Shown here piece after piece: positions 1 through 55,990 of a stretch of 55,990 bases of DNA (within the stretch, counting starts at the first letter, position 1; each line of letters starts with the position of its first letter). This stretch comes from a virus. The stretch lies in IMG/VR virus record IMGVR_UViG_3300045988_068752, positions 1-55,990 of that record; one strand, written 5' to 3'. The notes under the pieces are model-generated. The model was not told the origin of the DNA. It saw only the letters and a program-made list of their open reading frames with translations, and made no database searches. Both the position numbers and the translations under genes were made by a program.

Positions 1-55
1 TTTTTTTACGAGCAACTAGATTCTTATTGATTCGCCCGGAGAATTGTCCGATTCT
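1..55. repeat. 55-nt terminal direct repeat, identical to 55936..55990; probably the assembler overlap of a circular contig
   Basis: Positions 1..55 (tttttttacgagcaactag...gtccgattct) are repeated exactly at 55936..55990. Confidence 0.9.
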
Positions 56-172
56 TGGAATACCATTATTGGCTTTACGATTTCCCCATTTCATACCCTT
101 AATTCCAAAGTGTTCAATGATGTCATCAAAATTATCGGTATGAATTAGTTCATTATCATGAATAATTAACAT
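1..172 (-). CDS. GMKWG-motif family paralog 1, N-terminal part; continues across the circular junction
   Basis: ATG at 172 is preceded by GGAGGA. It encodes MLIIHDNELIHTDNFDDIIEHFGIKGMKWGNRKANNG... The frame runs off position 1 and, through the overlap, stops at 55922 just after an A8 tract. Confidence 0.6.
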   Translation of the reverse strand, partial: MLIIHDNELIHTDNFDDIIEHFGIKGMKWGNRKANNGIPRIGQFSGRINKNLVARKK

Positions 173-173
173 T

Positions 174-353
174 TTATCCTCCTGGATAGTGAATTTTAGT
201 ATTTAGTTGACTGATAATATCCAGCAGTTCATAATAGTTATTTCTGTATGATACAACCATATTTGTCAAAATAAATACATAGCATAAAAGGGTAAACATT
301 CCCACGAATGAGAGAATGCTAATTACCCATAAAATCTTTTCGGATTTCTTCAT
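174..353 (-). CDS. Small membrane protein (59 aa, one N-terminal TM helix)
   Basis: Hand-translated: MKKSEKILWVISILSFVGMFTLLCYVFILTNMVVSYRNNYYELLDIISQLNTKIHYPGG. It fills the gap between 362 and 172 and falls just below the ORF-track length cutoff. Confidence 0.55.
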   Translation of the reverse strand: MKKSEKILWVISILSFVGMFTLLCYVFILTNMVVSYRNNYYELLDIISQLNTKIHYPGG

Positions 354-361
354 ATCAAATC

Positions 362-865
362 CTATTTATTTTTAAAGTCGTTAGGATTCAGATGAACGAC
401 GTCTTGCCACTTTAAAATTTCGACAATACCATTGTTGTGATAGTTTTCAAATAGCTTATACACATCTTTCTCATCTTCTTTAATAGTCAACAATTTGTTA
501 ATTGTAACGACAGCAAAGTCGCCTTCCCAACCTTCAGCTTCGTAATTTGGAATTTGAAGTTTAAGTTGTTGACCAGGGAAATATGATTCGCCCAATTCAG
601 GTTCTTTCAAGTAATTTACCAAAGTAGCAAATTGAGAGTCGTAAATAAATGGAGAACGTAAAGTTACATCCAAAATAGTTGACATCAATGTATGATTGTC
701 TTGGGTTTTAATCAATCCAATTAGAACTTCTCCAAGTTCAGCATCAGATTGAGCCTTCATTTCTTCCGTAAGAACATAAGGATATTCATAACGGAAATAT
801 GGATTGTTATCCACAACGGCAACTTTAGTGCCTTCTTCAGTTTCGAAGCGTTCAATTTTTAACAT
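362..865 (-). CDS. Hypothetical protein (167 aa) at the distal end of the tail/fibre module
   Basis: Long ORF tightly packed behind the fibre gene; no recognisable motif. Confidence 0.6.
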   Translation of the reverse strand: MLKIERFETEEGTKVAVVDNNPYFRYEYPYVLTEEMKAQSDAELGEVLIGLIKTQDNHTLMSTILDVTLRSPFIYDSQFATLVNYLKEPELGESYFPGQQLKLQIPNYEAEGWEGDFAVVTINKLLTIKEDEKDVYKLFENYHNNGIVEILKWQDVVHLNPNDFKNK

Positions 866-880
866 AGTTTAACCTTTCAA

Positions 881-2953
881 TTAAAGTCTATCTGGCCATG
901 GTTCATCAGTAATATAAACCATATTTGAGAAACGGATATCAGTAATATCACGATTGTCTGGTACATCTTCTAAGAATTGTAGACGAATTTGACGGGAGTC
1001 AGTGTTTCCACCAATATAGAATGTACCATAAGGAACACCCTTATCGTTTGTAATATTTCCAATTTTGGATGACGTAGGAGCGAATCCTAGCGGTAATGTG
1101 CCCTGTGGCACAATGACACAGAATTTGTTTCTATCTGATGGGTGAGCCACATATCCAGCAGCGCCTCTACGCTTAATACCGAACCAACCCCATGACAAAC
1201 CGCCCCAAATTAATTCCACATTAGAGTTAATTCGTCGGTACAATAACTTAGCACCACTAAATGCAGTTTGTGTGATTGATGCCAAGACCTCTCCAGTATC
1301 GCCATACAATACCTTCCAACAGTCCCTTGCAGTATTTCGAGGAACTCCCTTATCATAAGGTTTTATTTTAATCCATTTAATAGCACCGTTCTTTTTACGT
1401 CGGTCAACATATACCGCACCAACAGGTAAAGCCTGTAGTGTCTCTACGTTATTATCGTCATACGGGTAGTTATCCCCATATACAGTATCGGTATTATTTT
1501 CTTGTGTGGTGGCAGTATTACCGGAATTAGATGATAACCCCTCAAGAGCGGTGTGTAATTCTGAGTTCTTGATATAATAGTCTCCACCATTAGCCAACTT
1601 GGTATCAATGGCAGTACTGATAGAACTTTCTACAGAACCAACCTTAGCTCTCAAGGTACCTAGGTCAGTCTCTTTAGCGAAACTGTCCGTTACTGGGATT
1701 GTGAACGTCACTTCTCCAACAGTCACTTGAGTTCCATCCATGGTATCTACCTTAGTAACATCAGCCTTCTTAACATATTTAGCATCAAGAAGTGATGTCA
1801 TATCAGTGAAGATATCATTGATGTAATCAGAGTTTGTCTTAAGAGTTTCGACAATCTTTTGACTAGTAAGATTTTCAGTAATATATGAAGCAATAGCTCC
1901 AGATACACCGGTTTTGAATTGTTCTAATGACACAATATCAGTAGTATTCTTTTCAACCTTAGCCTTAAGAGTATCAAGACCTTCTTTAGCACCATCTGCT
2001 ACAGCTCTAGCCGAGGAAATATCACTTGAGATTGTGGATAGTTGGTCCGAGATAGATTGCGTGATTTTTGTTGTGAAATCACTACCTTCGAAATACGTAG
2101 TCAAATATGACTGTACGTATTGTTTCGCTGCAGCAATATCAGATTTAGATGTCTCTGTTACAAGAGTTGTTAAGTCCAATCTAAGTTGAGCGACGTCTAC
2201 AGAATTAATAATATCTGTCTTAGCAGTTAGAATTTTAGTATCTAATGCTTCAAGAATATCGGACTTGATAGTTTCCGCATTTAGAGATGCTACTTTTGTT
2301 TCAATACCCTGTAGTTTGCTCTCCTGATTTTGCAGTGATTTTGATTGTTCGTCCTTCAATGTATTGATGGACTCAACCAAAGCCGTTTTGATGTCATCTT
2401 GAATCTTCTTAATATCAATTAGCTTAGTTACACGATTAAGAATATCGTTCTTAAGAGTATCTGTATCAACAGCAGTTCCAGCCTTGTCCACAACACCCTT
2501 CTCTGATACAATTTTGTAAACAATACTTCGTAAGAAATCAGTATTGACAATATCGGTAGCAACCTCAATGAAGATTTGATTGCTAGTTGTATCAAAGTCA
2601 CGCACGAATGCGTATTTATCTTCCCCGTAGTGTACCCGAGATGCTCCGTCAGTGTCTTTAGGAGAATATACATCCAATTTCATAGTAATAGCATCGATTA
2701 AGAATACTGTTTTTGGAATAATAATTTTCGCATATCCTGAATAATTAATTAAATTATTAGGAATATCAACCACAAGAGTCCCTTTATCAGGTTTCCATGT
2801 GGCATTTAGTTCTGTTTTGGTATCGTTAGACGCTCTAAAAATAACGCCAGAGATGATTTGCTCATCTCCAGCTTCTGGTTCAGAGAATTTGATACCAATA
2901 GAACGGTCTGTACCATCATCAATAATAGTGACAGGAGTGTCTAAATATATCAT
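881..2953 (-). CDS. Putative tail fibre / receptor-binding protein (690 aa)
   Basis: Lies downstream of Tal. It has a long central coiled-coil-like segment rich in L/T/K/D/S heptads and a distinct globular C-terminal domain. Confidence 0.55.
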   Translation of the reverse strand: MIYLDTPVTIIDDGTDRSIGIKFSEPEAGDEQIISGVIFRASNDTKTELNATWKPDKGTLVVDIPNNLINYSGYAKIIIPKTVFLIDAITMKLDVYSPKDTDGASRVHYGEDKYAFVRDFDTTSNQIFIEVATDIVNTDFLRSIVYKIVSEKGVVDKAGTAVDTDTLKNDILNRVTKLIDIKKIQDDIKTALVESINTLKDEQSKSLQNQESKLQGIETKVASLNAETIKSDILEALDTKILTAKTDIINSVDVAQLRLDLTTLVTETSKSDIAAAKQYVQSYLTTYFEGSDFTTKITQSISDQLSTISSDISSARAVADGAKEGLDTLKAKVEKNTTDIVSLEQFKTGVSGAIASYITENLTSQKIVETLKTNSDYINDIFTDMTSLLDAKYVKKADVTKVDTMDGTQVTVGEVTFTIPVTDSFAKETDLGTLRAKVGSVESSISTAIDTKLANGGDYYIKNSELHTALEGLSSNSGNTATTQENNTDTVYGDNYPYDDNNVETLQALPVGAVYVDRRKKNGAIKWIKIKPYDKGVPRNTARDCWKVLYGDTGEVLASITQTAFSGAKLLYRRINSNVELIWGGLSWGWFGIKRRGAAGYVAHPSDRNKFCVIVPQGTLPLGFAPTSSKIGNITNDKGVPYGTFYIGGNTDSRQIRLQFLEDVPDNRDITDIRFSNMVYITDEPWPDRL

Positions 2954-2964
2954 TTAAACCTCCC

Positions 2965-3558
2965 TTATTGTCCGAGAGTTAGTGGATAAGCAGCACCTAC
3001 ACCGTCCATTTCAAGACGGCCTTTAGTAACGAAATCGGATACAGGCTCACCATTATATGTGAATTCTTTGTTGAATTGCACAAATACAAGATTTCCTTCA
3101 CCGTTGATTTCTTGATGGTTAGGGTCTTCAATTACCACGATATCATTAGCTTGATATGTCTTACCTACTTGAGCCTTCTCAAGAAGTCCAGCAAGTTTCT
3201 TGTAAACAACTCCGTAAACAATATTGCCAGACATAATGGTATGCATAACCATAGCATTAATGAAATTATCACGACATTGATCTTCGACTTTCTTTTGTTC
3301 GATTTCTTCATTTAATTTGTCGACCTGTTTAGTAGTTTCCTTGAATTCAATTTCAGAGAAATACTCTTTATGGAATGCTAGTAAACATTTACGAACGTAA
3401 TCCGCTTCATCAGACGCATTGTTAATTGTATGTTTACCTGGTAAATACACAGTAATCAAGTTTGTTGGTGTTTCTGTATATAATTCAAATAATGTCTTTT
3501 CGACAGTTCCATTACCATCGTAAATATGGTAAGAGGTACGGATTTTAAAGCTACTCAT
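2965..3558 (-). CDS. Hypothetical structural-module protein (197 aa)
   Basis: ORF between Tal and the fibre; function not recognisable. Confidence 0.55.
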   Translation of the reverse strand: MSSFKIRTSYHIYDGNGTVEKTLFELYTETPTNLITVYLPGKHTINNASDEADYVRKCLLAFHKEYFSEIEFKETTKQVDKLNEEIEQKKVEDQCRDNFINAMVMHTIMSGNIVYGVVYKKLAGLLEKAQVGKTYQANDIVVIEDPNHQEINGEGNLVFVQFNKEFTYNGEPVSDFVTKGRLEMDGVGAAYPLTLGQ

Positions 3559-3742
3559 TAGGTGAGTCCTCCTGTTTCATTTGTTCAATATGATTATCTA
3601 TATTTTGGTTGAGTTTCAAAGCGGCATTTTCTTCTCGCAAATCCTCAATCATAATATTCAATTCAATATTTTCTGCGGTTAAGTAACCAATTTGTGCTGA
3701 CAGACGTTGTAATAGTTTATCTGTCGATTTATCTTCGTACAT
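3551..3742 (-). CDS. Small coiled-coil protein (63 aa)
   Basis: ATG at 3742 has an AGGAGA RBS. The longer ORF-track start at 3835 would overlap Tal. Confidence 0.5.
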   Translation of the reverse strand: MYEDKSTDKLLQRLSAQIGYLTAENIELNIMIEDLREENAALKLNQNIDNHIEQMKQEDSPNE

Positions 3743-3749
3743 ATTTCTC

Positions 3750-6700
3750 CTATCTAAATCCTTTGTTCCAATCACTTTGTGTTTGTGCACGTTCAAGAGG
3801 TACGTAATACGTATGATTTTGATTAGAACCATCATTTACATATAACCAACAAGAAGAACCATATTCATTGGATTGTCCTTTAAATCGGACCATAAATAAC
3901 CCACGGACAGCAAATACATCGACGTCGTTTCGAACTGACGCCAAAGGACTATTAACCCATACGTTAGTCATAACTGGAGTATATTCGGCAGAGTCTGTAG
4001 CCCTACCATTAAACCACGCCGGAGTAGCTATTCGACCATTAGACCTAATAGTCACTCGGTTAGTTATTCCGTCTTTATGAGTTATATTTAGAATCCCATT
4101 CGCAGCATGTAGAGTTGTGGTATTACCAATATCAATACCATCAGTCCATATTCTTCGAATTTTACCCTTATCGGCAATAAGTTTATCAAACACACCCTCC
4201 AAACCAACAACTTTACTAGCATCTAAACTAGCGACTTTAGCTGAAGATATGGTTGCATCAGCGATATGGGCGTTTTTGATTACGCCATTATGGATAAGAG
4301 CGTTACCGTCGAATTCAAGGTTTTTACCTTTAAAGCGAATACCATTTGTGTTGACATTCACCTCACTCACGATACTATTTGCCGAATTTAAAGCTCGGAT
4401 AGCATAAGAATTACTTAATTGATTTACTACAGTCGCGGACCCCCAAGAACCGGGACTATATTCATCAGGCAAGCTATTTCCTCGAGCCATCATGATTTCT
4501 TTAATTTCAAAATCGCCGGCTTTATCAACCCAGAAGTAAAACGGATGCATATCCTTAGAATCAAACGTCATATCTTTATCGATGTTAAATGTTCGTTTGA
4601 ATGTTAGCCATTTGTCAAATTCAATAGTATTACCACTAGACCATATTGTTTTACCTTTGTTACGAGTATGGTCCTTCAATTCAACAGCATAAGAACTAGA
4701 CCCACTCTTATGCATAGTACTATTAATTCTATATTTAAAGCTTACAGTGAATGTGTCACCAACTTTAACTGAGTTAATAGTTAATGGTAAACTAACACCT
4801 CTCCAACGTTGCGTATCATTAGTTTTATATACAGTAATACGATAAGGATTCTTACCATAATTTCCCGGTGTTGGCGCTTTTACCATTACTCCAGGAGTGA
4901 TTGTTATATTAGATAAAGCATTCTCAAAAGTATCGGTATCCAAAATAATATTGTTAGATGGCGAACCTCCATTAGCAACAAATGTTTGGATTTCGTTACT
5001 CTTCATAACCATCTGAGCAATCTTGGTATTGATACCATTCTCATTTTCTCCAATAGTACGAGAGAATAAATCCACACGACTCACAACATCTTGGAATTTG
5101 GTATTTTGAGTTAAATCTACATCCAGAGGATTTTTCTTAAATCCATTTATGAATTTAGTTTGTTCCAACTGGAAGTTTCTGAAATATACGTTCAGAGTCT
5201 TACCCGGAAATACTGTAAGTTTAATATATACTTCTACCGCTTCTTCTTCTAATTCAAAAGAATAACCGAATCTATTAAACGCGCGTCTAAAAGGCACCAA
5301 ATCTATAATACCATCTTCGTGGTTTCTAAAATGGTGTCGATATGATTTTTCTGTTCCCGTTGATGTTCGGGTAGCCATTTCAAAAGCGAATATACTATCC
5401 GAATCCCATGTATTGGTCATTTTAGTTTCAATAGCAATATCCGCAGATAGTGTTAACATATCCCCTTTTTGTAAATTAAGGTTATATACCCTTTGAGAAA
5501 GCCAATGATAACTTCCAGCAGTCCCATAAAAATGCAAGATACCTTTCGCTTGGTTAAAGTTAGAATATCCGTGGTTGCCCACATCGATTTTCATACCTTG
5601 GTCGTCACCATAATGGACAATATTCCAAAAATCAGTTTTAGCCTTCTCTTCGTCGGTAATATTGAGTTGGAAATCACCATTTCTCAATAAATTTTGTCCA
5701 CCAGTATCATAGAGATTATCTTCGACCGCAGCAGACCAATCGACAACTGAGTCAGCAGAATGCAAAATACAATCTTTAATTGTAAATGGTACGTTATTTG
5801 TATCATCAACACGGAAATGAATCTTCGTTGCTTTATTCAATAATTCCTCGGTTAAATTTACGTAACCGACCCTAGTTTCCCATTCATCACTAGAAATGTT
5901 CTTTTGTGTAATAGCGGGGTACTCAGGAATGTTTTCTGGCCACGAACCAATATAACCTGAATTAGAATAAAATTCAGCAACTGATCTAGAATTAGTTACT
6001 CTAGAGTCGAACTTAATTTTGTATTGAATAATCAATCGGTCGTTAAGTTTCAACCCAAGTTCTTTAAGAGTTTGTCCACCAACGAAAGAATAACCCGGGA
6101 AAACTTGAAATCCATTACCGTTAAGTACGTATGCACCAGAGCGTATAGGTCTATCACTTCGAGAAATATAATTTCGACCACCATACTTCTTAGGAATAGA
6201 CTTCATTGTCTCCACTAAGCTTTGTCGGAGTTCTCCGATTTTAGTTTCAACAACAGTATTGGTGTTTGTTCGTGCGGCATTTAACATTTCATTCTTAGAA
6301 GCGTTAATGGCTTGACGAATAACCCCGGCCTCTTGTACAACACTAGATGAAATAAGACCGCTGACAGTACCATTTAAACTGCTAGTAACGGAAGATGTGA
6401 TTCTTCCTTCACTAAGTTTAATTTGAGCATCAGTGTATTTTTTAGATTCACCGCTCGCATTAGATACTGCTAGGTTAATTTCATTTGGAATGAGTTCTAG
6501 ACGAGCTTTTGCAGCATTCACATCGCCCTTGACCTCTTTATACTTCTCAGCAGCAAGTTCAATCTTTTCATTTGTTTGAGAAATAAGAGTTTTAATATTT
6601 GATACCTCACCCCCATAAGATACCATAGTTTTCTCTAATTCCGAAAGGTGATGATTGACTTCTTGCTTATAAGTACTTAGAGCCAATTCGTCTTGTGTTC

Positions 6701-8312
6701 CACTAGCAATAAGTTCGCCAATCTTTCGAGTTAAATACTCTCTATTGGCATTGAAGTCCTTCTCAATTTGCTCCAATTTTGATTGTGCGGCAGCAATCTG
6801 AGCGGCTTGGTCTTTAGATGCTCGTTTGAGGATTTCATTAGCGTCGGAAGTCACTTTATCTACTTTAGCTTTCATCTGTTCGTTTGAAACGGAGAATTCG
6901 TCTAATTTAGATTTGATTTCTTTCTCATAATCCGCAATTTTCTTATCAATTGCATCCCCAAAGTTTGCTGGAATAATTAAATTCCATTGTGTACCGTCGT
7001 AACGATACATTTCAACTTCGCCTTCTCCGATAGTCTTGTACCAAATATCATTAGCTTTCAATCCCTCAGTTGGAGGAGTATCTGGTCCAAAGAAATTCTT
7101 ACTTTTACCATCAAGAGATGTGATTACGTTGTTAACAGATTCTTCTAAAGGAGCCAATACATCGGCAATAACTTTATTGGTCATCTGTTTCCATTCGGCG
7201 CGTTGAACTTCAGCTAATGTGGCGCGGTCGTGCCCACTAGTACTAGCCGAAATCTTTTTAATTCGTTCTGATAGAACATCATATTCAATTTTATTAACTT
7301 TGACAGTGATATTTACCCCAATTTTCGGGACGTAAACCTCAACTGTATCACAAAGTTTGATGTTAATAAGGGCTTTAATAATAGCTTTTTCCCACGCAGT
7401 AGTGTCACTTAGAGGAACCATATCAACATCAATTTTAATATTTGGTAAATCTACCCCGTAGTTCTGTTCAAAATATTTTTTAGAGACTTTATCAACCATA
7501 TCTTTGGTGATAACTTTTACTTCGTTGTCTTTTTTGCCCTCTTTGACTTTGCTTGTTACGTCAATAGGACTCATACGTTTAGTAAAATAGTCGTTATAAT
7601 ATTTTGATTTGACCACATCACCATATACAACAACTTCCTTCTGATTTTCACCTTCAGGAGTATATTTGGCATATGGTAAAATGCTGGTATATTTACCACT
7701 CATGCTTGTGACAATCTTGATGTTCTTCAAATTCTTCCTAGGACGAATTGTAGTAACTCTTTCATGTCCTCTTCGACGATATAGATATATTTGGTTGTTG
7801 GTTCTTAGAACTTCTCCTCCAAATGCATCGACCATAGACCCCTCAGTACCGCTAATTAATGACAAGACATTCTTAATCTCATCGTGTTGCATAGCAGCCG
7901 TTGTAGTAATATCCGTAGCGAAATTGATATTAACTGGGTCTACAGCATGCGCTTTAATTCTAGCCCATACATCCATAGGCGTAGATGTTACGGCAGCGAA
8001 TGGTTTTACAAGAATACCGCTAAGACTGTCGGTAGATGTGACAGCCTTAACAGTTCTTTTCTTACCATCTAAATCATCATCAGTTTCGTAAATACGAAAT
8101 GCATGAGGTTCGTCGAAGTCATTGGGTTTGGCTAAGATATATCGTTCTGTACGAATCTCAGAAATCCAATCTCCGTTGAGAGGATATTCCATCTCCAATT
8201 CAAATTCACCATTTCGAACTTCGGTAACAATACAAGTCTCTGCATCATGGAGGATACCGATACCATTATTTTCGAACAAGGTTTCGTTTTGTTCATATAA
8301 AATAGGTCTCAT
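3750..8312 (-). CDS. Tail-associated lysin / Tal-type tail tip protein with large C-terminal extension (about 1520 aa)
   Basis: The N-terminus MRPILYEQNETLFENNGIGILHDAETCIVTEVRNGEFELEMEYP looks like the conserved siphovirus Tal (prophage tail endopeptidase) N-domain. The gene lies directly after Dit with an ATGA overlap at 8309-8312. Confidence 0.8.
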   Translation of the reverse strand: MRPILYEQNETLFENNGIGILHDAETCIVTEVRNGEFELEMEYPLNGDWISEIRTERYILAKPNDFDEPHAFRIYETDDDLDGKKRTVKAVTSTDSLSGILVKPFAAVTSTPMDVWARIKAHAVDPVNINFATDITTTAAMQHDEIKNVLSLISGTEGSMVDAFGGEVLRTNNQIYLYRRRGHERVTTIRPRKNLKNIKIVTSMSGKYTSILPYAKYTPEGENQKEVVVYGDVVKSKYYNDYFTKRMSPIDVTSKVKEGKKDNEVKVITKDMVDKVSKKYFEQNYGVDLPNIKIDVDMVPLSDTTAWEKAIIKALINIKLCDTVEVYVPKIGVNITVKVNKIEYDVLSERIKKISASTSGHDRATLAEVQRAEWKQMTNKVIADVLAPLEESVNNVITSLDGKSKNFFGPDTPPTEGLKANDIWYKTIGEGEVEMYRYDGTQWNLIIPANFGDAIDKKIADYEKEIKSKLDEFSVSNEQMKAKVDKVTSDANEILKRASKDQAAQIAAAQSKLEQIEKDFNANREYLTRKIGELIASGTQDELALSTYKQEVNHHLSELEKTMVSYGGEVSNIKTLISQTNEKIELAAEKYKEVKGDVNAAKARLELIPNEINLAVSNASGESKKYTDAQIKLSEGRITSSVTSSLNGTVSGLISSSVVQEAGVIRQAINASKNEMLNAARTNTNTVVETKIGELRQSLVETMKSIPKKYGGRNYISRSDRPIRSGAYVLNGNGFQVFPGYSFVGGQTLKELGLKLNDRLIIQYKIKFDSRVTNSRSVAEFYSNSGYIGSWPENIPEYPAITQKNISSDEWETRVGYVNLTEELLNKATKIHFRVDDTNNVPFTIKDCILHSADSVVDWSAAVEDNLYDTGGQNLLRNGDFQLNITDEEKAKTDFWNIVHYGDDQGMKIDVGNHGYSNFNQAKGILHFYGTAGSYHWLSQRVYNLNLQKGDMLTLSADIAIETKMTNTWDSDSIFAFEMATRTSTGTEKSYRHHFRNHEDGIIDLVPFRRAFNRFGYSFELEEEAVEVYIKLTVFPGKTLNVYFRNFQLEQTKFINGFKKNPLDVDLTQNTKFQDVVSRVDLFSRTIGENENGINTKIAQMVMKSNEIQTFVANGGSPSNNIILDTDTFENALSNITITPGVMVKAPTPGNYGKNPYRITVYKTNDTQRWRGVSLPLTINSVKVGDTFTVSFKYRINSTMHKSGSSSYAVELKDHTRNKGKTIWSSGNTIEFDKWLTFKRTFNIDKDMTFDSKDMHPFYFWVDKAGDFEIKEIMMARGNSLPDEYSPGSWGSATVVNQLSNSYAIRALNSANSIVSEVNVNTNGIRFKGKNLEFDGNALIHNGVIKNAHIADATISSAKVASLDASKVVGLEGVFDKLIADKGKIRRIWTDGIDIGNTTTLHAANGILNITHKDGITNRVTIRSNGRIATPAWFNGRATDSAEYTPVMTNVWVNSPLASVRNDVDVFAVRGLFMVRFKGQSNEYGSSCWLYVNDGSNQNHTYYVPLERAQTQSDWNKGFR

Positions 8313-9091
8313 ACTAGAACCCTCCAATTAGGCGTGACAGTTAATGTCGGAATAACAGAAGCAGGGTTCTGTCCGTCAGCTGTAATAGTAAATTTATTTT
8401 TAGACACTCCCGGAGCTAATTCAAAGAAATCCTTACCAACGGTTCTGTTGTTTAGATTTCGAATGGTCCGTCCATCTTTAGAATATGTCGCATATAAAGA
8501 GCAATCAATGAATACATTTTCATTGTTCAAATCTTTAAACAACATAGTAGTGTTCCCAACAGTCAACGAAAGATTCCCTCTAACTCCAGAAAATGAGATT
8601 ACAGGTTTTGCTGTATATAATGTTGGATTACTGACAAATTCTCCGTTATTAACTCTAAACGGAGCAATGTCTTTCACATATTTGTATGGTTGACATTTAA
8701 GTTTCGCAGTAAAACTAATACAACCATCATAGTAATATTTATTCTCAAACTCCATTTCCATGAGAATGATGTAATAAATATGTTTGGTATCAAAATATGG
8801 AATGAATGGAATCCATTCACCAATACCTTGATTAAATAACGTATAGATTTTGTTTCGAGCAGTAGAAATATCCCAGTCATTATCCCCGTGACTTCTACCA
8901 TCATAGAAACATTTCAGTTCAAATTCTGTTGGTTCATATCCGTCATCATCGTAAGCCAACTCCCCTTCATAGGAAGCTGGCGATATGAATGAGACTCTCC
9001 TTTTCGGAGCAGGAATATTAGGACGTTCCTGAATAACAACATTTAAAGCCTCTGAACTGTTATTATTAATCATAAAATATCCAGGTTTCAT
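8309..9091 (-). CDS. Distal tail protein (Dit)
   Basis: 260-aa ORF between the tape measure and Tal, the canonical siphovirus order. Confidence 0.7.
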   Translation of the reverse strand: MKPGYFMINNNSSEALNVVIQERPNIPAPKRRVSFISPASYEGELAYDDDGYEPTEFELKCFYDGRSHGDNDWDISTARNKIYTLFNQGIGEWIPFIPYFDTKHIYYIILMEMEFENKYYYDGCISFTAKLKCQPYKYVKDIAPFRVNNGEFVSNPTLYTAKPVISFSGVRGNLSLTVGNTTMLFKDLNNENVFIDCSLYATYSKDGRTIRNLNNRTVGKDFFELAPGVSKNKFTITADGQNPASVIPTLTVTPNWRVLV

Positions 9092-9096
9092 AGTTC

Positions 9097-12000
9097 TTAC
9101 CAGAATACCTCCTCACCTTTTCCTCGACGACTTTGATCGTCGAATGACTTAATATGACTTTGAATTTCTCTAGCAAGTTCTTTAGTGTTGACAGGTTTAC
9201 CGCCAGTATCCACATTAACATTAACGCTATATTCTTTCTTAGAATTATCGTTGTTAACAACTGTGGATGTGTTTGATTGTTGTGGCACGCCGTATAGTGG
9301 TGTCGGAGTAGAAATACGTCCTCTATAATCTAATGAATAATCAGACATTTTCATTTTGTCGAGATTACTCATGTCCACTACTGGAGTAATTGTCGGTGCA
9401 TAGCTCATATCATCAATAGCTACATCAAGCATATCACTTACACTATTGACTGCATCAGATACAGCATTTGCGAAGACATCGCCCTGACTAACCACACTAT
9501 CCGCAGCATCAGAGAACCCTTTACCGAATGAATCAGTAACCTCATCTACCATCTTAGGCATAGCGTCGCCAATACCTTTAGCAACCCCCATAGGGATAAA
9601 TTTACCAACATCTTTGGCAAACAATCTTGATGGTGAGTGAATATCGGCAGCAGCTCGAGCAGCTTCTCTAGCTTTACTAATAATTCTATTAGCAGCGCTT
9701 TCGATAGCCCACATATTAGCGTTCATACCATCAGCAACACCGGCAGAAATATAGTAACCTACATTATAACCGGCGCTTCTAGCAGAACCACTATAGCTAC
9801 TTACAATACCAATGATAGAACTCATACCAGAGGAAACTCTAGATGCCGATGAGCTCATTCCAGAAGAAATGGAGCTAGACATAGCAGCCATCATTGTACT
9901 TACAATTTGGTTAACAGTAGAATTCATTTGAGTAAATGAGTTTTGAATCTCATGTACTCTAGACGTAATAGTTTGAGATACTCCACTCATACCTTGGTTG
10001 ATATTAGCAGAAATAGAACTAATACTTGTTTGAATGGCTGTCGAAATACCAGAAAATGCAGTAGATGTTGCAGTAGCAACTGATTGCATTGATGTAGAAA
10101 TAGAAGTAACTACTCCTAGCATTCCAGTTTGCACAGCTGTTGATACAGATGTCATCGACATGGTTACCGCATTAGTAACTTCTGTAAAACCAATGAATAC
10201 CGCAGCCGCTAATGTAGAAATACCACTTAGCATAACTGTTTGGATATTCATCATACCGGTTTGTACAGCCATTTGCATCTGCATCATACCTTCCATAGCC
10301 GCTTGAGACAAGGTAGCGAATCCAGTAGATGAATTCGTCAATTCCATGAAGAATGTATTCATGGTTTGTTGGGTTGTAATAAGCGACTGATTGAAGAGTT
10401 CAATGATTGCAGGCATTGCTGAGAATGAACTTGACAGCAAAGTGACGCCATTTTGAATTCCGAGCATGCTTGCATCTAAAGCGGACATACCAAGAGACAA
10501 CATCTGGAATTGCATGTTCAAATTCATGAACACAGCAGATACAGACGTCAATGTAGTCATCAACGCAGTTACCGGAGCAATTAATCCTGTAAATGCAGTT
10601 GAAACTGGTGTAATGGAAGTGGATAACGTGGTCATACTTGTGGACATTGTGATGAATGCCGTGTTGACTGTAGGTAAGGTTCCCGATAATAAAGAAGCAC
10701 TAACACTAATCATGTTCATAGCAGTTGCAGTAGCAGATAAACCACTGACAGAACCAGCTAATGATGTACATGCAGTAGCTAAATCTTTAATATCTTTAGT
10801 AAATCCTTGAAGATTACCTGCGTAAGCAGACGCACCTAGTTTAGCAACCTCAACGGTTAATGAAGCCAATCCAGTAGCCGCGCTTGCACCATAATCTCCT
10901 ACAAGTTTAACACCTTCACCAAATAATTTGAATCCTTCACCAAAGCTCTTAGCAGCATCTCCAACAGCTCTAATGACATCAGCAACACCATCAAGAGCAG
11001 TCTTAATAGCAGTACCAATGGACTCAAATATTTTACCAACGCCTTCTAAGGCAGTTTTAACACCTTCAGCGAATGTCTTAATAACATTTGACACACCTTC
11101 GAGAGTTGTCTTAACATTATTACCGAACGATACAAAAATATTGTCTACGCCTTCGAGAACGTAACGAATAGAATCACCTGTAGCAGTAATAACGTTGGCT
11201 ATGGCATTAATAACATCAACAACGCCCTGAATGAATGCTTTGATAGTTTCTCCGATTACAGTAACTATAGAAACAACACCATTAACAACAGTTTCAATAC
11301 CACCAATAATTGAAATAATAACATCGGCTAAAGATCTAATTATTTCCGATACAGTAGTAAATAAGACTTGTAAAGTGTCTGTTATAGCAGTGAAAAATGG
11401 AAGTATTACAGGACCAATTTCTTGTATCCATGTAATGATGAAATCTCTAACCGGAGTTAAAACCTCGACGATTGCTGATAATACTGGTCCGGCCAAACTT
11501 TTTATTATTGTGACAATTATTTCAGATAACGACAAAAATAGTGATTGTAAAGATGAAATTATTCTATCTTTATTTTCAACTAAACCAGCGGCTAATTTTT
11601 CAATAAATGTTACAGCTATATCAATAGCAACATTTATTATAATAGACATATTGTTTACTATAGCAGTAGCAAGTTCTGTTAACAATCTAACTGCAGCATT
11701 AATTAATTGTGGTAGATTATTAGTTATACCTTCAATTAATCCTAAAAGTAATTTCAGACCGAAATTAACAAATTCAGGTATAAGAACAGCAAGGCCATTT
11801 AACGCTGTTAAAACGACCTTAATAAGACTAGAAACAATTGATGGAGCATTCTGTGCTAAAGAGCGAACAAATGCATCAAAAGCTTTAACTATATTTACAA
11901 CTGCTGTAGCACCTATCATTGATAGTTTCATTAAAGCCTTGGTGAAAATATCTAAGGCCATAGCACCTAGTAAGGCACCGGCGCCAATACCAATAGCAGC

Positions 12001-15000
12001 AACCCCAATAGCAACGAGAGTTACTGCCAATATAGCAAGTCCAGGAGCAACCATAGCCGCAAGGGCACCTGCAGCTAATAATATAGCCAACGCCCCACCG
12101 ATAGCAACTAACCCCACTCCAATTTGAGCCAGAGACATACTACCTAACATTTTCAAAGGAACGGCAATAGCAATTAGTGATGTCGACAACATTAATAATG
12201 TCGCAGCACCTACTAAGCTAGATGCACCTAATGTCGATAATATGGCAACGGACGCTACTAAAGCGCCTAGTGTTACACCCAATCCTATAAGTGCAGTTTG
12301 CATACCACTCCAAGGGATTGCTGCTAGTTGTGTCATTACAAATCCAATACTCAACAATACAGGAACAAACGATAGTAATACCATAGATGCTCCTATAGCA
12401 CTAAGAATGCCTCCAGACATATTGGTAAGAATTACCGTTATAGCGGTTAATCCTATTAATATACCCATAAGAGAATTCATAGCCGGTTCTAGTCTATCGG
12501 GAGCAATATTCGCAATATTGGTCAAACTAGACACTAATACTTTTACAGAAATAGAAAAAGTTATCAGGGTTAATATAGCCGATAAATTTACTTTGGCCCC
12601 GTCCAATAAGTGAGTAACGGCAACTAGACTGCCCATTAAGATAGCTAGTGTTTGTACTGATGATACCAATTTATCCGAACCAATATTTGAAATCTCTGTA
12701 AGAGACATAGTTAATACTTTAACGCTACCAGCAAATATAATCATAGCTGCCATGGCTGATTTATTAACTTTAGCCCCCTCTACGGCATGCATTGCCATAA
12801 CCAAGCTGCCCATAATAGTAACTAATATAGAAACAGCAGGTATTAAAGCATCCACATTTATTGCGGAAATAGCTTGTAAATCTTTAACTAAGACGCTAAC
12901 ACTACCAACAAACACAATCATTCCAAATATAGCAGAAGTATTAATTTTAGCGCCATCTAGAGCTCTCATAGAACCAACTAGCGCTGCCATTACTGTACCT
13001 ATTGCTAAAACAGAATTGGATAATGTCTCGGGTTTCATATCGGCAACGGATTTAATCGCGCTTACTAATACTTTAATAGACAATACAAATGATAGCATTG
13101 CCATAGACGTTCTAGCTTTAACTTCTACACCATCCATCATTCCCATAGATCCAGCTAACATAACCATCAATGTCCCGATTGATGCGACACCTCTTAAGAG
13201 TTCGTCAGGATTATATTTGACAAGATCTTTCATTGCACTAACTAAAATCTTAAGTGCGAAAACAAAACCAAGAAGTTTCAATGGATTTACTTTGATTTCG
13301 TCGATTTTAGAGAGTATCTTCATGCTTCCTAAAAGAACTAGTGATGCCGCGGATATGCCGCCGACGCCTTTCATTAATTCTTCATAACTTAATTTAGATA
13401 CTTCGGCCATTGCTTTAGCAAGCATTCTTACAGCAAATGAAAATCCAATAAGATTCATTGTAGTGCCGGGAGGAATATTATTAAGTTTAGAAAGTCGGTT
13501 CATTGCCCCTGTTAAAATATAACTAACAGTTGCGATTGCTCCTACAGACCTAACTAAATCATCGGAAGACATTCCTGCTAATACTTTCATAGATAAAGCC
13601 AACATCGTTATTGATGTTGCAATCATAAGTAATGATCCGGTTTTTAAACCAGTTGTAAAGGATTCAATAGCTCCTTTTAAACCAGTTAAAATTTCACGTA
13701 CTTTATCTACGATTTTATCGCCTTTTTTGATTAAGTCATTCAACGCATCCAATAATGGACCAATAATCGGAACACTTTTCTTCTTTCCACCTTTATCCTT
13801 CTTAAAAAGTTTAAAAATACTGAAGCTGGCGAGACCACCAAATGCTACTTTTAGAATTGACATAATATCAACTCCGGAAATAGCTTGTTTAAATTCGTTT
13901 ATGTTCTTCATAACAGACGAGAACATGTCTTTAAACATTTTAGAAATAACGGGAGCAAAGCCATTGACGTCAATATCTTTTTTGAAAGAAGAAAATGCAT
14001 TAGAAATGGCAGACATCATTTGATGTATTACATTTCCAACTTTTGATGCATACGATGATATTGTAGAAAATACTTTAGAAAATATAGCTCCCATTTTAGG
14101 AAGACCTTCGGATTTATTTAAAGCACTTTCTATGGATTGAACAAAATATAATAGTTTAGATGTAGCGATAGACAATATTGCCATTAACCGAGCAAATATG
14201 TCAGTTCCGGATGACATTTTAAAGAAAACATGTAATAAACTATTAATAATAGATAATGCAATACGTCCCAATGAACCTATAATGTTAAAAACATTAGCTA
14301 TAGCTCGTCCCAAATAGAACCATCCGGTACTATATTTAGAAGCGGATCTCAGAGATTCAAGAAATCTTGAGATTTTATCTATAGCCACGCTCAGGGGTTG
14401 TAAAATTGTTCCTGCAGAATATCCGACTGTTTTGAATCCTGCACCAATATTACTGAGTATCCATCCCAATGTTTTGAAGACATTACCCATTAATTTACCC
14501 AAAGAGCTAGCAGTTTTATATAAGAATATGTTATTCTTTATACTATTAGATATAGCTTCTATAGCTTTAGTAACACCAAATAAAACTTGAGCGGATTGTT
14601 TATAGTCACCAATTACGGATCTAAATCCTTCTCGGAATTTAGTCATAACTTTAAAGACTATTTCGAAACTATTTTTAATGGTATTAAATAAAGCTTCTTG
14701 TCCGCCTAAATCTTTCCATACTTTGAGCATGGCATTTCGATAGTTACCAAGGCTTCGTTCCATCTCTAGAACAGAGTCCCAATATTTACCTTGGTCGTCA
14801 TTGATGAATGGGTTAACAATATCGCCAATACTAGTCCACATGGACTTGGCTTCTTCGAAACCTCCAAGGAAATATTCCCATGTAGTAGCCCATCCAGAAC
14901 CAATAGCTTCCTGAACGGTATCCACTAATTGACCAAATGATTTAACTTTTGTTGCGGCGTCAAGCATGGACTCATCTGTCGAGAACTCTTTAAGAGTTTC

Positions 15001-16074
15001 TAGCAATACTTCAGTCGTTAACCATCCGTCTTTCAATGAGTCACGGAATGACTTGGTCATGTCTCGAGCATGACCCATCTTTTCTGCAGTTTGTGTCAAT
15101 CGGTCTTGGAATAGTTTACCACCCATACCCGCGTTAACTACAGAGTTCCAGTCTTGTAGACCTACACGACCAGCAGCCAACGCTTGAGACAATTGATACA
15201 TCGCCATACTAGCTTGTTGGGTGTTTGATCCAGAAGCAGCGGCCAAGTTGGAAATACCTTTAATAGCGATTGCTGATTTATCCAAGCTAACACCAGCAGC
15301 GGTAAATGTTCCGATGTTTCGAGTCATATCTGCAAACGAGTAAATGGTTTTATCAGCGTAGTCATTCAAGTCTTCCAACGCACCAGAAACTCTTCGCATA
15401 CGAACTGAACTATCTGGAATTTCCCATTCGGTATTCGTCATGATAGTTTGAACAGAACCAAGTTTGTTTTTGTACTCTTCTAAACCATCACCATATCCTC
15501 TAAAGAATTGTCCAGTAAAACTCATAGCTTTCTGAATCATTCCACCTAAGACATTACCCAAAGCAATATCCATGATAGATAGAGAATTTTGTACAGAACT
15601 AGCTGCTTTAGCGAAAGCATTAGATAGGGGACTTGCATCGAACCCCGACACTTTTGAATTCAAACCATCAATAGATTTAATGGAGTTCGGAAACCCTTGA
15701 TGGTTATCTGCCTTTTGGAAAATACCTTTCAACCTAGATAGAATTGAAGATGTAGTAGCTGTTTTGCTAGCGACATCTGTATTCATCCTATCAATAGATT
15801 GTCCAGCGCCAGACATATCAATACCTTTTGCGCTTCGGTTAAAAATTCCTTTAAGGCGAGATAGTAATCCCTCAGACTTTTGTGTCGATTTTGAAATTGT
15901 GTCTGTCATCTCTGACATGTCTGAGGCTATGTTTTTAGTCGCATCTTTACCATTGACTTTACCAAAAGCTTTCTTCATTCGTTCCAATGCGGCGACAGTG
16001 TCATCAGCATTCTTGGAAAAGCCTTTGTTATCTAAGGTGACCTTGGCGACTTTTTCATCTACATATCCAACCAT
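9097..16074 (-). CDS. Tail tape measure protein (2325 aa)
   Basis: The N-terminal region YADKTIYSFADMTRNIGTFTAAGVSLDKSAIAIKGISNLAAASGSNTQQASMAMYQLSQALAAGRVGLQDWNSV is typical of the TP901-type tape-measure domain. The remainder is very long, hydrophobic and repetitive. Confidence 0.9.
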   Translation of the reverse strand: MVGYVDEKVAKVTLDNKGFSKNADDTVAALERMKKAFGKVNGKDATKNIASDMSEMTDTISKSTQKSEGLLSRLKGIFNRSAKGIDMSGAGQSIDRMNTDVASKTATTSSILSRLKGIFQKADNHQGFPNSIKSIDGLNSKVSGFDASPLSNAFAKAASSVQNSLSIMDIALGNVLGGMIQKAMSFTGQFFRGYGDGLEEYKNKLGSVQTIMTNTEWEIPDSSVRMRRVSGALEDLNDYADKTIYSFADMTRNIGTFTAAGVSLDKSAIAIKGISNLAAASGSNTQQASMAMYQLSQALAAGRVGLQDWNSVVNAGMGGKLFQDRLTQTAEKMGHARDMTKSFRDSLKDGWLTTEVLLETLKEFSTDESMLDAATKVKSFGQLVDTVQEAIGSGWATTWEYFLGGFEEAKSMWTSIGDIVNPFINDDQGKYWDSVLEMERSLGNYRNAMLKVWKDLGGQEALFNTIKNSFEIVFKVMTKFREGFRSVIGDYKQSAQVLFGVTKAIEAISNSIKNNIFLYKTASSLGKLMGNVFKTLGWILSNIGAGFKTVGYSAGTILQPLSVAIDKISRFLESLRSASKYSTGWFYLGRAIANVFNIIGSLGRIALSIINSLLHVFFKMSSGTDIFARLMAILSIATSKLLYFVQSIESALNKSEGLPKMGAIFSKVFSTISSYASKVGNVIHQMMSAISNAFSSFKKDIDVNGFAPVISKMFKDMFSSVMKNINEFKQAISGVDIMSILKVAFGGLASFSIFKLFKKDKGGKKKSVPIIGPLLDALNDLIKKGDKIVDKVREILTGLKGAIESFTTGLKTGSLLMIATSITMLALSMKVLAGMSSDDLVRSVGAIATVSYILTGAMNRLSKLNNIPPGTTMNLIGFSFAVRMLAKAMAEVSKLSYEELMKGVGGISAASLVLLGSMKILSKIDEIKVNPLKLLGFVFALKILVSAMKDLVKYNPDELLRGVASIGTLMVMLAGSMGMMDGVEVKARTSMAMLSFVLSIKVLVSAIKSVADMKPETLSNSVLAIGTVMAALVGSMRALDGAKINTSAIFGMIVFVGSVSVLVKDLQAISAINVDALIPAVSILVTIMGSLVMAMHAVEGAKVNKSAMAAMIIFAGSVKVLTMSLTEISNIGSDKLVSSVQTLAILMGSLVAVTHLLDGAKVNLSAILTLITFSISVKVLVSSLTNIANIAPDRLEPAMNSLMGILIGLTAITVILTNMSGGILSAIGASMVLLSFVPVLLSIGFVMTQLAAIPWSGMQTALIGLGVTLGALVASVAILSTLGASSLVGAATLLMLSTSLIAIAVPLKMLGSMSLAQIGVGLVAIGGALAILLAAGALAAMVAPGLAILAVTLVAIGVAAIGIGAGALLGAMALDIFTKALMKLSMIGATAVVNIVKAFDAFVRSLAQNAPSIVSSLIKVVLTALNGLAVLIPEFVNFGLKLLLGLIEGITNNLPQLINAAVRLLTELATAIVNNMSIIINVAIDIAVTFIEKLAAGLVENKDRIISSLQSLFLSLSEIIVTIIKSLAGPVLSAIVEVLTPVRDFIITWIQEIGPVILPFFTAITDTLQVLFTTVSEIIRSLADVIISIIGGIETVVNGVVSIVTVIGETIKAFIQGVVDVINAIANVITATGDSIRYVLEGVDNIFVSFGNNVKTTLEGVSNVIKTFAEGVKTALEGVGKIFESIGTAIKTALDGVADVIRAVGDAAKSFGEGFKLFGEGVKLVGDYGASAATGLASLTVEVAKLGASAYAGNLQGFTKDIKDLATACTSLAGSVSGLSATATAMNMISVSASLLSGTLPTVNTAFITMSTSMTTLSTSITPVSTAFTGLIAPVTALMTTLTSVSAVFMNLNMQFQMLSLGMSALDASMLGIQNGVTLLSSSFSAMPAIIELFNQSLITTQQTMNTFFMELTNSSTGFATLSQAAMEGMMQMQMAVQTGMMNIQTVMLSGISTLAAAVFIGFTEVTNAVTMSMTSVSTAVQTGMLGVVTSISTSMQSVATATSTAFSGISTAIQTSISSISANINQGMSGVSQTITSRVHEIQNSFTQMNSTVNQIVSTMMAAMSSSISSGMSSSASRVSSGMSSIIGIVSSYSGSARSAGYNVGYYISAGVADGMNANMWAIESAANRIISKAREAARAAADIHSPSRLFAKDVGKFIPMGVAKGIGDAMPKMVDEVTDSFGKGFSDAADSVVSQGDVFANAVSDAVNSVSDMLDVAIDDMSYAPTITPVVDMSNLDKMKMSDYSLDYRGRISTPTPLYGVPQQSNTSTVVNNDNSKKEYSVNVNVDTGGKPVNTKELAREIQSHIKSFDDQSRRGKGEEVFW
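12409..13569 (-). repeat. Six to seven tandem ~59-aa hydrophobic coding repeats inside the tape measure gene
   Basis: TMP residues ~836-1222 repeat the pattern ..D.L...V..I.T......GSM....G.KVN.SA.......F..SVKVLV..L..I..I. One example is NVDALIPAVSILVTIMGSLVMAMHAVEGAKVNKSAMAAMIIFAGSVKVLTMSLTEISNI. Confidence 0.75.
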
Positions 16075-16085
16075 AGTTTACCTTT

Positions 16086-16463
16086 CTACATTCTAGCAGA
16101 TGGGTTTGTTTTCTTAACAAACTTTTCTCGTTCTGCCCATAGACGATCGAACTCTTTACCATTATTATGTTTATCTGCGGTCCATAATTTTTCAGATAAA
16201 GAATCGTATTTCTTAATATTTTCAGGACTCATTCCGAGTTTATCTTTACGTTGTTTCTCTTGAACGGATAACGTATGAAATTTTTTAGCATCATTATAAC
16301 GAGGTTGACCTTTTATAGGTTTACCAGTTTTTGCATCAAATTGCAAAGATGGTTTAAATAGAGAAGAAAACTTCTTTTTCAAACGCCTACGTCCCCACTT
16401 CATACCTTTGATTCCGAAGTGCTCAATGACATCTTTGGAAGATTGAATAGAGTAATAATCCAT
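16086..16463 (-). CDS. GMKWG-motif family paralog (125 aa, basic)
   Basis: N-terminus MDYYSIQSSKDVIEHFGIKGMKWGRRR; the remainder is K/R-rich. Confidence 0.8.
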   Translation of the reverse strand: MDYYSIQSSKDVIEHFGIKGMKWGRRRLKKKFSSLFKPSLQFDAKTGKPIKGQPRYNDAKKFHTLSVQEKQRKDKLGMSPENIKKYDSLSEKLWTADKHNNGKEFDRLWAEREKFVKKTNPSARM

Positions 16464-16475
16464 AAAATATCCTTT

Positions 16476-16835
16476 CTATTTTAGATAATCTTCTAAAATT
16501 TTATTAATTGCTTTCTTATATACCGAATTAATAGCTTCGTCAATATAAGGTCTTGGAGGAACATATCCTCCGGTACCCGTACCATGCCCATAATGTAAAA
16601 TTATGGCAATGTTTACTCCGTCATTAATATGCGTATTGTAAATTTCTAAGTCTTGTCCTCTTGAAGTATTAACAATCCTATACCCCCATGACTGCGCAGT
16701 TAGTCCTGATTTTGTAGGAGTAGCATCGGCAAGTGCTTTGACAATAGCTTTCCCTAGAGAATCCAAATCGGACGTTCGAGGTCGTTTTAAAAACTTTTCT
16801 AAATTTCCGAAATCTCCAGAAACGTGAATTGGCAT
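16476..16835 (-). CDS. Putative HK97 gp10-like head-tail/tail component (119 aa)
   Basis: Size and position in the tail module. The weak family resemblance was judged by eye only. Confidence 0.4.
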   Translation of the reverse strand: MPIHVSGDFGNLEKFLKRPRTSDLDSLGKAIVKALADATPTKSGLTAQSWGYRIVNTSRGQDLEIYNTHINDGVNIAIILHYGHGTGTGGYVPPRPYIDEAINSVYKKAINKILEDYLK

Positions 16836-17866
16836 TATTTATTAGCCTCCTTACGTTTCTTCTCATCTAGTTTTCTAGCGGCAGTCATTGCTGCTTCATT
16901 AGAAATAAGACCAACCGCCGCTCCTGCGGCAGCATTACCACCAATTTGTTTGGCGTACATAGCTCGTCTCGCGATAGTTTCTAGTTTGTTCTCACTATCA
17001 CTGATGATGTCGTCGGTCAATTTCTTAGAACCCTTTTTAATGAGATTCTTATGATCAAAGAATATAGTAGGGTTCTTAGATTTAAATCCAGAGAATTTTC
17101 TATCATTGATATCCAATAATCCAGCATATCCTTTTTCTTTCAATTTACCATAGAACTTATTAATATTCTTTGTCGCATCAGCATCTTTCCCTTGAGCAGC
17201 AAGAGCAACATTAAATAATTCATATGGGGATCCTTTTCTAAATCTAGAATCAGCCGCTCTAAGTCCTACTGTAACTTCATCGGCCATTTTTCTAAAATCA
17301 GAATCATTCTTATAAAGCTCTTTAAAAGTCTTTTTGGCAGCTCTATTAGGCGCTATCTTCAACTTTTTATTAGCCATTAATGTTATGATATTATCTTCTT
17401 TATCTAGACCTTGAGTTTTTCGAACTTCCCCCGGAACCATAAATGGATTTTTACGTTGTCGAGCCCGTTGTCCTCCATAAATTCCACGATATTTCATTTT
17501 ATCATGTTTTCTATACGCAGCATAAATATGACGGTCTTTATCGAATTTGGTAGCAGATGTCACAGTGTCAACTTTTTTGCCGGCTTTGAAACTTCGACCT
17601 AGAAATTCGTCTTGGACATAGTTTTTTCCATAATATGCAGCCACCCCGGCTGCTACCGCTGCTGCAGTACCTAAAGCAATCTTTTCATTTCTAAGCCGTT
17701 TTTGTAACTTAGCTTGTGCTTCTTCATCGGTCATCCCTTTTTGTTTATAATAATACAATAGATTTTTCTTATGACCATCATAAAGTTTATGAACACCCCA
17801 CTTCATTCCTTTGACTCCGTGGTGTTCTAAAACGGTTTGTGTAGATAATCCTAAATAATTATTCAT
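16835..17866 (-). CDS. GMKWG-motif family paralog (343 aa) with Ala/Gly-rich hydrophobic segments
   Basis: N-terminus MNNYLGLSTQTVLEHHGVKGMKWGVHK. It contains IALGTAAAVAAGVAAYYG and, near the C-terminus, GGNAAAGAAVGLISNEAA. Confidence 0.8.
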   Translation of the reverse strand: MNNYLGLSTQTVLEHHGVKGMKWGVHKLYDGHKKNLLYYYKQKGMTDEEAQAKLQKRLRNEKIALGTAAAVAAGVAAYYGKNYVQDEFLGRSFKAGKKVDTVTSATKFDKDRHIYAAYRKHDKMKYRGIYGGQRARQRKNPFMVPGEVRKTQGLDKEDNIITLMANKKLKIAPNRAAKKTFKELYKNDSDFRKMADEVTVGLRAADSRFRKGSPYELFNVALAAQGKDADATKNINKFYGKLKEKGYAGLLDINDRKFSGFKSKNPTIFFDHKNLIKKGSKKLTDDIISDSENKLETIARRAMYAKQIGGNAAAGAAVGLISNEAAMTAARKLDEKKRKEANK

Positions 17867-18443
17867 TCATCTGCTTCCTCCTTTCTTCCATTATTTTTCT
17901 ATTTCGAAGAACTTGTTGTTGATGTTCTGCCATTGCTTCGGCTCGTGTCATTTTCTTAGGAGGTTCTTGCAATGCCCCTACACAATTCAATAACATAATC
18001 AATTTATTAAGGTTTCTATTCTCCCAATCAAATGGTATATGATTCAAAGCCATCATCGCATAAATTATCTCAGATGTAAATATTTTCTTACGGCGATACT
18101 CTTTACCTCTACTAGAATTATTGTTTTTTGGTAATTCTGTAGCACTGGGTGTATCTTCCATATACTTTAAAATTTCCCTAAAATTAGCTTCTGTTAGACG
18201 AGATATATCAAACGGTTTATCGGCCATCATAACAATAAAATCAAGAATCTCATGTTGTTCTATGTTGGCAGAATTGTCAATAAACCTTTTCTTATACTTC
18301 GTCTCCCACTTGTCTAATACGGTTAGAGTATATTTGAAAGTAATATCTTCTTTGGGTTCTGTCATAATAAATTGAGATATGCTATCATCCCACATTTCAA
18401 GCTCATCCAAAGTTATAGTTAAAAACTCAGACATAATATTCAC
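17859..18443 (-). CDS. Putative Gp15-like tail assembly protein
   Basis: 194-aa ORF between the tail chaperone and the tape measure; the call rests mainly on position. Confidence 0.45.
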   Translation of the reverse strand: MNIMSEFLTITLDELEMWDDSISQFIMTEPKEDITFKYTLTVLDKWETKYKKRFIDNSANIEQHEILDFIVMMADKPFDISRLTEANFREILKYMEDTPSATELPKNNNSSRGKEYRRKKIFTSEIIYAMMALNHIPFDWENRNLNKLIMLLNCVGALQEPPKKMTRAEAMAEHQQQVLRNRKIMEERRKQMNE

Positions 18444-18460
18444 ACCTCAAACATTTTATA

Positions 18461-18494
18461 AAAACAAAAAGAGGCGGGTAAAATCCACGCCTCC
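18461..18494 (-). terminator. Intrinsic terminator (usable on both strands) inside the tail operon
   Basis: GAGGCG / CGCCTC stem (18471-18476 with 18488-18493) and an 11-nt loop. T-runs flank it on both strands (TTTTTGTTTT on the minus strand). Confidence 0.65.
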
Positions 18495-18512
18495 TTTTTT
18501 CAATTTCAATAA

Positions 18513-18917
18513 CTAGTTAGCCACAGCGGCCGCAGCAGCTGTATTAAGTCCACGAATATGTGCAGTAACACCAGAAATGAAGTTTTCAAGAACTTTACGA
18601 GAATCATCATGGAAGTCTTCAATCAATGCTTCATAAGCAAGAGATTGTTTGAATTCTTCACGAAGTTGGTCGCTCTTAATGAAGCGTTTACCATCTTCCG
18701 ATTTAACACCATATGCAGTAAGAACGAAGTCATTCAACAAATCATACATAGGTTCAATTTGTTTTTCTTCGATCAATTTATTGATATAGTTTTCCATGTT
18801 TTCGCTTCCATAGCGTTTTTGGAAAGAAATCAATTCCATACGGTTCAAGTTGAAATATAGAGTTTCTTCTTGTTTGTTACCGTCGAAATCTTCATATGTT
18901 ACTTTTTGTTTAAGCAT
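18513..18917 (-). CDS. Tail assembly chaperone (134 aa)
   Basis: Acidic small protein immediately after the major tail protein gene. Confidence 0.55.
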   Translation of the reverse strand: MLKQKVTYEDFDGNKQEETLYFNLNRMELISFQKRYGSENMENYINKLIEEKQIEPMYDLLNDFVLTAYGVKSEDGKRFIKSDQLREEFKQSLAYEALIEDFHDDSRKVLENFISGVTAHIRGLNTAAAAAVAN

Positions 18918-18941
18918 AAGTCAATACCTCCTATTTAGAAA

Positions 18942-19592
18942 TTATTTCAACAATTCAAGCAATTCAGTTGGCAATGGAAGACGAGCATCTGCTTCGTCAG
19001 TTCCGTAAAGAATATCTTCGATCTTCTTAAGTTTGTCAGCAGGAGTTGTAGTTGAGTTGAATGTCAATACTGAAGATGGTTTAGCTCCAGGCACAGCAAC
19101 AGGAGTTGATGAAATGCTCCATGATGGGTTTTGTGGTTCTGGACTGTCGTTCACAGTTGAGTGAGAACGTTCTGATGGAGCAGCTTTACATCCGTACCAG
19201 ATGTGGAGTTTGTAGCCATAGTCGTTACCTTTGATGTCGTTACCAAGGATTGATTTGTACGCGAAACCGAATGGTTTACGAGTTTGTTGTGAAACTGTGA
19301 GGCCTTTAGAAATTTCTTTCATACCGTCACATTCGTCAAATTCAGCTGGTGAAGAAAATGCTTCGATAGTTCCTTCGAATTTCTCAGCACCTGTTAGAGA
19401 CAAGTATACCATGTTGTCTGCGTATTGGTCATTAGACTCAGCACCTGATGGTGATTCGTTAGCAGCAGTAATACCATTCCAAGCAACACCTTTAGGATAT
19501 GTTCCATCGTCTGCTTGTGGGAAGAGAACGGCATTCGATACACCGGTCTCATAGAAACGTTTTCCTAGTTCGTCAAATACTAGTTTAGCCAT
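18942..19592 (-). CDS. Major tail (tube) protein
   Basis: MAKLVFDELGKRFYETGVSNAVLFPQADDGTYPKGVAWNGITAANESPSGAESNDQYADNMVYLSLTGAEKFEGTIEAFSSPAEFDECDG resembles phi13-type siphovirus major tail proteins. Position and the strong RBS agree. Confidence 0.8.
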   Translation of the reverse strand: MAKLVFDELGKRFYETGVSNAVLFPQADDGTYPKGVAWNGITAANESPSGAESNDQYADNMVYLSLTGAEKFEGTIEAFSSPAEFDECDGMKEISKGLTVSQQTRKPFGFAYKSILGNDIKGNDYGYKLHIWYGCKAAPSERSHSTVNDSPEPQNPSWSISSTPVAVPGAKPSSVLTFNSTTTPADKLKKIEDILYGTDEADARLPLPTELLELLK

Positions 19593-19923
19593 TTGTAATT
19601 CCTCCAGAATTAAGTGTCATAATAGTATGGTTCATATTCTCAGATACGAACTCATTGTTGTAAGTACAGTATTGATTTTCAAGTAGAGCATCCACAACAG
19701 GAGACTCTACTCGTTTATCAATAATTGTAAGTTGGTAGGACATATGCGTATGATATCGAATATCATCAGCATGTCTTTGATGAATCCCTTTTCGTCGATA
19801 AATAATACAAGGGTATTCGAGTTTTATGTTTGATACAGGGTTGTAATAAACTTTGTACCTCTCACCAGTTTTGTCAACAGCTTTCAGGATAATGTTATGC
19901 ACGTCAAGTCGTTGCTTGCTCAT
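19585..19923 (-). CDS. Head-tail connector / tail completion protein (113 aa)
   Basis: ATG at 19923 follows GGGAGGGG. The gene lies between the capsid and tail tube genes. Confidence 0.5.
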   Translation of the reverse strand: MSKQRLDVHNIILKAVDKTGERYKVYYNPVSNIKLEYPCIIYRRKGIHQRHADDIRYHTHMSYQLTIIDKRVESPVVDALLENQYCTYNNEFVSENMNHTIMTLNSGGITNG

Positions 19924-20233
19924 TATAGACCCCTCCCAAACTAACAACAACGCGAGGAGGTCGGATATCGAAACTTTCGACTTTCCATTTAACCCCCTGA
20001 AATTCAACGTATGTTAAATTTGCGATGTGTTCATTTAAAAATTGATTAGCGACAATTGACAGCTGGTTGGTAATGCGAACATTATCAATTGTTGATTTGT
20101 CGCTATTTTGATGTTGGTAACGATTACTTACCACATCCCCTTTGATAGCTTTAACAACTACTTTGGGTTCGTAGACTCCGAGTTCGATTTCTACGTCATC
20201 AATTCTAAAACCAGCTTTTCCGCTAAACTTCAT
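19904..20233 (-). CDS. Head-tail adaptor / head closure protein (109 aa)
   Basis: First ORF after the capsid gene; positional call. Confidence 0.5.
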   Translation of the reverse strand: MKFSGKAGFRIDDVEIELGVYEPKVVVKAIKGDVVSNRYQHQNSDKSTIDNVRITNQLSIVANQFLNEHIANLTYVEFQGVKWKVESFDIRPPRVVVSLGGVYNEQATT

Positions 20234-20236
20234 GGA

Positions 20237-22102
20237 TTATCCCCCAGGAACTCCTGTACGAGCAGCTTCAGATCCAGCAGCAGATCCAGCAGCAGGTTTG
20301 AAGTATACCGCAGCTTTAGCACGAGTAAGCGCACCAGACAAACGAGTTTCAATCAAATATTTCTGTTTGTTGAAGTCGATGTCGAAGTGTTCAAATGTGT
20401 TAACTTCACCACCACGGTTTGTACCGATTTGGTAGTCAGCCAAGTTAACCATGATCATTTCATCTGGTTTCAAGAAGTTTGTTTCAACGATTTCAGCAAC
20501 ACCAAACAATGAAGCAAGGTATTCTTTGGTAGCTGGTTGTTGGCCACCGAATACCCATTGTTCGTTCTTGTTACGGAGGAAACGAAGTTTAGTCAAGAAT
20601 AGAGGGTTCACGTAAAGTGATGGAGTTCCTGAACCAAGCATCTTAGTTTTCTCAGTAGCAACAGTTTCGAACAAGTCAAGAAGAGCGTTAGGGTTGTAAG
20701 TTGCTTTGATTGTGTAGAAGTCTTCGTCTTTAGTGATTGGACGAATCTTGTCTTCTTTGATTTTAGCAGCATCACCAGTAGCACGTCCGTCAGATACAAG
20801 GATTGCTTGAGCGATTTCGTCGTTCAACTTGATGCGCATTTCTTGGTTGAAGAATGCAGCAACGTTCAATTGTTGACCGATATCAATTTGGTCATCACGG
20901 TCAATTGATTGTTTTTTATAGATTGTTTGTGGGTCTGTCTTACGAGACAAGAAAGAAATGATTTGTTCTTTCTTTTCAGTTCCCTTGATATAACCTTTAG
21001 CACGAAGTTGTTCATCAGTCAAGTCAGAAAGGTCTGTCATGATAGATTTAACAAATGCAGTTGGTACTTTTGTTACGCTTTTAAGAATGTGTTCAGTAGC
21101 AGTGTTAGGAGAGTAGATTACTTGTACTCCGCCTTGAAGCGCATGATCAGGGAAAAGTTTGTCAATGTTGTTCATTGAGTGTTTAAGAGTGTCGCCACCG
21201 TCCATTTCAGAAAGAACTTGACCTACTGTACGACCACTTTTTTTAGCGGTTTCCATAGCAGCTTCAAGTGAGTGGCGAATTTCTTGTTCGTCATTTACAT
21301 TTTGTCCAAATGCATTATAGTGCATGATTTGTCCTCCTAGGGCAGATTGTTCTAATTCGGTTTCTTCATCGTCATCATCGTATTCTTCGGCAAGTTCGCT
21401 CAAAACTTCACCAACACGTTCGTCTACAGCATCTTCAAAGTCTTCTGCAATTGCAGCTTCATGTTGTTCCAAAGCTTCGTTTACCGCAGCTTCTGTAAGA
21501 ATAGCGACTGCTTCTTGTTGATCTTCATCAAGAGTTCCAAGAACTCCATCCATGATATCAGTAGCTTCACCTTCGTCCGCGTGTTGAATACGGTCGAAGA
21601 GGCTAATACGTTCTTGTCCAAGCAAAACATCGTTTGCTTTATGTAAAAGTTCGTTACTTTCCATTATAATAGTTTCCCCTTCATTAGGATTATCGGAGTG
21701 CTGTAACACTTCCGTAATAACAGCGCCTGGATTGGCTCCGGCGACTACAAGTGATACTTCATAGATATTACCATGGATAACGTCATTTTGGGGCGTACGT
21801 TTGATACGATTTGCACCGATTGACATCGACCAGATATCTCCATGTTGTACGAGTTCTTTGGCGCTTTGGGCTTTTGGAGTATTGTTGAAATATCCTTCGC
21901 CGTAAACGCCGTCGTTCGCATGATGCAACATAACATGACCGATTACATTCTCTGGCGTACTATGATCATGTGACCAAACCAGAGGAACCTTCTGTCCGTT
22001 ATTGTCTTTAAACGCACCATGTCGAATAATAACACCGTCTGTACAACGAGTGTCGTTACGAGTTACATAACCCGCGAAATCATACTTGGGATGTTTATCC
22101 AT
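20237..22102 (-). CDS. Prohead protease - acidic scaffold-like linker - HK97-fold major capsid protein fusion (621 aa)
   Basis: The N-terminal ~140 aa look like an HK97-family (S78) prohead protease (AGYVTRNDTRCTDGVIIRHGAF...VPLVWSHDH...EVSLVVAGANPGA). An acidic block EEYDDDDEETELEQ follows. The C-terminal ~300 aa are capsid-like (...MIMVNLADYQIGTNRGGEVNTFEHFDIDFNKQKYLIETRLSGAL). Confidence 0.75.
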   Translation of the reverse strand: MDKHPKYDFAGYVTRNDTRCTDGVIIRHGAFKDNNGQKVPLVWSHDHSTPENVIGHVMLHHANDGVYGEGYFNNTPKAQSAKELVQHGDIWSMSIGANRIKRTPQNDVIHGNIYEVSLVVAGANPGAVITEVLQHSDNPNEGETIIMESNELLHKANDVLLGQERISLFDRIQHADEGEATDIMDGVLGTLDEDQQEAVAILTEAAVNEALEQHEAAIAEDFEDAVDERVGEVLSELAEEYDDDDEETELEQSALGGQIMHYNAFGQNVNDEQEIRHSLEAAMETAKKSGRTVGQVLSEMDGGDTLKHSMNNIDKLFPDHALQGGVQVIYSPNTATEHILKSVTKVPTAFVKSIMTDLSDLTDEQLRAKGYIKGTEKKEQIISFLSRKTDPQTIYKKQSIDRDDQIDIGQQLNVAAFFNQEMRIKLNDEIAQAILVSDGRATGDAAKIKEDKIRPITKDEDFYTIKATYNPNALLDLFETVATEKTKMLGSGTPSLYVNPLFLTKLRFLRNKNEQWVFGGQQPATKEYLASLFGVAEIVETNFLKPDEMIMVNLADYQIGTNRGGEVNTFEHFDIDFNKQKYLIETRLSGALTRAKAAVYFKPAAGSAAGSEAARTGVPGG

Positions 22103-22123
22103 TATACGACATTTCCTCCATCA

Positions 22124-23446
22124 TTATTTGCCGCCATTTTGAAAGTCCTCTTCCGAATACTCTCCATCTTGGGGGTATTGAGCGTATTCATCGTATTGAC
22201 CTTCAGGGGACCCGACAGACCCAGGAATAGACACATTCTGACGAGCGTCAGAGATATTTGGATTATACAATTGGTCAGCCATAGGGTCGGCGATAGGACC
22301 GTATCCGATGACTGCACGGAATTCATTAGAAGTAAGAATTCGATTACGAAGCAAAGAATCACCAATCGTAGCAAGTTGACTTGTAGGTACCAATTTAAAT
22401 GGGTCACTATAAGTAACAATACGATGGCCTTGGGTATAACCAGTCTTGGTTATAAATTTTCGTTGAAATTCTTCTTGAATCCGTGTAACAATAGGATCAA
22501 TTGTTCTTGTATAATAGTTTTGCATTTGTTCCGCATTAGCGGTACCATCAAATACTGCTTTAGTCAAACCGATTTGGCTTAACAATTCATCTGTCAAATA
22601 TTTAATCTCATCCATTAGGTTGGAATTAATTTGTCTATTCAACTGAGTAATCTTTTCATCGGCAGTAATATATGCAATACCCAAATTAGAATCTTGAAGT
22701 TGTTTCTCAATATCTTTCACACGTGCATCAGCTTCTGCTCTCTTGATATCATTTCTGACAGGGACAGGAAGTTGAAGAATCATGTTCCATTTATTAGCGA
22801 CCGCATCAATATCTTGTTTATCTAGGATAGACAATTTTTGAATTAGGCGGTTCATAGTTGGGTTGTCATTACCTAAAATATTTGCTAGTGGATTTTCGAT
22901 AATCGCACACATCTTCTTAGGTACTATAACCTCTGAGAAATCCCCTTTATGTTCGTTATAAAGTTTTACACGAACCTTTGTAGGAAACCATTCCATAATT
23001 TTACCAACACGCATTGACTTAATATCATACGCCTCAGATTGAGTTGGGTCTAAAGTTGCTTCGACTGGAACAGCAGCCACAACCCCTTCATCAAATAGAG
23101 AATATACTAAATCATGAAAGAAATCTGTAGCGGACTGGTCCATGTTCATTTCAACTTCAAATAATCGTTGCAATGAGGACCCATACTGGACAGTCTGATT
23201 CTCTTTATCTTCAGCCAATTTAACGTGTTGAAACTTAACCGCACTAGCATCCATAGCGATTCGGTTGAAGATCATTGAAGAGATTGATGCCCTAGCATAT
23301 GTTCTTGATGGAATCGAATTGTTAGGATTAAGTGCTCTAGGTTCAGTCGATAGTTGAAACACGGGTTGTGTTTCGGTTAATGATGTTGTGTCATTTCGGT
23401 TAAACATAGACCAGGCATGTTGTAAACCATCAGTAAACATACTCAT
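22124..23446 (-). CDS. Portal protein
   Basis: 440-aa ORF between TerL and the protease-capsid gene. Confidence 0.7.
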   Translation of the reverse strand: MSMFTDGLQHAWSMFNRNDTTSLTETQPVFQLSTEPRALNPNNSIPSRTYARASISSMIFNRIAMDASAVKFQHVKLAEDKENQTVQYGSSLQRLFEVEMNMDQSATDFFHDLVYSLFDEGVVAAVPVEATLDPTQSEAYDIKSMRVGKIMEWFPTKVRVKLYNEHKGDFSEVIVPKKMCAIIENPLANILGNDNPTMNRLIQKLSILDKQDIDAVANKWNMILQLPVPVRNDIKRAEADARVKDIEKQLQDSNLGIAYITADEKITQLNRQINSNLMDEIKYLTDELLSQIGLTKAVFDGTANAEQMQNYYTRTIDPIVTRIQEEFQRKFITKTGYTQGHRIVTYSDPFKLVPTSQLATIGDSLLRNRILTSNEFRAVIGYGPIADPMADQLYNPNISDARQNVSIPGSVGSPEGQYDEYAQYPQDGEYSEEDFQNGGK

Positions 23447-23461
23447 AGTATTTCAGCCTTT

Positions 23462-25189
23462 CTATCCGAATAAGTCTAGATTACGTTTATACGCAACCCA
23501 TGCGTCAATAAGCGCGGCAACATTATCAATCTTTTCATCAGCACGACGTTTAGATAATTTGTAGTTACCGTTGTTGTCTTGAATTGCTATAGCATTACCC
23601 ATAGCGAATTTCATAAGTTCTTCATCGAAAATAAGAAGACGTTCTGTAGCCAAGTTTTTAAGTTCTCCCATAGGTACAGATTCTGTTTTGGCGCCTTGTA
23701 TTACTTTCTCAACACCGTATTCTCCATTGTCGCGAATCCATCTTTCAACAAATTCTCGAGCGTTATACGGGTCATAACCGAAAGCGTATACAACATACTT
23801 ATGCTCATAAATCATTGCTGTTAGGTCGTCGTAGACTCTGTTCATGTCTAAGACTACCCCATCCATAACTATAAGAGTTCCTTCAGCAATCAATTCGTCG
23901 TAACGATTTCTCATGGCCGAGGTTAACTTTTTAAGTTTCGATTCACAAACATAAGACCTAGTTTTTATACCGAACCTTCCCCTACCAAGAGGGAATAAGA
24001 ATGTAAATGCACAGAAGTCATCCCCTTGTGATAAGTCGGCGCCCAATGTACATTCTAGACCATCAAAGTTCTGAGGTCTATGCGGTATAGTTTCTTCATA
24101 TACAAAGAAATATGTGTATCCTTCAACAGGAATACCAAAACGTTTAGCGAGAGTATCCGCTCTTGTAGCAGGTTGATTCTCTGCACGTTCTACTTCATTT
24201 CGATAAGTTTCGTAGGAAACTGTAGCTCCCAAATTGGGATTGGCTTTCATCCATAGCTCAGGATAAGCCACTTCTCTAACGTCGTCGAGTCTATAGTACC
24301 AGATAGATACATGCGGGTTGAAATATCGGCCTTCCAATATGTCTACCAGCTCCATCTTGATAGTATCCCCGACACCGTCACGAGCAGTTCCTTCGGAAGA
24401 TGTAGCGATTATGAGATAGTTGTCATTCTTGGAAGCACCTTGTTCAATTGCCCCAATGACATCTTCTCTAACTTCCCCAGATAGCCATTCATCTACAGAA
24501 GCGTACTTACATCTTAAACCTTGTAGCTTATCAACTGACATAGGTCTTATTTCTAAGAGACTATTCGTGGCAAAATTTTCAACACCCTTCTTAGTAGATG
24601 CCAATAATTGTTTCTGAGTAAGATTACCAGTCATTTTAGACCCCTGAACCATGTATTGAATCAGAGGACCTTTAGCTCTACTTAAAGCAGTTCTAAATGG
24701 ACCCATAATTTCCTCAGCTTGCTTCATAGTTGGAGCAGCAACTACCTGATGGGTTGTAGATGTGTCAATCAACAACATGTATGCCTGCATGTATGTTGAG
24801 TATAGTGATTTAGCAGCACCACGTCCGACAATAAGATACTGTTTGGTCGTGAGTCGCTTAAATTTTGTTTTTATTTCCCATTTACCGAGTTTAGGATTGT
24901 AGACCTTGTCCTCGGAAATGTAAAACCAAGCGAGGGCACACTCGGCCCATAATTTAAAGGACGGTAATAGCGTGACATCGCTACCGTCTGTTAGAGTCAT
25001 TTCATTTTCGCAAAATCTAACAAAGCCTTCAATCGCTTGATTATCGTAGTAATAATCCGGTGACTCAATTAAGAAGTCAATACGGTTCATTTCCAGAGAC
25101 ACCATTCGATTTACCGGAATCTCACCTCTAAGAACTGCTTCTTTGAACTTCATGTATTCTTCCGGATAAGCTTTATTGGATAATACCAA
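23462..25189 (-). CDS. Terminase large subunit
   Basis: Walker A LIVGRGAAKS, Walker B-like YASVDEW, and C-terminal nuclease-type acidic motifs (GADLSQGDDF, GYDPYN, KIDNVAA). Confidence 0.9.
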   Translation of the reverse strand: MVLSNKAYPEEYMKFKEAVLRGEIPVNRMVSLEMNRIDFLIESPDYYYDNQAIEGFVRFCENEMTLTDGSDVTLLPSFKLWAECALAWFYISEDKVYNPKLGKWEIKTKFKRLTTKQYLIVGRGAAKSLYSTYMQAYMLLIDTSTTHQVVAAPTMKQAEEIMGPFRTALSRAKGPLIQYMVQGSKMTGNLTQKQLLASTKKGVENFATNSLLEIRPMSVDKLQGLRCKYASVDEWLSGEVREDVIGAIEQGASKNDNYLIIATSSEGTARDGVGDTIKMELVDILEGRYFNPHVSIWYYRLDDVREVAYPELWMKANPNLGATVSYETYRNEVERAENQPATRADTLAKRFGIPVEGYTYFFVYEETIPHRPQNFDGLECTLGADLSQGDDFCAFTFLFPLGRGRFGIKTRSYVCESKLKKLTSAMRNRYDELIAEGTLIVMDGVVLDMNRVYDDLTAMIYEHKYVVYAFGYDPYNAREFVERWIRDNGEYGVEKVIQGAKTESVPMGELKNLATERLLIFDEELMKFAMGNAIAIQDNNGNYKLSKRRADEKIDNVAALIDAWVAYKRNLDLFG

Positions 25190-25200
25190 AACGTTATCTC

Positions 25201-25650
25201 CTATTTCTTAATTACTTTAACAAGTTGCGTTGTTAAAGGAGCATAATCCTTAGGTTTGTTTTTCATAAAGTCATTAGCGACAGTCTTAAGAGCTACACCA
25301 GCGACTGTAGGAACAACAAATCCTGCAGCTTTCTTAAGAGTACCTTTAACAGTAGGTCCGCTATTGGTCTTATTGATTTTGTTTGCTCTTTGGATTTGCT
25401 CTGCGAAATCATTCTCCATGCGTAATCTGTTAGTTGCATTTCGAAGATCTTTATCAGTCATAACATGTCGATTGTTATACTTTTTATTCCATTTACTATT
25501 TGCAGCTTTATTAGCCTTTTTAATTTTATTGCGGGAATCGTATCGGTTCCTAAGTTTTCGGAATCCCCATTTCATACCTTTGACACCGTGGTGTTCAATG
25601 GTATCTAGATCCGAAACAATAGCAATAAGTTTTTCATCATTTAGGCTCAT
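25201..25650 (-). CDS. GMKWG-motif family paralog (149 aa, basic)
   Basis: MSLNDEKLIAIVSDLDTIEHHGVKGMKWGFRKLRNR...; C-terminal hydrophobic patch AAGFVVPTVAGVALKTV. Confidence 0.8.
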   Translation of the reverse strand: MSLNDEKLIAIVSDLDTIEHHGVKGMKWGFRKLRNRYDSRNKIKKANKAANSKWNKKYNNRHVMTDKDLRNATNRLRMENDFAEQIQRANKINKTNSGPTVKGTLKKAAGFVVPTVAGVALKTVANDFMKNKPKDYAPLTTQLVKVIKK

Positions 25651-25981
25651 TAAAATCCTCCTTTTGGATGATTATACGATGAGCAGTAGATTGAATAGAT
25701 TTTTCTAGGGAAGTAAGTACGCTCCCAGCAGGAGGGTCAAATTTAATTCTGATGTTAAGATAAACATACTGCTTGACCAATCGAAGTAAGTGTGTGTCAG
25801 TGGTATTTAATAATTGTTCCCAATTTGAATCTTCACTCATAACAAAGTCTTTGTTAAGTTGTGCTAGTTGAGACAATTCACCAATGATACCGTCTAACTC
25901 CATAATTAATCTTGAATCAAACCCGTCGTCTTCTTCCGAAGCAAAATCTAAAACAGACTTTACGTCTTTTAGAATTGTCAT
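25637..25981 (-). CDS. Hypothetical protein
   Basis: ATG at 25981 follows GGTGAGGTGG. The ORF-track start at 26026 would overlap the HNH gene. Confidence 0.55.
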   Translation of the reverse strand: MTILKDVKSVLDFASEEDDGFDSRLIMELDGIIGELSQLAQLNKDFVMSEDSNWEQLLNTTDTHLLRLVKQYVYLNIRIKFDPPAGSVLTSLEKSIQSTAHRIIIQKEDFNEPK

Positions 25982-25988
25982 ATCCACC

Positions 25989-26420
25989 TCACCATAATTT
26001 AGTGTCTCCAGGCGTTCTTTCAACATAATTAGATTCGGGATAAACTTTCTTATAATGGATTATAGCATGAGTTTCGTACGAAGTTGTTATTAGTAAATCT
26101 GGATTGAGAAGAATGTCTTCATTCCATTCTAATAAGTCTTCTTCGGTTACAGGAATCATATGATGAACTAATACTCGTCCCTCGATATTGATACCAGGAA
26201 CTCCTAGGTCATAACCCATATCTCTAGCGATAACATAATCTCTAAGTTCTCGCCAAAGCTTGCTTCGATAGAATCTATTAGATATCTCTCGAGGTGATTT
26301 GTATCCTCTATTTATTAATGACAGATAATTTAATCTGTCACCAAATGAATCAAATGTTATAAGTTTAGAATAACTCAAATCTTGAAGAATCGTTCTATCG
26401 GTTGTTAATAATGATGTCAT
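25989..26420 (-). CDS. HNH endonuclease
   Basis: VLVHHMIPVTEEDLLEWNEDILLNPDLLITTSYETHAIIH contains the HH...N...H..IH pattern. The gene sits in the packaging module. Confidence 0.65.
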   Translation of the reverse strand: MTSLLTTDRTILQDLSYSKLITFDSFGDRLNYLSLINRGYKSPREISNRFYRSKLWRELRDYVIARDMGYDLGVPGINIEGRVLVHHMIPVTEEDLLEWNEDILLNPDLLITTSYETHAIIHYKKVYPESNYVERTPGDTKLW

Positions 26421-26734
26421 AGTGCTTCAGATGGAGCATAACCACGAATTGCAGCGATTACTGCTTCGCTATCTCCTTTTCCTTTTACTTCACTGTCAAT
26501 CAAACTGATTTTGGATTCATTGAGTTTCTTCTTAGCTTTTAAGTTTTCCAACTGGATTTCGTTTTCAATTGTACCATAACGAAGCAATGCGTTCAATGTA
26601 CTGGGAGCGATAGTTCCATCTTGTAACTGTCTTTCCGCCAAATCAAATGCTTGCTTAGTTAATTGTTGCATTCGTCCTTCTGGAGTGAATGCTTGACGAA
26701 TTAAATAGTCGTCTTTATTTTTCTTCCGGGGCAT
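26417..26734 (-). CDS. Hypothetical protein; possible small terminase subunit
   Basis: 105-aa basic N-terminus in the packaging neighbourhood; no diagnostic motif. Confidence 0.3.
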   Translation of the reverse strand: MPRKKNKDDYLIRQAFTPEGRMQQLTKQAFDLAERQLQDGTIAPSTLNALLRYGTIENEIQLENLKAKKKLNESKISLIDSEVKGKGDSEAVIAAIRGYAPSEAL

Positions 26735-27053
26735 CTTCGATTACCTCCGGTTTCTCCTGAAGCTCGCGAAGAACACGAACAGCATGTTCGATATAGTCTT
26801 CTGCTTGATCAACCGTTAAATTAACTTTTGTTTCTTTAGCGAAACTCAAAAGTTTTTCTAACGCTTCTCGTTTCTTCTCATCATTAGGTAACAACATGTT
26901 ATCCAATGAAGATACAATAATCATAGCACGTTCTGCTAAAGTTGTAACTGATTTGTTGTGTGTAGCAGCTCCCAAATATTTAACCAATTCAAGAACCACT
27001 GGCGCAACGAAAACAATTAAAGTTGAAATTTCAATAAGTTTATCAACTGTCAT
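26715..27053 (-). CDS. Hypothetical membrane-associated protein
   Basis: ATG at 27053 follows AAGGAGA. Hydrophobic N-terminal segment IEISTLIVFVAPVVLELVKYLGAA. Confidence 0.55.
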   Translation of the reverse strand: MTVDKLIEISTLIVFVAPVVLELVKYLGAATHNKSVTTLAERAMIIVSSLDNMLLPNDEKKREALEKLLSFAKETKVNLTVDQAEDYIEHAVRVLRELQEKPEVIEDAPEEK

Positions 27054-27459
27054 TCTTAGTCTCCTTATGTCTTTGTTCTTCAATATAGTCATTAACTAAT
27101 CTTGTTATATAGGAGTTTCCTCCTTTATTAACATACGAATCGTATAGTGACAATATCTCGGAAACGGATAATCTTTCAGATTGTATTCCAGTAACTATTT
27201 GTAAACGAAGAAAATCTCTTTCTTGGGTTTGTTGCATCTCTTGAAAGCTAACAGTAAGTGCTTTCATAGAATTTTTAATACCCTCAATTTCTTCGTTTTG
27301 CTTCTTTTCCAAGTTAGTCCATAGTTTTTGGAATACTCTTGAGCCAAAACCAACGATCGACGCTCCAACACCAATGTACACACCAATCTGAGAAAGAACT
27401 TCAGGAGAAAAGAACCAGTGTATCAGAGCTTGTACGTGTTCAGCCATCTCTTGGGACAT
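27043..27459 (-). CDS. Hypothetical membrane-associated protein; first gene after the GC-rich island
   Basis: ATG at 27459 follows AAAGGAGG. Hydrophobic segment VLSQIGVYIGVGASIVGFG. Confidence 0.6.
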   Translation of the reverse strand: MSQEMAEHVQALIHWFFSPEVLSQIGVYIGVGASIVGFGSRVFQKLWTNLEKKQNEEIEGIKNSMKALTVSFQEMQQTQERDFLRLQIVTGIQSERLSVSEILSLYDSYVNKGGNSYITRLVNDYIEEQRHKETKNDS

Positions 27460-27611
27460 GGTCTACCTCCTTTCAGTGTATTTTGACCCCACTTTGGTAT
27501 CCTCGAATCTGAGTTTTAACCCACTCCGGGGATATTTTAGGGTGGTGGGGCGATGCAGGGGGGTGGGGTTTCTCTGCGGACCCTCCCCCTATGGGTCTGC
27601 AGTTACGTCTC
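27460..27611. other. GC-rich, G/C-tract-rich non-coding island (candidate cos/pac or late regulatory/leader region)
   Basis: 152 nt without a credible ORF in an AT-rich genome. G-tracts lie at 27528-27568 and a 10-bp hairpin at 27574-27602. Confidence 0.6.
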
Positions 27612-27920
27612 CTATGTATTTGTTGGTAGACGAATAGGTGTTGGTGTTGTAGGCTTACACACAGTCCAAACATCAGCAACTGGTCCATCATCAATGATGT
27701 AATTAATGGCAGTGGCATGGCGTTGAGCAATCTCAACTTCATCTAACGCATCATCAGTGTTGCCAATGACTTCAGCTAAGAGTTCTGGTGTGTTGTAGCC
27801 ATGTTCAGTGTCCCAACGAGACCAAGCATCATAGTCGTCGAAAGGATTGTAAGGGTTGTCAAACGTTGTTAACATAGTATCAACGACCGACGTCTCTTTA
27901 ACGTAATCTAGTTCATCCAT
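27612..27920 (-). CDS. Hypothetical acidic protein (102 aa)
   Basis: ORF directly downstream of the RNAP gene. Confidence 0.6.
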   Translation of the reverse strand: MDELDYVKETSVVDTMLTTFDNPYNPFDDYDAWSRWDTEHGYNTPELLAEVIGNTDDALDEVEIAQRHATAINYIIDDGPVADVWTVCKPTTPTPIRLPTNT

Positions 27921-27933
27921 AGAGTTCTCCTTT

Positions 27934-30579
27934 CTAGACTAGGTTCTGTACAGTAGACACACTAACGCCTAAAGCTTCTGCTACTTCAGCGTACGTTCTA
28001 CCGTTCTTAAGCATACCTTTAGCTCTGTTAGCTGTAGATAGACTGATAGAGTCTTCCTTCTTAGGAGTAGCTAACTGCTTAAGCCTATCTGAGTCTGAGA
28101 AGCGTATGATGTCAGTAAGCATCTTAGTACTCACAGCACCAGACTGAATAGCTTTCCATTCATCAGGCTCAATAGTAATCCTAGAAGACGCTCCGTCAGC
28201 ACCAGTACGTACACGAGCAGCTGCAATAGCCTGTTGTTTAAGCTTCTTGAGCTGGTCTTTCTGCATGTCAGGGTCACGTTTCTCAGCAATTACCTTGTTT
28301 GCAATGAGCTGTGCTTGACGTTCTCTAGGAGAGTTGGCTAAAGCAAGGTTTAGTTTGTTCTGTAGAGACTCAACTTGAGACTTGTACTGTAGTTTAGCCT
28401 CTTTAGACATGGTCATGTTAGGTGTTGTACTAACAACAGTGTTAGCTTTATCACGCATCTTACCAAGAGCGTTGATATAATCGCCATACATATTTTCGAT
28501 AGGGGTGCCTGAACCAAGTGTCTTAGCATCTTTAACCATTTCTACAACATGGTCTGTAGCAATAGTTCTAGATTTCTTAATCGTTGGTTTAAGTTTAGGA
28601 TTAGCGGCTAGTTCTTCTGGTGTACGATGATGCTCCCAGTATTCCAATGTTCGATGTTCTGTCTTAGACCTTGAAATAAGAGTAGAAGCTCCACCTTCCA
28701 TTTTACCAGTAATAACATTATAGTGTTGTTGATATGCTTTACGTAATTCAGGAATACGATTCTCTCTTTCGGAACGTAAATAATCTAAATTATGTTTTTC
28801 TGCATCAATAACCACCATTGAATGTTTAACGGCTCTAGCAATTTCAGATTGACTAGCACCTTTAAGAGTCATGTCGGTAATAAGGTTTGATACTTCGCCC
28901 ATTTGACGTTGCTTCATGGTCCAATTACCTTTTGAGTCACGAGTCAATAACTGTTTATTATCAGAATAATACTGTTTAGTATCAAAGTTCTTAAGCTCTT
29001 TCAATGAACGACTAGTTGCAATTCCGTTTTTATTATTAGGAATAACCATTACAGTGTCGCCATCAAAATCAGCACCAGATAATTTAGAAGCAACAGATGA
29101 ATCAATACCAACTGCATCTTTAGCGCCCTTCATAAATTTAGCTGGACCTTTTTCAAGTTTATTATTAACTGTTAATTCTGGTAATTCAAAAATACCACCA
29201 TGAGGATATCGAACAAGAACTACTTTCTCTCCATTCTTAAAGTTAGGAGCATATATTTCGTTAGCTTTGATACCAGACAATGGCAAAATAACTTGACCTT
29301 TCATTCTATCGAAGCCAGTTAATTTAAGATTATGACGTTTTGTTGTCAAGCCATCAGCAAAATCTTGCATGAGTGCTTTCTTAATAACTGGGTTTGTCAA
29401 ATTATTAATTTCGTCAAACTCTTTTTGTAATTTTTCATACGTAGTTTGAATACGACCTTTAACAAGAGCAGGTGGTTGTTTAGAAACAAACTGAGAAGAT
29501 AAGGTCTTAGACCAAGTTCCCCAGTCTCCTTCTTCATTAACTTTATTTATAGCGCCTTTTTGTCCATTGGCTTTGATTTGAGCACCAAATGGATTATCAG
29601 GGTCATCTTTTAAAGGTTTAAGAACGTCTTCTTTAGGAGTTCCTTTTTTCTTGTTGGTATTGAAAATAACATCGACACCTTTAGGAAAATCTTTAGGGTC
29701 TCCATAAACAGCCATACCTTTAAGATAATGAGTTCCACCTACACCAATACGAACCTGAGCGTATCTAGAACCACCAAGGTCTAAATCTTTGACCCCTGGA
29801 CGAAGTTCCATAACTCCATCTTTATCGGTACCACCTTGCTCGTCGTATCGAATATTAACGCGTTTCCAATCAATATGTTGGATTGGTTTTAAACCTAATT
29901 TAGTTGAACCGTCTTCGGCTTTATATAGATTAGGAGGAGCGATTTCGTGTTTGTGTTCACGCACAACATCAGGATTAGGTTCTTTTGTAAGAACTTTCAT
30001 TTCTACCCAGTGATTGTCATTGGTAGCATTCTTAACATATACTTTATGCATATGATAACCTTCTGCTTCTAATTGTTGAACAGCACGTTTAAGAGTATTT
30101 TCTTTGATACCTAATTGTTGTGCTGAACCAAGACCTACGTCCAAATATGGATTCTCTTTAATAAGAGCTTTAAGGTCACTCTTAATATTTTCCATTCTTG
30201 TAATGTTGTTCTTAACTTGTTCATTAAGATACATACGAACAGACGACTCAGGAATACCAGTCCTACGAGATATCTCAGTTGGACCATGTCCTTTTTCGTT
30301 TAGTTCAATTACCATAGAATGATTTCTTAGACGAATGGTTTGGTTGGCAATTGTGTTACGAGCACGAAATTCACTTGTCGTGAGTCCTAGTTTTGTAGCG
30401 ATTTGAGTATCGCTTAAACCCGTCTTACGATATTTGGCGACAGTATCGGACCATGATGTAGCCCGTTGATAAGAATTCTCACCAGAACCCCACGCATATC
30501 GTCCACTGTGTGGGATATTCCCTTGGTGAGGAGTACCTTTATGCAGAATAATATCCTCATAAGCTTCTTCTAAATTCAT
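27934..30579 (-). CDS. YonO/RDR-like two-barrel single-chain RNA polymerase with N- and C-terminal HTH modules (881 aa)
   Basis: VVLVRYPHGGIFELPELTV...VASKLSGADFDGDTVMVIPNN (DFDGD encoded at 29056..29070) matches the beta-prime/RDR catalytic double-psi barrel. Upstream, FGAQIKANGQKGAINKV resembles the beta-type barrel. HTH-like segments lie at aa 54-71, aa 97-118 and the last 22 aa. Confidence 0.7.
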   Translation of the reverse strand: MNLEEAYEDIILHKGTPHQGNIPHSGRYAWGSGENSYQRATSWSDTVAKYRKTGLSDTQIATKLGLTTSEFRARNTIANQTIRLRNHSMVIELNEKGHGPTEISRRTGIPESSVRMYLNEQVKNNITRMENIKSDLKALIKENPYLDVGLGSAQQLGIKENTLKRAVQQLEAEGYHMHKVYVKNATNDNHWVEMKVLTKEPNPDVVREHKHEIAPPNLYKAEDGSTKLGLKPIQHIDWKRVNIRYDEQGGTDKDGVMELRPGVKDLDLGGSRYAQVRIGVGGTHYLKGMAVYGDPKDFPKGVDVIFNTNKKKGTPKEDVLKPLKDDPDNPFGAQIKANGQKGAINKVNEEGDWGTWSKTLSSQFVSKQPPALVKGRIQTTYEKLQKEFDEINNLTNPVIKKALMQDFADGLTTKRHNLKLTGFDRMKGQVILPLSGIKANEIYAPNFKNGEKVVLVRYPHGGIFELPELTVNNKLEKGPAKFMKGAKDAVGIDSSVASKLSGADFDGDTVMVIPNNKNGIATSRSLKELKNFDTKQYYSDNKQLLTRDSKGNWTMKQRQMGEVSNLITDMTLKGASQSEIARAVKHSMVVIDAEKHNLDYLRSERENRIPELRKAYQQHYNVITGKMEGGASTLISRSKTEHRTLEYWEHHRTPEELAANPKLKPTIKKSRTIATDHVVEMVKDAKTLGSGTPIENMYGDYINALGKMRDKANTVVSTTPNMTMSKEAKLQYKSQVESLQNKLNLALANSPRERQAQLIANKVIAEKRDPDMQKDQLKKLKQQAIAAARVRTGADGASSRITIEPDEWKAIQSGAVSTKMLTDIIRFSDSDRLKQLATPKKEDSISLSTANRAKGMLKNGRTYAEVAEALGVSVSTVQNLV

Positions 30580-30596
30580 TGGGAATATGGTCCTTT

Positions 30597-31172
30597 CTAT
30601 CTAGGTTTGTTTTCTAAAATCCCAGAAAATTCTTTTATTGTATGATAAACATCATAGACATCTTCTGCTTCTGGAATAAATGTGTCAATGTTCTCGCCTT
30701 GATAAATACGAAGCTCAAAGTCCGTTTTCTCAGGAGCAACACCATATTCCAAACAGAAATATGCAGCGTAAACAAGCAATTGTTCCATTTTAGGTTTGGT
30801 AACGCCAGTCTTTAAATCATGTATCCGAAGAAATCCACGAGGATTATCTTTCTTAGGTGGGTCATAACGAATAGCATCAGCTGTACCAAATGCATATGGA
30901 GAGTAAAATAACAATACTTCGCTATCCATACGATATCCAATTGCGTCGTTAACAAAATTAGCAACTGCAGGATGAGTGTGACCAGGTAATAAACGAATTC
31001 TATGTTGAATTGCTTGACTGGCAAACTCATGAAGCTCAGTTCCACGTTGTTTAGCTTTTTCATTTTCAAAGCGCTCTACTAATTTTTCAGGATTGTATTT
31101 AAGCCAATGACATTGACTAGCACTCAAAAATGAATGTTTACCTTCGAATTCGGGATGTCTGTTCCATTTCAT
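30597..31172 (-). CDS. PD-(D/E)XK family nuclease (Cas4/RecB-like exonuclease)
   Basis: FGTADAIRYD ... LRIHDLKTG gives a D...D-x-K arrangement; replication-module context. Confidence 0.6.
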   Translation of the reverse strand: MKWNRHPEFEGKHSFLSASQCHWLKYNPEKLVERFENEKAKQRGTELHEFASQAIQHRIRLLPGHTHPAVANFVNDAIGYRMDSEVLLFYSPYAFGTADAIRYDPPKKDNPRGFLRIHDLKTGVTKPKMEQLLVYAAYFCLEYGVAPEKTDFELRIYQGENIDTFIPEAEDVYDVYHTIKEFSGILENKPR

Positions 31173-31443
31173 TGAGAACTTCCTCCTTATTCTCTGGATA
31201 TATAGTGCGAGCCCAACCTCCCATAGAATTATACTTGTCTAAGTAATATTCTTGATTAGGTCTGTACGGAGCATTAGCACTACGCTTAACTTCTAAATGA
31301 TAAGAATATGGACCGATGTCCACAGATAAATCTGGAATACCTTGAATGTGGCCAGAATCATTCTTCTTAACAATTGCATCAGGAAATCGTTGATGAATAT
31401 CCTGAATTAAGGCTCGTTGAAAATCTCTTTCAAGTTTGGACAT
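31138..31443 (-). CDS. VRR-NUC domain nuclease
   Basis: ERDFQRALIQDI...GIPDLSV...YHLEVKRS...YRPNQEYYL fits the VRR-NUC pattern. Confidence 0.7.
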   Translation of the reverse strand: MSKLERDFQRALIQDIHQRFPDAIVKKNDSGHIQGIPDLSVDIGPYSYHLEVKRSANAPYRPNQEYYLDKYNSMGGWARTIYPENKEEVLNEMEQTSRIRR

Positions 31444-32588
31444 TCTTTATCAATCCAGTTCCTTTCATTGAATTTCTTTTTACTACGAATTGAGCGTTCG
31501 ATAGCATCATCAATAGAAGCCGGGGATTTAAGATAAACGTAAAATAAATCATTAAAGGAGGTATTGACTCTGTTAATTCGTCCTTCTGATTGCTCCATCA
31601 CGCGATATGAATAATTCAGTGAATAAAACAGAATCGTATCAGTAGTTATGCAGTTCCATCCCTCGGCTCCGGCCGTGTACTGAACCAAATATACCCACTC
31701 AGCAGCATCGGGTATAGGTTCGTGTTTCTGACCGTTCCATTGATAATATGCCCTATTCAAATCTCGACAAATATCTTTCAATATGTCGAGCTCGTAGGTA
31801 TAATTATAAAAGACAATAATTCTTTCACGAGTCATGATTTGTTGTTTAGCATTTTCTATTCTACGTGGGCTTGTGTTAATTATCCTACGAAGAACTTGAG
31901 TAAATTCCGAAGCATTCATTATCGGAGTCTCAGTAAATGGATTAAACCTCGTATCAATAACTTGCTTATACAATTCTTTATCAAAAGCAGTATTAATATA
32001 TTGTCTATGAGTTTTGGTTGTTCGAAAATCAGCCATGGGCACAGCTAAATGACGTCTCAACCGTTCTAGTCTGTCCACCTCATGATATCGTTTAATCTGA
32101 GGGAACTTAGAATATGGATTGTATTCAACGTGTCTATCTACAAATTCAGTTTTGTTTCTGTAGAAATTGTTTGCTAAGAATATACACATCCAATCCATCC
32201 AAACATCTCCGGGTGTTGCTGTTAACATAATCCATTTGTTCTTACGAGCAATCTTAATGAAAGATGTACCCCATGAACCATATCCAATAGCTCGTTGCTC
32301 ATCAAATAAAAAGAAAGCATCTTTAACATCTAGATACTTTGTAATATTATTCCACGAGTCAACTGTCCCTTCAATGCCGAGCATTTCTAGGTCATGATGC
32401 CACTCTTTGTCATTACGCTTCTTAGCAACTGTAATAATATAAAGTGGTAAATCGCTATGGTTTTCCATATAATAAAATAGGCCGGTCAAGGATTTACCCG
32501 AACCGACCTTCCCGCACAATACAGAACCATTATGCAATCTATCAACCGCCCGCCGTTGATAGTCGTATAATTCAATTTTAGAAGCCAT
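31407..32588 (-). CDS. SF2 (DEAD/SNF2-like) helicase
   Basis: Walker A CGKVGSGKS, DExx-like LFDEQR, motif III-like LTATPG, and a C-terminal helicase lobe. Confidence 0.8.
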   Translation of the reverse strand: MASKIELYDYQRRAVDRLHNGSVLCGKVGSGKSLTGLFYYMENHSDLPLYIITVAKKRNDKEWHHDLEMLGIEGTVDSWNNITKYLDVKDAFFLFDEQRAIGYGSWGTSFIKIARKNKWIMLTATPGDVWMDWMCIFLANNFYRNKTEFVDRHVEYNPYSKFPQIKRYHEVDRLERLRRHLAVPMADFRTTKTHRQYINTAFDKELYKQVIDTRFNPFTETPIMNASEFTQVLRRIINTSPRRIENAKQQIMTRERIIVFYNYTYELDILKDICRDLNRAYYQWNGQKHEPIPDAAEWVYLVQYTAGAEGWNCITTDTILFYSLNYSYRVMEQSEGRINRVNTSFNDLFYVYLKSPASIDDAIERSIRSKKKFNERNWIDKECPNLKEIFNEP

Positions 32589-33117
32589 ACTTACGACGGA
32601 GTGGATTATCCACTACACGAATATAAGCATTCTTCAAGTTAAGACGAGCATACTGTCCATCTGGACTTGGGTCTCGTCGAGCGATAGTCATATCGCACAA
32701 TGCAATTTCCATATCGTCCAACATAGCTAACTGACTTTTGTCGTTCAAATACATACGGTCAGTTGGTACAATATCTTCATCGATAGGAGTTTCACCATTA
32801 TCATAAATAATAGCAATGCTTGGCAAACCGAATTGTGTATATACACGAACCTTGAAGAAATAAGACGGTCCAAACATGTCTGGATTCTCAGCCATCTTCT
32901 CCTCCATCTCATCAGTGATATTTTTAGGCTCATACAATTTAACGTTGACACCATATTGTTGTAGAAGTTCTACATCTTCTGGGTCTACCTTAACGTTAAA
33001 ATAACGGTCACCTGCGCGATTGTATTTTTCTTGACGCCCACTGAAGTTTCGAGCGAATAAGAATTCAACTTCTTCCAAAATAATTTGGGAGTTTGAAATT
33101 TGTGAAATTTTAGTCAT
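32578..33117 (-). CDS. Possible single-stranded DNA-binding protein
   Basis: 179-aa ORF between the polymerase and helicase genes. The context is typical for phage SSB-like proteins, but there is no diagnostic motif. Confidence 0.35.
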   Translation of the reverse strand: MTKISQISNSQIILEEVEFLFARNFSGRQEKYNRAGDRYFNVKVDPEDVELLQQYGVNVKLYEPKNITDEMEEKMAENPDMFGPSYFFKVRVYTQFGLPSIAIIYDNGETPIDEDIVPTDRMYLNDKSQLAMLDDMEIALCDMTIARRDPSPDGQYARLNLKNAYIRVVDNPLRRKYGF

Positions 33118-33157
33118 AGTAATGTCCTTTCTAAATGACGTGAGTCTGACTTTAATT

Positions 33158-33204
33158 CAAAAAAAAGAAAAAGGGAGAACAAATCAGCAGAATTTTGTTC
33201 TTCC
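33158..33204 (-). terminator. Strong intrinsic terminator/attenuator immediately downstream of promoter-motif copy a
   Basis: 11-bp stem (33173-33183 with 33194-33204, one mispair) and a 10-nt loop, followed on the minus strand by TTTTTCTTTTTTTT. Confidence 0.7.
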
Positions 33205-33206
33205 TC

Positions 33207-33236
33207 TCTATTATGTGCCATGTAAATCCTGCGAAT
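33207..33236 (-). promoter_or_regulatory. Conserved promoter-like motif, copy a
   Basis: Minus strand: CGCAG GATTTACATGGCA CATAAT AGA. Confidence 0.55.
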
Positions 33237-33264
33237 CCCAAAATTAACCCGCGAGGATATCCAA

Positions 33265-36200
33265 TCACGCGGTCTCAGGTTTTCTTACTTTGAGAGTTCC
33301 GTGATTGATAGAAATTGTTTGAGCATCAGGATATTTGTCTTGGAGCTCAAGAGCATCGACATAGTCCTTAGGCATGTTGTCAACGATTTGAGTAATATCC
33401 CCAACCTTGATAATTTTCTTAAGTCCATCGACTGCAATTTTATCGTAGTAAGAGAAATCAACATCTTCATAATCGAATTCGGAAGTTTGCTTAAATAAAT
33501 ATCCTTTTGTTCCTGCAATGGATTTGAAGTTTTCATTATCTTCAGTCCACATGCATTCTCTTCCTGACTTGGAAGCATAAATAGAACCGACCTTACCAAC
33601 GAATTCGTCGCCAAGATAAATATGACCCTTCGATTGTTTAGTGATAAAGAAATCTCTATCAACTAATTCTTCTTTGGTCCATACACGTTTGAGTAAATAT
33701 GTGTTAGCATACTCGGCTCCTGTTGGCGACCACTCATCATCTTCAAGCTGAGCAATGTACACAGCATTGTTAATAAGAGCCATACGTTTGTAAGTATGTT
33801 CGTGTTCGAACTTGTAGTTATATTTAGGTAATTTACCAAAGTCTTCAACGAACTTAATAATCTTTTCATCAGCATCTGGGATTTTAACAGAGTCGGTCTT
33901 AATATGACAGACCTTGTATCCTTGCTCTTCGATTGCAAATTTCAAGTCGACCATAAATAAAGCTCCACGTTTCGCAACGATGTTGTCAATATTGTCTGGG
34001 TGTTTGAACTTGTTATCGAATTTGGCAGAGGTCATTCCATATACTGAGTTGATTACAATCTTCAACGCTGTAACCAAAGGCTTACGATATTCTGGGTTGT
34101 CCAAGAATGGAACCAAGATACCATTAAACATTTGTTTAACTTCATCAACCTTATTATGCTTGAGTAATACACGAACTTTAAGTAAGTCTGCATATCTCTG
34201 AGTATATGGTCCGAAGTAGTTCATATTGATTAATGAATTCGGATGCATAGATTCTACGTCAAGCAAAGCGATATTTTTGTATACACCAGGTTCAGCATAC
34301 ACAAATCCACCTTCACCAGTTTCATAGCCACGGTAATATGACTTACCGAACTCATATTTGTATCCTGGGAAAATAGTATCAAGTTTAACATAATTAAATT
34401 TCTCTTGTGGATTAGGGTCGTCACCAAAGATAAATTTAGCAGTGAGCTGATTGTTAGTTGCATTCATCGAACCTTTTGAAATGGTTGCTAAGATTTCACG
34501 CGCAACGTAGTCAGCATATATAGCGTCGAATAATTTCTCAGTTGCATCAACGTCGTTAACACAGTAATCGACTACAACTGGAACTAACTCGTCAGGGACT
34601 GGTTGGTCCCAAGGAATTTCCATCTCGACGTGTTTAATTCCTAAGTCAACTTCCCAGCGCTTGAGTGACTGCTTCTTCTGAGAATACTCATAAATATCGG
34701 TATAGCTTAATTCATAAGCTGCCGCATACATTCCACTCTTCGCATTTTTTTCGTTGACGATTCTGTAGGACTGACGGAATAATTCTAAATTATCACATCC
34801 GAGTAATCGCGCATACAGAATATGATTATCGTATCGACGGTTGTTAAAACCGACTAGAGGAAATGAAAGAAGATGTTCGATTTGGTCTGGAGTTGGATTA
34901 ACCCATTTCACAAATTCGTCTTCTCCATATTTCTTCCACACAACAACAAACAGATTTGGATAGACCTCAATATCGAAGAATACTAATTCCTCTTTTGGAT
35001 ATATCTTGGTTCCACTTGTCAGCTTATCTTCCAGTGCTCCATTATCATCTCGAATAGACGACCATGGGATTTTCTGGAATACAGCCAAACAATATTCTCT
35101 GTTATTGGTTGAACGCAGAGCACGAAGAAATACATCATGCTTCAAATCAGTCAAGTCATATTCTAGACCCATGTCATATGCTTTCTGAATTTGGTCTGCA
35201 ATCCAATCGATTGTTGGTTTTGTATTTGGGTGACTTGGTTTCTCACCCTCAATAAGACCCAACTGTCTTTTTACAAATTTACGAAGAGTCTTCTCCGTGT
35301 ATGTAATTTCTTTTACGTCTTCGTACATCTTAACCTTTCTCTCTTTCAGCGGCAAGCCCGATGAAATATGAGATGGTTGAAGATTATTTGAGCCTTTATC
35401 AATTCGTCTCAGAGAGGCATTGCCTTTATATACTTTGATTTCAATATGCTCATCTACCAAATTATCTAACTCATTGACATTACCATCATAGATATAATGC
35501 AAATGAATTCCTTGTCCGGATTTAGACACCTCGGCATATGTTGGTGGGAACTTAGATGCGGCTTCGATATTTAAATCAAGGTTCTTCTCACCGTTCTCAT
35601 CTTTCAAATCGAAATCAATAACAATATGATTCAACGGAACTTTAACCCAATGTAATTTGTCCGTATGAATATCTTTTAAAGTTGTACGCACATCATCCCA
35701 TTTCATCATGGGATTTCCATTTCTTTGCGCTAGCTGTGCAGGATAATCTGCAGCAAGTCTATTAAATACTCTATTGTTGTAGTTGAACTTCAGCCAATTA
35801 TCAGGAACAATCATTTCATCAGGATTAGTTGTGCTGACAAGTCCTTCAGGAAATGCAACATTCCATCTAAATCCTTTGAAATAATTCTTAACGCGAGTAC
35901 CATCTATAGCGCTATCTTTGACCATGGTATCAAAATAACGCAGGGCTTCTCGTTTGATAACAGCTTTATAACCATCTGTCTTCCAACCCATTTCTTCCAA
36001 ATATTCTTTATACAGTTCTCCGAGTTGTCGAAGGCTAATTCCATCCTGCATATAAATTGCATTAGAACGAATAAAATCGAAGATATGGTCTGTTTGTTCG
36101 GCCATCTCAATATCGAAGTATTCATCGAAATAATCAAACCCTAATTCCTCAAAACGATTAATCGCTATATGAGCAATATAAGGCAACTCAAATTTTATTT

Positions 36201-37143
36201 GAGCCATCAATTGATTATATTTCGTATGACTAACTTTCTGTCCACTAGGATTTACAACAACGGCTCGTCGAGTAATACCCGAGTCAACGTTACGAACTTT
36301 ATAACGTTGGTTTGATGCTGTAATTAACAATCCATTAAAAATGACAGAATAAGGTTCCTTAAATTTCTTATTGACCTGAATAATTTCATGACTCGTCAAT
36401 TTCAATAACGGGGTATCGTTTTGAATATGACTGATATCAGTATCCTCATCAATTAACAATGGTACCTCTTGAACTTGTCCTGTTGCAAACTGGTCATTGC
36501 TTGTGAGCAGTTTCAAGTCAATAGGGGCACAGTAATCTTGGAATAACATTTTAAATATCTTTAGGACAGTTCCTTTACCGCTACCTTTCGAACCATACAA
36601 ATACATGAATTTTTCAATCTTATACATGTTGTTCGTTAATAATGCACCCATAAACCACAATATCTTATCGAGTTCTTGTGGCATATATAAAGTTCCAACC
36701 AATTCAGTAAAGGCGGGAGCTTCTCCTTCTGTTGGTGTATAATTTAATTGAGTAGTAGCATAGTCATGTCGCTTCATCTTGTGGTCAGAGAACAATATCT
36801 TTTGGTTGAAAGAAATATCGCCAGACTCACAAGCTTTACAGAAATCTTGAAATAGCCTGAACTTACCAACAGATGCTCTTCTAATTTCTTTTACATCAAT
36901 TCGTAACCCAGGTCTACCCTCTTCCAGTTCTTTAGCTCTACGCCAAAGTAAAGTGTCAATATCGTAAAATAAGTTCTTCTGTTGGGTATCCCAATAAGAA
37001 CCATTCCAATACGCATAGAATTTGGAGCCTTTAACAACTAAATCCTTAGTATCTCCGAAAATAAAATCTGGAGATACTTCATAATCTACCGTTCGGTTGT
37101 TTGATGTGAACTTTTTGATAGATACGTCTAAAAAATCCACCAA
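33265..37143 (-). CDS. Replicase fusion: SF3 (D5/P4-type) helicase + AEP primase-polymerase + family B DNA polymerase (1292 aa)
   Basis: Walker A GSKGSGKGT (36568..36594) with LLIDED. AEP motifs VIDFDLKD (DFD at 35608..35616) and SKSGQGIHLHY. PolB motifs: ExoI FFDIEV (34963..34980), ExoII GFNNRRYDNHIL, ExoIII YCVNDVDATEKLF, motif A LLDVESMHPNS, motif B KIVINSVYG, motif C HIKTDS (33889..33900). Confidence 0.85.
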   Translation of the reverse strand: MVDFLDVSIKKFTSNNRTVDYEVSPDFIFGDTKDLVVKGSKFYAYWNGSYWDTQQKNLFYDIDTLLWRRAKELEEGRPGLRIDVKEIRRASVGKFRLFQDFCKACESGDISFNQKILFSDHKMKRHDYATTQLNYTPTEGEAPAFTELVGTLYMPQELDKILWFMGALLTNNMYKIEKFMYLYGSKGSGKGTVLKIFKMLFQDYCAPIDLKLLTSNDQFATGQVQEVPLLIDEDTDISHIQNDTPLLKLTSHEIIQVNKKFKEPYSVIFNGLLITASNQRYKVRNVDSGITRRAVVVNPSGQKVSHTKYNQLMAQIKFELPYIAHIAINRFEELGFDYFDEYFDIEMAEQTDHIFDFIRSNAIYMQDGISLRQLGELYKEYLEEMGWKTDGYKAVIKREALRYFDTMVKDSAIDGTRVKNYFKGFRWNVAFPEGLVSTTNPDEMIVPDNWLKFNYNNRVFNRLAADYPAQLAQRNGNPMMKWDDVRTTLKDIHTDKLHWVKVPLNHIVIDFDLKDENGEKNLDLNIEAASKFPPTYAEVSKSGQGIHLHYIYDGNVNELDNLVDEHIEIKVYKGNASLRRIDKGSNNLQPSHISSGLPLKERKVKMYEDVKEITYTEKTLRKFVKRQLGLIEGEKPSHPNTKPTIDWIADQIQKAYDMGLEYDLTDLKHDVFLRALRSTNNREYCLAVFQKIPWSSIRDDNGALEDKLTSGTKIYPKEELVFFDIEVYPNLFVVVWKKYGEDEFVKWVNPTPDQIEHLLSFPLVGFNNRRYDNHILYARLLGCDNLELFRQSYRIVNEKNAKSGMYAAAYELSYTDIYEYSQKKQSLKRWEVDLGIKHVEMEIPWDQPVPDELVPVVVDYCVNDVDATEKLFDAIYADYVAREILATISKGSMNATNNQLTAKFIFGDDPNPQEKFNYVKLDTIFPGYKYEFGKSYYRGYETGEGGFVYAEPGVYKNIALLDVESMHPNSLINMNYFGPYTQRYADLLKVRVLLKHNKVDEVKQMFNGILVPFLDNPEYRKPLVTALKIVINSVYGMTSAKFDNKFKHPDNIDNIVAKRGALFMVDLKFAIEEQGYKVCHIKTDSVKIPDADEKIIKFVEDFGKLPKYNYKFEHEHTYKRMALINNAVYIAQLEDDEWSPTGAEYANTYLLKRVWTKEELVDRDFFITKQSKGHIYLGDEFVGKVGSIYASKSGRECMWTEDNENFKSIAGTKGYLFKQTSEFDYEDVDFSYYDKIAVDGLKKIIKVGDITQIVDNMPKDYVDALELQDKYPDAQTISINHGTLKVRKPETA

Positions 37144-37479
37144 TATACCTCCATTTCTACTATCACCCTTTTTTACCCCATTTTGGCCCTATCTCCCATT
37201 GTATATATATACTAGTTCATTTTCAACTCATCCCAGTATACAATAGGAAAAGGGGCCGTTTTTGGGGGAGAAATAGGGGATTTTAATAAAATTTTCACCT
37301 TTTTCTCATTTTTTTACATCAATATTATAGGTCACCTAGAAATACCCCAAATTTCCTCAGATTTTTTGGGGGATAGTTTTAAGCCAAAATTAGCCATTTT
37401 TGACCAATTTTCCTACAATATCAATGCAAATTCCTACAGTCACCCGAAGTTTTTCTGGGCATTTTCCATAGAAATATAC
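37144..37479. other. 336-bp non-coding region upstream of the replicase gene (candidate origin and/or regulatory hub)
   Basis: No ORF. It holds repeated C4-5/G4-5 tracts, direct repeats TTTTTGGGGGA (37259.. and 37364..), the AT palindrome gtatatatatac (37201..37212) and a sigma-A-like TTTGGG-16-TATAAT on the minus strand. Confidence 0.6.
37408..37439 (-). promoter_or_regulatory. Degenerate possible 11th copy of the promoter-like motif
   Basis: Minus strand: TGTAG GAATTTGCATTGA TATTGT AGGAAA. The 13-nt spacing is the same, but both anchor elements are mutated. Confidence 0.3.
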
Positions 37480-37731
37480 CTATTTAGAACGTTTAATCCA
37501 TCGTAATTCCACCCGATTCACCAAAGAATTATCCGTTTGATAGCTGTTTGCGACCCTTGCAAGGTACTCAAAACCATCAATTTTCACCCGGACAATCTCC
37601 CCATATAAGGTAGATAATATAGGATTTCGAGACAATACAAGCTTCCAGCCAGTTATAATCCCGTCCACATCTTTAATATACTTTGCGTCAAACGCGTCTA
37701 GCACTACTGGTGAATTTGTATTTTTCTTCAT
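37480..37731 (-). CDS. Hypothetical protein (83 aa)
   Basis: ORF directly downstream of the endolysin. Confidence 0.6.
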   Translation of the reverse strand: MKKNTNSPVVLDAFDAKYIKDVDGIITGWKLVLSRNPILSTLYGEIVRVKIDGFEYLARVANSYQTDNSLVNRVELRWIKRSK

Positions 37732-37736
37732 AATTA

Positions 37737-38663
37737 TTACTTAGCGTCCTTTTCTTTAGGAGGTTCTTGTGTAGTAAGAGGCTCGGTGGTAATAAATCCA
37801 TCTGGTTCAACCTTGAATGCTGGTTGTTTGTCAAGCTTACCATCCGGAAGAAGTTTGTACCAACCATCATTATATTTAATGAATTGGTCGGACTTCATAT
37901 CGCCATCTTTAGGATCTAGGTAGTACCAGTTGTCGAAGTATTTAACCCAACCGGTCTTCATCGCTCCGTCTTTGTCGAAGTAGTACCATTTACCACCAAT
38001 CTTGACCCAAGACGTAGCCATATAACCTTTGGCGTTAAACCAATACCACTTACCATCAGTATGTTTCAACCAGCGGTCAGTGTATGCATATCCATCTTTG
38101 TCGAAGTAGAACCATGATTTATTTTCTGCAACGTATTCGAATCGGTTTGTTGGGTATGACCCGTTTTGACGTACATACCACCAACCAGTGTTATTTTTCT
38201 TCCAACCTGGTTCAACTGGCTTAGCGGTACCAGCTCCTGTGAGACGATATACGTAGTAATATGGCTTACCAGCATATACCCAGCGTTCGTCGTGGTCGTT
38301 TACTGAGATACCATTATATGCCCAGTTACAGTGGATGATATTATCGCTATCAACAAAGATACCAGTGTGGCCTCCAGCACCTGCTGACTGCCCTTTACGT
38401 CCCCAGATGAAGATATCGCCACGTTGAGCATCCCAAGGTGTGTTCTCGGCAATAAGCTCGAAGCCGTTGTCAAGCAACCATTGGTGTTGGTATTCAGTGT
38501 TTACTGCCCAACCAGCAGATACGGCTCCGCCTGAGCGTAGTGCGTAATAAATAGATGATGAACAGTCGTATGAGTCAGGCCCATCACGGTGCTCCATACT
38601 GTAATATACTTGTCCTTCACGGTTTTTCATCCAAGCAAGTGCTGTTTCTAAATTAATTGTCAT
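37737..38663 (-). CDS. Endolysin: Amidase_5/CHAP-like N-terminal domain + choline-binding-type (YG/CW_binding_1) repeats
   Basis: The N-terminus [63 protein letters not shown] resembles streptococcal/lactococcal phage lysins. The C-terminus has repeats such as [56 protein letters not shown] at 38663 follows AGGAGA. Confidence 0.9.
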
Positions 38664-38868
38664 TTTGTTTCTCCTGTCTTGTAAATATTTTGTATTTGTA
38701 ATGTTCAGTTGGGAAATGATGTTTAACGCCATTTGACTCAACTATAATAAATTCTTGTGGATTCATAGCATGCATACTAATATAAACATCCACAACGTCG
38801 TAATATAAAGATTCGTTTAGGTTGCGTTTATCTTGCACAACCACAATTTGTTTACTATCTAAAATCAT
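38653..38868 (-). CDS. Hypothetical protein (71 aa)
   Basis: ORF upstream of the endolysin; no TM segment, so not an obvious holin. Confidence 0.55.
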
Positions 38869-38873
38869 CTTAG

Positions 38874-39980
38874 TTACCCCTTATCATCACTTCGATAGTC
38901 CTTATCAATTATTGGATGGAAGAGCCATAAGATTGCCTTGAACATTTTCTCATTAAGCGGCTCTTTTTCTTCTTTGTCTTCTTTTTGTGGCTTGAAAGTA
39001 AGGTTCTCAGTCTTAGTTTCTTCCGTCGGAATATGGAACTTTTTGGACCGAAATTCAGACTCTTCTTCACCCCCGGGATTTTTGTCGGTTTGGGAATAAA
39101 TTTCAGTGGCTACGCCTTCTTTAATCAATTGCTTTTCATCAGGCATCAACTCACGAAAAGTATCTACATAATTAGAAAATCCATCGAAAGATAACCATGG
39201 CGTAATAATAATGAGACATGCTATTTTTTTATAAACCATATTGCGGTCGTGTGCTTGACGTAATTTGTTATCTAAATCGTTCGCAGGACTACGTTGATCT
39301 AAAACGTTTTGAACTAGTAAATTCATGACACTATTAATTTCTTTAGAGAAAAGACGAATTTCTACATCCTGTTTAACTGTAATACTATTAGCATTACTTT
39401 CCATAGATTCCATGAATTGTTCTTTAAACTTTTCCAATTCTTTATCAATTTGAGAATCTAATTCTTCAGCGACACCCTCAATAATTAATTGACGTTCGTA
39501 GCTATGCAAATATGAAATGATTTCTTCATTAATTCTTTTACGAACAATCGGGTCATTCATCATATCCTCAGCAGCATATCGCATTGAGTCAACAGCAGAG
39601 TCATCAGGATTTTCTTTCTTAGGCTTTTTGAAAGTCATATATGGTTCATCTTGACCGAACACATATACATGACCAACCTCTTCTTCCTCCCCATCTTCAG
39701 CTCGAACACCCTTCAACCAGCATGCAGTCATCGCAGCGTAGTTAGATAGGTCTTCTAAGGTGTCTAGGAGGCTCTCAGAGCCCACCTGCTGCGTTCTAGA
39801 GTCGTCCGTGAGTGCTTCTAAGCGGTTCATTTTGTCGCCCATACGGACGATGCTAGCCACGATTCCGTGCTTGTCCAAAGACTCCTCAAATGAGTTACCA
39901 TAGTCGCTATTTTTCTTACAAAATGTCTTGTATTGTCCGTCGTACTGCTCACGCATTGTGTTGTTATTTACTTTTGTCAT
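38874..39980 (-). CDS. DUF1599/MazG-like (all-alpha NTP pyrophosphohydrolase-like) N-terminal domain fused to a long C-terminal region with an internal duplication
   Basis: YKTFCKKNSDYGNSFEESLDKHGIVASIVRMGDKMNRLEAL...DTLEDLSNYAAM fits the DUF1599 pattern. The later segments ERQLIIEGVAEELDSQIDKE and EKQLIKEGVATEIYSQTDKN are repeats. Confidence 0.5.
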   Translation of the reverse strand: MTKVNNNTMREQYDGQYKTFCKKNSDYGNSFEESLDKHGIVASIVRMGDKMNRLEALTDDSRTQQVGSESLLDTLEDLSNYAAMTACWLKGVRAEDGEEEEVGHVYVFGQDEPYMTFKKPKKENPDDSAVDSMRYAAEDMMNDPIVRKRINEEIISYLHSYERQLIIEGVAEELDSQIDKELEKFKEQFMESMESNANSITVKQDVEIRLFSKEINSVMNLLVQNVLDQRSPANDLDNKLRQAHDRNMVYKKIACLIIITPWLSFDGFSNYVDTFRELMPDEKQLIKEGVATEIYSQTDKNPGGEEESEFRSKKFHIPTEETKTENLTFKPQKEDKEEKEPLNEKMFKAILWLFHPIIDKDYRSDDKG

Positions 39981-40242
39981 TTTCTTCCCCTTCAAAGTGT
40001 TCTTCTACGCTAACATTTTTCATAGTCTTAAACAAATGCTCTTTTTCAGCTTTCGAATATTTAAAGATATCAATCTTCTTAATTCGACTTGGGTCAATAG
40101 GTATGATTACTTGACTAGGTGTCCCAGGCATAGTAAGTAAATACGAAATTAAGACATATGTGTCACGTACTTCAACATTAGTTACTACATCATAACGGTC
40201 AAAATCTTTACCGTTAGTATGCTCAATATAAACACATTTCAT
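39964..40242 (-). CDS. Small hypothetical protein (92 aa), member of a tandem small-paralog group
   Basis: The segment IIPIDPSRIKKIDIFKYSKAEKE resembles segments in the ORFs starting at 40503 and 41245. Confidence 0.55.
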   Translation of the reverse strand: MKCVYIEHTNGKDFDRYDVVTNVEVRDTYVLISYLLTMPGTPSQVIIPIDPSRIKKIDIFKYSKAEKEHLFKTMKNVSVEEHFEGEENDKSK

Positions 40243-40254
40243 TTCTTTACTCCT

Positions 40255-40503
40255 TTATCTTACTCTCGGATATGCTTTTTCGAAATCTTCTTTAGATTCG
40301 AAGTATTCAACCATAGCCACATTCGACAAAGGAATATATACTATCTTACGAGCTTGGTCGTTTAAATCAATCCTAAGAAGATTAATCCCATTGTCCAAGA
40401 ATCCGAAATCATTAACGTCTTCCCAAATATGTATTGCAAATCCGCTCATATTTCGAGCTTGCTCATCGTCAATATATTTGACATGTAAAACACCATTAGC
40501 CAT
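40255..40503 (-). CDS. Small hypothetical protein (82 aa), tandem small-paralog group
   Basis: IVYIPLSNVAMVEYFESKEDFEKAYP. Confidence 0.55.
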   Translation of the reverse strand: MANGVLHVKYIDDEQARNMSGFAIHIWEDVNDFGFLDNGINLLRIDLNDQARKIVYIPLSNVAMVEYFESKEDFEKAYPRVR

Positions 40504-40862
40504 TATTGTACCCTCCTGCTTTTCCCAGTGAGCGGAGTAGGCGTGATGATTTCATCAATAGCCATAACATCCGCCTTCAAAATTTCAACTGTAATAAAAT
40601 CGTTACCTGACATATATTCTATCTCACAGAATTCACCACCAGGCCACCATCTAATAGCTACGACATCTTCAAATCGTATGGTCTTAATATCCCCAGTAGT
40701 GTTCACATATTTAACTTCGATTGTTATTGGAGCAGCGTAATTTAATAGTAAATTAAATCCCGATTTCAGCCTCTCCAACAATAAAGAGTTCACATCAGGA
40801 GTCTCTCCGTGATTAACTCCTTTAAACATGCCCATACCAAATGAATTAATTTTGTAAATCAT
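40503..40862 (-). CDS. Hypothetical protein (119 aa)
   Basis: ORF with ATGA-type coupling to its neighbours. Confidence 0.55.
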   Translation of the reverse strand: MIYKINSFGMGMFKGVNHGETPDVNSLLLERLKSGFNLLLNYAAPITIEVKYVNTTGDIKTIRFEDVVAIRWWPGGEFCEIEYMSGNDFITVEILKADVMAIDEIITPTPLTGKSRRVQ

Positions 40863-41245
40863 TTAATTATTCCATTTCTTCCCGGTTTGTTGTCCTTATC
40901 CCGATACTCAACGTCAATCTTATATTTCTTGCCGATACCCCATTCAGGAACAATATCACCATCATTCTGCCATGTTGGTTTGGGATAAATACCATGGTAT
41001 CCATTGAAATCCTCTTGAGAGCTGAACATTTTAAATTCTTTAATTCTGGACAAAGCAATATTGGTAACCATATATATGGTTTTTCCTTCTTCATTCTTAT
41101 TAGGAACCCAATGTGCAATAGTCAAAAACAAACCGTCTTTAGTTTCGCACGTGTCTACATTAAAGAATATATTATAGAATTTTTCATCATTATATTCGAC
41201 CTCAACAATAGTATCTGACTTAACACGTTGTTTAGTATTAACCAT
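40859..41245 (-). CDS. Small hypothetical protein (128 aa), tandem small-paralog group
   Basis: IYMVTNIALSRIKEFKMFSSQEDFNGYHG. Confidence 0.55.
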   Translation of the reverse strand: MVNTKQRVKSDTIVEVEYNDEKFYNIFFNVDTCETKDGLFLTIAHWVPNKNEEGKTIYMVTNIALSRIKEFKMFSSQEDFNGYHGIYPKPTWQNDGDIVPEWGIGKKYKIDVEYRDKDNKPGRNGIIK

Positions 41246-41780
41246 TGTTTACCCCCGTAATCAAGTCAGTTTCAGGTTCCCAATATGGTTCACCAGCAAT
41301 AAAACGTCGAGTTTGTTCGTCTGATAGTTTGTGAACCTTCTGCATATCATAAATGAATTCATTGTAGTAATCGAAATTATCAATTACCTTACCTTCACGA
41401 CGTACGGTGTCGAATGCAGACCAATTGATTTCCTCAGGATAAATAGGAGGAGTCAAACGACGCAAATGGATAAGCGGGAATTTGATTTTATGGTCTTCAA
41501 CTTTGAGTTGTAGAGAAATAGAATTACTCCAACCAAAGAATTCGTCAAGCGGTTCAACTTCAAGACCAGCAGTTCTTCGTAAGTCTGCCACTGTTACAGA
41601 TCCACCATTAGAAAGATGACGTAAAATAGCATCAAGCCACACCATCATTTGGTCTTCAGGTTCGCATGACAGAAGTTCGTATAATTCATTATACTCTTCT
41701 GCTTGTTTTTCAAAGTCAGAAGGTTTGATAACGGGGATGCGTGTAATGTCTAGTGAATATCTCATTTTAGTTTTCTCCAT
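41238..41780 (-). CDS. Hypothetical protein (180 aa)
   Basis: Long ORF; the alternative ATG at 41765 has the better RBS. Confidence 0.55.
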   Translation of the reverse strand: MEKTKMRYSLDITRIPVIKPSDFEKQAEEYNELYELLSCEPEDQMMVWLDAILRHLSNGGSVTVADLRRTAGLEVEPLDEFFGWSNSISLQLKVEDHKIKFPLIHLRRLTPPIYPEEINWSAFDTVRREGKVIDNFDYYNEFIYDMQKVHKLSDEQTRRFIAGEPYWEPETDLITGVNNG

Positions 41781-42432
41781 TCAATTTTTTCTCATAGTCT
41801 ACAATCCACTTTGGTTTCTGTAGAATATCATAGTTATAGTAATTTTCTTCTTTAATAGTTGACAAGAGGAAGTAGTTGTGAATATGTAGTTCTGTACCTT
41901 CCGGTTTGTGTGCTGAAAATGGTATGTTACCAAATAAGTATTCTAAGAACGGATTGTCTATATTATATATTTGTGTCAAATAAATATTAGGATGCGCGGT
42001 GTAATAATCCCCATCATGCTTAAATCGAAACATTTTCATACGACCCTCTTTGATAGAGTTGGCCATATATTTATCGAAGTTCAACTCTTCCCTAAGCATA
42101 TCGATACAGAACAGTTGTTGTTCTTTAATGCTTTGGAAAATAAGCATGCGTAGGTCCTTAGGTTTTTCAGAAATAAGAATGAATGGATAATACCCACCAT
42201 TCTTAGTATCCTGCATAAGATTGTATCGTGTTCCCACAAAAATGTTTAGTTTAGGGGCTTTAATATTGTGTTCTAGCATTACCCCGTTATAAATATCAGC
42301 CCATCGGGATAATACAGGAGTGAATGACTCAGTCTTCGCGAAGTTTTCGAGGTGGGTTTTAATCCCACTCTCCTTTACATCATATTCTGAGCCCTCATAA
42401 CCGCTAAAGAATGATAAAATTCCCTTTATCAT
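41767..42432 (-). CDS. Hypothetical protein (221 aa)
   Basis: Long ORF. Confidence 0.55.
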   Translation of the reverse strand: MIKGILSFFSGYEGSEYDVKESGIKTHLENFAKTESFTPVLSRWADIYNGVMLEHNIKAPKLNIFVGTRYNLMQDTKNGGYYPFILISEKPKDLRMLIFQSIKEQQLFCIDMLREELNFDKYMANSIKEGRMKMFRFKHDGDYYTAHPNIYLTQIYNIDNPFLEYLFGNIPFSAHKPEGTELHIHNYFLLSTIKEENYYNYDILQKPKWIVDYEKKLNGEN

Positions 42433-43048
42433 TTCCTTTTACCTCACTTTCTTTCACGTATAAACCGTCGTTGATTACTCCTTCAGTATATTCCTGAATT
42501 CCGAATGTATATATCCTCTGGGATTTTTCTGAGAGTGAAGTCATAGAAAACATAGGATATACTGAGCAATACATATTCACAAGTTTAACTAGTTCCTTAG
42601 TATTACTATTCAATGCGAAATGCAACATACGGTTATATAGTTCCGCATTATTACTTCCATCAGGAGCGTTCCAAAGAATACAGATGCATGGTAAATCCCA
42701 ACCCTTTTTATAAAGGATTAGGAAGTTGTTACCTGCAGAGAAATCCAATAGATGTCGAATTCTACCAGTACGATTGAATAATACGTTGTAATCGCCAACA
42801 ACATATTTAGCAGTCTTATCCATATGATACTGGATAACTTTCCATGAATTACCATCAGTAAATTTCTGGAAGTCGAATAACTTTTTGTCAAAGTATGGCA
42901 TTTCTTTATACCATACTTTCCAATTATAATCCTTCCAATCTGAAAGAATAACACGCGCACCCTCGACATATTCCTCTAAGCGATTTTTAATATGTCCACT
43001 CACTAGTCCTGTCTTAAGCAGGAACAAACTCACTAATTGTTTTAACAT
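42404..43048 (-). CDS. Hypothetical protein (214 aa)
   Basis: Long ORF. Confidence 0.55.
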   Translation of the reverse strand: MLKQLVSLFLLKTGLVSGHIKNRLEEYVEGARVILSDWKDYNWKVWYKEMPYFDKKLFDFQKFTDGNSWKVIQYHMDKTAKYVVGDYNVLFNRTGRIRHLLDFSAGNNFLILYKKGWDLPCICILWNAPDGSNNAELYNRMLHFALNSNTKELVKLVNMYCSVYPMFSMTSLSEKSQRIYTFGIQEYTEGVINDGLYVKESEVKGNDKGNFIIL

Positions 43049-43049
43049 T

Positions 43050-44147
43050 TTATTCTCCTAACCAACTATCTTCTTTTGTGTATTGAATTCTAAATTCTGG
43101 CATAAAGCGTTCGTCCACAATATCGCTAATTAAGTGATTGTGTTCGTGCCACAAGCTTGCAGACTCTTTGTACGCTTCTTCAGTAATATGGAATAGTCCA
43201 TAAGTACCATCGACATTTTCTTTACCAAGACGGTGACGTTCCACGAATGAAATGATTGTGTCATTGATTACTGGGTCTTCGTCATATTCTAGGTCAAGTC
43301 CTAAGGTCTCAACCATCATATCTGCGAATTGTTCTTCAGTTCCAGCTTTACCTGTCGCAAAGGCAAGTTGCTTAGCGTAGTAAATAATCATTTCACCAAT
43401 AGATGCCCAATCAGAATGGATTGTACCAGCACCGAAGTATTCCGTACGGTCACGGATAATATCTTCACGGATGTTCTTATCACCGATATTTTCCTTTATT
43501 GGAATATATTCCCATGAGAATAACACGGCTAAGTTATCACGCAGCTGCTCATCTTGGATATCATAGCGTTCCATAACAAGTGCACGCCAGTAGTCATAGA
43601 TTTCAGTTGTGTTTTGGTCATAAATACGACGGTCATGTTCCATATCGTTTGCCATTAAAGATTTAATTTGAGCTGTCATTTCCCTTGTGCTACTAATAAC
43701 CGAGCGTGCAGTAAACATACTATCACGATGGTTTAGTAGTTTTGTTCCTTCCTTGAATTTTTGTACGTATTCGTAATGATTGCCATCCATATCCACTTCA
43801 GTAATGAGTTCTTCCGTCAGTGGATTATAGTCAACCCCGAAACGTTTCTCATATGGTGATAGTTCACGTCGAATATCATTATCTGGTGTACGATACCAAT
43901 CAAGGCCATCATTAGGCAGCCCATCGATTTCACGGATATGTTCCGCGAATTCTTCTTCTCGTTCCACCTGTGCAGCAAGTTTTTCTTCAGTCTTCTTAGC
44001 TTCAGCTTGTTTGATGAGTTCTTCATAAGACAACCCTTCAGCTTCTAAAGCATCTTCTTCTTTCCACCATTTGTAAATACGGTAAGCGCCGTATCCGACG
44101 CCAGCCGCACCCACAATACCCAATAATACTTTAACAGGTGTATTCAT
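43050..44147 (-). CDS. Hypothetical N-terminally membrane-anchored protein (365 aa)
   Basis: N-terminal TM segment VKVLLGIVGAAGVGYGAYRIY. Confidence 0.6.
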   Translation of the reverse strand: MNTPVKVLLGIVGAAGVGYGAYRIYKWWKEEDALEAEGLSYEELIKQAEAKKTEEKLAAQVEREEEFAEHIREIDGLPNDGLDWYRTPDNDIRRELSPYEKRFGVDYNPLTEELITEVDMDGNHYEYVQKFKEGTKLLNHRDSMFTARSVISSTREMTAQIKSLMANDMEHDRRIYDQNTTEIYDYWRALVMERYDIQDEQLRDNLAVLFSWEYIPIKENIGDKNIREDIIRDRTEYFGAGTIHSDWASIGEMIIYYAKQLAFATGKAGTEEQFADMMVETLGLDLEYDEDPVINDTIISFVERHRLGKENVDGTYGLFHITEEAYKESASLWHEHNHLISDIVDERFMPEFRIQYTKEDSWLGE

Positions 44148-44148
44148 T

Positions 44149-45012
44149 TTAGTTCAATTCCTTTCTAGTTTTCTTAGGCACGAAATCATGGAAGTTTGTT
44201 GTCGCATATAGGTTGCGAGGTAATTTCCAGCGTACGTAGAATTGGGTTTCATTTTCTTGTTTGTCATCGTTCCATACTTCGTGTGCGTCCCATTCAATAT
44301 AGAACCCATCAGTATCTGTCCAACCAAATGGTAGAGCTGCTTTAGGAACTTCAAATCCAAGAATATCTAATACTTCAGCGAATGTCAACATTCCTTTTCG
44401 CATCATGCGTTCTGTGAGGATATTGTCTGCTTCCTTAATAACACCTTCGTTATATTCTGGTGAGTCAGAAGCGTATTTGTGTGATTTCTTGAACCACATT
44501 CCATAGAAATCACCTTCGTTTGGTACAATTGACTCAACTTCAATTTCTTCACCATCAACTTCTACAGTCTTAGTTTCAAGTGGTGCGTCAATTTTCTTGA
44601 ATGTTTCTTCATCAAGGACTGTCTTAGCACGTAGACGGTAACGAGCGTGTTCTTCTGTAACCATTACAAGCGCTGCAGATACGGCTTTAAGACGGTTTGT
44701 TTGAATAGCAAAACCTAGAATAATTGATGCTGTGGATGCTGTTGCGATAGCCACTGGTACAGCAACGTCTTTAGTGACATCTTTTACAACATCGAAACGT
44801 GTGAATTCTTCACCAGCTGCTTCCATTTTTTCATATTTAGCTTTTGTAGCTTCAAGTTTCTTACCAGATTTGATACCTTCATATACAGAATATCCGTATC
44901 CAACAAGACCTGCACCTAACAAAATAACTGGTGCGTATTTCTTACTAAGAATTTTGGTTGTTACCCAAGTTGTTTTAGCTGTAGCTTTTACTGCGTTTAA
45001 ATTGAATTTCAT
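44149..45012 (-). CDS. Hypothetical membrane protein (287 aa)
   Basis: Two hydrophobic segments (APVILLGAGLVGYGYSV; VAVPVAIATASTASIILGFAI). Confidence 0.6.
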   Translation of the reverse strand: MKFNLNAVKATAKTTWVTTKILSKKYAPVILLGAGLVGYGYSVYEGIKSGKKLEATKAKYEKMEAAGEEFTRFDVVKDVTKDVAVPVAIATASTASIILGFAIQTNRLKAVSAALVMVTEEHARYRLRAKTVLDEETFKKIDAPLETKTVEVDGEEIEVESIVPNEGDFYGMWFKKSHKYASDSPEYNEGVIKEADNILTERMMRKGMLTFAEVLDILGFEVPKAALPFGWTDTDGFYIEWDAHEVWNDDKQENETQFYVRWKLPRNLYATTNFHDFVPKKTRKELN

Positions 45013-45027
45013 TTTTATACCCCTTTA

Positions 45028-45240
45028 TTATAATGATGTTTCTGACAAAATAGTGTACGCCATAGCGGACTCACTTGTGAAATGCGAATGTGCATCTACT
45101 TTCCGCTCTTTACTAATATGATCAATATGATCAAATTCAATAGACCAATTCTTTCCGTCTTTAACGACTTTTACGTTTTCGACCTCTGAAAATAACATAG
45201 GTCTAACTCCTGAAATACGTGGATAAATTCTAATTCTCAC
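45028..45240 (-). CDS. Hypothetical protein (70 aa)
   Basis: ORF track. Confidence 0.5.
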   Translation of the reverse strand: MRIRIYPRISGVRPMLFSEVENVKVVKDGKNWSIEFDHIDHISKERKVDAHSHFTSESAMAYTILSETSL

Positions 45241-45509
45241 TTTTCGAGCTCCTTTTTAATTAGTGAATATACTTCATCAATCTTTTTGTTGATGAATGCT
45301 TCTTCTGACTCCTGCTTCTTAAGTACATCAGGAGTAACCCAGAAATAACCGATATTGTATACATTTCTATCGAAGTTATACCATTTACCTCGATATTTGA
45401 TCAAGTATTGATTGTTAATGATTTCATAATGGTCGATGTCGTACCACGTGTCGGTGTGAATACCGTTGTGTAATATAACACAGGCCATGGATAATTGATA
45501 ATCTTTCAT
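45237..45509 (-). CDS. Hypothetical protein (90 aa)
   Basis: The probable start is ATG at 45509 (MKDYQLSMAC...). The track start at 45545 overlaps the small upstream ORF. Confidence 0.5.
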   Translation of the reverse strand: MKDYQLSMACVILHNGIHTDTWYDIDHYEIINNQYLIKYRGKWYNFDRNVYNIGYFWVTPDVLKKQESEEAFINKKIDEVYSLIKKELEK

Positions 45510-45516
45510 GCATATA

Positions 45517-45606
45517 TCATTTTCCTTTCGCCCATAAGTAGGCAAGAATAACCCAACCGATTGGTGGTGTGCACAATAAGAATAAAGTTCCTAGTAATTT
45601 CTTCAT
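45517..45606 (-). CDS. Very small hydrophobic peptide (29 aa)
   Basis: GGAGGAAAG RBS then ATG; encodes MKKLLGTLFLLCTPPIGWVILAYLWAKGK. Confidence 0.45.
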   Translation of the reverse strand: MKKLLGTLFLLCTPPIGWVILAYLWAKGK

Positions 45607-45607
45607 T

Positions 45608-45721
45608 TTACTTTCCTCCAATAAATGATTTTAAGTTTTTATTAAACTTTTGTTTTCTTTCACGAACCAAACGAATACGTTTTTGAGTTGGTGTCTCAGG
45701 TTCATACTCGTCTTTTTCCAT
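45608..45721 (-). CDS. Possible small basic peptide (37 aa)
   Basis: MEKDEYEPETPTQKRIRLVRERKQKFNKNLKSFIGGK; the RBS is weak. Confidence 0.3.
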   Translation of the reverse strand: MEKDEYEPETPTQKRIRLVRERKQKFNKNLKSFIGGK

Positions 45722-45744
45722 TAGAGCAATAAGATATTTACCGC

Positions 45745-46047
45745 CTAATTTATTACGATTACTAAAATCCTCAGGTAGCATGTTATTCCCCCCTCAAGTT
45801 GTTTAAGTTTATCATTAAACCATTCGGGACATTTGTCATTCATAAACAGGTTATCGCTAATTTTCAATACTTGACGAACATCATCCACTTTTAAGTCTTT
45901 TAGTTTAATATATTGTATAAAAGTATTTAGTACATTGTTTAGATCTTCCTCAGAAACTCGTCCTTTATCTATTAATGTATTAAAATAAATTTCATTAGAT
46001 ATTAATACTAAATTTTCGATATTCATCTGATCAAAATTACTTAACAT
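45745..46047 (-). CDS. Hypothetical protein (100 aa)
   Basis: ATG at 46047 follows GGAGGTG. The longer track ORF overlaps the upstream gene. Confidence 0.55.
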   Translation of the reverse strand: MLSNFDQMNIENLVLISNEIYFNTLIDKGRVSEEDLNNVLNTFIQYIKLKDLKVDDVRQVLKISDNLFMNDKCPEWFNDKLKQLEGGITCYLRILVIVIN

Positions 46048-46048
46048 A

Positions 46049-46708
46049 TCACACCTCCACAGGTTGAGGGAATTGGATTTTAAATCCTCCACCTCGAGCA
46101 GCAACGATACGAGCTCCTTGCAAGCCCTGTCCGTTTCCAGAAATAGTCCAACCAAACGATTGGTCTGTAAATTTAGACGGTTGATCAGATAACTCATAGA
46201 AATCACCCACAGTCACTACGCCATACGCATCCAAATTAGCAAGCATGATGTTAAATACTTCTTGTGCATCCTGACGTGTGTCGAAGATAATTTCTTCAAC
46301 ATAATTTGATGCCTTGCGATTGCGCTTAGCATAGCTTTGTGTATAGTCCTGACGGTTCGCGTCTCGCCAAGAGTCTATACGCGTAACATTATTTACACCA
46401 CGTCCCCAGTAACTTGGTGTAGTTCTGCGAGCGTGGATATAATCTTGTCCGAAAATAGCTCGTTGGATAGCCGTTGTAGCCATATCCGCCAAACCATTTT
46501 GGATACTTGGCACGACCACATCATAAAACATGTGACCCGACCAGCCACGAAATCCTTCTTCACCGAAGAATACATTTCCGAGCCATTTTCCAACCCCGGA
46601 TTTTTTCACCCGACCCTTTGCAACTGGTTGGATATGTTTATCCATTATCTCATTCGCCTCATCAAGAGGTTTTACCTTAGTTTTCACCTTGTTATATTCT
46701 GTTGCCAT
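46049..46708 (-). CDS. Hypothetical protein (219 aa)
   Basis: Long ORF. Confidence 0.6.
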   Translation of the reverse strand: MATEYNKVKTKVKPLDEANEIMDKHIQPVAKGRVKKSGVGKWLGNVFFGEEGFRGWSGHMFYDVVVPSIQNGLADMATTAIQRAIFGQDYIHARRTTPSYWGRGVNNVTRIDSWRDANRQDYTQSYAKRNRKASNYVEEIIFDTRQDAQEVFNIMLANLDAYGVVTVGDFYELSDQPSKFTDQSFGWTISGNGQGLQGARIVAARGGGFKIQFPQPVEV

Positions 46709-46709
46709 C

Positions 46710-46955
46710 CTATGACCTAATCCCTTCTACTTTTGCCATCCATCGAGCGTCCGCTGGTGCCATTTCTTTCCTAACTCCAGAAATAGCCATAAATCGTTCG
46801 CCTTCGAATGTCATTCTATCATTAAAAACATTCAACTCCGTCGCAAAATCCGCGAGCAATATATCTCGAGGACCATCTAATGGAATATAGAATGTTACAG
46901 TGTGGTTACGGTTTTCAACTTTAACCGCCCCATAGTCTTCGAGCACTACTGCCAT
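46710..46955 (-). CDS. Hypothetical protein (81 aa)
   Basis: ORF track. Confidence 0.55.
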   Translation of the reverse strand: MAVVLEDYGAVKVENRNHTVTFYIPLDGPRDILLADFATELNVFNDRMTFEGERFMAISGVRKEMAPADARWMAKVEGIRS

Positions 46956-46967
46956 AATTATTCATCG

Positions 46968-47150
46968 CTAGTTTTTGTTTTCGCCTGTTGTATATCCCCA
47001 GACATAGTGGGCCAATCCCACGACACCTCCCGTCAAAAATCCTGCGACTCGTACATCAAGCGCAAAGAAATATACCAAAGCGGTATACAGCATTGCATAT
47101 AGCAATCCCCCAGATAACAACATAATCAAAAAACCAAATAAAGTTTTCAC
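46968..47150 (-). CDS. Small two-TM protein (60 aa), holin-like topology
   Basis: GTG at 47150 follows AAAGGAGAAG; encodes VKTLFGFLIMLLSGGLLYAMLYTALVYFFALDVRVAGFLTGGVVGLAHYVWGYTTGENKN. Confidence 0.5.
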   Translation of the reverse strand: MKTLFGFLIMLLSGGLLYAMLYTALVYFFALDVRVAGFLTGGVVGLAHYVWGYTTGENKN

Positions 47151-47171
47151 TAGCTTCTCCTTTCTAATTTT

Positions 47172-47197
47172 AAAAAAAGAATACCGAGTGTTATTCT
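47172..47197 (-). terminator. Putative intrinsic terminator ending the 47215..47547 cassette
   Basis: AGAATA/TATTCT stem followed by T7 on the minus strand; the stem is AT-rich. Confidence 0.45.
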
Positions 47198-47214
47198 CGA
47201 TATCCTTTTGAAAC

Positions 47215-47547
47215 TTATTCTTCAGTGTTATCACTGTCGTCAGATCCAAGATCAAAATCATCTTCGTCAGTTGCGTCGTCACCGTCATTACGTGATGCGT
47301 CTGCAAGCGCTTTCGCTGCGAATCCCAGTACAGTAACGCCAAGTGTCGCAAATCCAACTTTCTTCAACCATGGGCGGTTTTTAACAATCCATTGTTTAAC
47401 CTTACCTTTTGGTTCTTCGACTTCAATTGTCATTGTGTCTTGAACGTCCTCTACTGTTTCTTCAACAGTTTCAGCTACTTGTTCCGCAACCTTCCCGGTA
47501 GCGTCTACAACTTCCTCAATATTTTTTGAAACATTTTTCTTTGACAT
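47215..47547 (-). CDS. Acidic protein with central TM segment (110 aa); monocistronic cassette
   Basis: Motif copy b lies upstream and a hairpin+T-run downstream. The sequence includes ...VGFATLGVTVLGFAAKALA...DDATDEDDFDLGSDDSDNTEE. Confidence 0.7.
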   Translation of the reverse strand: MSKKNVSKNIEEVVDATGKVAEQVAETVEETVEDVQDTMTIEVEEPKGKVKQWIVKNRPWLKKVGFATLGVTVLGFAAKALADASRNDGDDATDEDDFDLGSDDSDNTEE

Positions 47548-47574
47548 GATGATGCCCTCCTTTATTTTTTATCG

Positions 47575-47604
47575 TTTCATTATGACCTATGTAATTTCTG
47601 CGGA
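47575..47604 (-). promoter_or_regulatory. Conserved promoter-like motif, copy b
   Basis: Minus strand: CGCAG AAATTACATAGGT CATAAT GAAA. Confidence 0.6.
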
Positions 47605-47607
47605 TTT

Positions 47608-47886
47608 TTATAATCCAGCAAGACATTCCTCACGGCCGGCCATATATTTAACCGGAGGAAGTCCTTTACGTTCGCGGACGATATTAATTTCATTATAGAT
47701 TAGCTCCAATCTATATTTGCAAAACTTCTTGATAGCCATAGCATCTGTACGAATACTATGGTCGTAGTGGCGAGGATAACTGTCTTCACCGAAATCAAAA
47801 TAACCCAGCTCACATTTGTAATAGAATACGGATATACACAAACTAATAACATAACTCTTCGGTGTATATGACATTTTACTCATCAT
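47608..47886 (-). CDS. Hypothetical protein (92 aa)
   Basis: ORF track. Confidence 0.5.
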   Translation of the reverse strand: MMSKMSYTPKSYVISLCISVFYYKCELGYFDFGEDSYPRHYDHSIRTDAMAIKKFCKYRLELIYNEINIVRERKGLPPVKYMAGREECLAGL

Positions 47887-48025
47887 CTTCCTCCACTTTC
47901 ACAAAATGAATTACCATATTTGAATTAGGTACATCAATTTCAATACCTTTATTGCTTGCATTAAAGGTATCGTAAAGATGGTTCATTTGTTCATAGTCCA
48001 TCTCTAAGCGAATATGTTGTTTCAT
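47876..48025 (-). CDS. Hypothetical protein (49 aa)
   Basis: ATG at 48025 overlaps the upstream TGA (ATGA) and follows AGGAGAGGA. Confidence 0.45.
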   Translation of the reverse strand: MKQHIRLEMDYEQMNHLYDTFNASNKGIEIDVPNSNMVIHFVKVEEDDE

Positions 48026-48516
48026 GTTAAATAATCCTCTCCTAAATAATAACGCAACCATGTTACGGTGTCCCACTCGTTTGTATCAACACGGTTATAT
48101 ATTGTGTCAATCACATCAAGAAAATATCTAATGTGTTCTTTGTCGACGGCATATTCTTTTGGATGGGCAAATGGTTCGAACCATAAGTTCTCTCCCATTA
48201 TACTTTCCATCTCATCGTAGTAAAATCCTTCAGCCAATGAAGCGATTAACTCATCTACCATATTTCGAGATATATTCCACAAACAAAGCTCACTATCTAA
48301 TTTCTCAGTGTTATCCGATACCATCAGTAACCCAAATATATATCTCCGATAGTCCTCTTCGAATTTTAGTTTAGTCCAATTTCGAATTAGCCTACCGATA
48401 TACCAATCGTCTATGAAAAATAATTCTTGTAACGGTAACTTACGTATATTTTGTACAACCGTATCATAGAATTCTTCCTTAGACAATACCAGGGTATATT
48501 CTTCGGTAGAAACCAT
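48022..48516 (-). CDS. Hypothetical protein, paralog of 48521..49021
   Basis: Shares patterns with its neighbour: LPLQELFFIDDWYIGRLIRNWT / EEDYRRYIFGLLMV versus MPLDDFLLIPNNEIDKYIAAWT / QEDYKRYFQFIMTI. Confidence 0.6.
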   Translation of the reverse strand: MVSTEEYTLVLSKEEFYDTVVQNIRKLPLQELFFIDDWYIGRLIRNWTKLKFEEDYRRYIFGLLMVSDNTEKLDSELCLWNISRNMVDELIASLAEGFYYDEMESIMGENLWFEPFAHPKEYAVDKEHIRYFLDVIDTIYNRVDTNEWDTVTWLRYYLGEDYLT

Positions 48517-48520
48517 CACT

Positions 48521-49021
48521 TCAACCTTCTTCCTCATGATTTTCTTCTAATACTTTGTCATAGTATTTTTCGAATTCCTTACGCAGTTCAGTAGCGCTCA
48601 TATATGCTCTGCGATTGTCCGGGTCATTTTCAATTTTGTTTGCCGTTTCGGATATCAATTCGTATAACAATTGATAGTTTTCATGCATTACATCCGCGGT
48701 TCCGAATACAGTTTTGTAATATGAAGTTTCTAACATAGATAACAACATAGAGTCAATAATCTTACGGGCAATACGGAAATAGTATAAATCCATATCTACG
48801 ATATGCATTTCAGGCGGAATTGTCATGATGAATTGGAAATATCGTTTGTAGTCTTCTTGTGCAGGACTGTTACCCTTTTCATCTGGGTCCGTCCACGCAG
48901 CGATATATTTGTCAATTTCGTTGTTTGGAATTAACAAAAAGTCATCAAGCGGCATCGCTTTAATCATATCAATAATTGTCTGCTTGAATTCAGCAGACGT
49001 TTTAACAATTGGTCTAGCCAT
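48521..49021 (-). CDS. Hypothetical protein, paralog of 48022..48516
   Basis: See the paired motifs in the previous entry. Confidence 0.6.
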   Translation of the reverse strand: MARPIVKTSAEFKQTIIDMIKAMPLDDFLLIPNNEIDKYIAAWTDPDEKGNSPAQEDYKRYFQFIMTIPPEMHIVDMDLYYFRIARKIIDSMLLSMLETSYYKTVFGTADVMHENYQLLYELISETANKIENDPDNRRAYMSATELRKEFEKYYDKVLEENHEEEG

Positions 49022-49033
49022 TTTTACCTCACT

Positions 49034-49264
49034 TTATAAATACAAATTCTCAATGATGGATACCATCATAAATAGGTATATAAACCCAATAAATAACATT
49101 CCAGTAAATGCTATTAGGAAACCTAAGAACCCCAACGTGCTCATAAGATTTAACATCAATAAGAAACCAATTGTCTCTACACATAAAACTAGAAACGTCA
49201 ATGCGAACATGAATAACACATCTGTTAAGTTGTTTTCTAATACATATTTAATTTTCTCCCACAT
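49034..49264 (-). CDS. Small multi-TM membrane protein (76 aa), holin-like topology
   Basis: VLFMFALTFLVLCVETIGFLLMLNLMSTLGFLGFLIAFTGMLFIGFIYLFMMV. Confidence 0.55.
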   Translation of the reverse strand: MWEKIKYVLENNLTDVLFMFALTFLVLCVETIGFLLMLNLMSTLGFLGFLIAFTGMLFIGFIYLFMMVSIIENLYL

Positions 49265-49625
49265 TTATTCCATTTCCTTTCAAATAATAATTTCTGATAA
49301 TTTGTTTAGGAGTCAGCTCACCATTAAATACACCATACACATAAATTTCATATGTCCATCTGTCAGTACGAATATTGTATTGTAAAGGTGTTACCGATGT
49401 AATAATACCCGCTTTAAATATAGACAATTCGTCATGCAAAATCTCAGGTTCAATTTTTTGCACACCATCGGACATTCGAGTATATCTTTCGTATCCTTGC
49501 ATACCAATTTCTTGAAGATTTGTAGATACTTCAATTTTAAAACGGTTGTCATCAAGCCGCGTAACATACTTCTTAATAATTGGATTTTTTGGTTTTGTCT
49601 CCTTCGTCATAACAATATCTGTCAT
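49248..49625 (-). CDS. Hypothetical protein (125 aa)
   Basis: ORF with a GAGGAGG RBS directly after a terminator. Confidence 0.6.
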   Translation of the reverse strand: MTDIVMTKETKPKNPIIKKYVTRLDDNRFKIEVSTNLQEIGMQGYERYTRMSDGVQKIEPEILHDELSIFKAGIITSVTPLQYNIRTDRWTYEIYVYGVFNGELTPKQIIRNYYLKGNGINVGEN

Positions 49626-49640
49626 GTTTACCTCCTCACA

Positions 49641-49666
49641 AAAAGAAAGGGATAAGTAATCCCTTT
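49641..49666 (-). terminator. Intrinsic terminator ending the 49665..49955 cassette
   Basis: AAAGGGAT/ATCCCTTT 8-bp stem (49646-49653 with 49659-49666) followed by CTTTTTG on the minus strand. Confidence 0.6.
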
Positions 49667-49955
49667 ATTTGAAAAATCGTTTGCTGACTACTCCCCAGAG
49701 CTTGGATGTAATAATGTTCATTCTTTCGAAATATAACACGCCAGCCATTCCAGTTACATCGATAATAGCTCTTAAAATTGTTTCCGGCTTCAACTTGTTT
49801 TTGTCACGTTCGTTCCGTACTGCAACGAGTTTTGCCAATTTCAAATTAAGATCCATAATCTCAGCTTCTGTTTCAGCTAGAGCTATTTTCGTTTGAAGTT
49901 CCTCTATTTGCATGTTAAGCCCATCAAAGCATATAGCCATCATAATTTCTCTCAT
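49665..49955 (-). CDS. Hypothetical protein (96 aa); monocistronic cassette
   Basis: Motif copy j upstream and a terminator downstream. Confidence 0.65.
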   Translation of the reverse strand: MREIMMAICFDGLNMQIEELQTKIALAETEAEIMDLNLKLAKLVAVRNERDKNKLKPETILRAIIDVTGMAGVLYFERMNIITSKLWGVVSKRFFK

Positions 49956-49970
49956 ATATTTTTACCTTCC

Positions 49971-50000
49971 TTTCATTATAGCATAGGGAAATCCTGCGCA
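49971..50000 (-). promoter_or_regulatory. Conserved promoter-like motif, copy j (overlaps the last codons of 49976..50335)
   Basis: Minus strand: CGCAG GATTTCCCTATGC TATAAT GAAA. Confidence 0.6.
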
Positions 50001-50335
50001 CCATTTGGTACGAATTTTACCGGTGATAATTCGGGCGGCAATATGGCTGGTTTAAGAGTTACTCTAACATCCGCGTCACCTTTCCATACGGGAGGAACCA
50101 AATATATGGTTGTGAGTATCCAAGTTTTGCCGAGAAAATTCACTAGTAGAAGAGAATTATCATTAGAATTGTTTAATAAATAATCCTTACGAAGCAAACG
50201 CATGATTTCGTTATTAACAAAATGAATATTAACCACGCTTTGTTTAAGTATAGCATCGAATTCTTCCGTAACATTCTCATGAACCATTGTCGAATATACT
50301 TTGTTTTGGTATTTAATTATAAGTCTTCCAATCAT
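49976..50335 (-). CDS. Hypothetical protein (119 aa)
   Basis: ORF track. Confidence 0.55.
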   Translation of the reverse strand: MIGRLIIKYQNKVYSTMVHENVTEEFDAILKQSVVNIHFVNNEIMRLLRKDYLLNNSNDNSLLLVNFLGKTWILTTIYLVPPVWKGDADVRVTLKPAILPPELSPVKFVPNGAQDFPML

Positions 50336-50337
50336 AT

Positions 50338-50655
50338 TTATACCGCCCTCACTAAATGCAACACAATATACTGTGAACCAAATTCTGGCTTATGAAAATT
50401 CATACTCTTTAATGAATAATCATCATGAACTTTACCACCGATAATAAATGTAGGCTTACACTTTGGTGGTATTGTCAACTTTGCAAATCGACACGCATCC
50501 CTAATATGTTGATAATAAGGTATAATAACACCTATTTTCTTCTCAACATACTCACCTGTATCCCAATAGCGAGATGATTCGTCCCATATAGTAACATCTT
50601 GAAATGAATACACCTTACCATCTATCTCAAATATAAATCGATTAATTGGTTCCAT
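50338..50655 (-). CDS. Hypothetical protein (105 aa)
   Basis: ORF track. Confidence 0.55.
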   Translation of the reverse strand: MEPINRFIFEIDGKVYSFQDVTIWDESSRYWDTGEYVEKKIGVIIPYYQHIRDACRFAKLTIPPKCKPTFIIGGKVHDDYSLKSMNFHKPEFGSQYIVLHLVRAV

Positions 50656-50945
50656 TAGTCATCTCCAAAAATCTTACGCAATTCGTCATTTTGGTCCTTA
50701 AGAAACATAGATTCGCCTAGTTTACCTTCTTCCCCAATCGCTTCATTAAGTTCGCGATTATATTTGGTATTTCGTCGACCAAGAATAAGATAGGCAACTG
50801 CGGTAAGGATGCCTGTAGCAGCCATACCAACAGCACCTTTAATTTGTTCATTCGCACGACCATCGACTTGTCCACGGTAATACGCTTCTTGCATGTCTTT
50901 GTCTTCAAATTCTACACCTTCAATTTTAAACATATTTTTAAACAT
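50655..50945 (-). CDS. Hypothetical membrane protein (96 aa)
   Basis: TM segment AVGMAATGILTAVAYLILG. Confidence 0.55.
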   Translation of the reverse strand: MFKNMFKIEGVEFEDKDMQEAYYRGQVDGRANEQIKGAVGMAATGILTAVAYLILGRRNTKYNRELNEAIGEEGKLGESMFLKDQNDELRKIFGDD

Positions 50946-50959
50946 ATTAGTTTCTCCTT

Positions 50960-51286
50960 TTATTCATCCAAAGTTTTATCTAATGCTCGTAGTATAATGA
51001 CTAACTCAGAAATATATGACAGGGGTATATGCTTTTTGGGAGTGTATGCGCATTCCACACATTTCAAATAAAGTTCAGTCATACCTTTTTTCAAAACTGC
51101 CAATTGTAATTCGGAATCAATATCCTTAATTTCATAAGCACGTTTTTCGACTCGGTCAACTTTATCGATATCATCAACCAATGTATTGATACTTTCTTTA
51201 CAATCTTTTCTAAGCTTTTTGTTAAAAAATAACCATGTAATTAGTGAACTACGGTCTTTCAAACTGTCGTTGTTTAATATATACAT
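50960..51286 (-). CDS. Hypothetical protein (108 aa)
   Basis: ATG at 51286 follows GGGGGAG. Confidence 0.55.
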   Translation of the reverse strand: MYILNNDSLKDRSSLITWLFFNKKLRKDCKESINTLVDDIDKVDRVEKRAYEIKDIDSELQLAVLKKGMTELYLKCVECAYTPKKHIPLSYISELVIILRALDKTLDE

Positions 51287-51297
51287 TATTACTCCCC

Positions 51298-51435
51298 CTA
51301 TGTAATATCCCAAACCTTTTTAATCAAGTATAAAATTACTCCAACTTTCGTTAAGCTGGAAATTGTAACATTCCGATTTTGCTTTTTCTCAGTAGCAGTT
51401 CTTGCTATAATTTGTTGCAATACTTCTTTATCCAT
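51298..51435 (-). CDS. Small protein (45 aa)
   Basis: GAGGAGG RBS directly after a terminator; encodes MDKEVLQQIIARTATEKKQNRNVTISSLTKVGVILYLIKKVWDIT. Confidence 0.5.
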   Translation of the reverse strand: MDKEVLQQIIARTATEKKQNRNVTISSLTKVGVILYLIKKVWDIT

Positions 51436-51449
51436 TTGTACCTCCTCAC

Positions 51450-51477
51450 AAAAAAAGAAAGGATATTTTCATATCCT
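51450..51477 (-). terminator. Intrinsic terminator ending the 51483..51665 cassette
   Basis: AGGATAT/ATATCCT stem (51460-51466 with 51471-51477) and a 4-nt loop, followed by TTCTTTTTTT on the minus strand. Confidence 0.65.
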
Positions 51478-51482
51478 AATCT

Positions 51483-51665
51483 TTAGAAATTTTCATTTCT
51501 AAGTTTCTTTAATACGCTTTGAACTGTATTCAAGCGACGTTTATGAAATTCGCTATCTTCGTTAATGTAACCCTGTTTTTCGAGTTTCTTTACATAATCC
51601 TCTTCCAACACGGCGTATAACGCCAACAAGCGAAATCCTAATTCTCGCACACATTTTCTGAACAT
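51483..51665 (-). CDS. Small protein (60 aa); monocistronic cassette
   Basis: Motif copy c upstream, AAGGAGGA RBS, terminator downstream. Confidence 0.65.
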   Translation of the reverse strand: MFRKCVRELGFRLLALYAVLEEDYVKKLEKQGYINEDSEFHKRRLNTVQSVLKKLRNENF

Positions 51666-51687
51666 ATTAAGTCCTCCTTAAATTTTA

Positions 51688-51716
51688 TTTCATTATAGGA
51701 TGTGTAAAAACTGCGT
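51688..51716 (-). promoter_or_regulatory. Conserved promoter-like motif, copy c
   Basis: Minus strand: CGCAG TTTTTACACATCC TATAAT GAAA. Confidence 0.6.
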
Positions 51717-51862
51717 TACAATAATTTTTTAAAAGCAGCTTCCATTTTCTCATATTTAAGTTGGATAATCGCAGGGTTCTGCATAATGTTAAGCATATCA
51801 CTAGCGTTTTCGTGTAACAAATCAGGTCTAGTTATAAAAATAATTGGTTCGGGTCTATTCAT
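51716..51862 (-). CDS. Small protein (48 aa)
   Basis: ATG at 51862 (MNRPEPIIFITRPDLL...) follows AAAGGAGG. Confidence 0.5.
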   Translation of the reverse strand: MNRPEPIIFITRPDLLHENASDMLNIMQNPAIIQLKYEKMEAAFKKLL

Positions 51863-51941
51863 TATCTTTACCTCCTTTGAATAATGTCCGAATGATGTCA
51901 ATTACCATAAACAATGATAAAATCCACATAAATAAAGTCAT
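51855..51941 (-). CDS. Possible small hydrophobic peptide (28 aa)
   Basis: AAAGGAGG RBS; encodes MTLFMWILSLFMVIDIIRTLFKGGKDNE. Its stop overlaps the next start. Confidence 0.4.
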   Translation of the reverse strand: MTLFMWILSLFMVIDIIRTLFKGGKDNE

Positions 51942-52053
51942 GTATATTACCTCCTTTACTTGACTTCACAAAACCCTCCATATGTAAATTTGACTGAATA
52001 AAGTTGAGGCTTCCTCCTTAAAAATAATTATTTATGGAGAGCTTGGTGAAATC

Positions 52054-52080
52054 AAAAAAGAAAGGAGCCTTTAAGCTCCT
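52054..52080 (-). terminator. Intrinsic terminator ending the 52085..52273 cassette
   Basis: AGGAGC/GCTCCT stem (52063-52068 with 52075-52080) followed by TTTCTTTTTT on the minus strand. Confidence 0.6.
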
Positions 52081-52084
52081 ATTC

Positions 52085-52273
52085 TTATTCTTCCTTATTA
52101 GTATTGCGTACCAACAATGATAACGCCACAACAGCAGTTCCTACGGTCAGTAAACCTTCAATAGTACCTTGACCTGCTCCTTTAAGGCAACTAACAATAA
52201 ATTTGTCGTTTTCCTTAATTTCAAGCGGTGTGTCTACAAAGTTAACAAGACCTAAAAATCCTTTGTTTGTCAT
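52085..52273 (-). CDS. Small protein with C-terminal TM segment (62 aa); monocistronic cassette
   Basis: ATG at 52273 follows GGAGGA; encodes MTNKGFLGLVNFVDTPLEIKEND...GLLTVGTAVVALSLLV. Confidence 0.65.
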   Translation of the reverse strand: MTNKGFLGLVNFVDTPLEIKENDKFIVSCLKGAGQGTIEGLLTVGTAVVALSLLVRNTNKEE

Positions 52274-52296
52274 TATGTTGTCCTCCAATATTTTTA

Positions 52297-52325
52297 TTTC
52301 ATTATAGGGTATGTAATTACTGCGA
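52297..52325 (-). promoter_or_regulatory. Conserved promoter-like motif, copy d
   Basis: Minus strand: CGCAG TAATTACATACCC TATAAT GAAA. Confidence 0.6.
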
Positions 52326-52763
52326 TTAAGTTAACTTCCTATAGTCACCAATAAGTTTATCAGGAAAATATTCCCCATCGTTATTGATATCCAATATAGG
52401 CGCTTTCTCTCCTTCATCTAACATATCAGCAACTGTGTGTGAATATGCCTTGATTGTTGCGAAGAACATAGGTGCGTCCTTCTTGGAAATATAAACCGTC
52501 TGTGCAGTATGTGCTCGCTTAGGTTTAGGGTTGTGAATACGGATACCTTCAAAATAACTTTTATCTGGATCGATAAATCCAGACATAATTACTGGTACGT
52601 CGTTAGCTACCAAATTCACATACACGATATACTCTCCAATCTTCTCATCGAAATATGAGTGAATGTATTTAAAAAGAAGAGAATGTACATTTGGCATTCT
52701 CTTAGTAACTCCGAATTTCCTTCCTGTCTTTTTAACAGTTTTCCTTTTCTTGCTAATAGGCAT
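52326..52763 (-). CDS. Hypothetical protein (145 aa) with basic N-terminus
   Basis: ATG at 52763 follows AAGGAGG; encodes MPISKKRKTVKKTGRKFGVTKR... Confidence 0.6.
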   Translation of the reverse strand: MPISKKRKTVKKTGRKFGVTKRMPNVHSLLFKYIHSYFDEKIGEYIVYVNLVANDVPVIMSGFIDPDKSYFEGIRIHNPKPKRAHTAQTVYISKKDAPMFFATIKAYSHTVADMLDEGEKAPILDINNDGEYFPDKLIGDYRKLT

Positions 52764-52799
52764 AGCAAACCTCCTTAAATGATTTTGAAAAAAAAAAAA

Positions 52800-52890
52800 C
52801 GAAGGAGTGAATATGCGGCATCGCACCGCACTTCCATTTCTGGATGCTTTCCTAAAACCTACTAAGCATATTCTTATGGCTTATTCCTTC
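52800..52890 (-). ncRNA. Candidate ~90-nt structured small RNA (third promoter-RNA-oligoT cassette)
   Basis: It begins at the end of motif copy e. A GAAGGA/TCCTTC closing stem (52885-52890 with 52801-52806) is followed by G+T12. An internal TGCGG-TGCGATG-CCGCA hairpin has 5 bp and a 7-nt loop. No ORF and no RBS. Confidence 0.35.
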
Positions 52891-52916
52891 ATTATAATGT
52901 ATGTAAATCCTGCGAA
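52887..52916 (-). promoter_or_regulatory. Conserved promoter-like motif, copy e
   Basis: Minus strand: CGCAG GATTTACATACAT TATAAT GAAG. Confidence 0.6.
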
Positions 52917-52925
52917 ATTCAAAAA

Positions 52926-53040
52926 AAAAGGGTGCCGGATTCGAACCGACGACAGCCATCCGTATTCACGTTATCCAATGTGGGGAATACGGGCGCTCTA
53001 ATATGGATAAATATCCACACACCACTGAGCTAAGCCCTTT
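52926..53040 (-). ncRNA. 114-nt tRNA-like RNA with expanded D-loop and anticodon arm
   Basis: Minus strand: AAAGGGC TTA GCTC AGTGGT[GTGTGGATATTTATCCATAT]TA GAGC G CCGTATTC[17-nt loop]GAATACGG ATGGCTGTC GTCGG TTCGAAT CCGGC ACCCTTT + T-run. The D-arm, T-arm and acceptor pairing are canonical. About 40 nt are extra. Confidence 0.5.
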
Positions 53041-53067
53041 TCATTATAGCGTATGTAATTTCTGCGA
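53038..53067 (-). promoter_or_regulatory. Conserved promoter-like motif, copy f
   Basis: Minus strand: CGCAG AAATTACATACGC TATAAT GAAA. The terminal AAA are the first three nt of the tRNA-like acceptor stem. Confidence 0.6.
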
Positions 53068-53071
53068 AAAA

Positions 53072-53145
53072 AAAGAATAGAGTGGAGTTGAACCACGTCG
53101 CCCCTCCTGAATAATCAGGATGCTCTCCCGCTGAGCTATATTCTT
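53072..53145 (-). tRNA. tRNA gene (about 73 nt) with non-canonical anticodon loop; identity unassigned
   Basis: Minus strand: AAGAATA TA GCTC AGCGGGA GAGC A TCCTG ATTATT CAGGA GGGGCGAC GTGG TTCAACT CCAC TC TATTCTT + T8. The 7-bp acceptor stem is perfect and the D-arm and T-loop are canonical, but the anticodon loop has only 6 nt. Confidence 0.6.
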
Positions 53146-53172
53146 CATTATATGGTATGTAAATCCTGCGGA
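53143..53172 (-). promoter_or_regulatory. Conserved promoter-like motif, copy g
   Basis: Minus strand: CGCAG GATTTACATACCA TATAAT GAAG. The terminal AAG are tRNA positions 1-3. Confidence 0.6.
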
Positions 53173-53174
53173 TT

Positions 53175-53199
53175 AAAAAAGAGAGGGAATTAACCCTCT
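53175..53199 (-). terminator. Intrinsic terminator ending the 53207..53623 cassette
   Basis: AGAGGG/CCCTCT stem (53182-53187 with 53194-53199) followed by CTTTTTT on the minus strand. Confidence 0.65.
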
Positions 53200-53206
53200 G
53201 ATGATT

Positions 53207-53623
53207 TTATAAAGATTTATAAAACTTAACAATATCTTTAAATTCACCTTTACGTTCGTTTACGATTGGTGTAATCTTATTTATATGTTGTGTGAAATAA
53301 TCTTTAACTTCTTCATCGTTTTTAATTCCCTCTACAATATCCTTATTTACTTGCGATAGTCGTTCATGTGTTTCAAACATTTTTTGTGTTCTATCATATA
53401 TTTCATCTTTAGAAATAGATTCAATAACAGCTTCTGCTTCTCTACGAAGACGTTTGTAAAGCGATTTGGTGTATTCAATAATATGTAAGTTAGCTTTTGA
53501 AATGCCAACCACCATTTTATATTGATCATCCAACATCTTTCCAAGTTCGACATCGTTTAGCATATACGCTAATTCAATCATATTTGTTTGATTTAGTGAT
53601 AGTTCGTTAGTTTGTTTAGTCAT
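53207..53623 (-). CDS. Hypothetical protein (138 aa); monocistronic cassette
   Basis: Motif copy h upstream, AGGAGGG RBS, terminator downstream. Confidence 0.7.
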   Translation of the reverse strand: MTKQTNELSLNQTNMIELAYMLNDVELGKMLDDQYKMVVGISKANLHIIEYTKSLYKRLRREAEAVIESISKDEIYDRTQKMFETHERLSQVNKDIVEGIKNDEEVKDYFTQHINKITPIVNERKGEFKDIVKFYKSL

Positions 53624-53651
53624 GACAATGACCCTCCTATAATAAATTTTA

Positions 53652-53681
53652 TTTCATTATAGGGTTTGGAATTCCTGCGAA
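53652..53681 (-). promoter_or_regulatory. Conserved promoter-like motif, copy h
   Basis: Minus strand: CGCAG GAATTCCAAACCC TATAAT GAAA. Confidence 0.6.
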
Positions 53682-53707
53682 AAAAGAGGAGTATATGTAA
53701 ATACTCC
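53680..53707 (-). terminator. Intrinsic terminator ending the 53735..53869 cassette
   Basis: GGAGTAT/ATACTCC stem (53688-53694 with 53701-53707) followed by TCTTTTTT, which runs straight into the CGCAG of motif copy h. Confidence 0.6.
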
Positions 53708-53734
53708 GTTATATCATGTAGTTGTGAATAGATG

Positions 53735-53869
53735 CTAACGATCATATTTCTTTATCATGTATGCCCACAGTCCAATAACGGCTGCTCCGGCAACTGACAC
53801 GAAAATAGGCGTCTCTAGCATTGTGTATTCCCACACTCTACAAGCTTTACGTTTAAGTTTATCCGACAT
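53735..53869 (-). CDS. Small membrane protein (44 aa); monocistronic cassette
   Basis: AAGGAGGA RBS; encodes MSDKLKRKACRVWEYTMLETPIFVSVAGAAVIGLWAYMIKKYDR. It is below the ORF-track cutoff. Confidence 0.55.
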   Translation of the reverse strand: MSDKLKRKACRVWEYTMLETPIFVSVAGAAVIGLWAYMIKKYDR

Positions 53870-53883
53870 ATGTTTGTCCTCCT

Positions 53884-53913
53884 TTTCATTATGTGGTATG
53901 TATTTTATGCGAA
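53884..53913 (-). promoter_or_regulatory. Conserved promoter-like motif, copy i (most divergent: CGCAT)
   Basis: Minus strand: CGCAT AAAATACATACCA CATAAT GAAA. Confidence 0.5.
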
Positions 53914-53986
53914 TTTGAGATGAAAATCACACCCGGGCAAATTTTGGAAATTCAAAAAAAGAGGGAGCCATGTAGACTCCGCTTCT

Positions 53987-54400
53987 TTATTTACCAGTAT
54001 ATGAATTATAATATTTGGTCGCTAACGAACGATGTCCTAAATATAGATCATAATTATCATCTATCTTTTTCTTTAGCTTTTTGGCGACTTTTTGTTTAAT
54101 CTGCTTGCCTTTCTTTTTCGCTTTCTCGGATTTTTCTCTATAAAGATAAGCATTCACGTGAGATTTATAAAGCGCTTTATCTGCTGCAGATTGATGTTGA
54201 GCAGCCATACCTAACTTGTAGTGAGGATGATTTTGGTCGAATACTGCAGGTAACGTATTTGAAGCATGACGGTCTGATTCTTTATAGCTGGAGTATAAAT
54301 CTTTAAGTTGTTTATGACGACTCTTAATACCCCAACGCATACCTTTAATCCCATAGTGCTCAATAACATCTTGGGAGGATTGAATAGAAATATAATTCAT
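53987..54400 (-). CDS. GMKWG-motif family paralog (137 aa, basic)
   Basis: MNYISIQSSQDVIEHYGIKGMRWGIKSRHKQ... Confidence 0.8.
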   Translation of the reverse strand: MNYISIQSSQDVIEHYGIKGMRWGIKSRHKQLKDLYSSYKESDRHASNTLPAVFDQNHPHYKLGMAAQHQSAADKALYKSHVNAYLYREKSEKAKKKGKQIKQKVAKKLKKKIDDNYDLYLGHRSLATKYYNSYTGK

Positions 54401-54415
54401 TTATACCCCCCCTAA

Positions 54416-54958
54416 TTAATAACGTCCGCCAGCTAAAGTTGCAGCTTTCTTACGTGCTGTTTTAGCGTTTGCAATATCTCTGTTAAAATTATTATTCAGA
54501 TCTTTGTAGGCAGCAGACATTTTCTTACGTGCCATTGTCTGACGTTCTCGATAATCTTTACGAGATTCTCCTTGAGATTTTTTACGCTTACTGAAATAGG
54601 CATCTTGACTGTATTTATTAAAGATCTTATCATCACCATCTCCATGACGGGATAGCGCCGCATTCCTATCTTTCTTATATTTTTTATTAGCTTTGACCAT
54701 ATCGTTAACATAACGATTACGGAATTCCAATGACCGTGTTGTACCCATTAAGGTTCCCATTTTTGATCGTCTTCTTGATTCTTTAATGGACCTATCAGTT
54801 AGAATAGGGTGTCGTACAGAGTTGATAGCTGTTCTGCCTGCAGCAGCGCCCCAACGTTTCATACGCTGGCCCCACTTCATTCCTTTGACTCCGTGGTGTT
54901 CGATAACATCTTGAACGTTATCTGTGTGGTAAATTTCATCTTCATTAATAATAATCAT
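54416..54958 (-). CDS. GMKWG-motif family paralog (180 aa, basic)
   Basis: MIIINEDEIYHTDNVQDVIEHHGVKGMKWGQRMKRWG... Confidence 0.8.
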   Translation of the reverse strand: MIIINEDEIYHTDNVQDVIEHHGVKGMKWGQRMKRWGAAAGRTAINSVRHPILTDRSIKESRRRSKMGTLMGTTRSLEFRNRYVNDMVKANKKYKKDRNAALSRHGDGDDKIFNKYSQDAYFSKRKKSQGESRKDYRERQTMARKKMSAAYKDLNNNFNRDIANAKTARKKAATLAGGRY

Positions 54959-54964
54959 AATTAT

Positions 54965-55561
54965 TTATCCTTTCAATCCAGCTTTTCTAGCCATTCTTTG
55001 GTATTCAGCAGCTCGGCCGCCATACATACTTGCATTAGCGCCATAATTATTAATGAACGAGTTTGACATAGTACGTTCATGAACATAATGGCCAGATTTA
55101 TCCATCAAATCTTTTCGACTCGATCTATATAATTCTTCCCTATATTTCATTTTATCACGAAGAGTTCTAGGGTCATTTTTACCATATTTGGATTTGGATT
55201 CTTTCCATTTGTTTCTAGCCTCGTGATAAGCTCCATCATAAGGTTTACGAACTTGCTTATATGCGTCTTTATAAGAAATTCCTTTTTTATTCGATAGAAT
55301 TTTAGCTTGTTGCTTTTCAATCTTTCTACCGTTTTGATAACGACGATATTGTCCATCTAGACCTTGGAACGACCCAGCAAATTCATCCATAAATCGGTTC
55401 ATAGCAGTATCAGACATACGTTTGTTTAATTTGGTCAGTTTTCTTTGAGCTCTAGCAGCGCCTCTTGAAGATACAACCCTTCGCTGGCCCCACTTCATGC
55501 CCTTAATCCCGAAGTGTTCGATAACATCTTGGGAAGATTGAATAGAGTAATATTCAGTCAT
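54965..55561 (-). CDS. GMKWG-motif family paralog (198 aa, basic)
   Basis: MTEYYSIQSSQDVIEHFGIKGMKWGQRRVVSS... Confidence 0.8.
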   Translation of the reverse strand: MTEYYSIQSSQDVIEHFGIKGMKWGQRRVVSSRGAARAQRKLTKLNKRMSDTAMNRFMDEFAGSFQGLDGQYRRYQNGRKIEKQQAKILSNKKGISYKDAYKQVRKPYDGAYHEARNKWKESKSKYGKNDPRTLRDKMKYREELYRSSRKDLMDKSGHYVHERTMSNSFINNYGANASMYGGRAAEYQRMARKAGLKG

Positions 55562-55572
55562 TCATTTACTCC

Positions 55573-55935
55573 TTATAAATATTTACGTTTGGCTACGCCG
55601 CTCATGTTGTATTTAGCAATATTATATGCTTTAGCGGCAGCCTTACCAGCGTTCTTAACCCCATACTTAGCGGCCTTACCAGCAAATTTGACGCCTTCCC
55701 TAGCAAAAGCTGCTTTCTGAGGATCTGTCACTTTCCATAATTGATATTGTAACGCCGCAGCCGTTGCGGCCCCAATAGTGCCTCCTACAATTTTCTTATT
55801 ACGTTTATTACGAGTAAGACGTAACGCCGCTTTTTGATTCATGTCAGTAAGGTCTTTATTTTTATTAATAAGTTCCCTACGTTTAGGATCGTTCTTACCA
55901 AGAGCAGCAATTTTCTTTTCATTATCCCGTTTCAT
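55573..55935 (-). CDS. C-terminal portion of GMKWG paralog 1 in the +1 frame (basic region plus Gly/Ala hydrophobic segment); no RBS of its own
   Basis: MKRDNEKKIAALGKNDPKRRELINKNK...KIVGGTIGAATAAALQYQLW... begins inside the A8 tract (55935..55942). The architecture matches the C-terminal halves of the other family members. Confidence 0.55.
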   Translation of the reverse strand: MKRDNEKKIAALGKNDPKRRELINKNKDLTDMNQKAALRLTRNKRNKKIVGGTIGAATAAALQYQLWKVTDPQKAAFAREGVKFAGKAAKYGVKNAGKAAAKAYNIAKYNMSGVAKRKYL

Positions 55936-55990
55936 TTTTTTTACGAGCAACTAGATTCTTATTGATTCGCCCGGAGAATTGTCCGATTCT
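55936..55990. repeat. Second copy of the 55-nt terminal overlap
   Basis: Exact match to 1..55. Confidence 0.9.

Follow-up and report, generated by a model that had tools for sequence, protein, structure and literature searches.

The DUF7211 motif, a short conserved peptide, is the hallmark of one siphovirus lineage with a common TerL, portal, and S78-protease::capsid fusion, in which each genome has one conserved anchor copy upstream of terL together with variable, fast-turning-over copies in the head and tail clusters. We found seven copies in the window, by which we mean the whole stretch of 55,990 nucleotides of viral DNA analysed here (Table 1). We propose that the motif may be a docking tag, and possibly also a protease-processing signal, for proteins that are packaged in the virion and probably ejected from it, a reading to which we give about an even chance. 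The initial annotation of this DNA had described one family in which a short common module is carried by divergent basic partners among the virion genes, and the results presented below support that description.

Seven DUF7211 genes in a circular genome

Bases 1-55 of the window are identical to bases 55936-55990, an assembly overlap, which leaves a circular contig of 55,935 bp. A six-frame scan with the regular expression [IVT][IL]EH[FHY]G[IV]KGM[KR]WG gave exactly seven matches, each of them on the minus strand. The stop-to-stop segments of the circularised window, searched with an HMM, likewise contained seven (E = 1e-10 to 1e-13), with no eighth copy there (the next-best match had E = 3.3). 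These scans agree with the seven ORFs with a common N-terminal module that were listed in the initial annotation. It had also left the motif without any characterised function, which needs correction in one respect: all seven window proteins match Pfam PF23847 (DUF7211) with 32.2-41.6 bits (gathering score 27 bits, 25-position model), a catalogued family that itself has no assigned function. The related PHROG families are phrog_7021, 14126, 7502, and 35934. NCBIfam gave no names for the family, a search of one literature library for DUF7211, GMKWG, and 1706 ORF7 gave nothing relevant, and the motif and anchor profile found no PDB relative by sequence.

The consensus is an 18-residue linear motif, [DE][DE]-Phi-L-E-H-[YFH]-G-[VI]-K-G-M-[KR]-W-G-x-R-[KR], whose logo was built from 304 internal copies. 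An acidic stretch precedes the motif, which is itself rich in Gly, Lys, and Arg, and its His, Met, and Trp are invariant. After the motif the proteins diverge wholly, as had been noted (the best BLASTP match between post-motif parts had E = 0.65). The same is true of two further features noted earlier, namely the Lys/Arg richness (K+R of 20-25% and pI of 9.85-10.4 in the six intact genes) and the Gly/Ala-rich hydrophobic stretches, which we located in the 343-aa and 149-aa proteins and in the 3′ part of the seventh gene.

Table 1. Coordinates of the DUF7211 genes, neighbouring structural genes, and terminator-like site in the window
Feature	Position	Strand	Remarks
Anchor DUF7211 gene, 149 aa	25201..25650	-	Pfam 33.7 bits; directly upstream of terL
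DUF7211 paralogue, 343 aa	16835..17866	-	Pfam 37.9 bits; between tail-chaperone genes and tail-completion gene
DUF7211 paralogue, 125 aa	16086..16463	-	Pfam 38.6 bits; between tail-completion gene and tape measure gene
DUF7211 paralogue, 137 aa	53987..54400	-	Motif and Pfam match; last gene of tandem block
DUF7211 paralogue, 180 aa	54416..54958	-	Motif and Pfam match; tandem block; long leader with I-Y-H-T-D
DUF7211 paralogue, 198 aa	54965..55561	-	Motif and Pfam match; tandem block
5′ part of seventh DUF7211 gene	1..172	-	Pfam 41.6 bits; starts at 172, crosses circular junction
3′ part of seventh gene, 120-aa basic ORF with Gly/Ala-rich segment	55573..55935	-	
Large terminase, lineage marker co-occurring with DUF7211	23462..25189	-	
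Portal protein	22124..23446	-	
S78 prohead protease, acidic scaffold-like linker, and major capsid protein, fused	20237..22102	-	
Connector protein (Phage_connect_2), 1706 ORF6 orthologue	25637..26026	-	Directly upstream of anchor
Terminator-like hairpin and T-run	53964..53980	-	Directly after last tandem gene

The seventh gene had been described as a single ORF made of the two segments at the ends of the window, but its span of 535 nt is split by a one-base frameshift. The ORF that carries the motif encodes 61 aa (ending in ARKKNETG) and stops at a TAA at 55922-55924. The 120-aa ORF is in the +1 frame, overlaps the first by 14 nt, and starts at an ATG whose A is the last A of an A8 run at 55935-55942, of which bases 55936-55942 duplicate bases 1-7 of the window. 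One A less in this run would fuse both ORFs, and in the orthologue P0006 the two parts are fused in frame.

Four of the genes form a tandem block in which they are spaced by 6-15 nt. The initial annotation proposed that this block closes the structural transcription unit, and this holds: there is a terminator-like site after the block, and we found none between the tail genes and the block, which lies inside the late operon, at its end.

Anchor and variable copies

We define the anchor subfamily, which corresponds to the 1706 / Pepy6 / actinophage “supercluster”, by its location between a connector gene (1706 ORF6-like) and terL and by the presence of a second motif, M-T-x-x-D-L-x-x-A-T-x-R-L-R-x-E-N-D-F-A-E-Q, found in 34 of 56 anchors versus 3 of 137 other paralogues. 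The 149-aa window protein has both the connector-terL slot and the second motif. In an alignment of 34 orthologues, its DUF7211 motif (residues 17-32) is accompanied by this second conserved motif (HVMTDKDLRNATNRLRMENDFAEQ), after which comes an amphipathic Gly/Ala-rich helix, and in its AlphaFold model the motif is disordered and the helices are long. Given its position upstream of terL, a small-terminase role was considered for this protein and rejected, as it has no terminase-family match and its 1706 orthologue is annotated as structural.

In the 343-aa paralogue, the N-terminal motif precedes a helical stretch and, at about residues 90-300, a conserved alpha/beta domain, and the protein matches phrog_7502 (E = 2.8e-23). 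Its AlphaFold model has a pLDDT of 76 and a pTM of 0.63, with residues 1-25 below 50, and the fold recurs in actinophage DUF7211 paralogues (BFVD E values from 4.5e-8 to 1.8e-15). A fold search with this protein gave no significant PDB match; the top one, a pre-ejectosome protein of cyanophage A4 (E = 0.0097, TM 0.29), is a weak lead. The slot of the 125-aa paralogue, between the tail-completion and tape measure genes, recurs in relatives.

Distribution in one siphovirus lineage

The initial annotation had suggested a profile search of phage databases, and the distribution that we obtained is that of one siphovirus lineage, with recurrent gene slots. Its members include Lactococcus phage 1706, Rhodococcus phages Pepy6 and Poco6, phages of Streptomyces, Gordonia, and Arthrobacter, and gut and oral phages, and the family comprises 10,738 cluster representatives at E<=1e-3. 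In the phage database, the motif occurs in 233 records at 850 places and the TerL type of the lineage in 251 records; by genus, the counts for motif and TerL type are 95/95 in Arthrobacter, 55/55 in Gordonia, and 54/54 in Streptomyces. All 22 motif-bearing loci with neighbours have the order gp04-like / HNH / connector / DUF7211 / TerL / portal / protease-MCP, whatever the phylum to which the contig is assigned.

In IMG/VR, a DUF7211 ORF lies directly upstream of terL in 53 of 54 loci. Among 193 copies, 60 are beside terL, 45 between terL and the portal gene, 27 in the tail-completion/tape-measure slots, and 28 after the distal tail gene, and both the number and the position of the copies vary between close relatives. 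The alignment-based protein search returned only proteins of 30-100 aa, which reflects how its candidates were chosen; a large share of these metagenomic relatives are frameshift-truncated. Together with the frameshifted copy in the window, they suggest that individual paralogues may be dispensable or decaying.

Evidence on virion association comes from phage 1706, whose ORF7 is the syntenic orthologue of the window anchor, has two motif copies, and was deposited as a “structural protein”. In that record, similarity-based calls are marked “putative” and ORF7 is not, which indirectly suggests, from the annotation of this one orthologue, that DUF7211 proteins are present in virions. Arthrobacter phage ArV2 was also considered as a source of proteomics; virion data exist for it, but its lineage is unrelated.

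Architectures and partner domains

The initial annotation spoke of an N-terminal tag, and the motif is indeed usually N-terminal: in 184 of the 193 IMG/VR ORFs it begins no later than residue 40. However, it also recurs inside long proteins and follows 2H domains. For instance, the top matches of the profile search include polyprotein-like fusions with 2-5 motifs about 200 aa apart, whose units are basic (the median pI is 9.2 in the internal ones and 10.2 in those at the end). Among 63 long DUF7211 proteins, chosen for extra sequence around the motifs, 25 have a 2H phosphoesterase domain, located N-terminal to the motif, and 4 have a GNAT domain, located between two motifs; CW_7 domains are also found in DUF7211 relatives. 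In two AlphaFold models the motif is a low-confidence coil next to confident partner domains, and it is predicted to be disordered on its own.

Possible functions of the motif

The scheme that we infer consists of docking, a partner, cleavage, and ejection. The motif would attach the protein that carries it to some conserved part of the particle during assembly, most likely within the procapsid; either the portal or the scaffold/protease part of the capsid fusion is a candidate for this partner. In this way the basic helical proteins joined to the motif, as well as enzymes in relatives (2H phosphoesterases, GNAT acetyltransferases), would enter the particle and probably reach the cell along with the DNA. 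The L-x-H of the motif may also be a site at which the maturation protease trims leaders or separates fused units. The initial annotation had likewise proposed virion proteins with a targeting signal resembling that of T4. The family, the synteny, and the indirect virion association argue for that part of its hypothesis, but the motif is not strictly N-terminal and has no sequence relation to the T4 signal.

It is also conceivable, although we consider it unlikely, that the motif is mainly a recognition and processing site of the maturation protease, in which case DUF7211 proteins would be precursors or polyproteins cut by the S78 protease near L-x-H, and the conserved residues would serve substrate recognition instead of docking. 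This could coexist with a docking tag, and it would fit the proteins with 2-5 motifs at unit boundaries. The linker of the capsid fusion has four conserved [LI]-x-H-[SAG] sites, one of them just before the capsid domain, and most of its His residues lie in such Phi-x-H-[small] sites (4-6 of the 5-10 in each sequence, and 4 of 7 in that of the window). The pattern is also found in the leaders of the 180-aa paralogue (I-Y-H-T-D) and the split seventh gene (L-I-H-T-D), and many anchor orthologues have L-L-H-A-I. Nevertheless, the L-E-H of the motif fits only the first three positions of this pattern, as the motif continues with an aromatic residue where the linker sites have a small one, and the strongest conservation (G-x-K-G-M-K-W-G-x-R-K) is downstream of the putative cut, where a simple site would not need it. 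A general H-S-D cleavage site upstream of each internal motif was considered as well and rejected, as the pattern precedes only about 10% of the copies.

It seems improbable to us that the proteins are loaded into the tail, where the motif would bind to the assembly chaperone, tape measure, or tube lumen, and that they leave with the tape measure at infection. Around the tail-completion gene, directly before the tape measure gene, there are two copies in the window and three in phage D_HF5_2C, and of the 193 copies in IMG/VR, 27 are in those slots and 28 after the distal tail gene. The proteins also have the helical, basic, and partly hydrophobic character of tape measure segments. In contrast, the slots that adjoin terL and portal contain the universal copy (60 of 193) and the most numerous variable copies (45 of 193), and in Poco6, and for the most part in other actinophage relatives, the copies belong to the head module. 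As to the site of docking, the several copies in tail-gene slots would fit loading into the tail as well as loading into the head.

We also give little probability to an intracellular, non-virion action, in which the target of the motif would be nucleic acid or a conserved host molecule (so that basic proteins are tethered, for instance, to DNA or RNA) and the gene positions would reflect late expression only. The proteins are basic throughout and the motif abounds in Gly, Lys, and Arg, as one would expect for such an action, yet the hosts belong to several phyla and the motif follows the structural module one-to-one. The structural annotation of 1706 ORF7 also speaks against it, and the acidic stretch and the invariant His, Met, and Trp suit a protein pocket better than nucleic-acid binding.

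Finally, it is very improbable that the repeated 45-nt coding segment is a DNA-level recombination site that shuffles gene cassettes: although close relatives differ in how many copies they have and where, and one pair of copies (in the 343-aa and 180-aa paralogues) has a 32-nt exact match, the “dispersed DNA repeat” of the initial annotation is weak, as the 57-nt segments that encode the motif share only 56-77% identity, too little for a recombination substrate, about half of the codons for the same residues differ, the other exact runs are of 6-18 nt, and the peptide is conserved across phyla of very different G+C content. This low identity of the motif DNA places the conservation at the peptide level.

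Comparison with known systems

The docking tag that we propose has a likeness in phage T4, in which IPI, IPII, IPIII, and Alt share a short common peptide on otherwise unrelated, often basic head proteins that are ejected with the DNA. T4 also has a prohead protease, and some of its internal proteins counter host defence. However, the T4 capsid-targeting tag has about 10 residues, is strictly N-terminal, and is removed at L/I-x-E by gp21, whereas the DUF7211 motif has 18 residues, may be internal or repeated, and has L-E-H instead of L-x-E before its core, and the phages are siphoviruses in which capsid protein and S78 protease form one fusion. A sequence relation to the T4 signal was rejected on the basis of this L-E-H and of the databases, as neither Pfam, PHROG, nor NCBIfam links the window proteins to T4 internal proteins. 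Another comparison is with the cargo-loading peptides of encapsulins, which are short, conserved, disordered, and mostly C-terminal and dock diverse cargo inside an HK97-fold shell. Their sequence differs from that of DUF7211, and the predicted disorder of the latter would be compatible with such a role but not diagnostic of it.

Phage P1, a myovirus, incorporates its Dar proteins in a hierarchy that depends on Hdf and DarA. These anti-restriction proteins (PMC12810830) enter the head while it is being assembled, in part by means of N-terminal targeting regions, and act after ejection. The DUF7211 sequences are unrelated to them. The MuF (SPP1 gp7-like) polymorphic toxins, for which injection with the DNA has been proposed, combine a conserved morphogenesis module with variable cargo and are encoded beside the portal gene (PMC5576092). 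DUF7211 proteins resemble them in having variable partner domains on a conserved module, with C-terminal parts that are unrelated to one another, but the conserved part is a short motif predicted to be disordered and not a folded domain, and there are several paralogues per genome. A Pfam scan found no MuF domain in the window proteins or 73 relatives, and, unlike with MuF toxins, we saw no toxin-immunity pairs with DUF7211 genes. As far as we could see, the copy-number pattern, the lineage restriction, the gene slots, and the fused enzyme domains go beyond the Pfam entry for DUF7211.

Significance

A broader proposal, which we make tentatively and see as possible, is that DUF7211 is the universal virion-loading address tag of a multi-phylum lineage, letting these phages carry a fast-changing arsenal of co-injected proteins, enzymes included. 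Many members of the lineage are cultured and their hosts are easily grown, so the tag idea is directly testable. If the tag were sufficient for encapsidation, it would also be a portable tool for loading foreign cargo into phage particles.

If the tag reading is true, it would explain a protein family with over 10,000 clusters, so far uncharacterised, and provide a siphovirus counterpart of the T4 internal-protein system. It would also show how a widespread phage group, which includes dairy Lactococcus, gut, and oral phages and several hundred classroom-isolated phages of Arthrobacter, Gordonia, and Streptomyces, introduces ready-made proteins into the cell. The 2H phosphoesterase and acetyltransferase domains in the fusions suggest packaged enzymes for counter-defence or host takeover; for instance, co-injected 2H phosphoesterases could destroy cyclic-nucleotide immune signals before phage gene expression.

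The motif and the proteins that carry it

A regular-expression scan of all six frames found seven copies of the motif, on the minus strand only and where the initial annotation had placed them, and a profile based on 386 occurrences of the motif recovered the same seven from all stop-to-stop segments of the circularised window (E 1e-10 to 1e-13; next-best E=3.3). The recurrence is real and highly non-random. All seven copies score above the threshold curated for Pfam PF23847 (DUF7211), a 25-position model whose entry text gives only "family of unknown function", and this is the sole family membership that holds. The family is already catalogued without a known function. The initial description of the proteins was also borne out, since Lys and Arg make up 20-25% of the six intact proteins (pI 9.85-10.4) and BLASTP detected no similarity among the sequences that follow the motif (best E 0.65).

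Among 304 internal copies, the consensus is [DE][DE]-F-L-E-H-[YFH]-G-V-K-G-M-[KR]-W-G-V-R-[KR], preceded by an acidic stretch. We collected 193 DUF7211 ORFs from 80 IMG/VR loci, and in 184 of them the motif starts within the first 40 residues. The top-scoring representatives of a wider profile search measure 300-1,500 aa and carry 2-5 motifs around 200 aa apart, that is, fused units with a motif at the start of each. Internal and last units are basic (median pI 9.2 and 10.2), and the N-terminal enzyme domains are acidic. Of 63 such proteins selected for a long pre-motif region or a long inter-motif gap, 25 carry a 2H phosphoesterase (2'-5' RNA ligase superfamily) according to Pfam, 4 a GNAT acetyltransferase, and 1 a CW_7 repeat. 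For instance, the 2H domain comes first and the motif downstream in Thiqqums gp6 (Streptomyces phage) and Poco6 gp015 (Rhodococcus phage), while GNAT sits between two motifs in Bilo gp6 (Streptomyces phage); both H-x-T catalytic motifs are intact in the protein P0122. These polyprotein and enzyme fusions of DUF7211 are new.

In AlphaFold models of 25201-25650 and 16835-17866 (alignments of 34 and 74 sequences), the motif is a low-confidence coil. The rest of the former is modelled as long helices that form no globular fold (pTM 0.24); in the latter, about residues 90-300 make up an alpha/beta domain predicted with confidence (pTM 0.63) and seen again in DUF7211 paralogues from phages of Gordonia, Arthrobacter, and Streptomyces (BFVD structure search, E 4.5e-8 to 1.8e-15). 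This domain had no significant structural match in the PDB, the best being an ejection protein of the cyanophage A4 pre-ejectosome (E=0.0097, TM 0.29, not significant), a resemblance that may serve as a lead only. The motif matched no PDB sequence.

Organisation of the window

Almost all window genes lie on the minus strand. According to PHROG and Pfam scans, they run from a holin through a 1706-ORF4-like protein, an HNH endonuclease, and a connector (Phage_connect_2) to DUF7211 (25201-25650), TerL, the portal, and a 621-aa fusion of S78 prohead protease, acidic linker, and capsid protein. The adaptor, tail terminator, major tail protein, tail assembly chaperone, and a phrog_4338 protein follow, and then DUF7211 (16835-17866), the tail completion protein, DUF7211 (16086-16463), the tape measure (2,325 aa), Dit, a 1,525-aa tail protein, four further genes, a 59-aa membrane protein, and the block of four DUF7211 genes. 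The closest GenBank phage, Caudovirus D_HF5_2C from human saliva (78% nucleotide identity across structural genes), has four DUF7211 copies, of which three precede the tape measure gene and the fourth precedes terL. In this phage and in Lactococcus phage 1706, as in the window, the holin-like gene precedes the packaging genes instead of following the tail genes. For the counterpart of the DUF5906 protein, the annotation reads DNA polymerase/primase in D_HF5_2C and DNA polymerase in 1706. A putative RNA polymerase has been proposed, in a preprint on the lineage, as a signature gene. The tRNA-like element scores 24.1 bits with the Rfam tRNA model, under the gathering score of 29.

Features of the window and of two loci elsewhere
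Feature	Coordinates	Strand	Remark
59-aa ORF, one hydrophobic segment (membrane protein)	174-353	minus	directly upstream of tandem block
DUF7211 gene	16086-16463	minus
DUF7211 gene	16835-17866	minus
Protease-linker-capsid fusion	20237-22102	minus	linker at about residues 135-320
DUF7211 gene	25201-25650	minus	anchor
Holin-like gene	26715-27092	minus
1,292-aa protein, DUF5906 domain	33265-37143	minus
T-arm-like hairpin, second, GGTTCGAATCC	52934-52950	minus	near tRNA-like element
tRNA-like element	53073-53146	minus	ARAGORN; anticodon not determined
Terminator-like hairpin and T-run	53980-53964	minus	end of tandem block
DUF7211 gene	53987-54400	minus	tandem block
DUF7211 gene	54416-54958	minus	tandem block
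DUF7211 gene	54965-55561	minus	tandem block
A8 run splitting seventh DUF7211 gene	55935-55942	minus	55936-55942 duplicates window 1-7
Lone DUF7211 ORF, L015	9842-10495		Streptomyces sp. NPDC001843 chromosome
Six DUF7211 paralogues, L020	17605-21957		Rhodococcus phage ReqiPoco6

The sequence is that of ENA contig ZHAN15-1_SAMEA2738152 scaffold_113, and because positions 1-55 repeat 55936-55990 exactly, the contig closes into a circle of 55,935 bp. The tandem genes are 6-15 nt apart, the block ends at a terminator-like site, and none was found between the upstream tail genes and the block; it is therefore reasonable to regard the block as the close of the late operon, as initially suggested. GGAGG immediately precedes its first start codon. 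The seventh gene, initially read as a single ORF, is in fact split into a 61-aa motif-bearing ORF and a 120-aa remainder in the +1 frame, whose ATG uses the last A of the A8 run. Removing one A would fuse the two, and the orthologue P0006 is an in-frame fusion. The identical A8 occurs in two other assemblies, which are probably from the same sample since each is 100% identical to the window. The split could reflect mutation, population heterogeneity, or slippage-dependent expression. Tandem-block-type genes are Lys-rich and A-rich, and many of their metagenomic relatives (P0001-P0120) are cut to 30-100 aa, apparently by frameshifts, P0001 being a frameshifted version of 53987-54400; these may be assembly errors or real, frequent inactivation.

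A family tied to one head and tail gene set

A profile of the 35-residue region retrieved 10,738 cluster representatives (E<=1e-3) among 1.84 billion, and the distribution and neighbourhoods that the initial annotation proposed to define by such a search show that the motif tracks one head/tail gene set. In the phage database, the 22-residue motif occurs at 850 places in 233 records, and the window TerL matches 251 records at E<=1e-100. Motif and TerL records are equal in number for Arthrobacter (95 each), Gordonia (55), Streptomyces (54), Curtobacterium (7), and Microbacterium (4). Part of the gap between 233 and 251 is explained by six 'Caudoviricetes sp.' records with a TerL match and no motif, the three listed being TerL-only fragments of 1.65-1.75 kb. 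For Lactococcus, there are 2 motif records against 13 for TerL, which divergent motifs may explain, given that one copy in 1706 reads H-R-G-V-I-G-M-R-W-G.

The 22 loci for which neighbouring genes were available come from genomes assigned to Firmicutes, Actinobacteria, Bacteroidota, Acidobacteria, and others, and a single head/tail gene order is common to all of them (TerL E ~1e-250). The only exception is the chromosomal copy L015: the 10 kb flanking it on each side contain no phage marker of the lineage, and it could be a remnant or have been captured. Directly upstream of terL, a DUF7211 ORF is present in 53 of the 54 IMG/VR loci with enough sequence. These anchor copies form a separate orthologous subfamily, and a second conserved motif is found in 34 of 56 anchors versus 3 of 137 other paralogues. 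By slot, 60 of the 193 copies lie between connector and terL, 45 between terL and portal, 28 after Dit, 14 between tail completion and tape measure, and 13 between chaperone and tail completion. This pattern across the lineage, a single anchor copy accompanied by copies that vary, is new. The lineage is the 'supercluster' that joins Streptomyces BI-cluster phages, Rhodococcus Pepy6/Poco6, Arthrobacter Mudcat, Lactococcus 1706-like phages, and Faecalibacterium FP_oengus (bioRxiv 10.1101/842583), a paper that does not discuss DUF7211.

Possible functions

The one experimental link to function is the anchor orthologue ORF7 of phage 1706, a 462-aa protein with two motifs in the identical slot before terL. 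It was deposited as 'structural protein' in a record that marks similarity-based calls as 'putative' and unassigned genes as 'unknown'; reportedly, the structural proteins of 1706 were identified by mass spectrometry. This annotation and the tie to virion genes support, in part, the initial idea of virion proteins. The strict tie of the motif to one virion gene set across host phyla argues that it binds a component of the phage rather than one of the host. The reading that we find most likely, at about an even chance, is that the motif would be a disordered peptide that docks its carrier onto the assembling particle, probably in the procapsid interior, so that carriers would be packaged and then probably ejected, possibly with trimming by the maturation protease on top.

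Compatible with docking, although unlikely as the main role, is that the motif serves as a protease processing signal. In 14 aligned protease-capsid fusions, four [LI]-x-H-[SAG] sites are conserved in the acidic linker; one lies just ahead of the capsid domain, and most of the linker's His residues (4-6 of 5-10 per sequence) fall within such sites. They are candidate maturation protease sites for dismantling a scaffold-like region. Some processing of the motif is possible because it contains L-E-H and two window leaders, the stretches before it, carry L-I-H-T-D and I-Y-H-T-D; however, the residue after its His is aromatic, and an upstream H-S-D-type site precedes only around 10% of internal copies. 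The candidate link between DUF7211 and prohead protease is new. We consider it improbable that the proteins are loaded into the tail lumen together with the tape measure, and give an equally small chance to an intracellular, non-virion role. Finally, a recombination repeat acting at the DNA level is very improbable, and the initial claim of a dispersed DNA repeat is weak, since motif-coding segments are only 56-77% identical and, where residues agree, roughly half of the codons do not, which indicates selection on the peptide.

The nearest functional analogues would be the T4 internal proteins with their capsid-targeting sequence, MuF polymorphic toxins (PMC5576092), P1 Dar proteins, and encapsulin cargo peptides, all unrelated in sequence to DUF7211, whose proteins lack the MuF domain. 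In contrast to these, the DUF7211 motif is longer, can be internal and repeated, and occurs in several paralogues per genome in a siphovirus lineage with a protease-capsid fusion. In ReqiPoco6, the six paralogues in a row fill the terL-portal gap, and a seventh copy, before terL, is a 2H phosphoesterase fusion. Docking is a hypothesis that can be tested in cultured phages, and ReqiPoco6 is a good experimental system for DUF7211.
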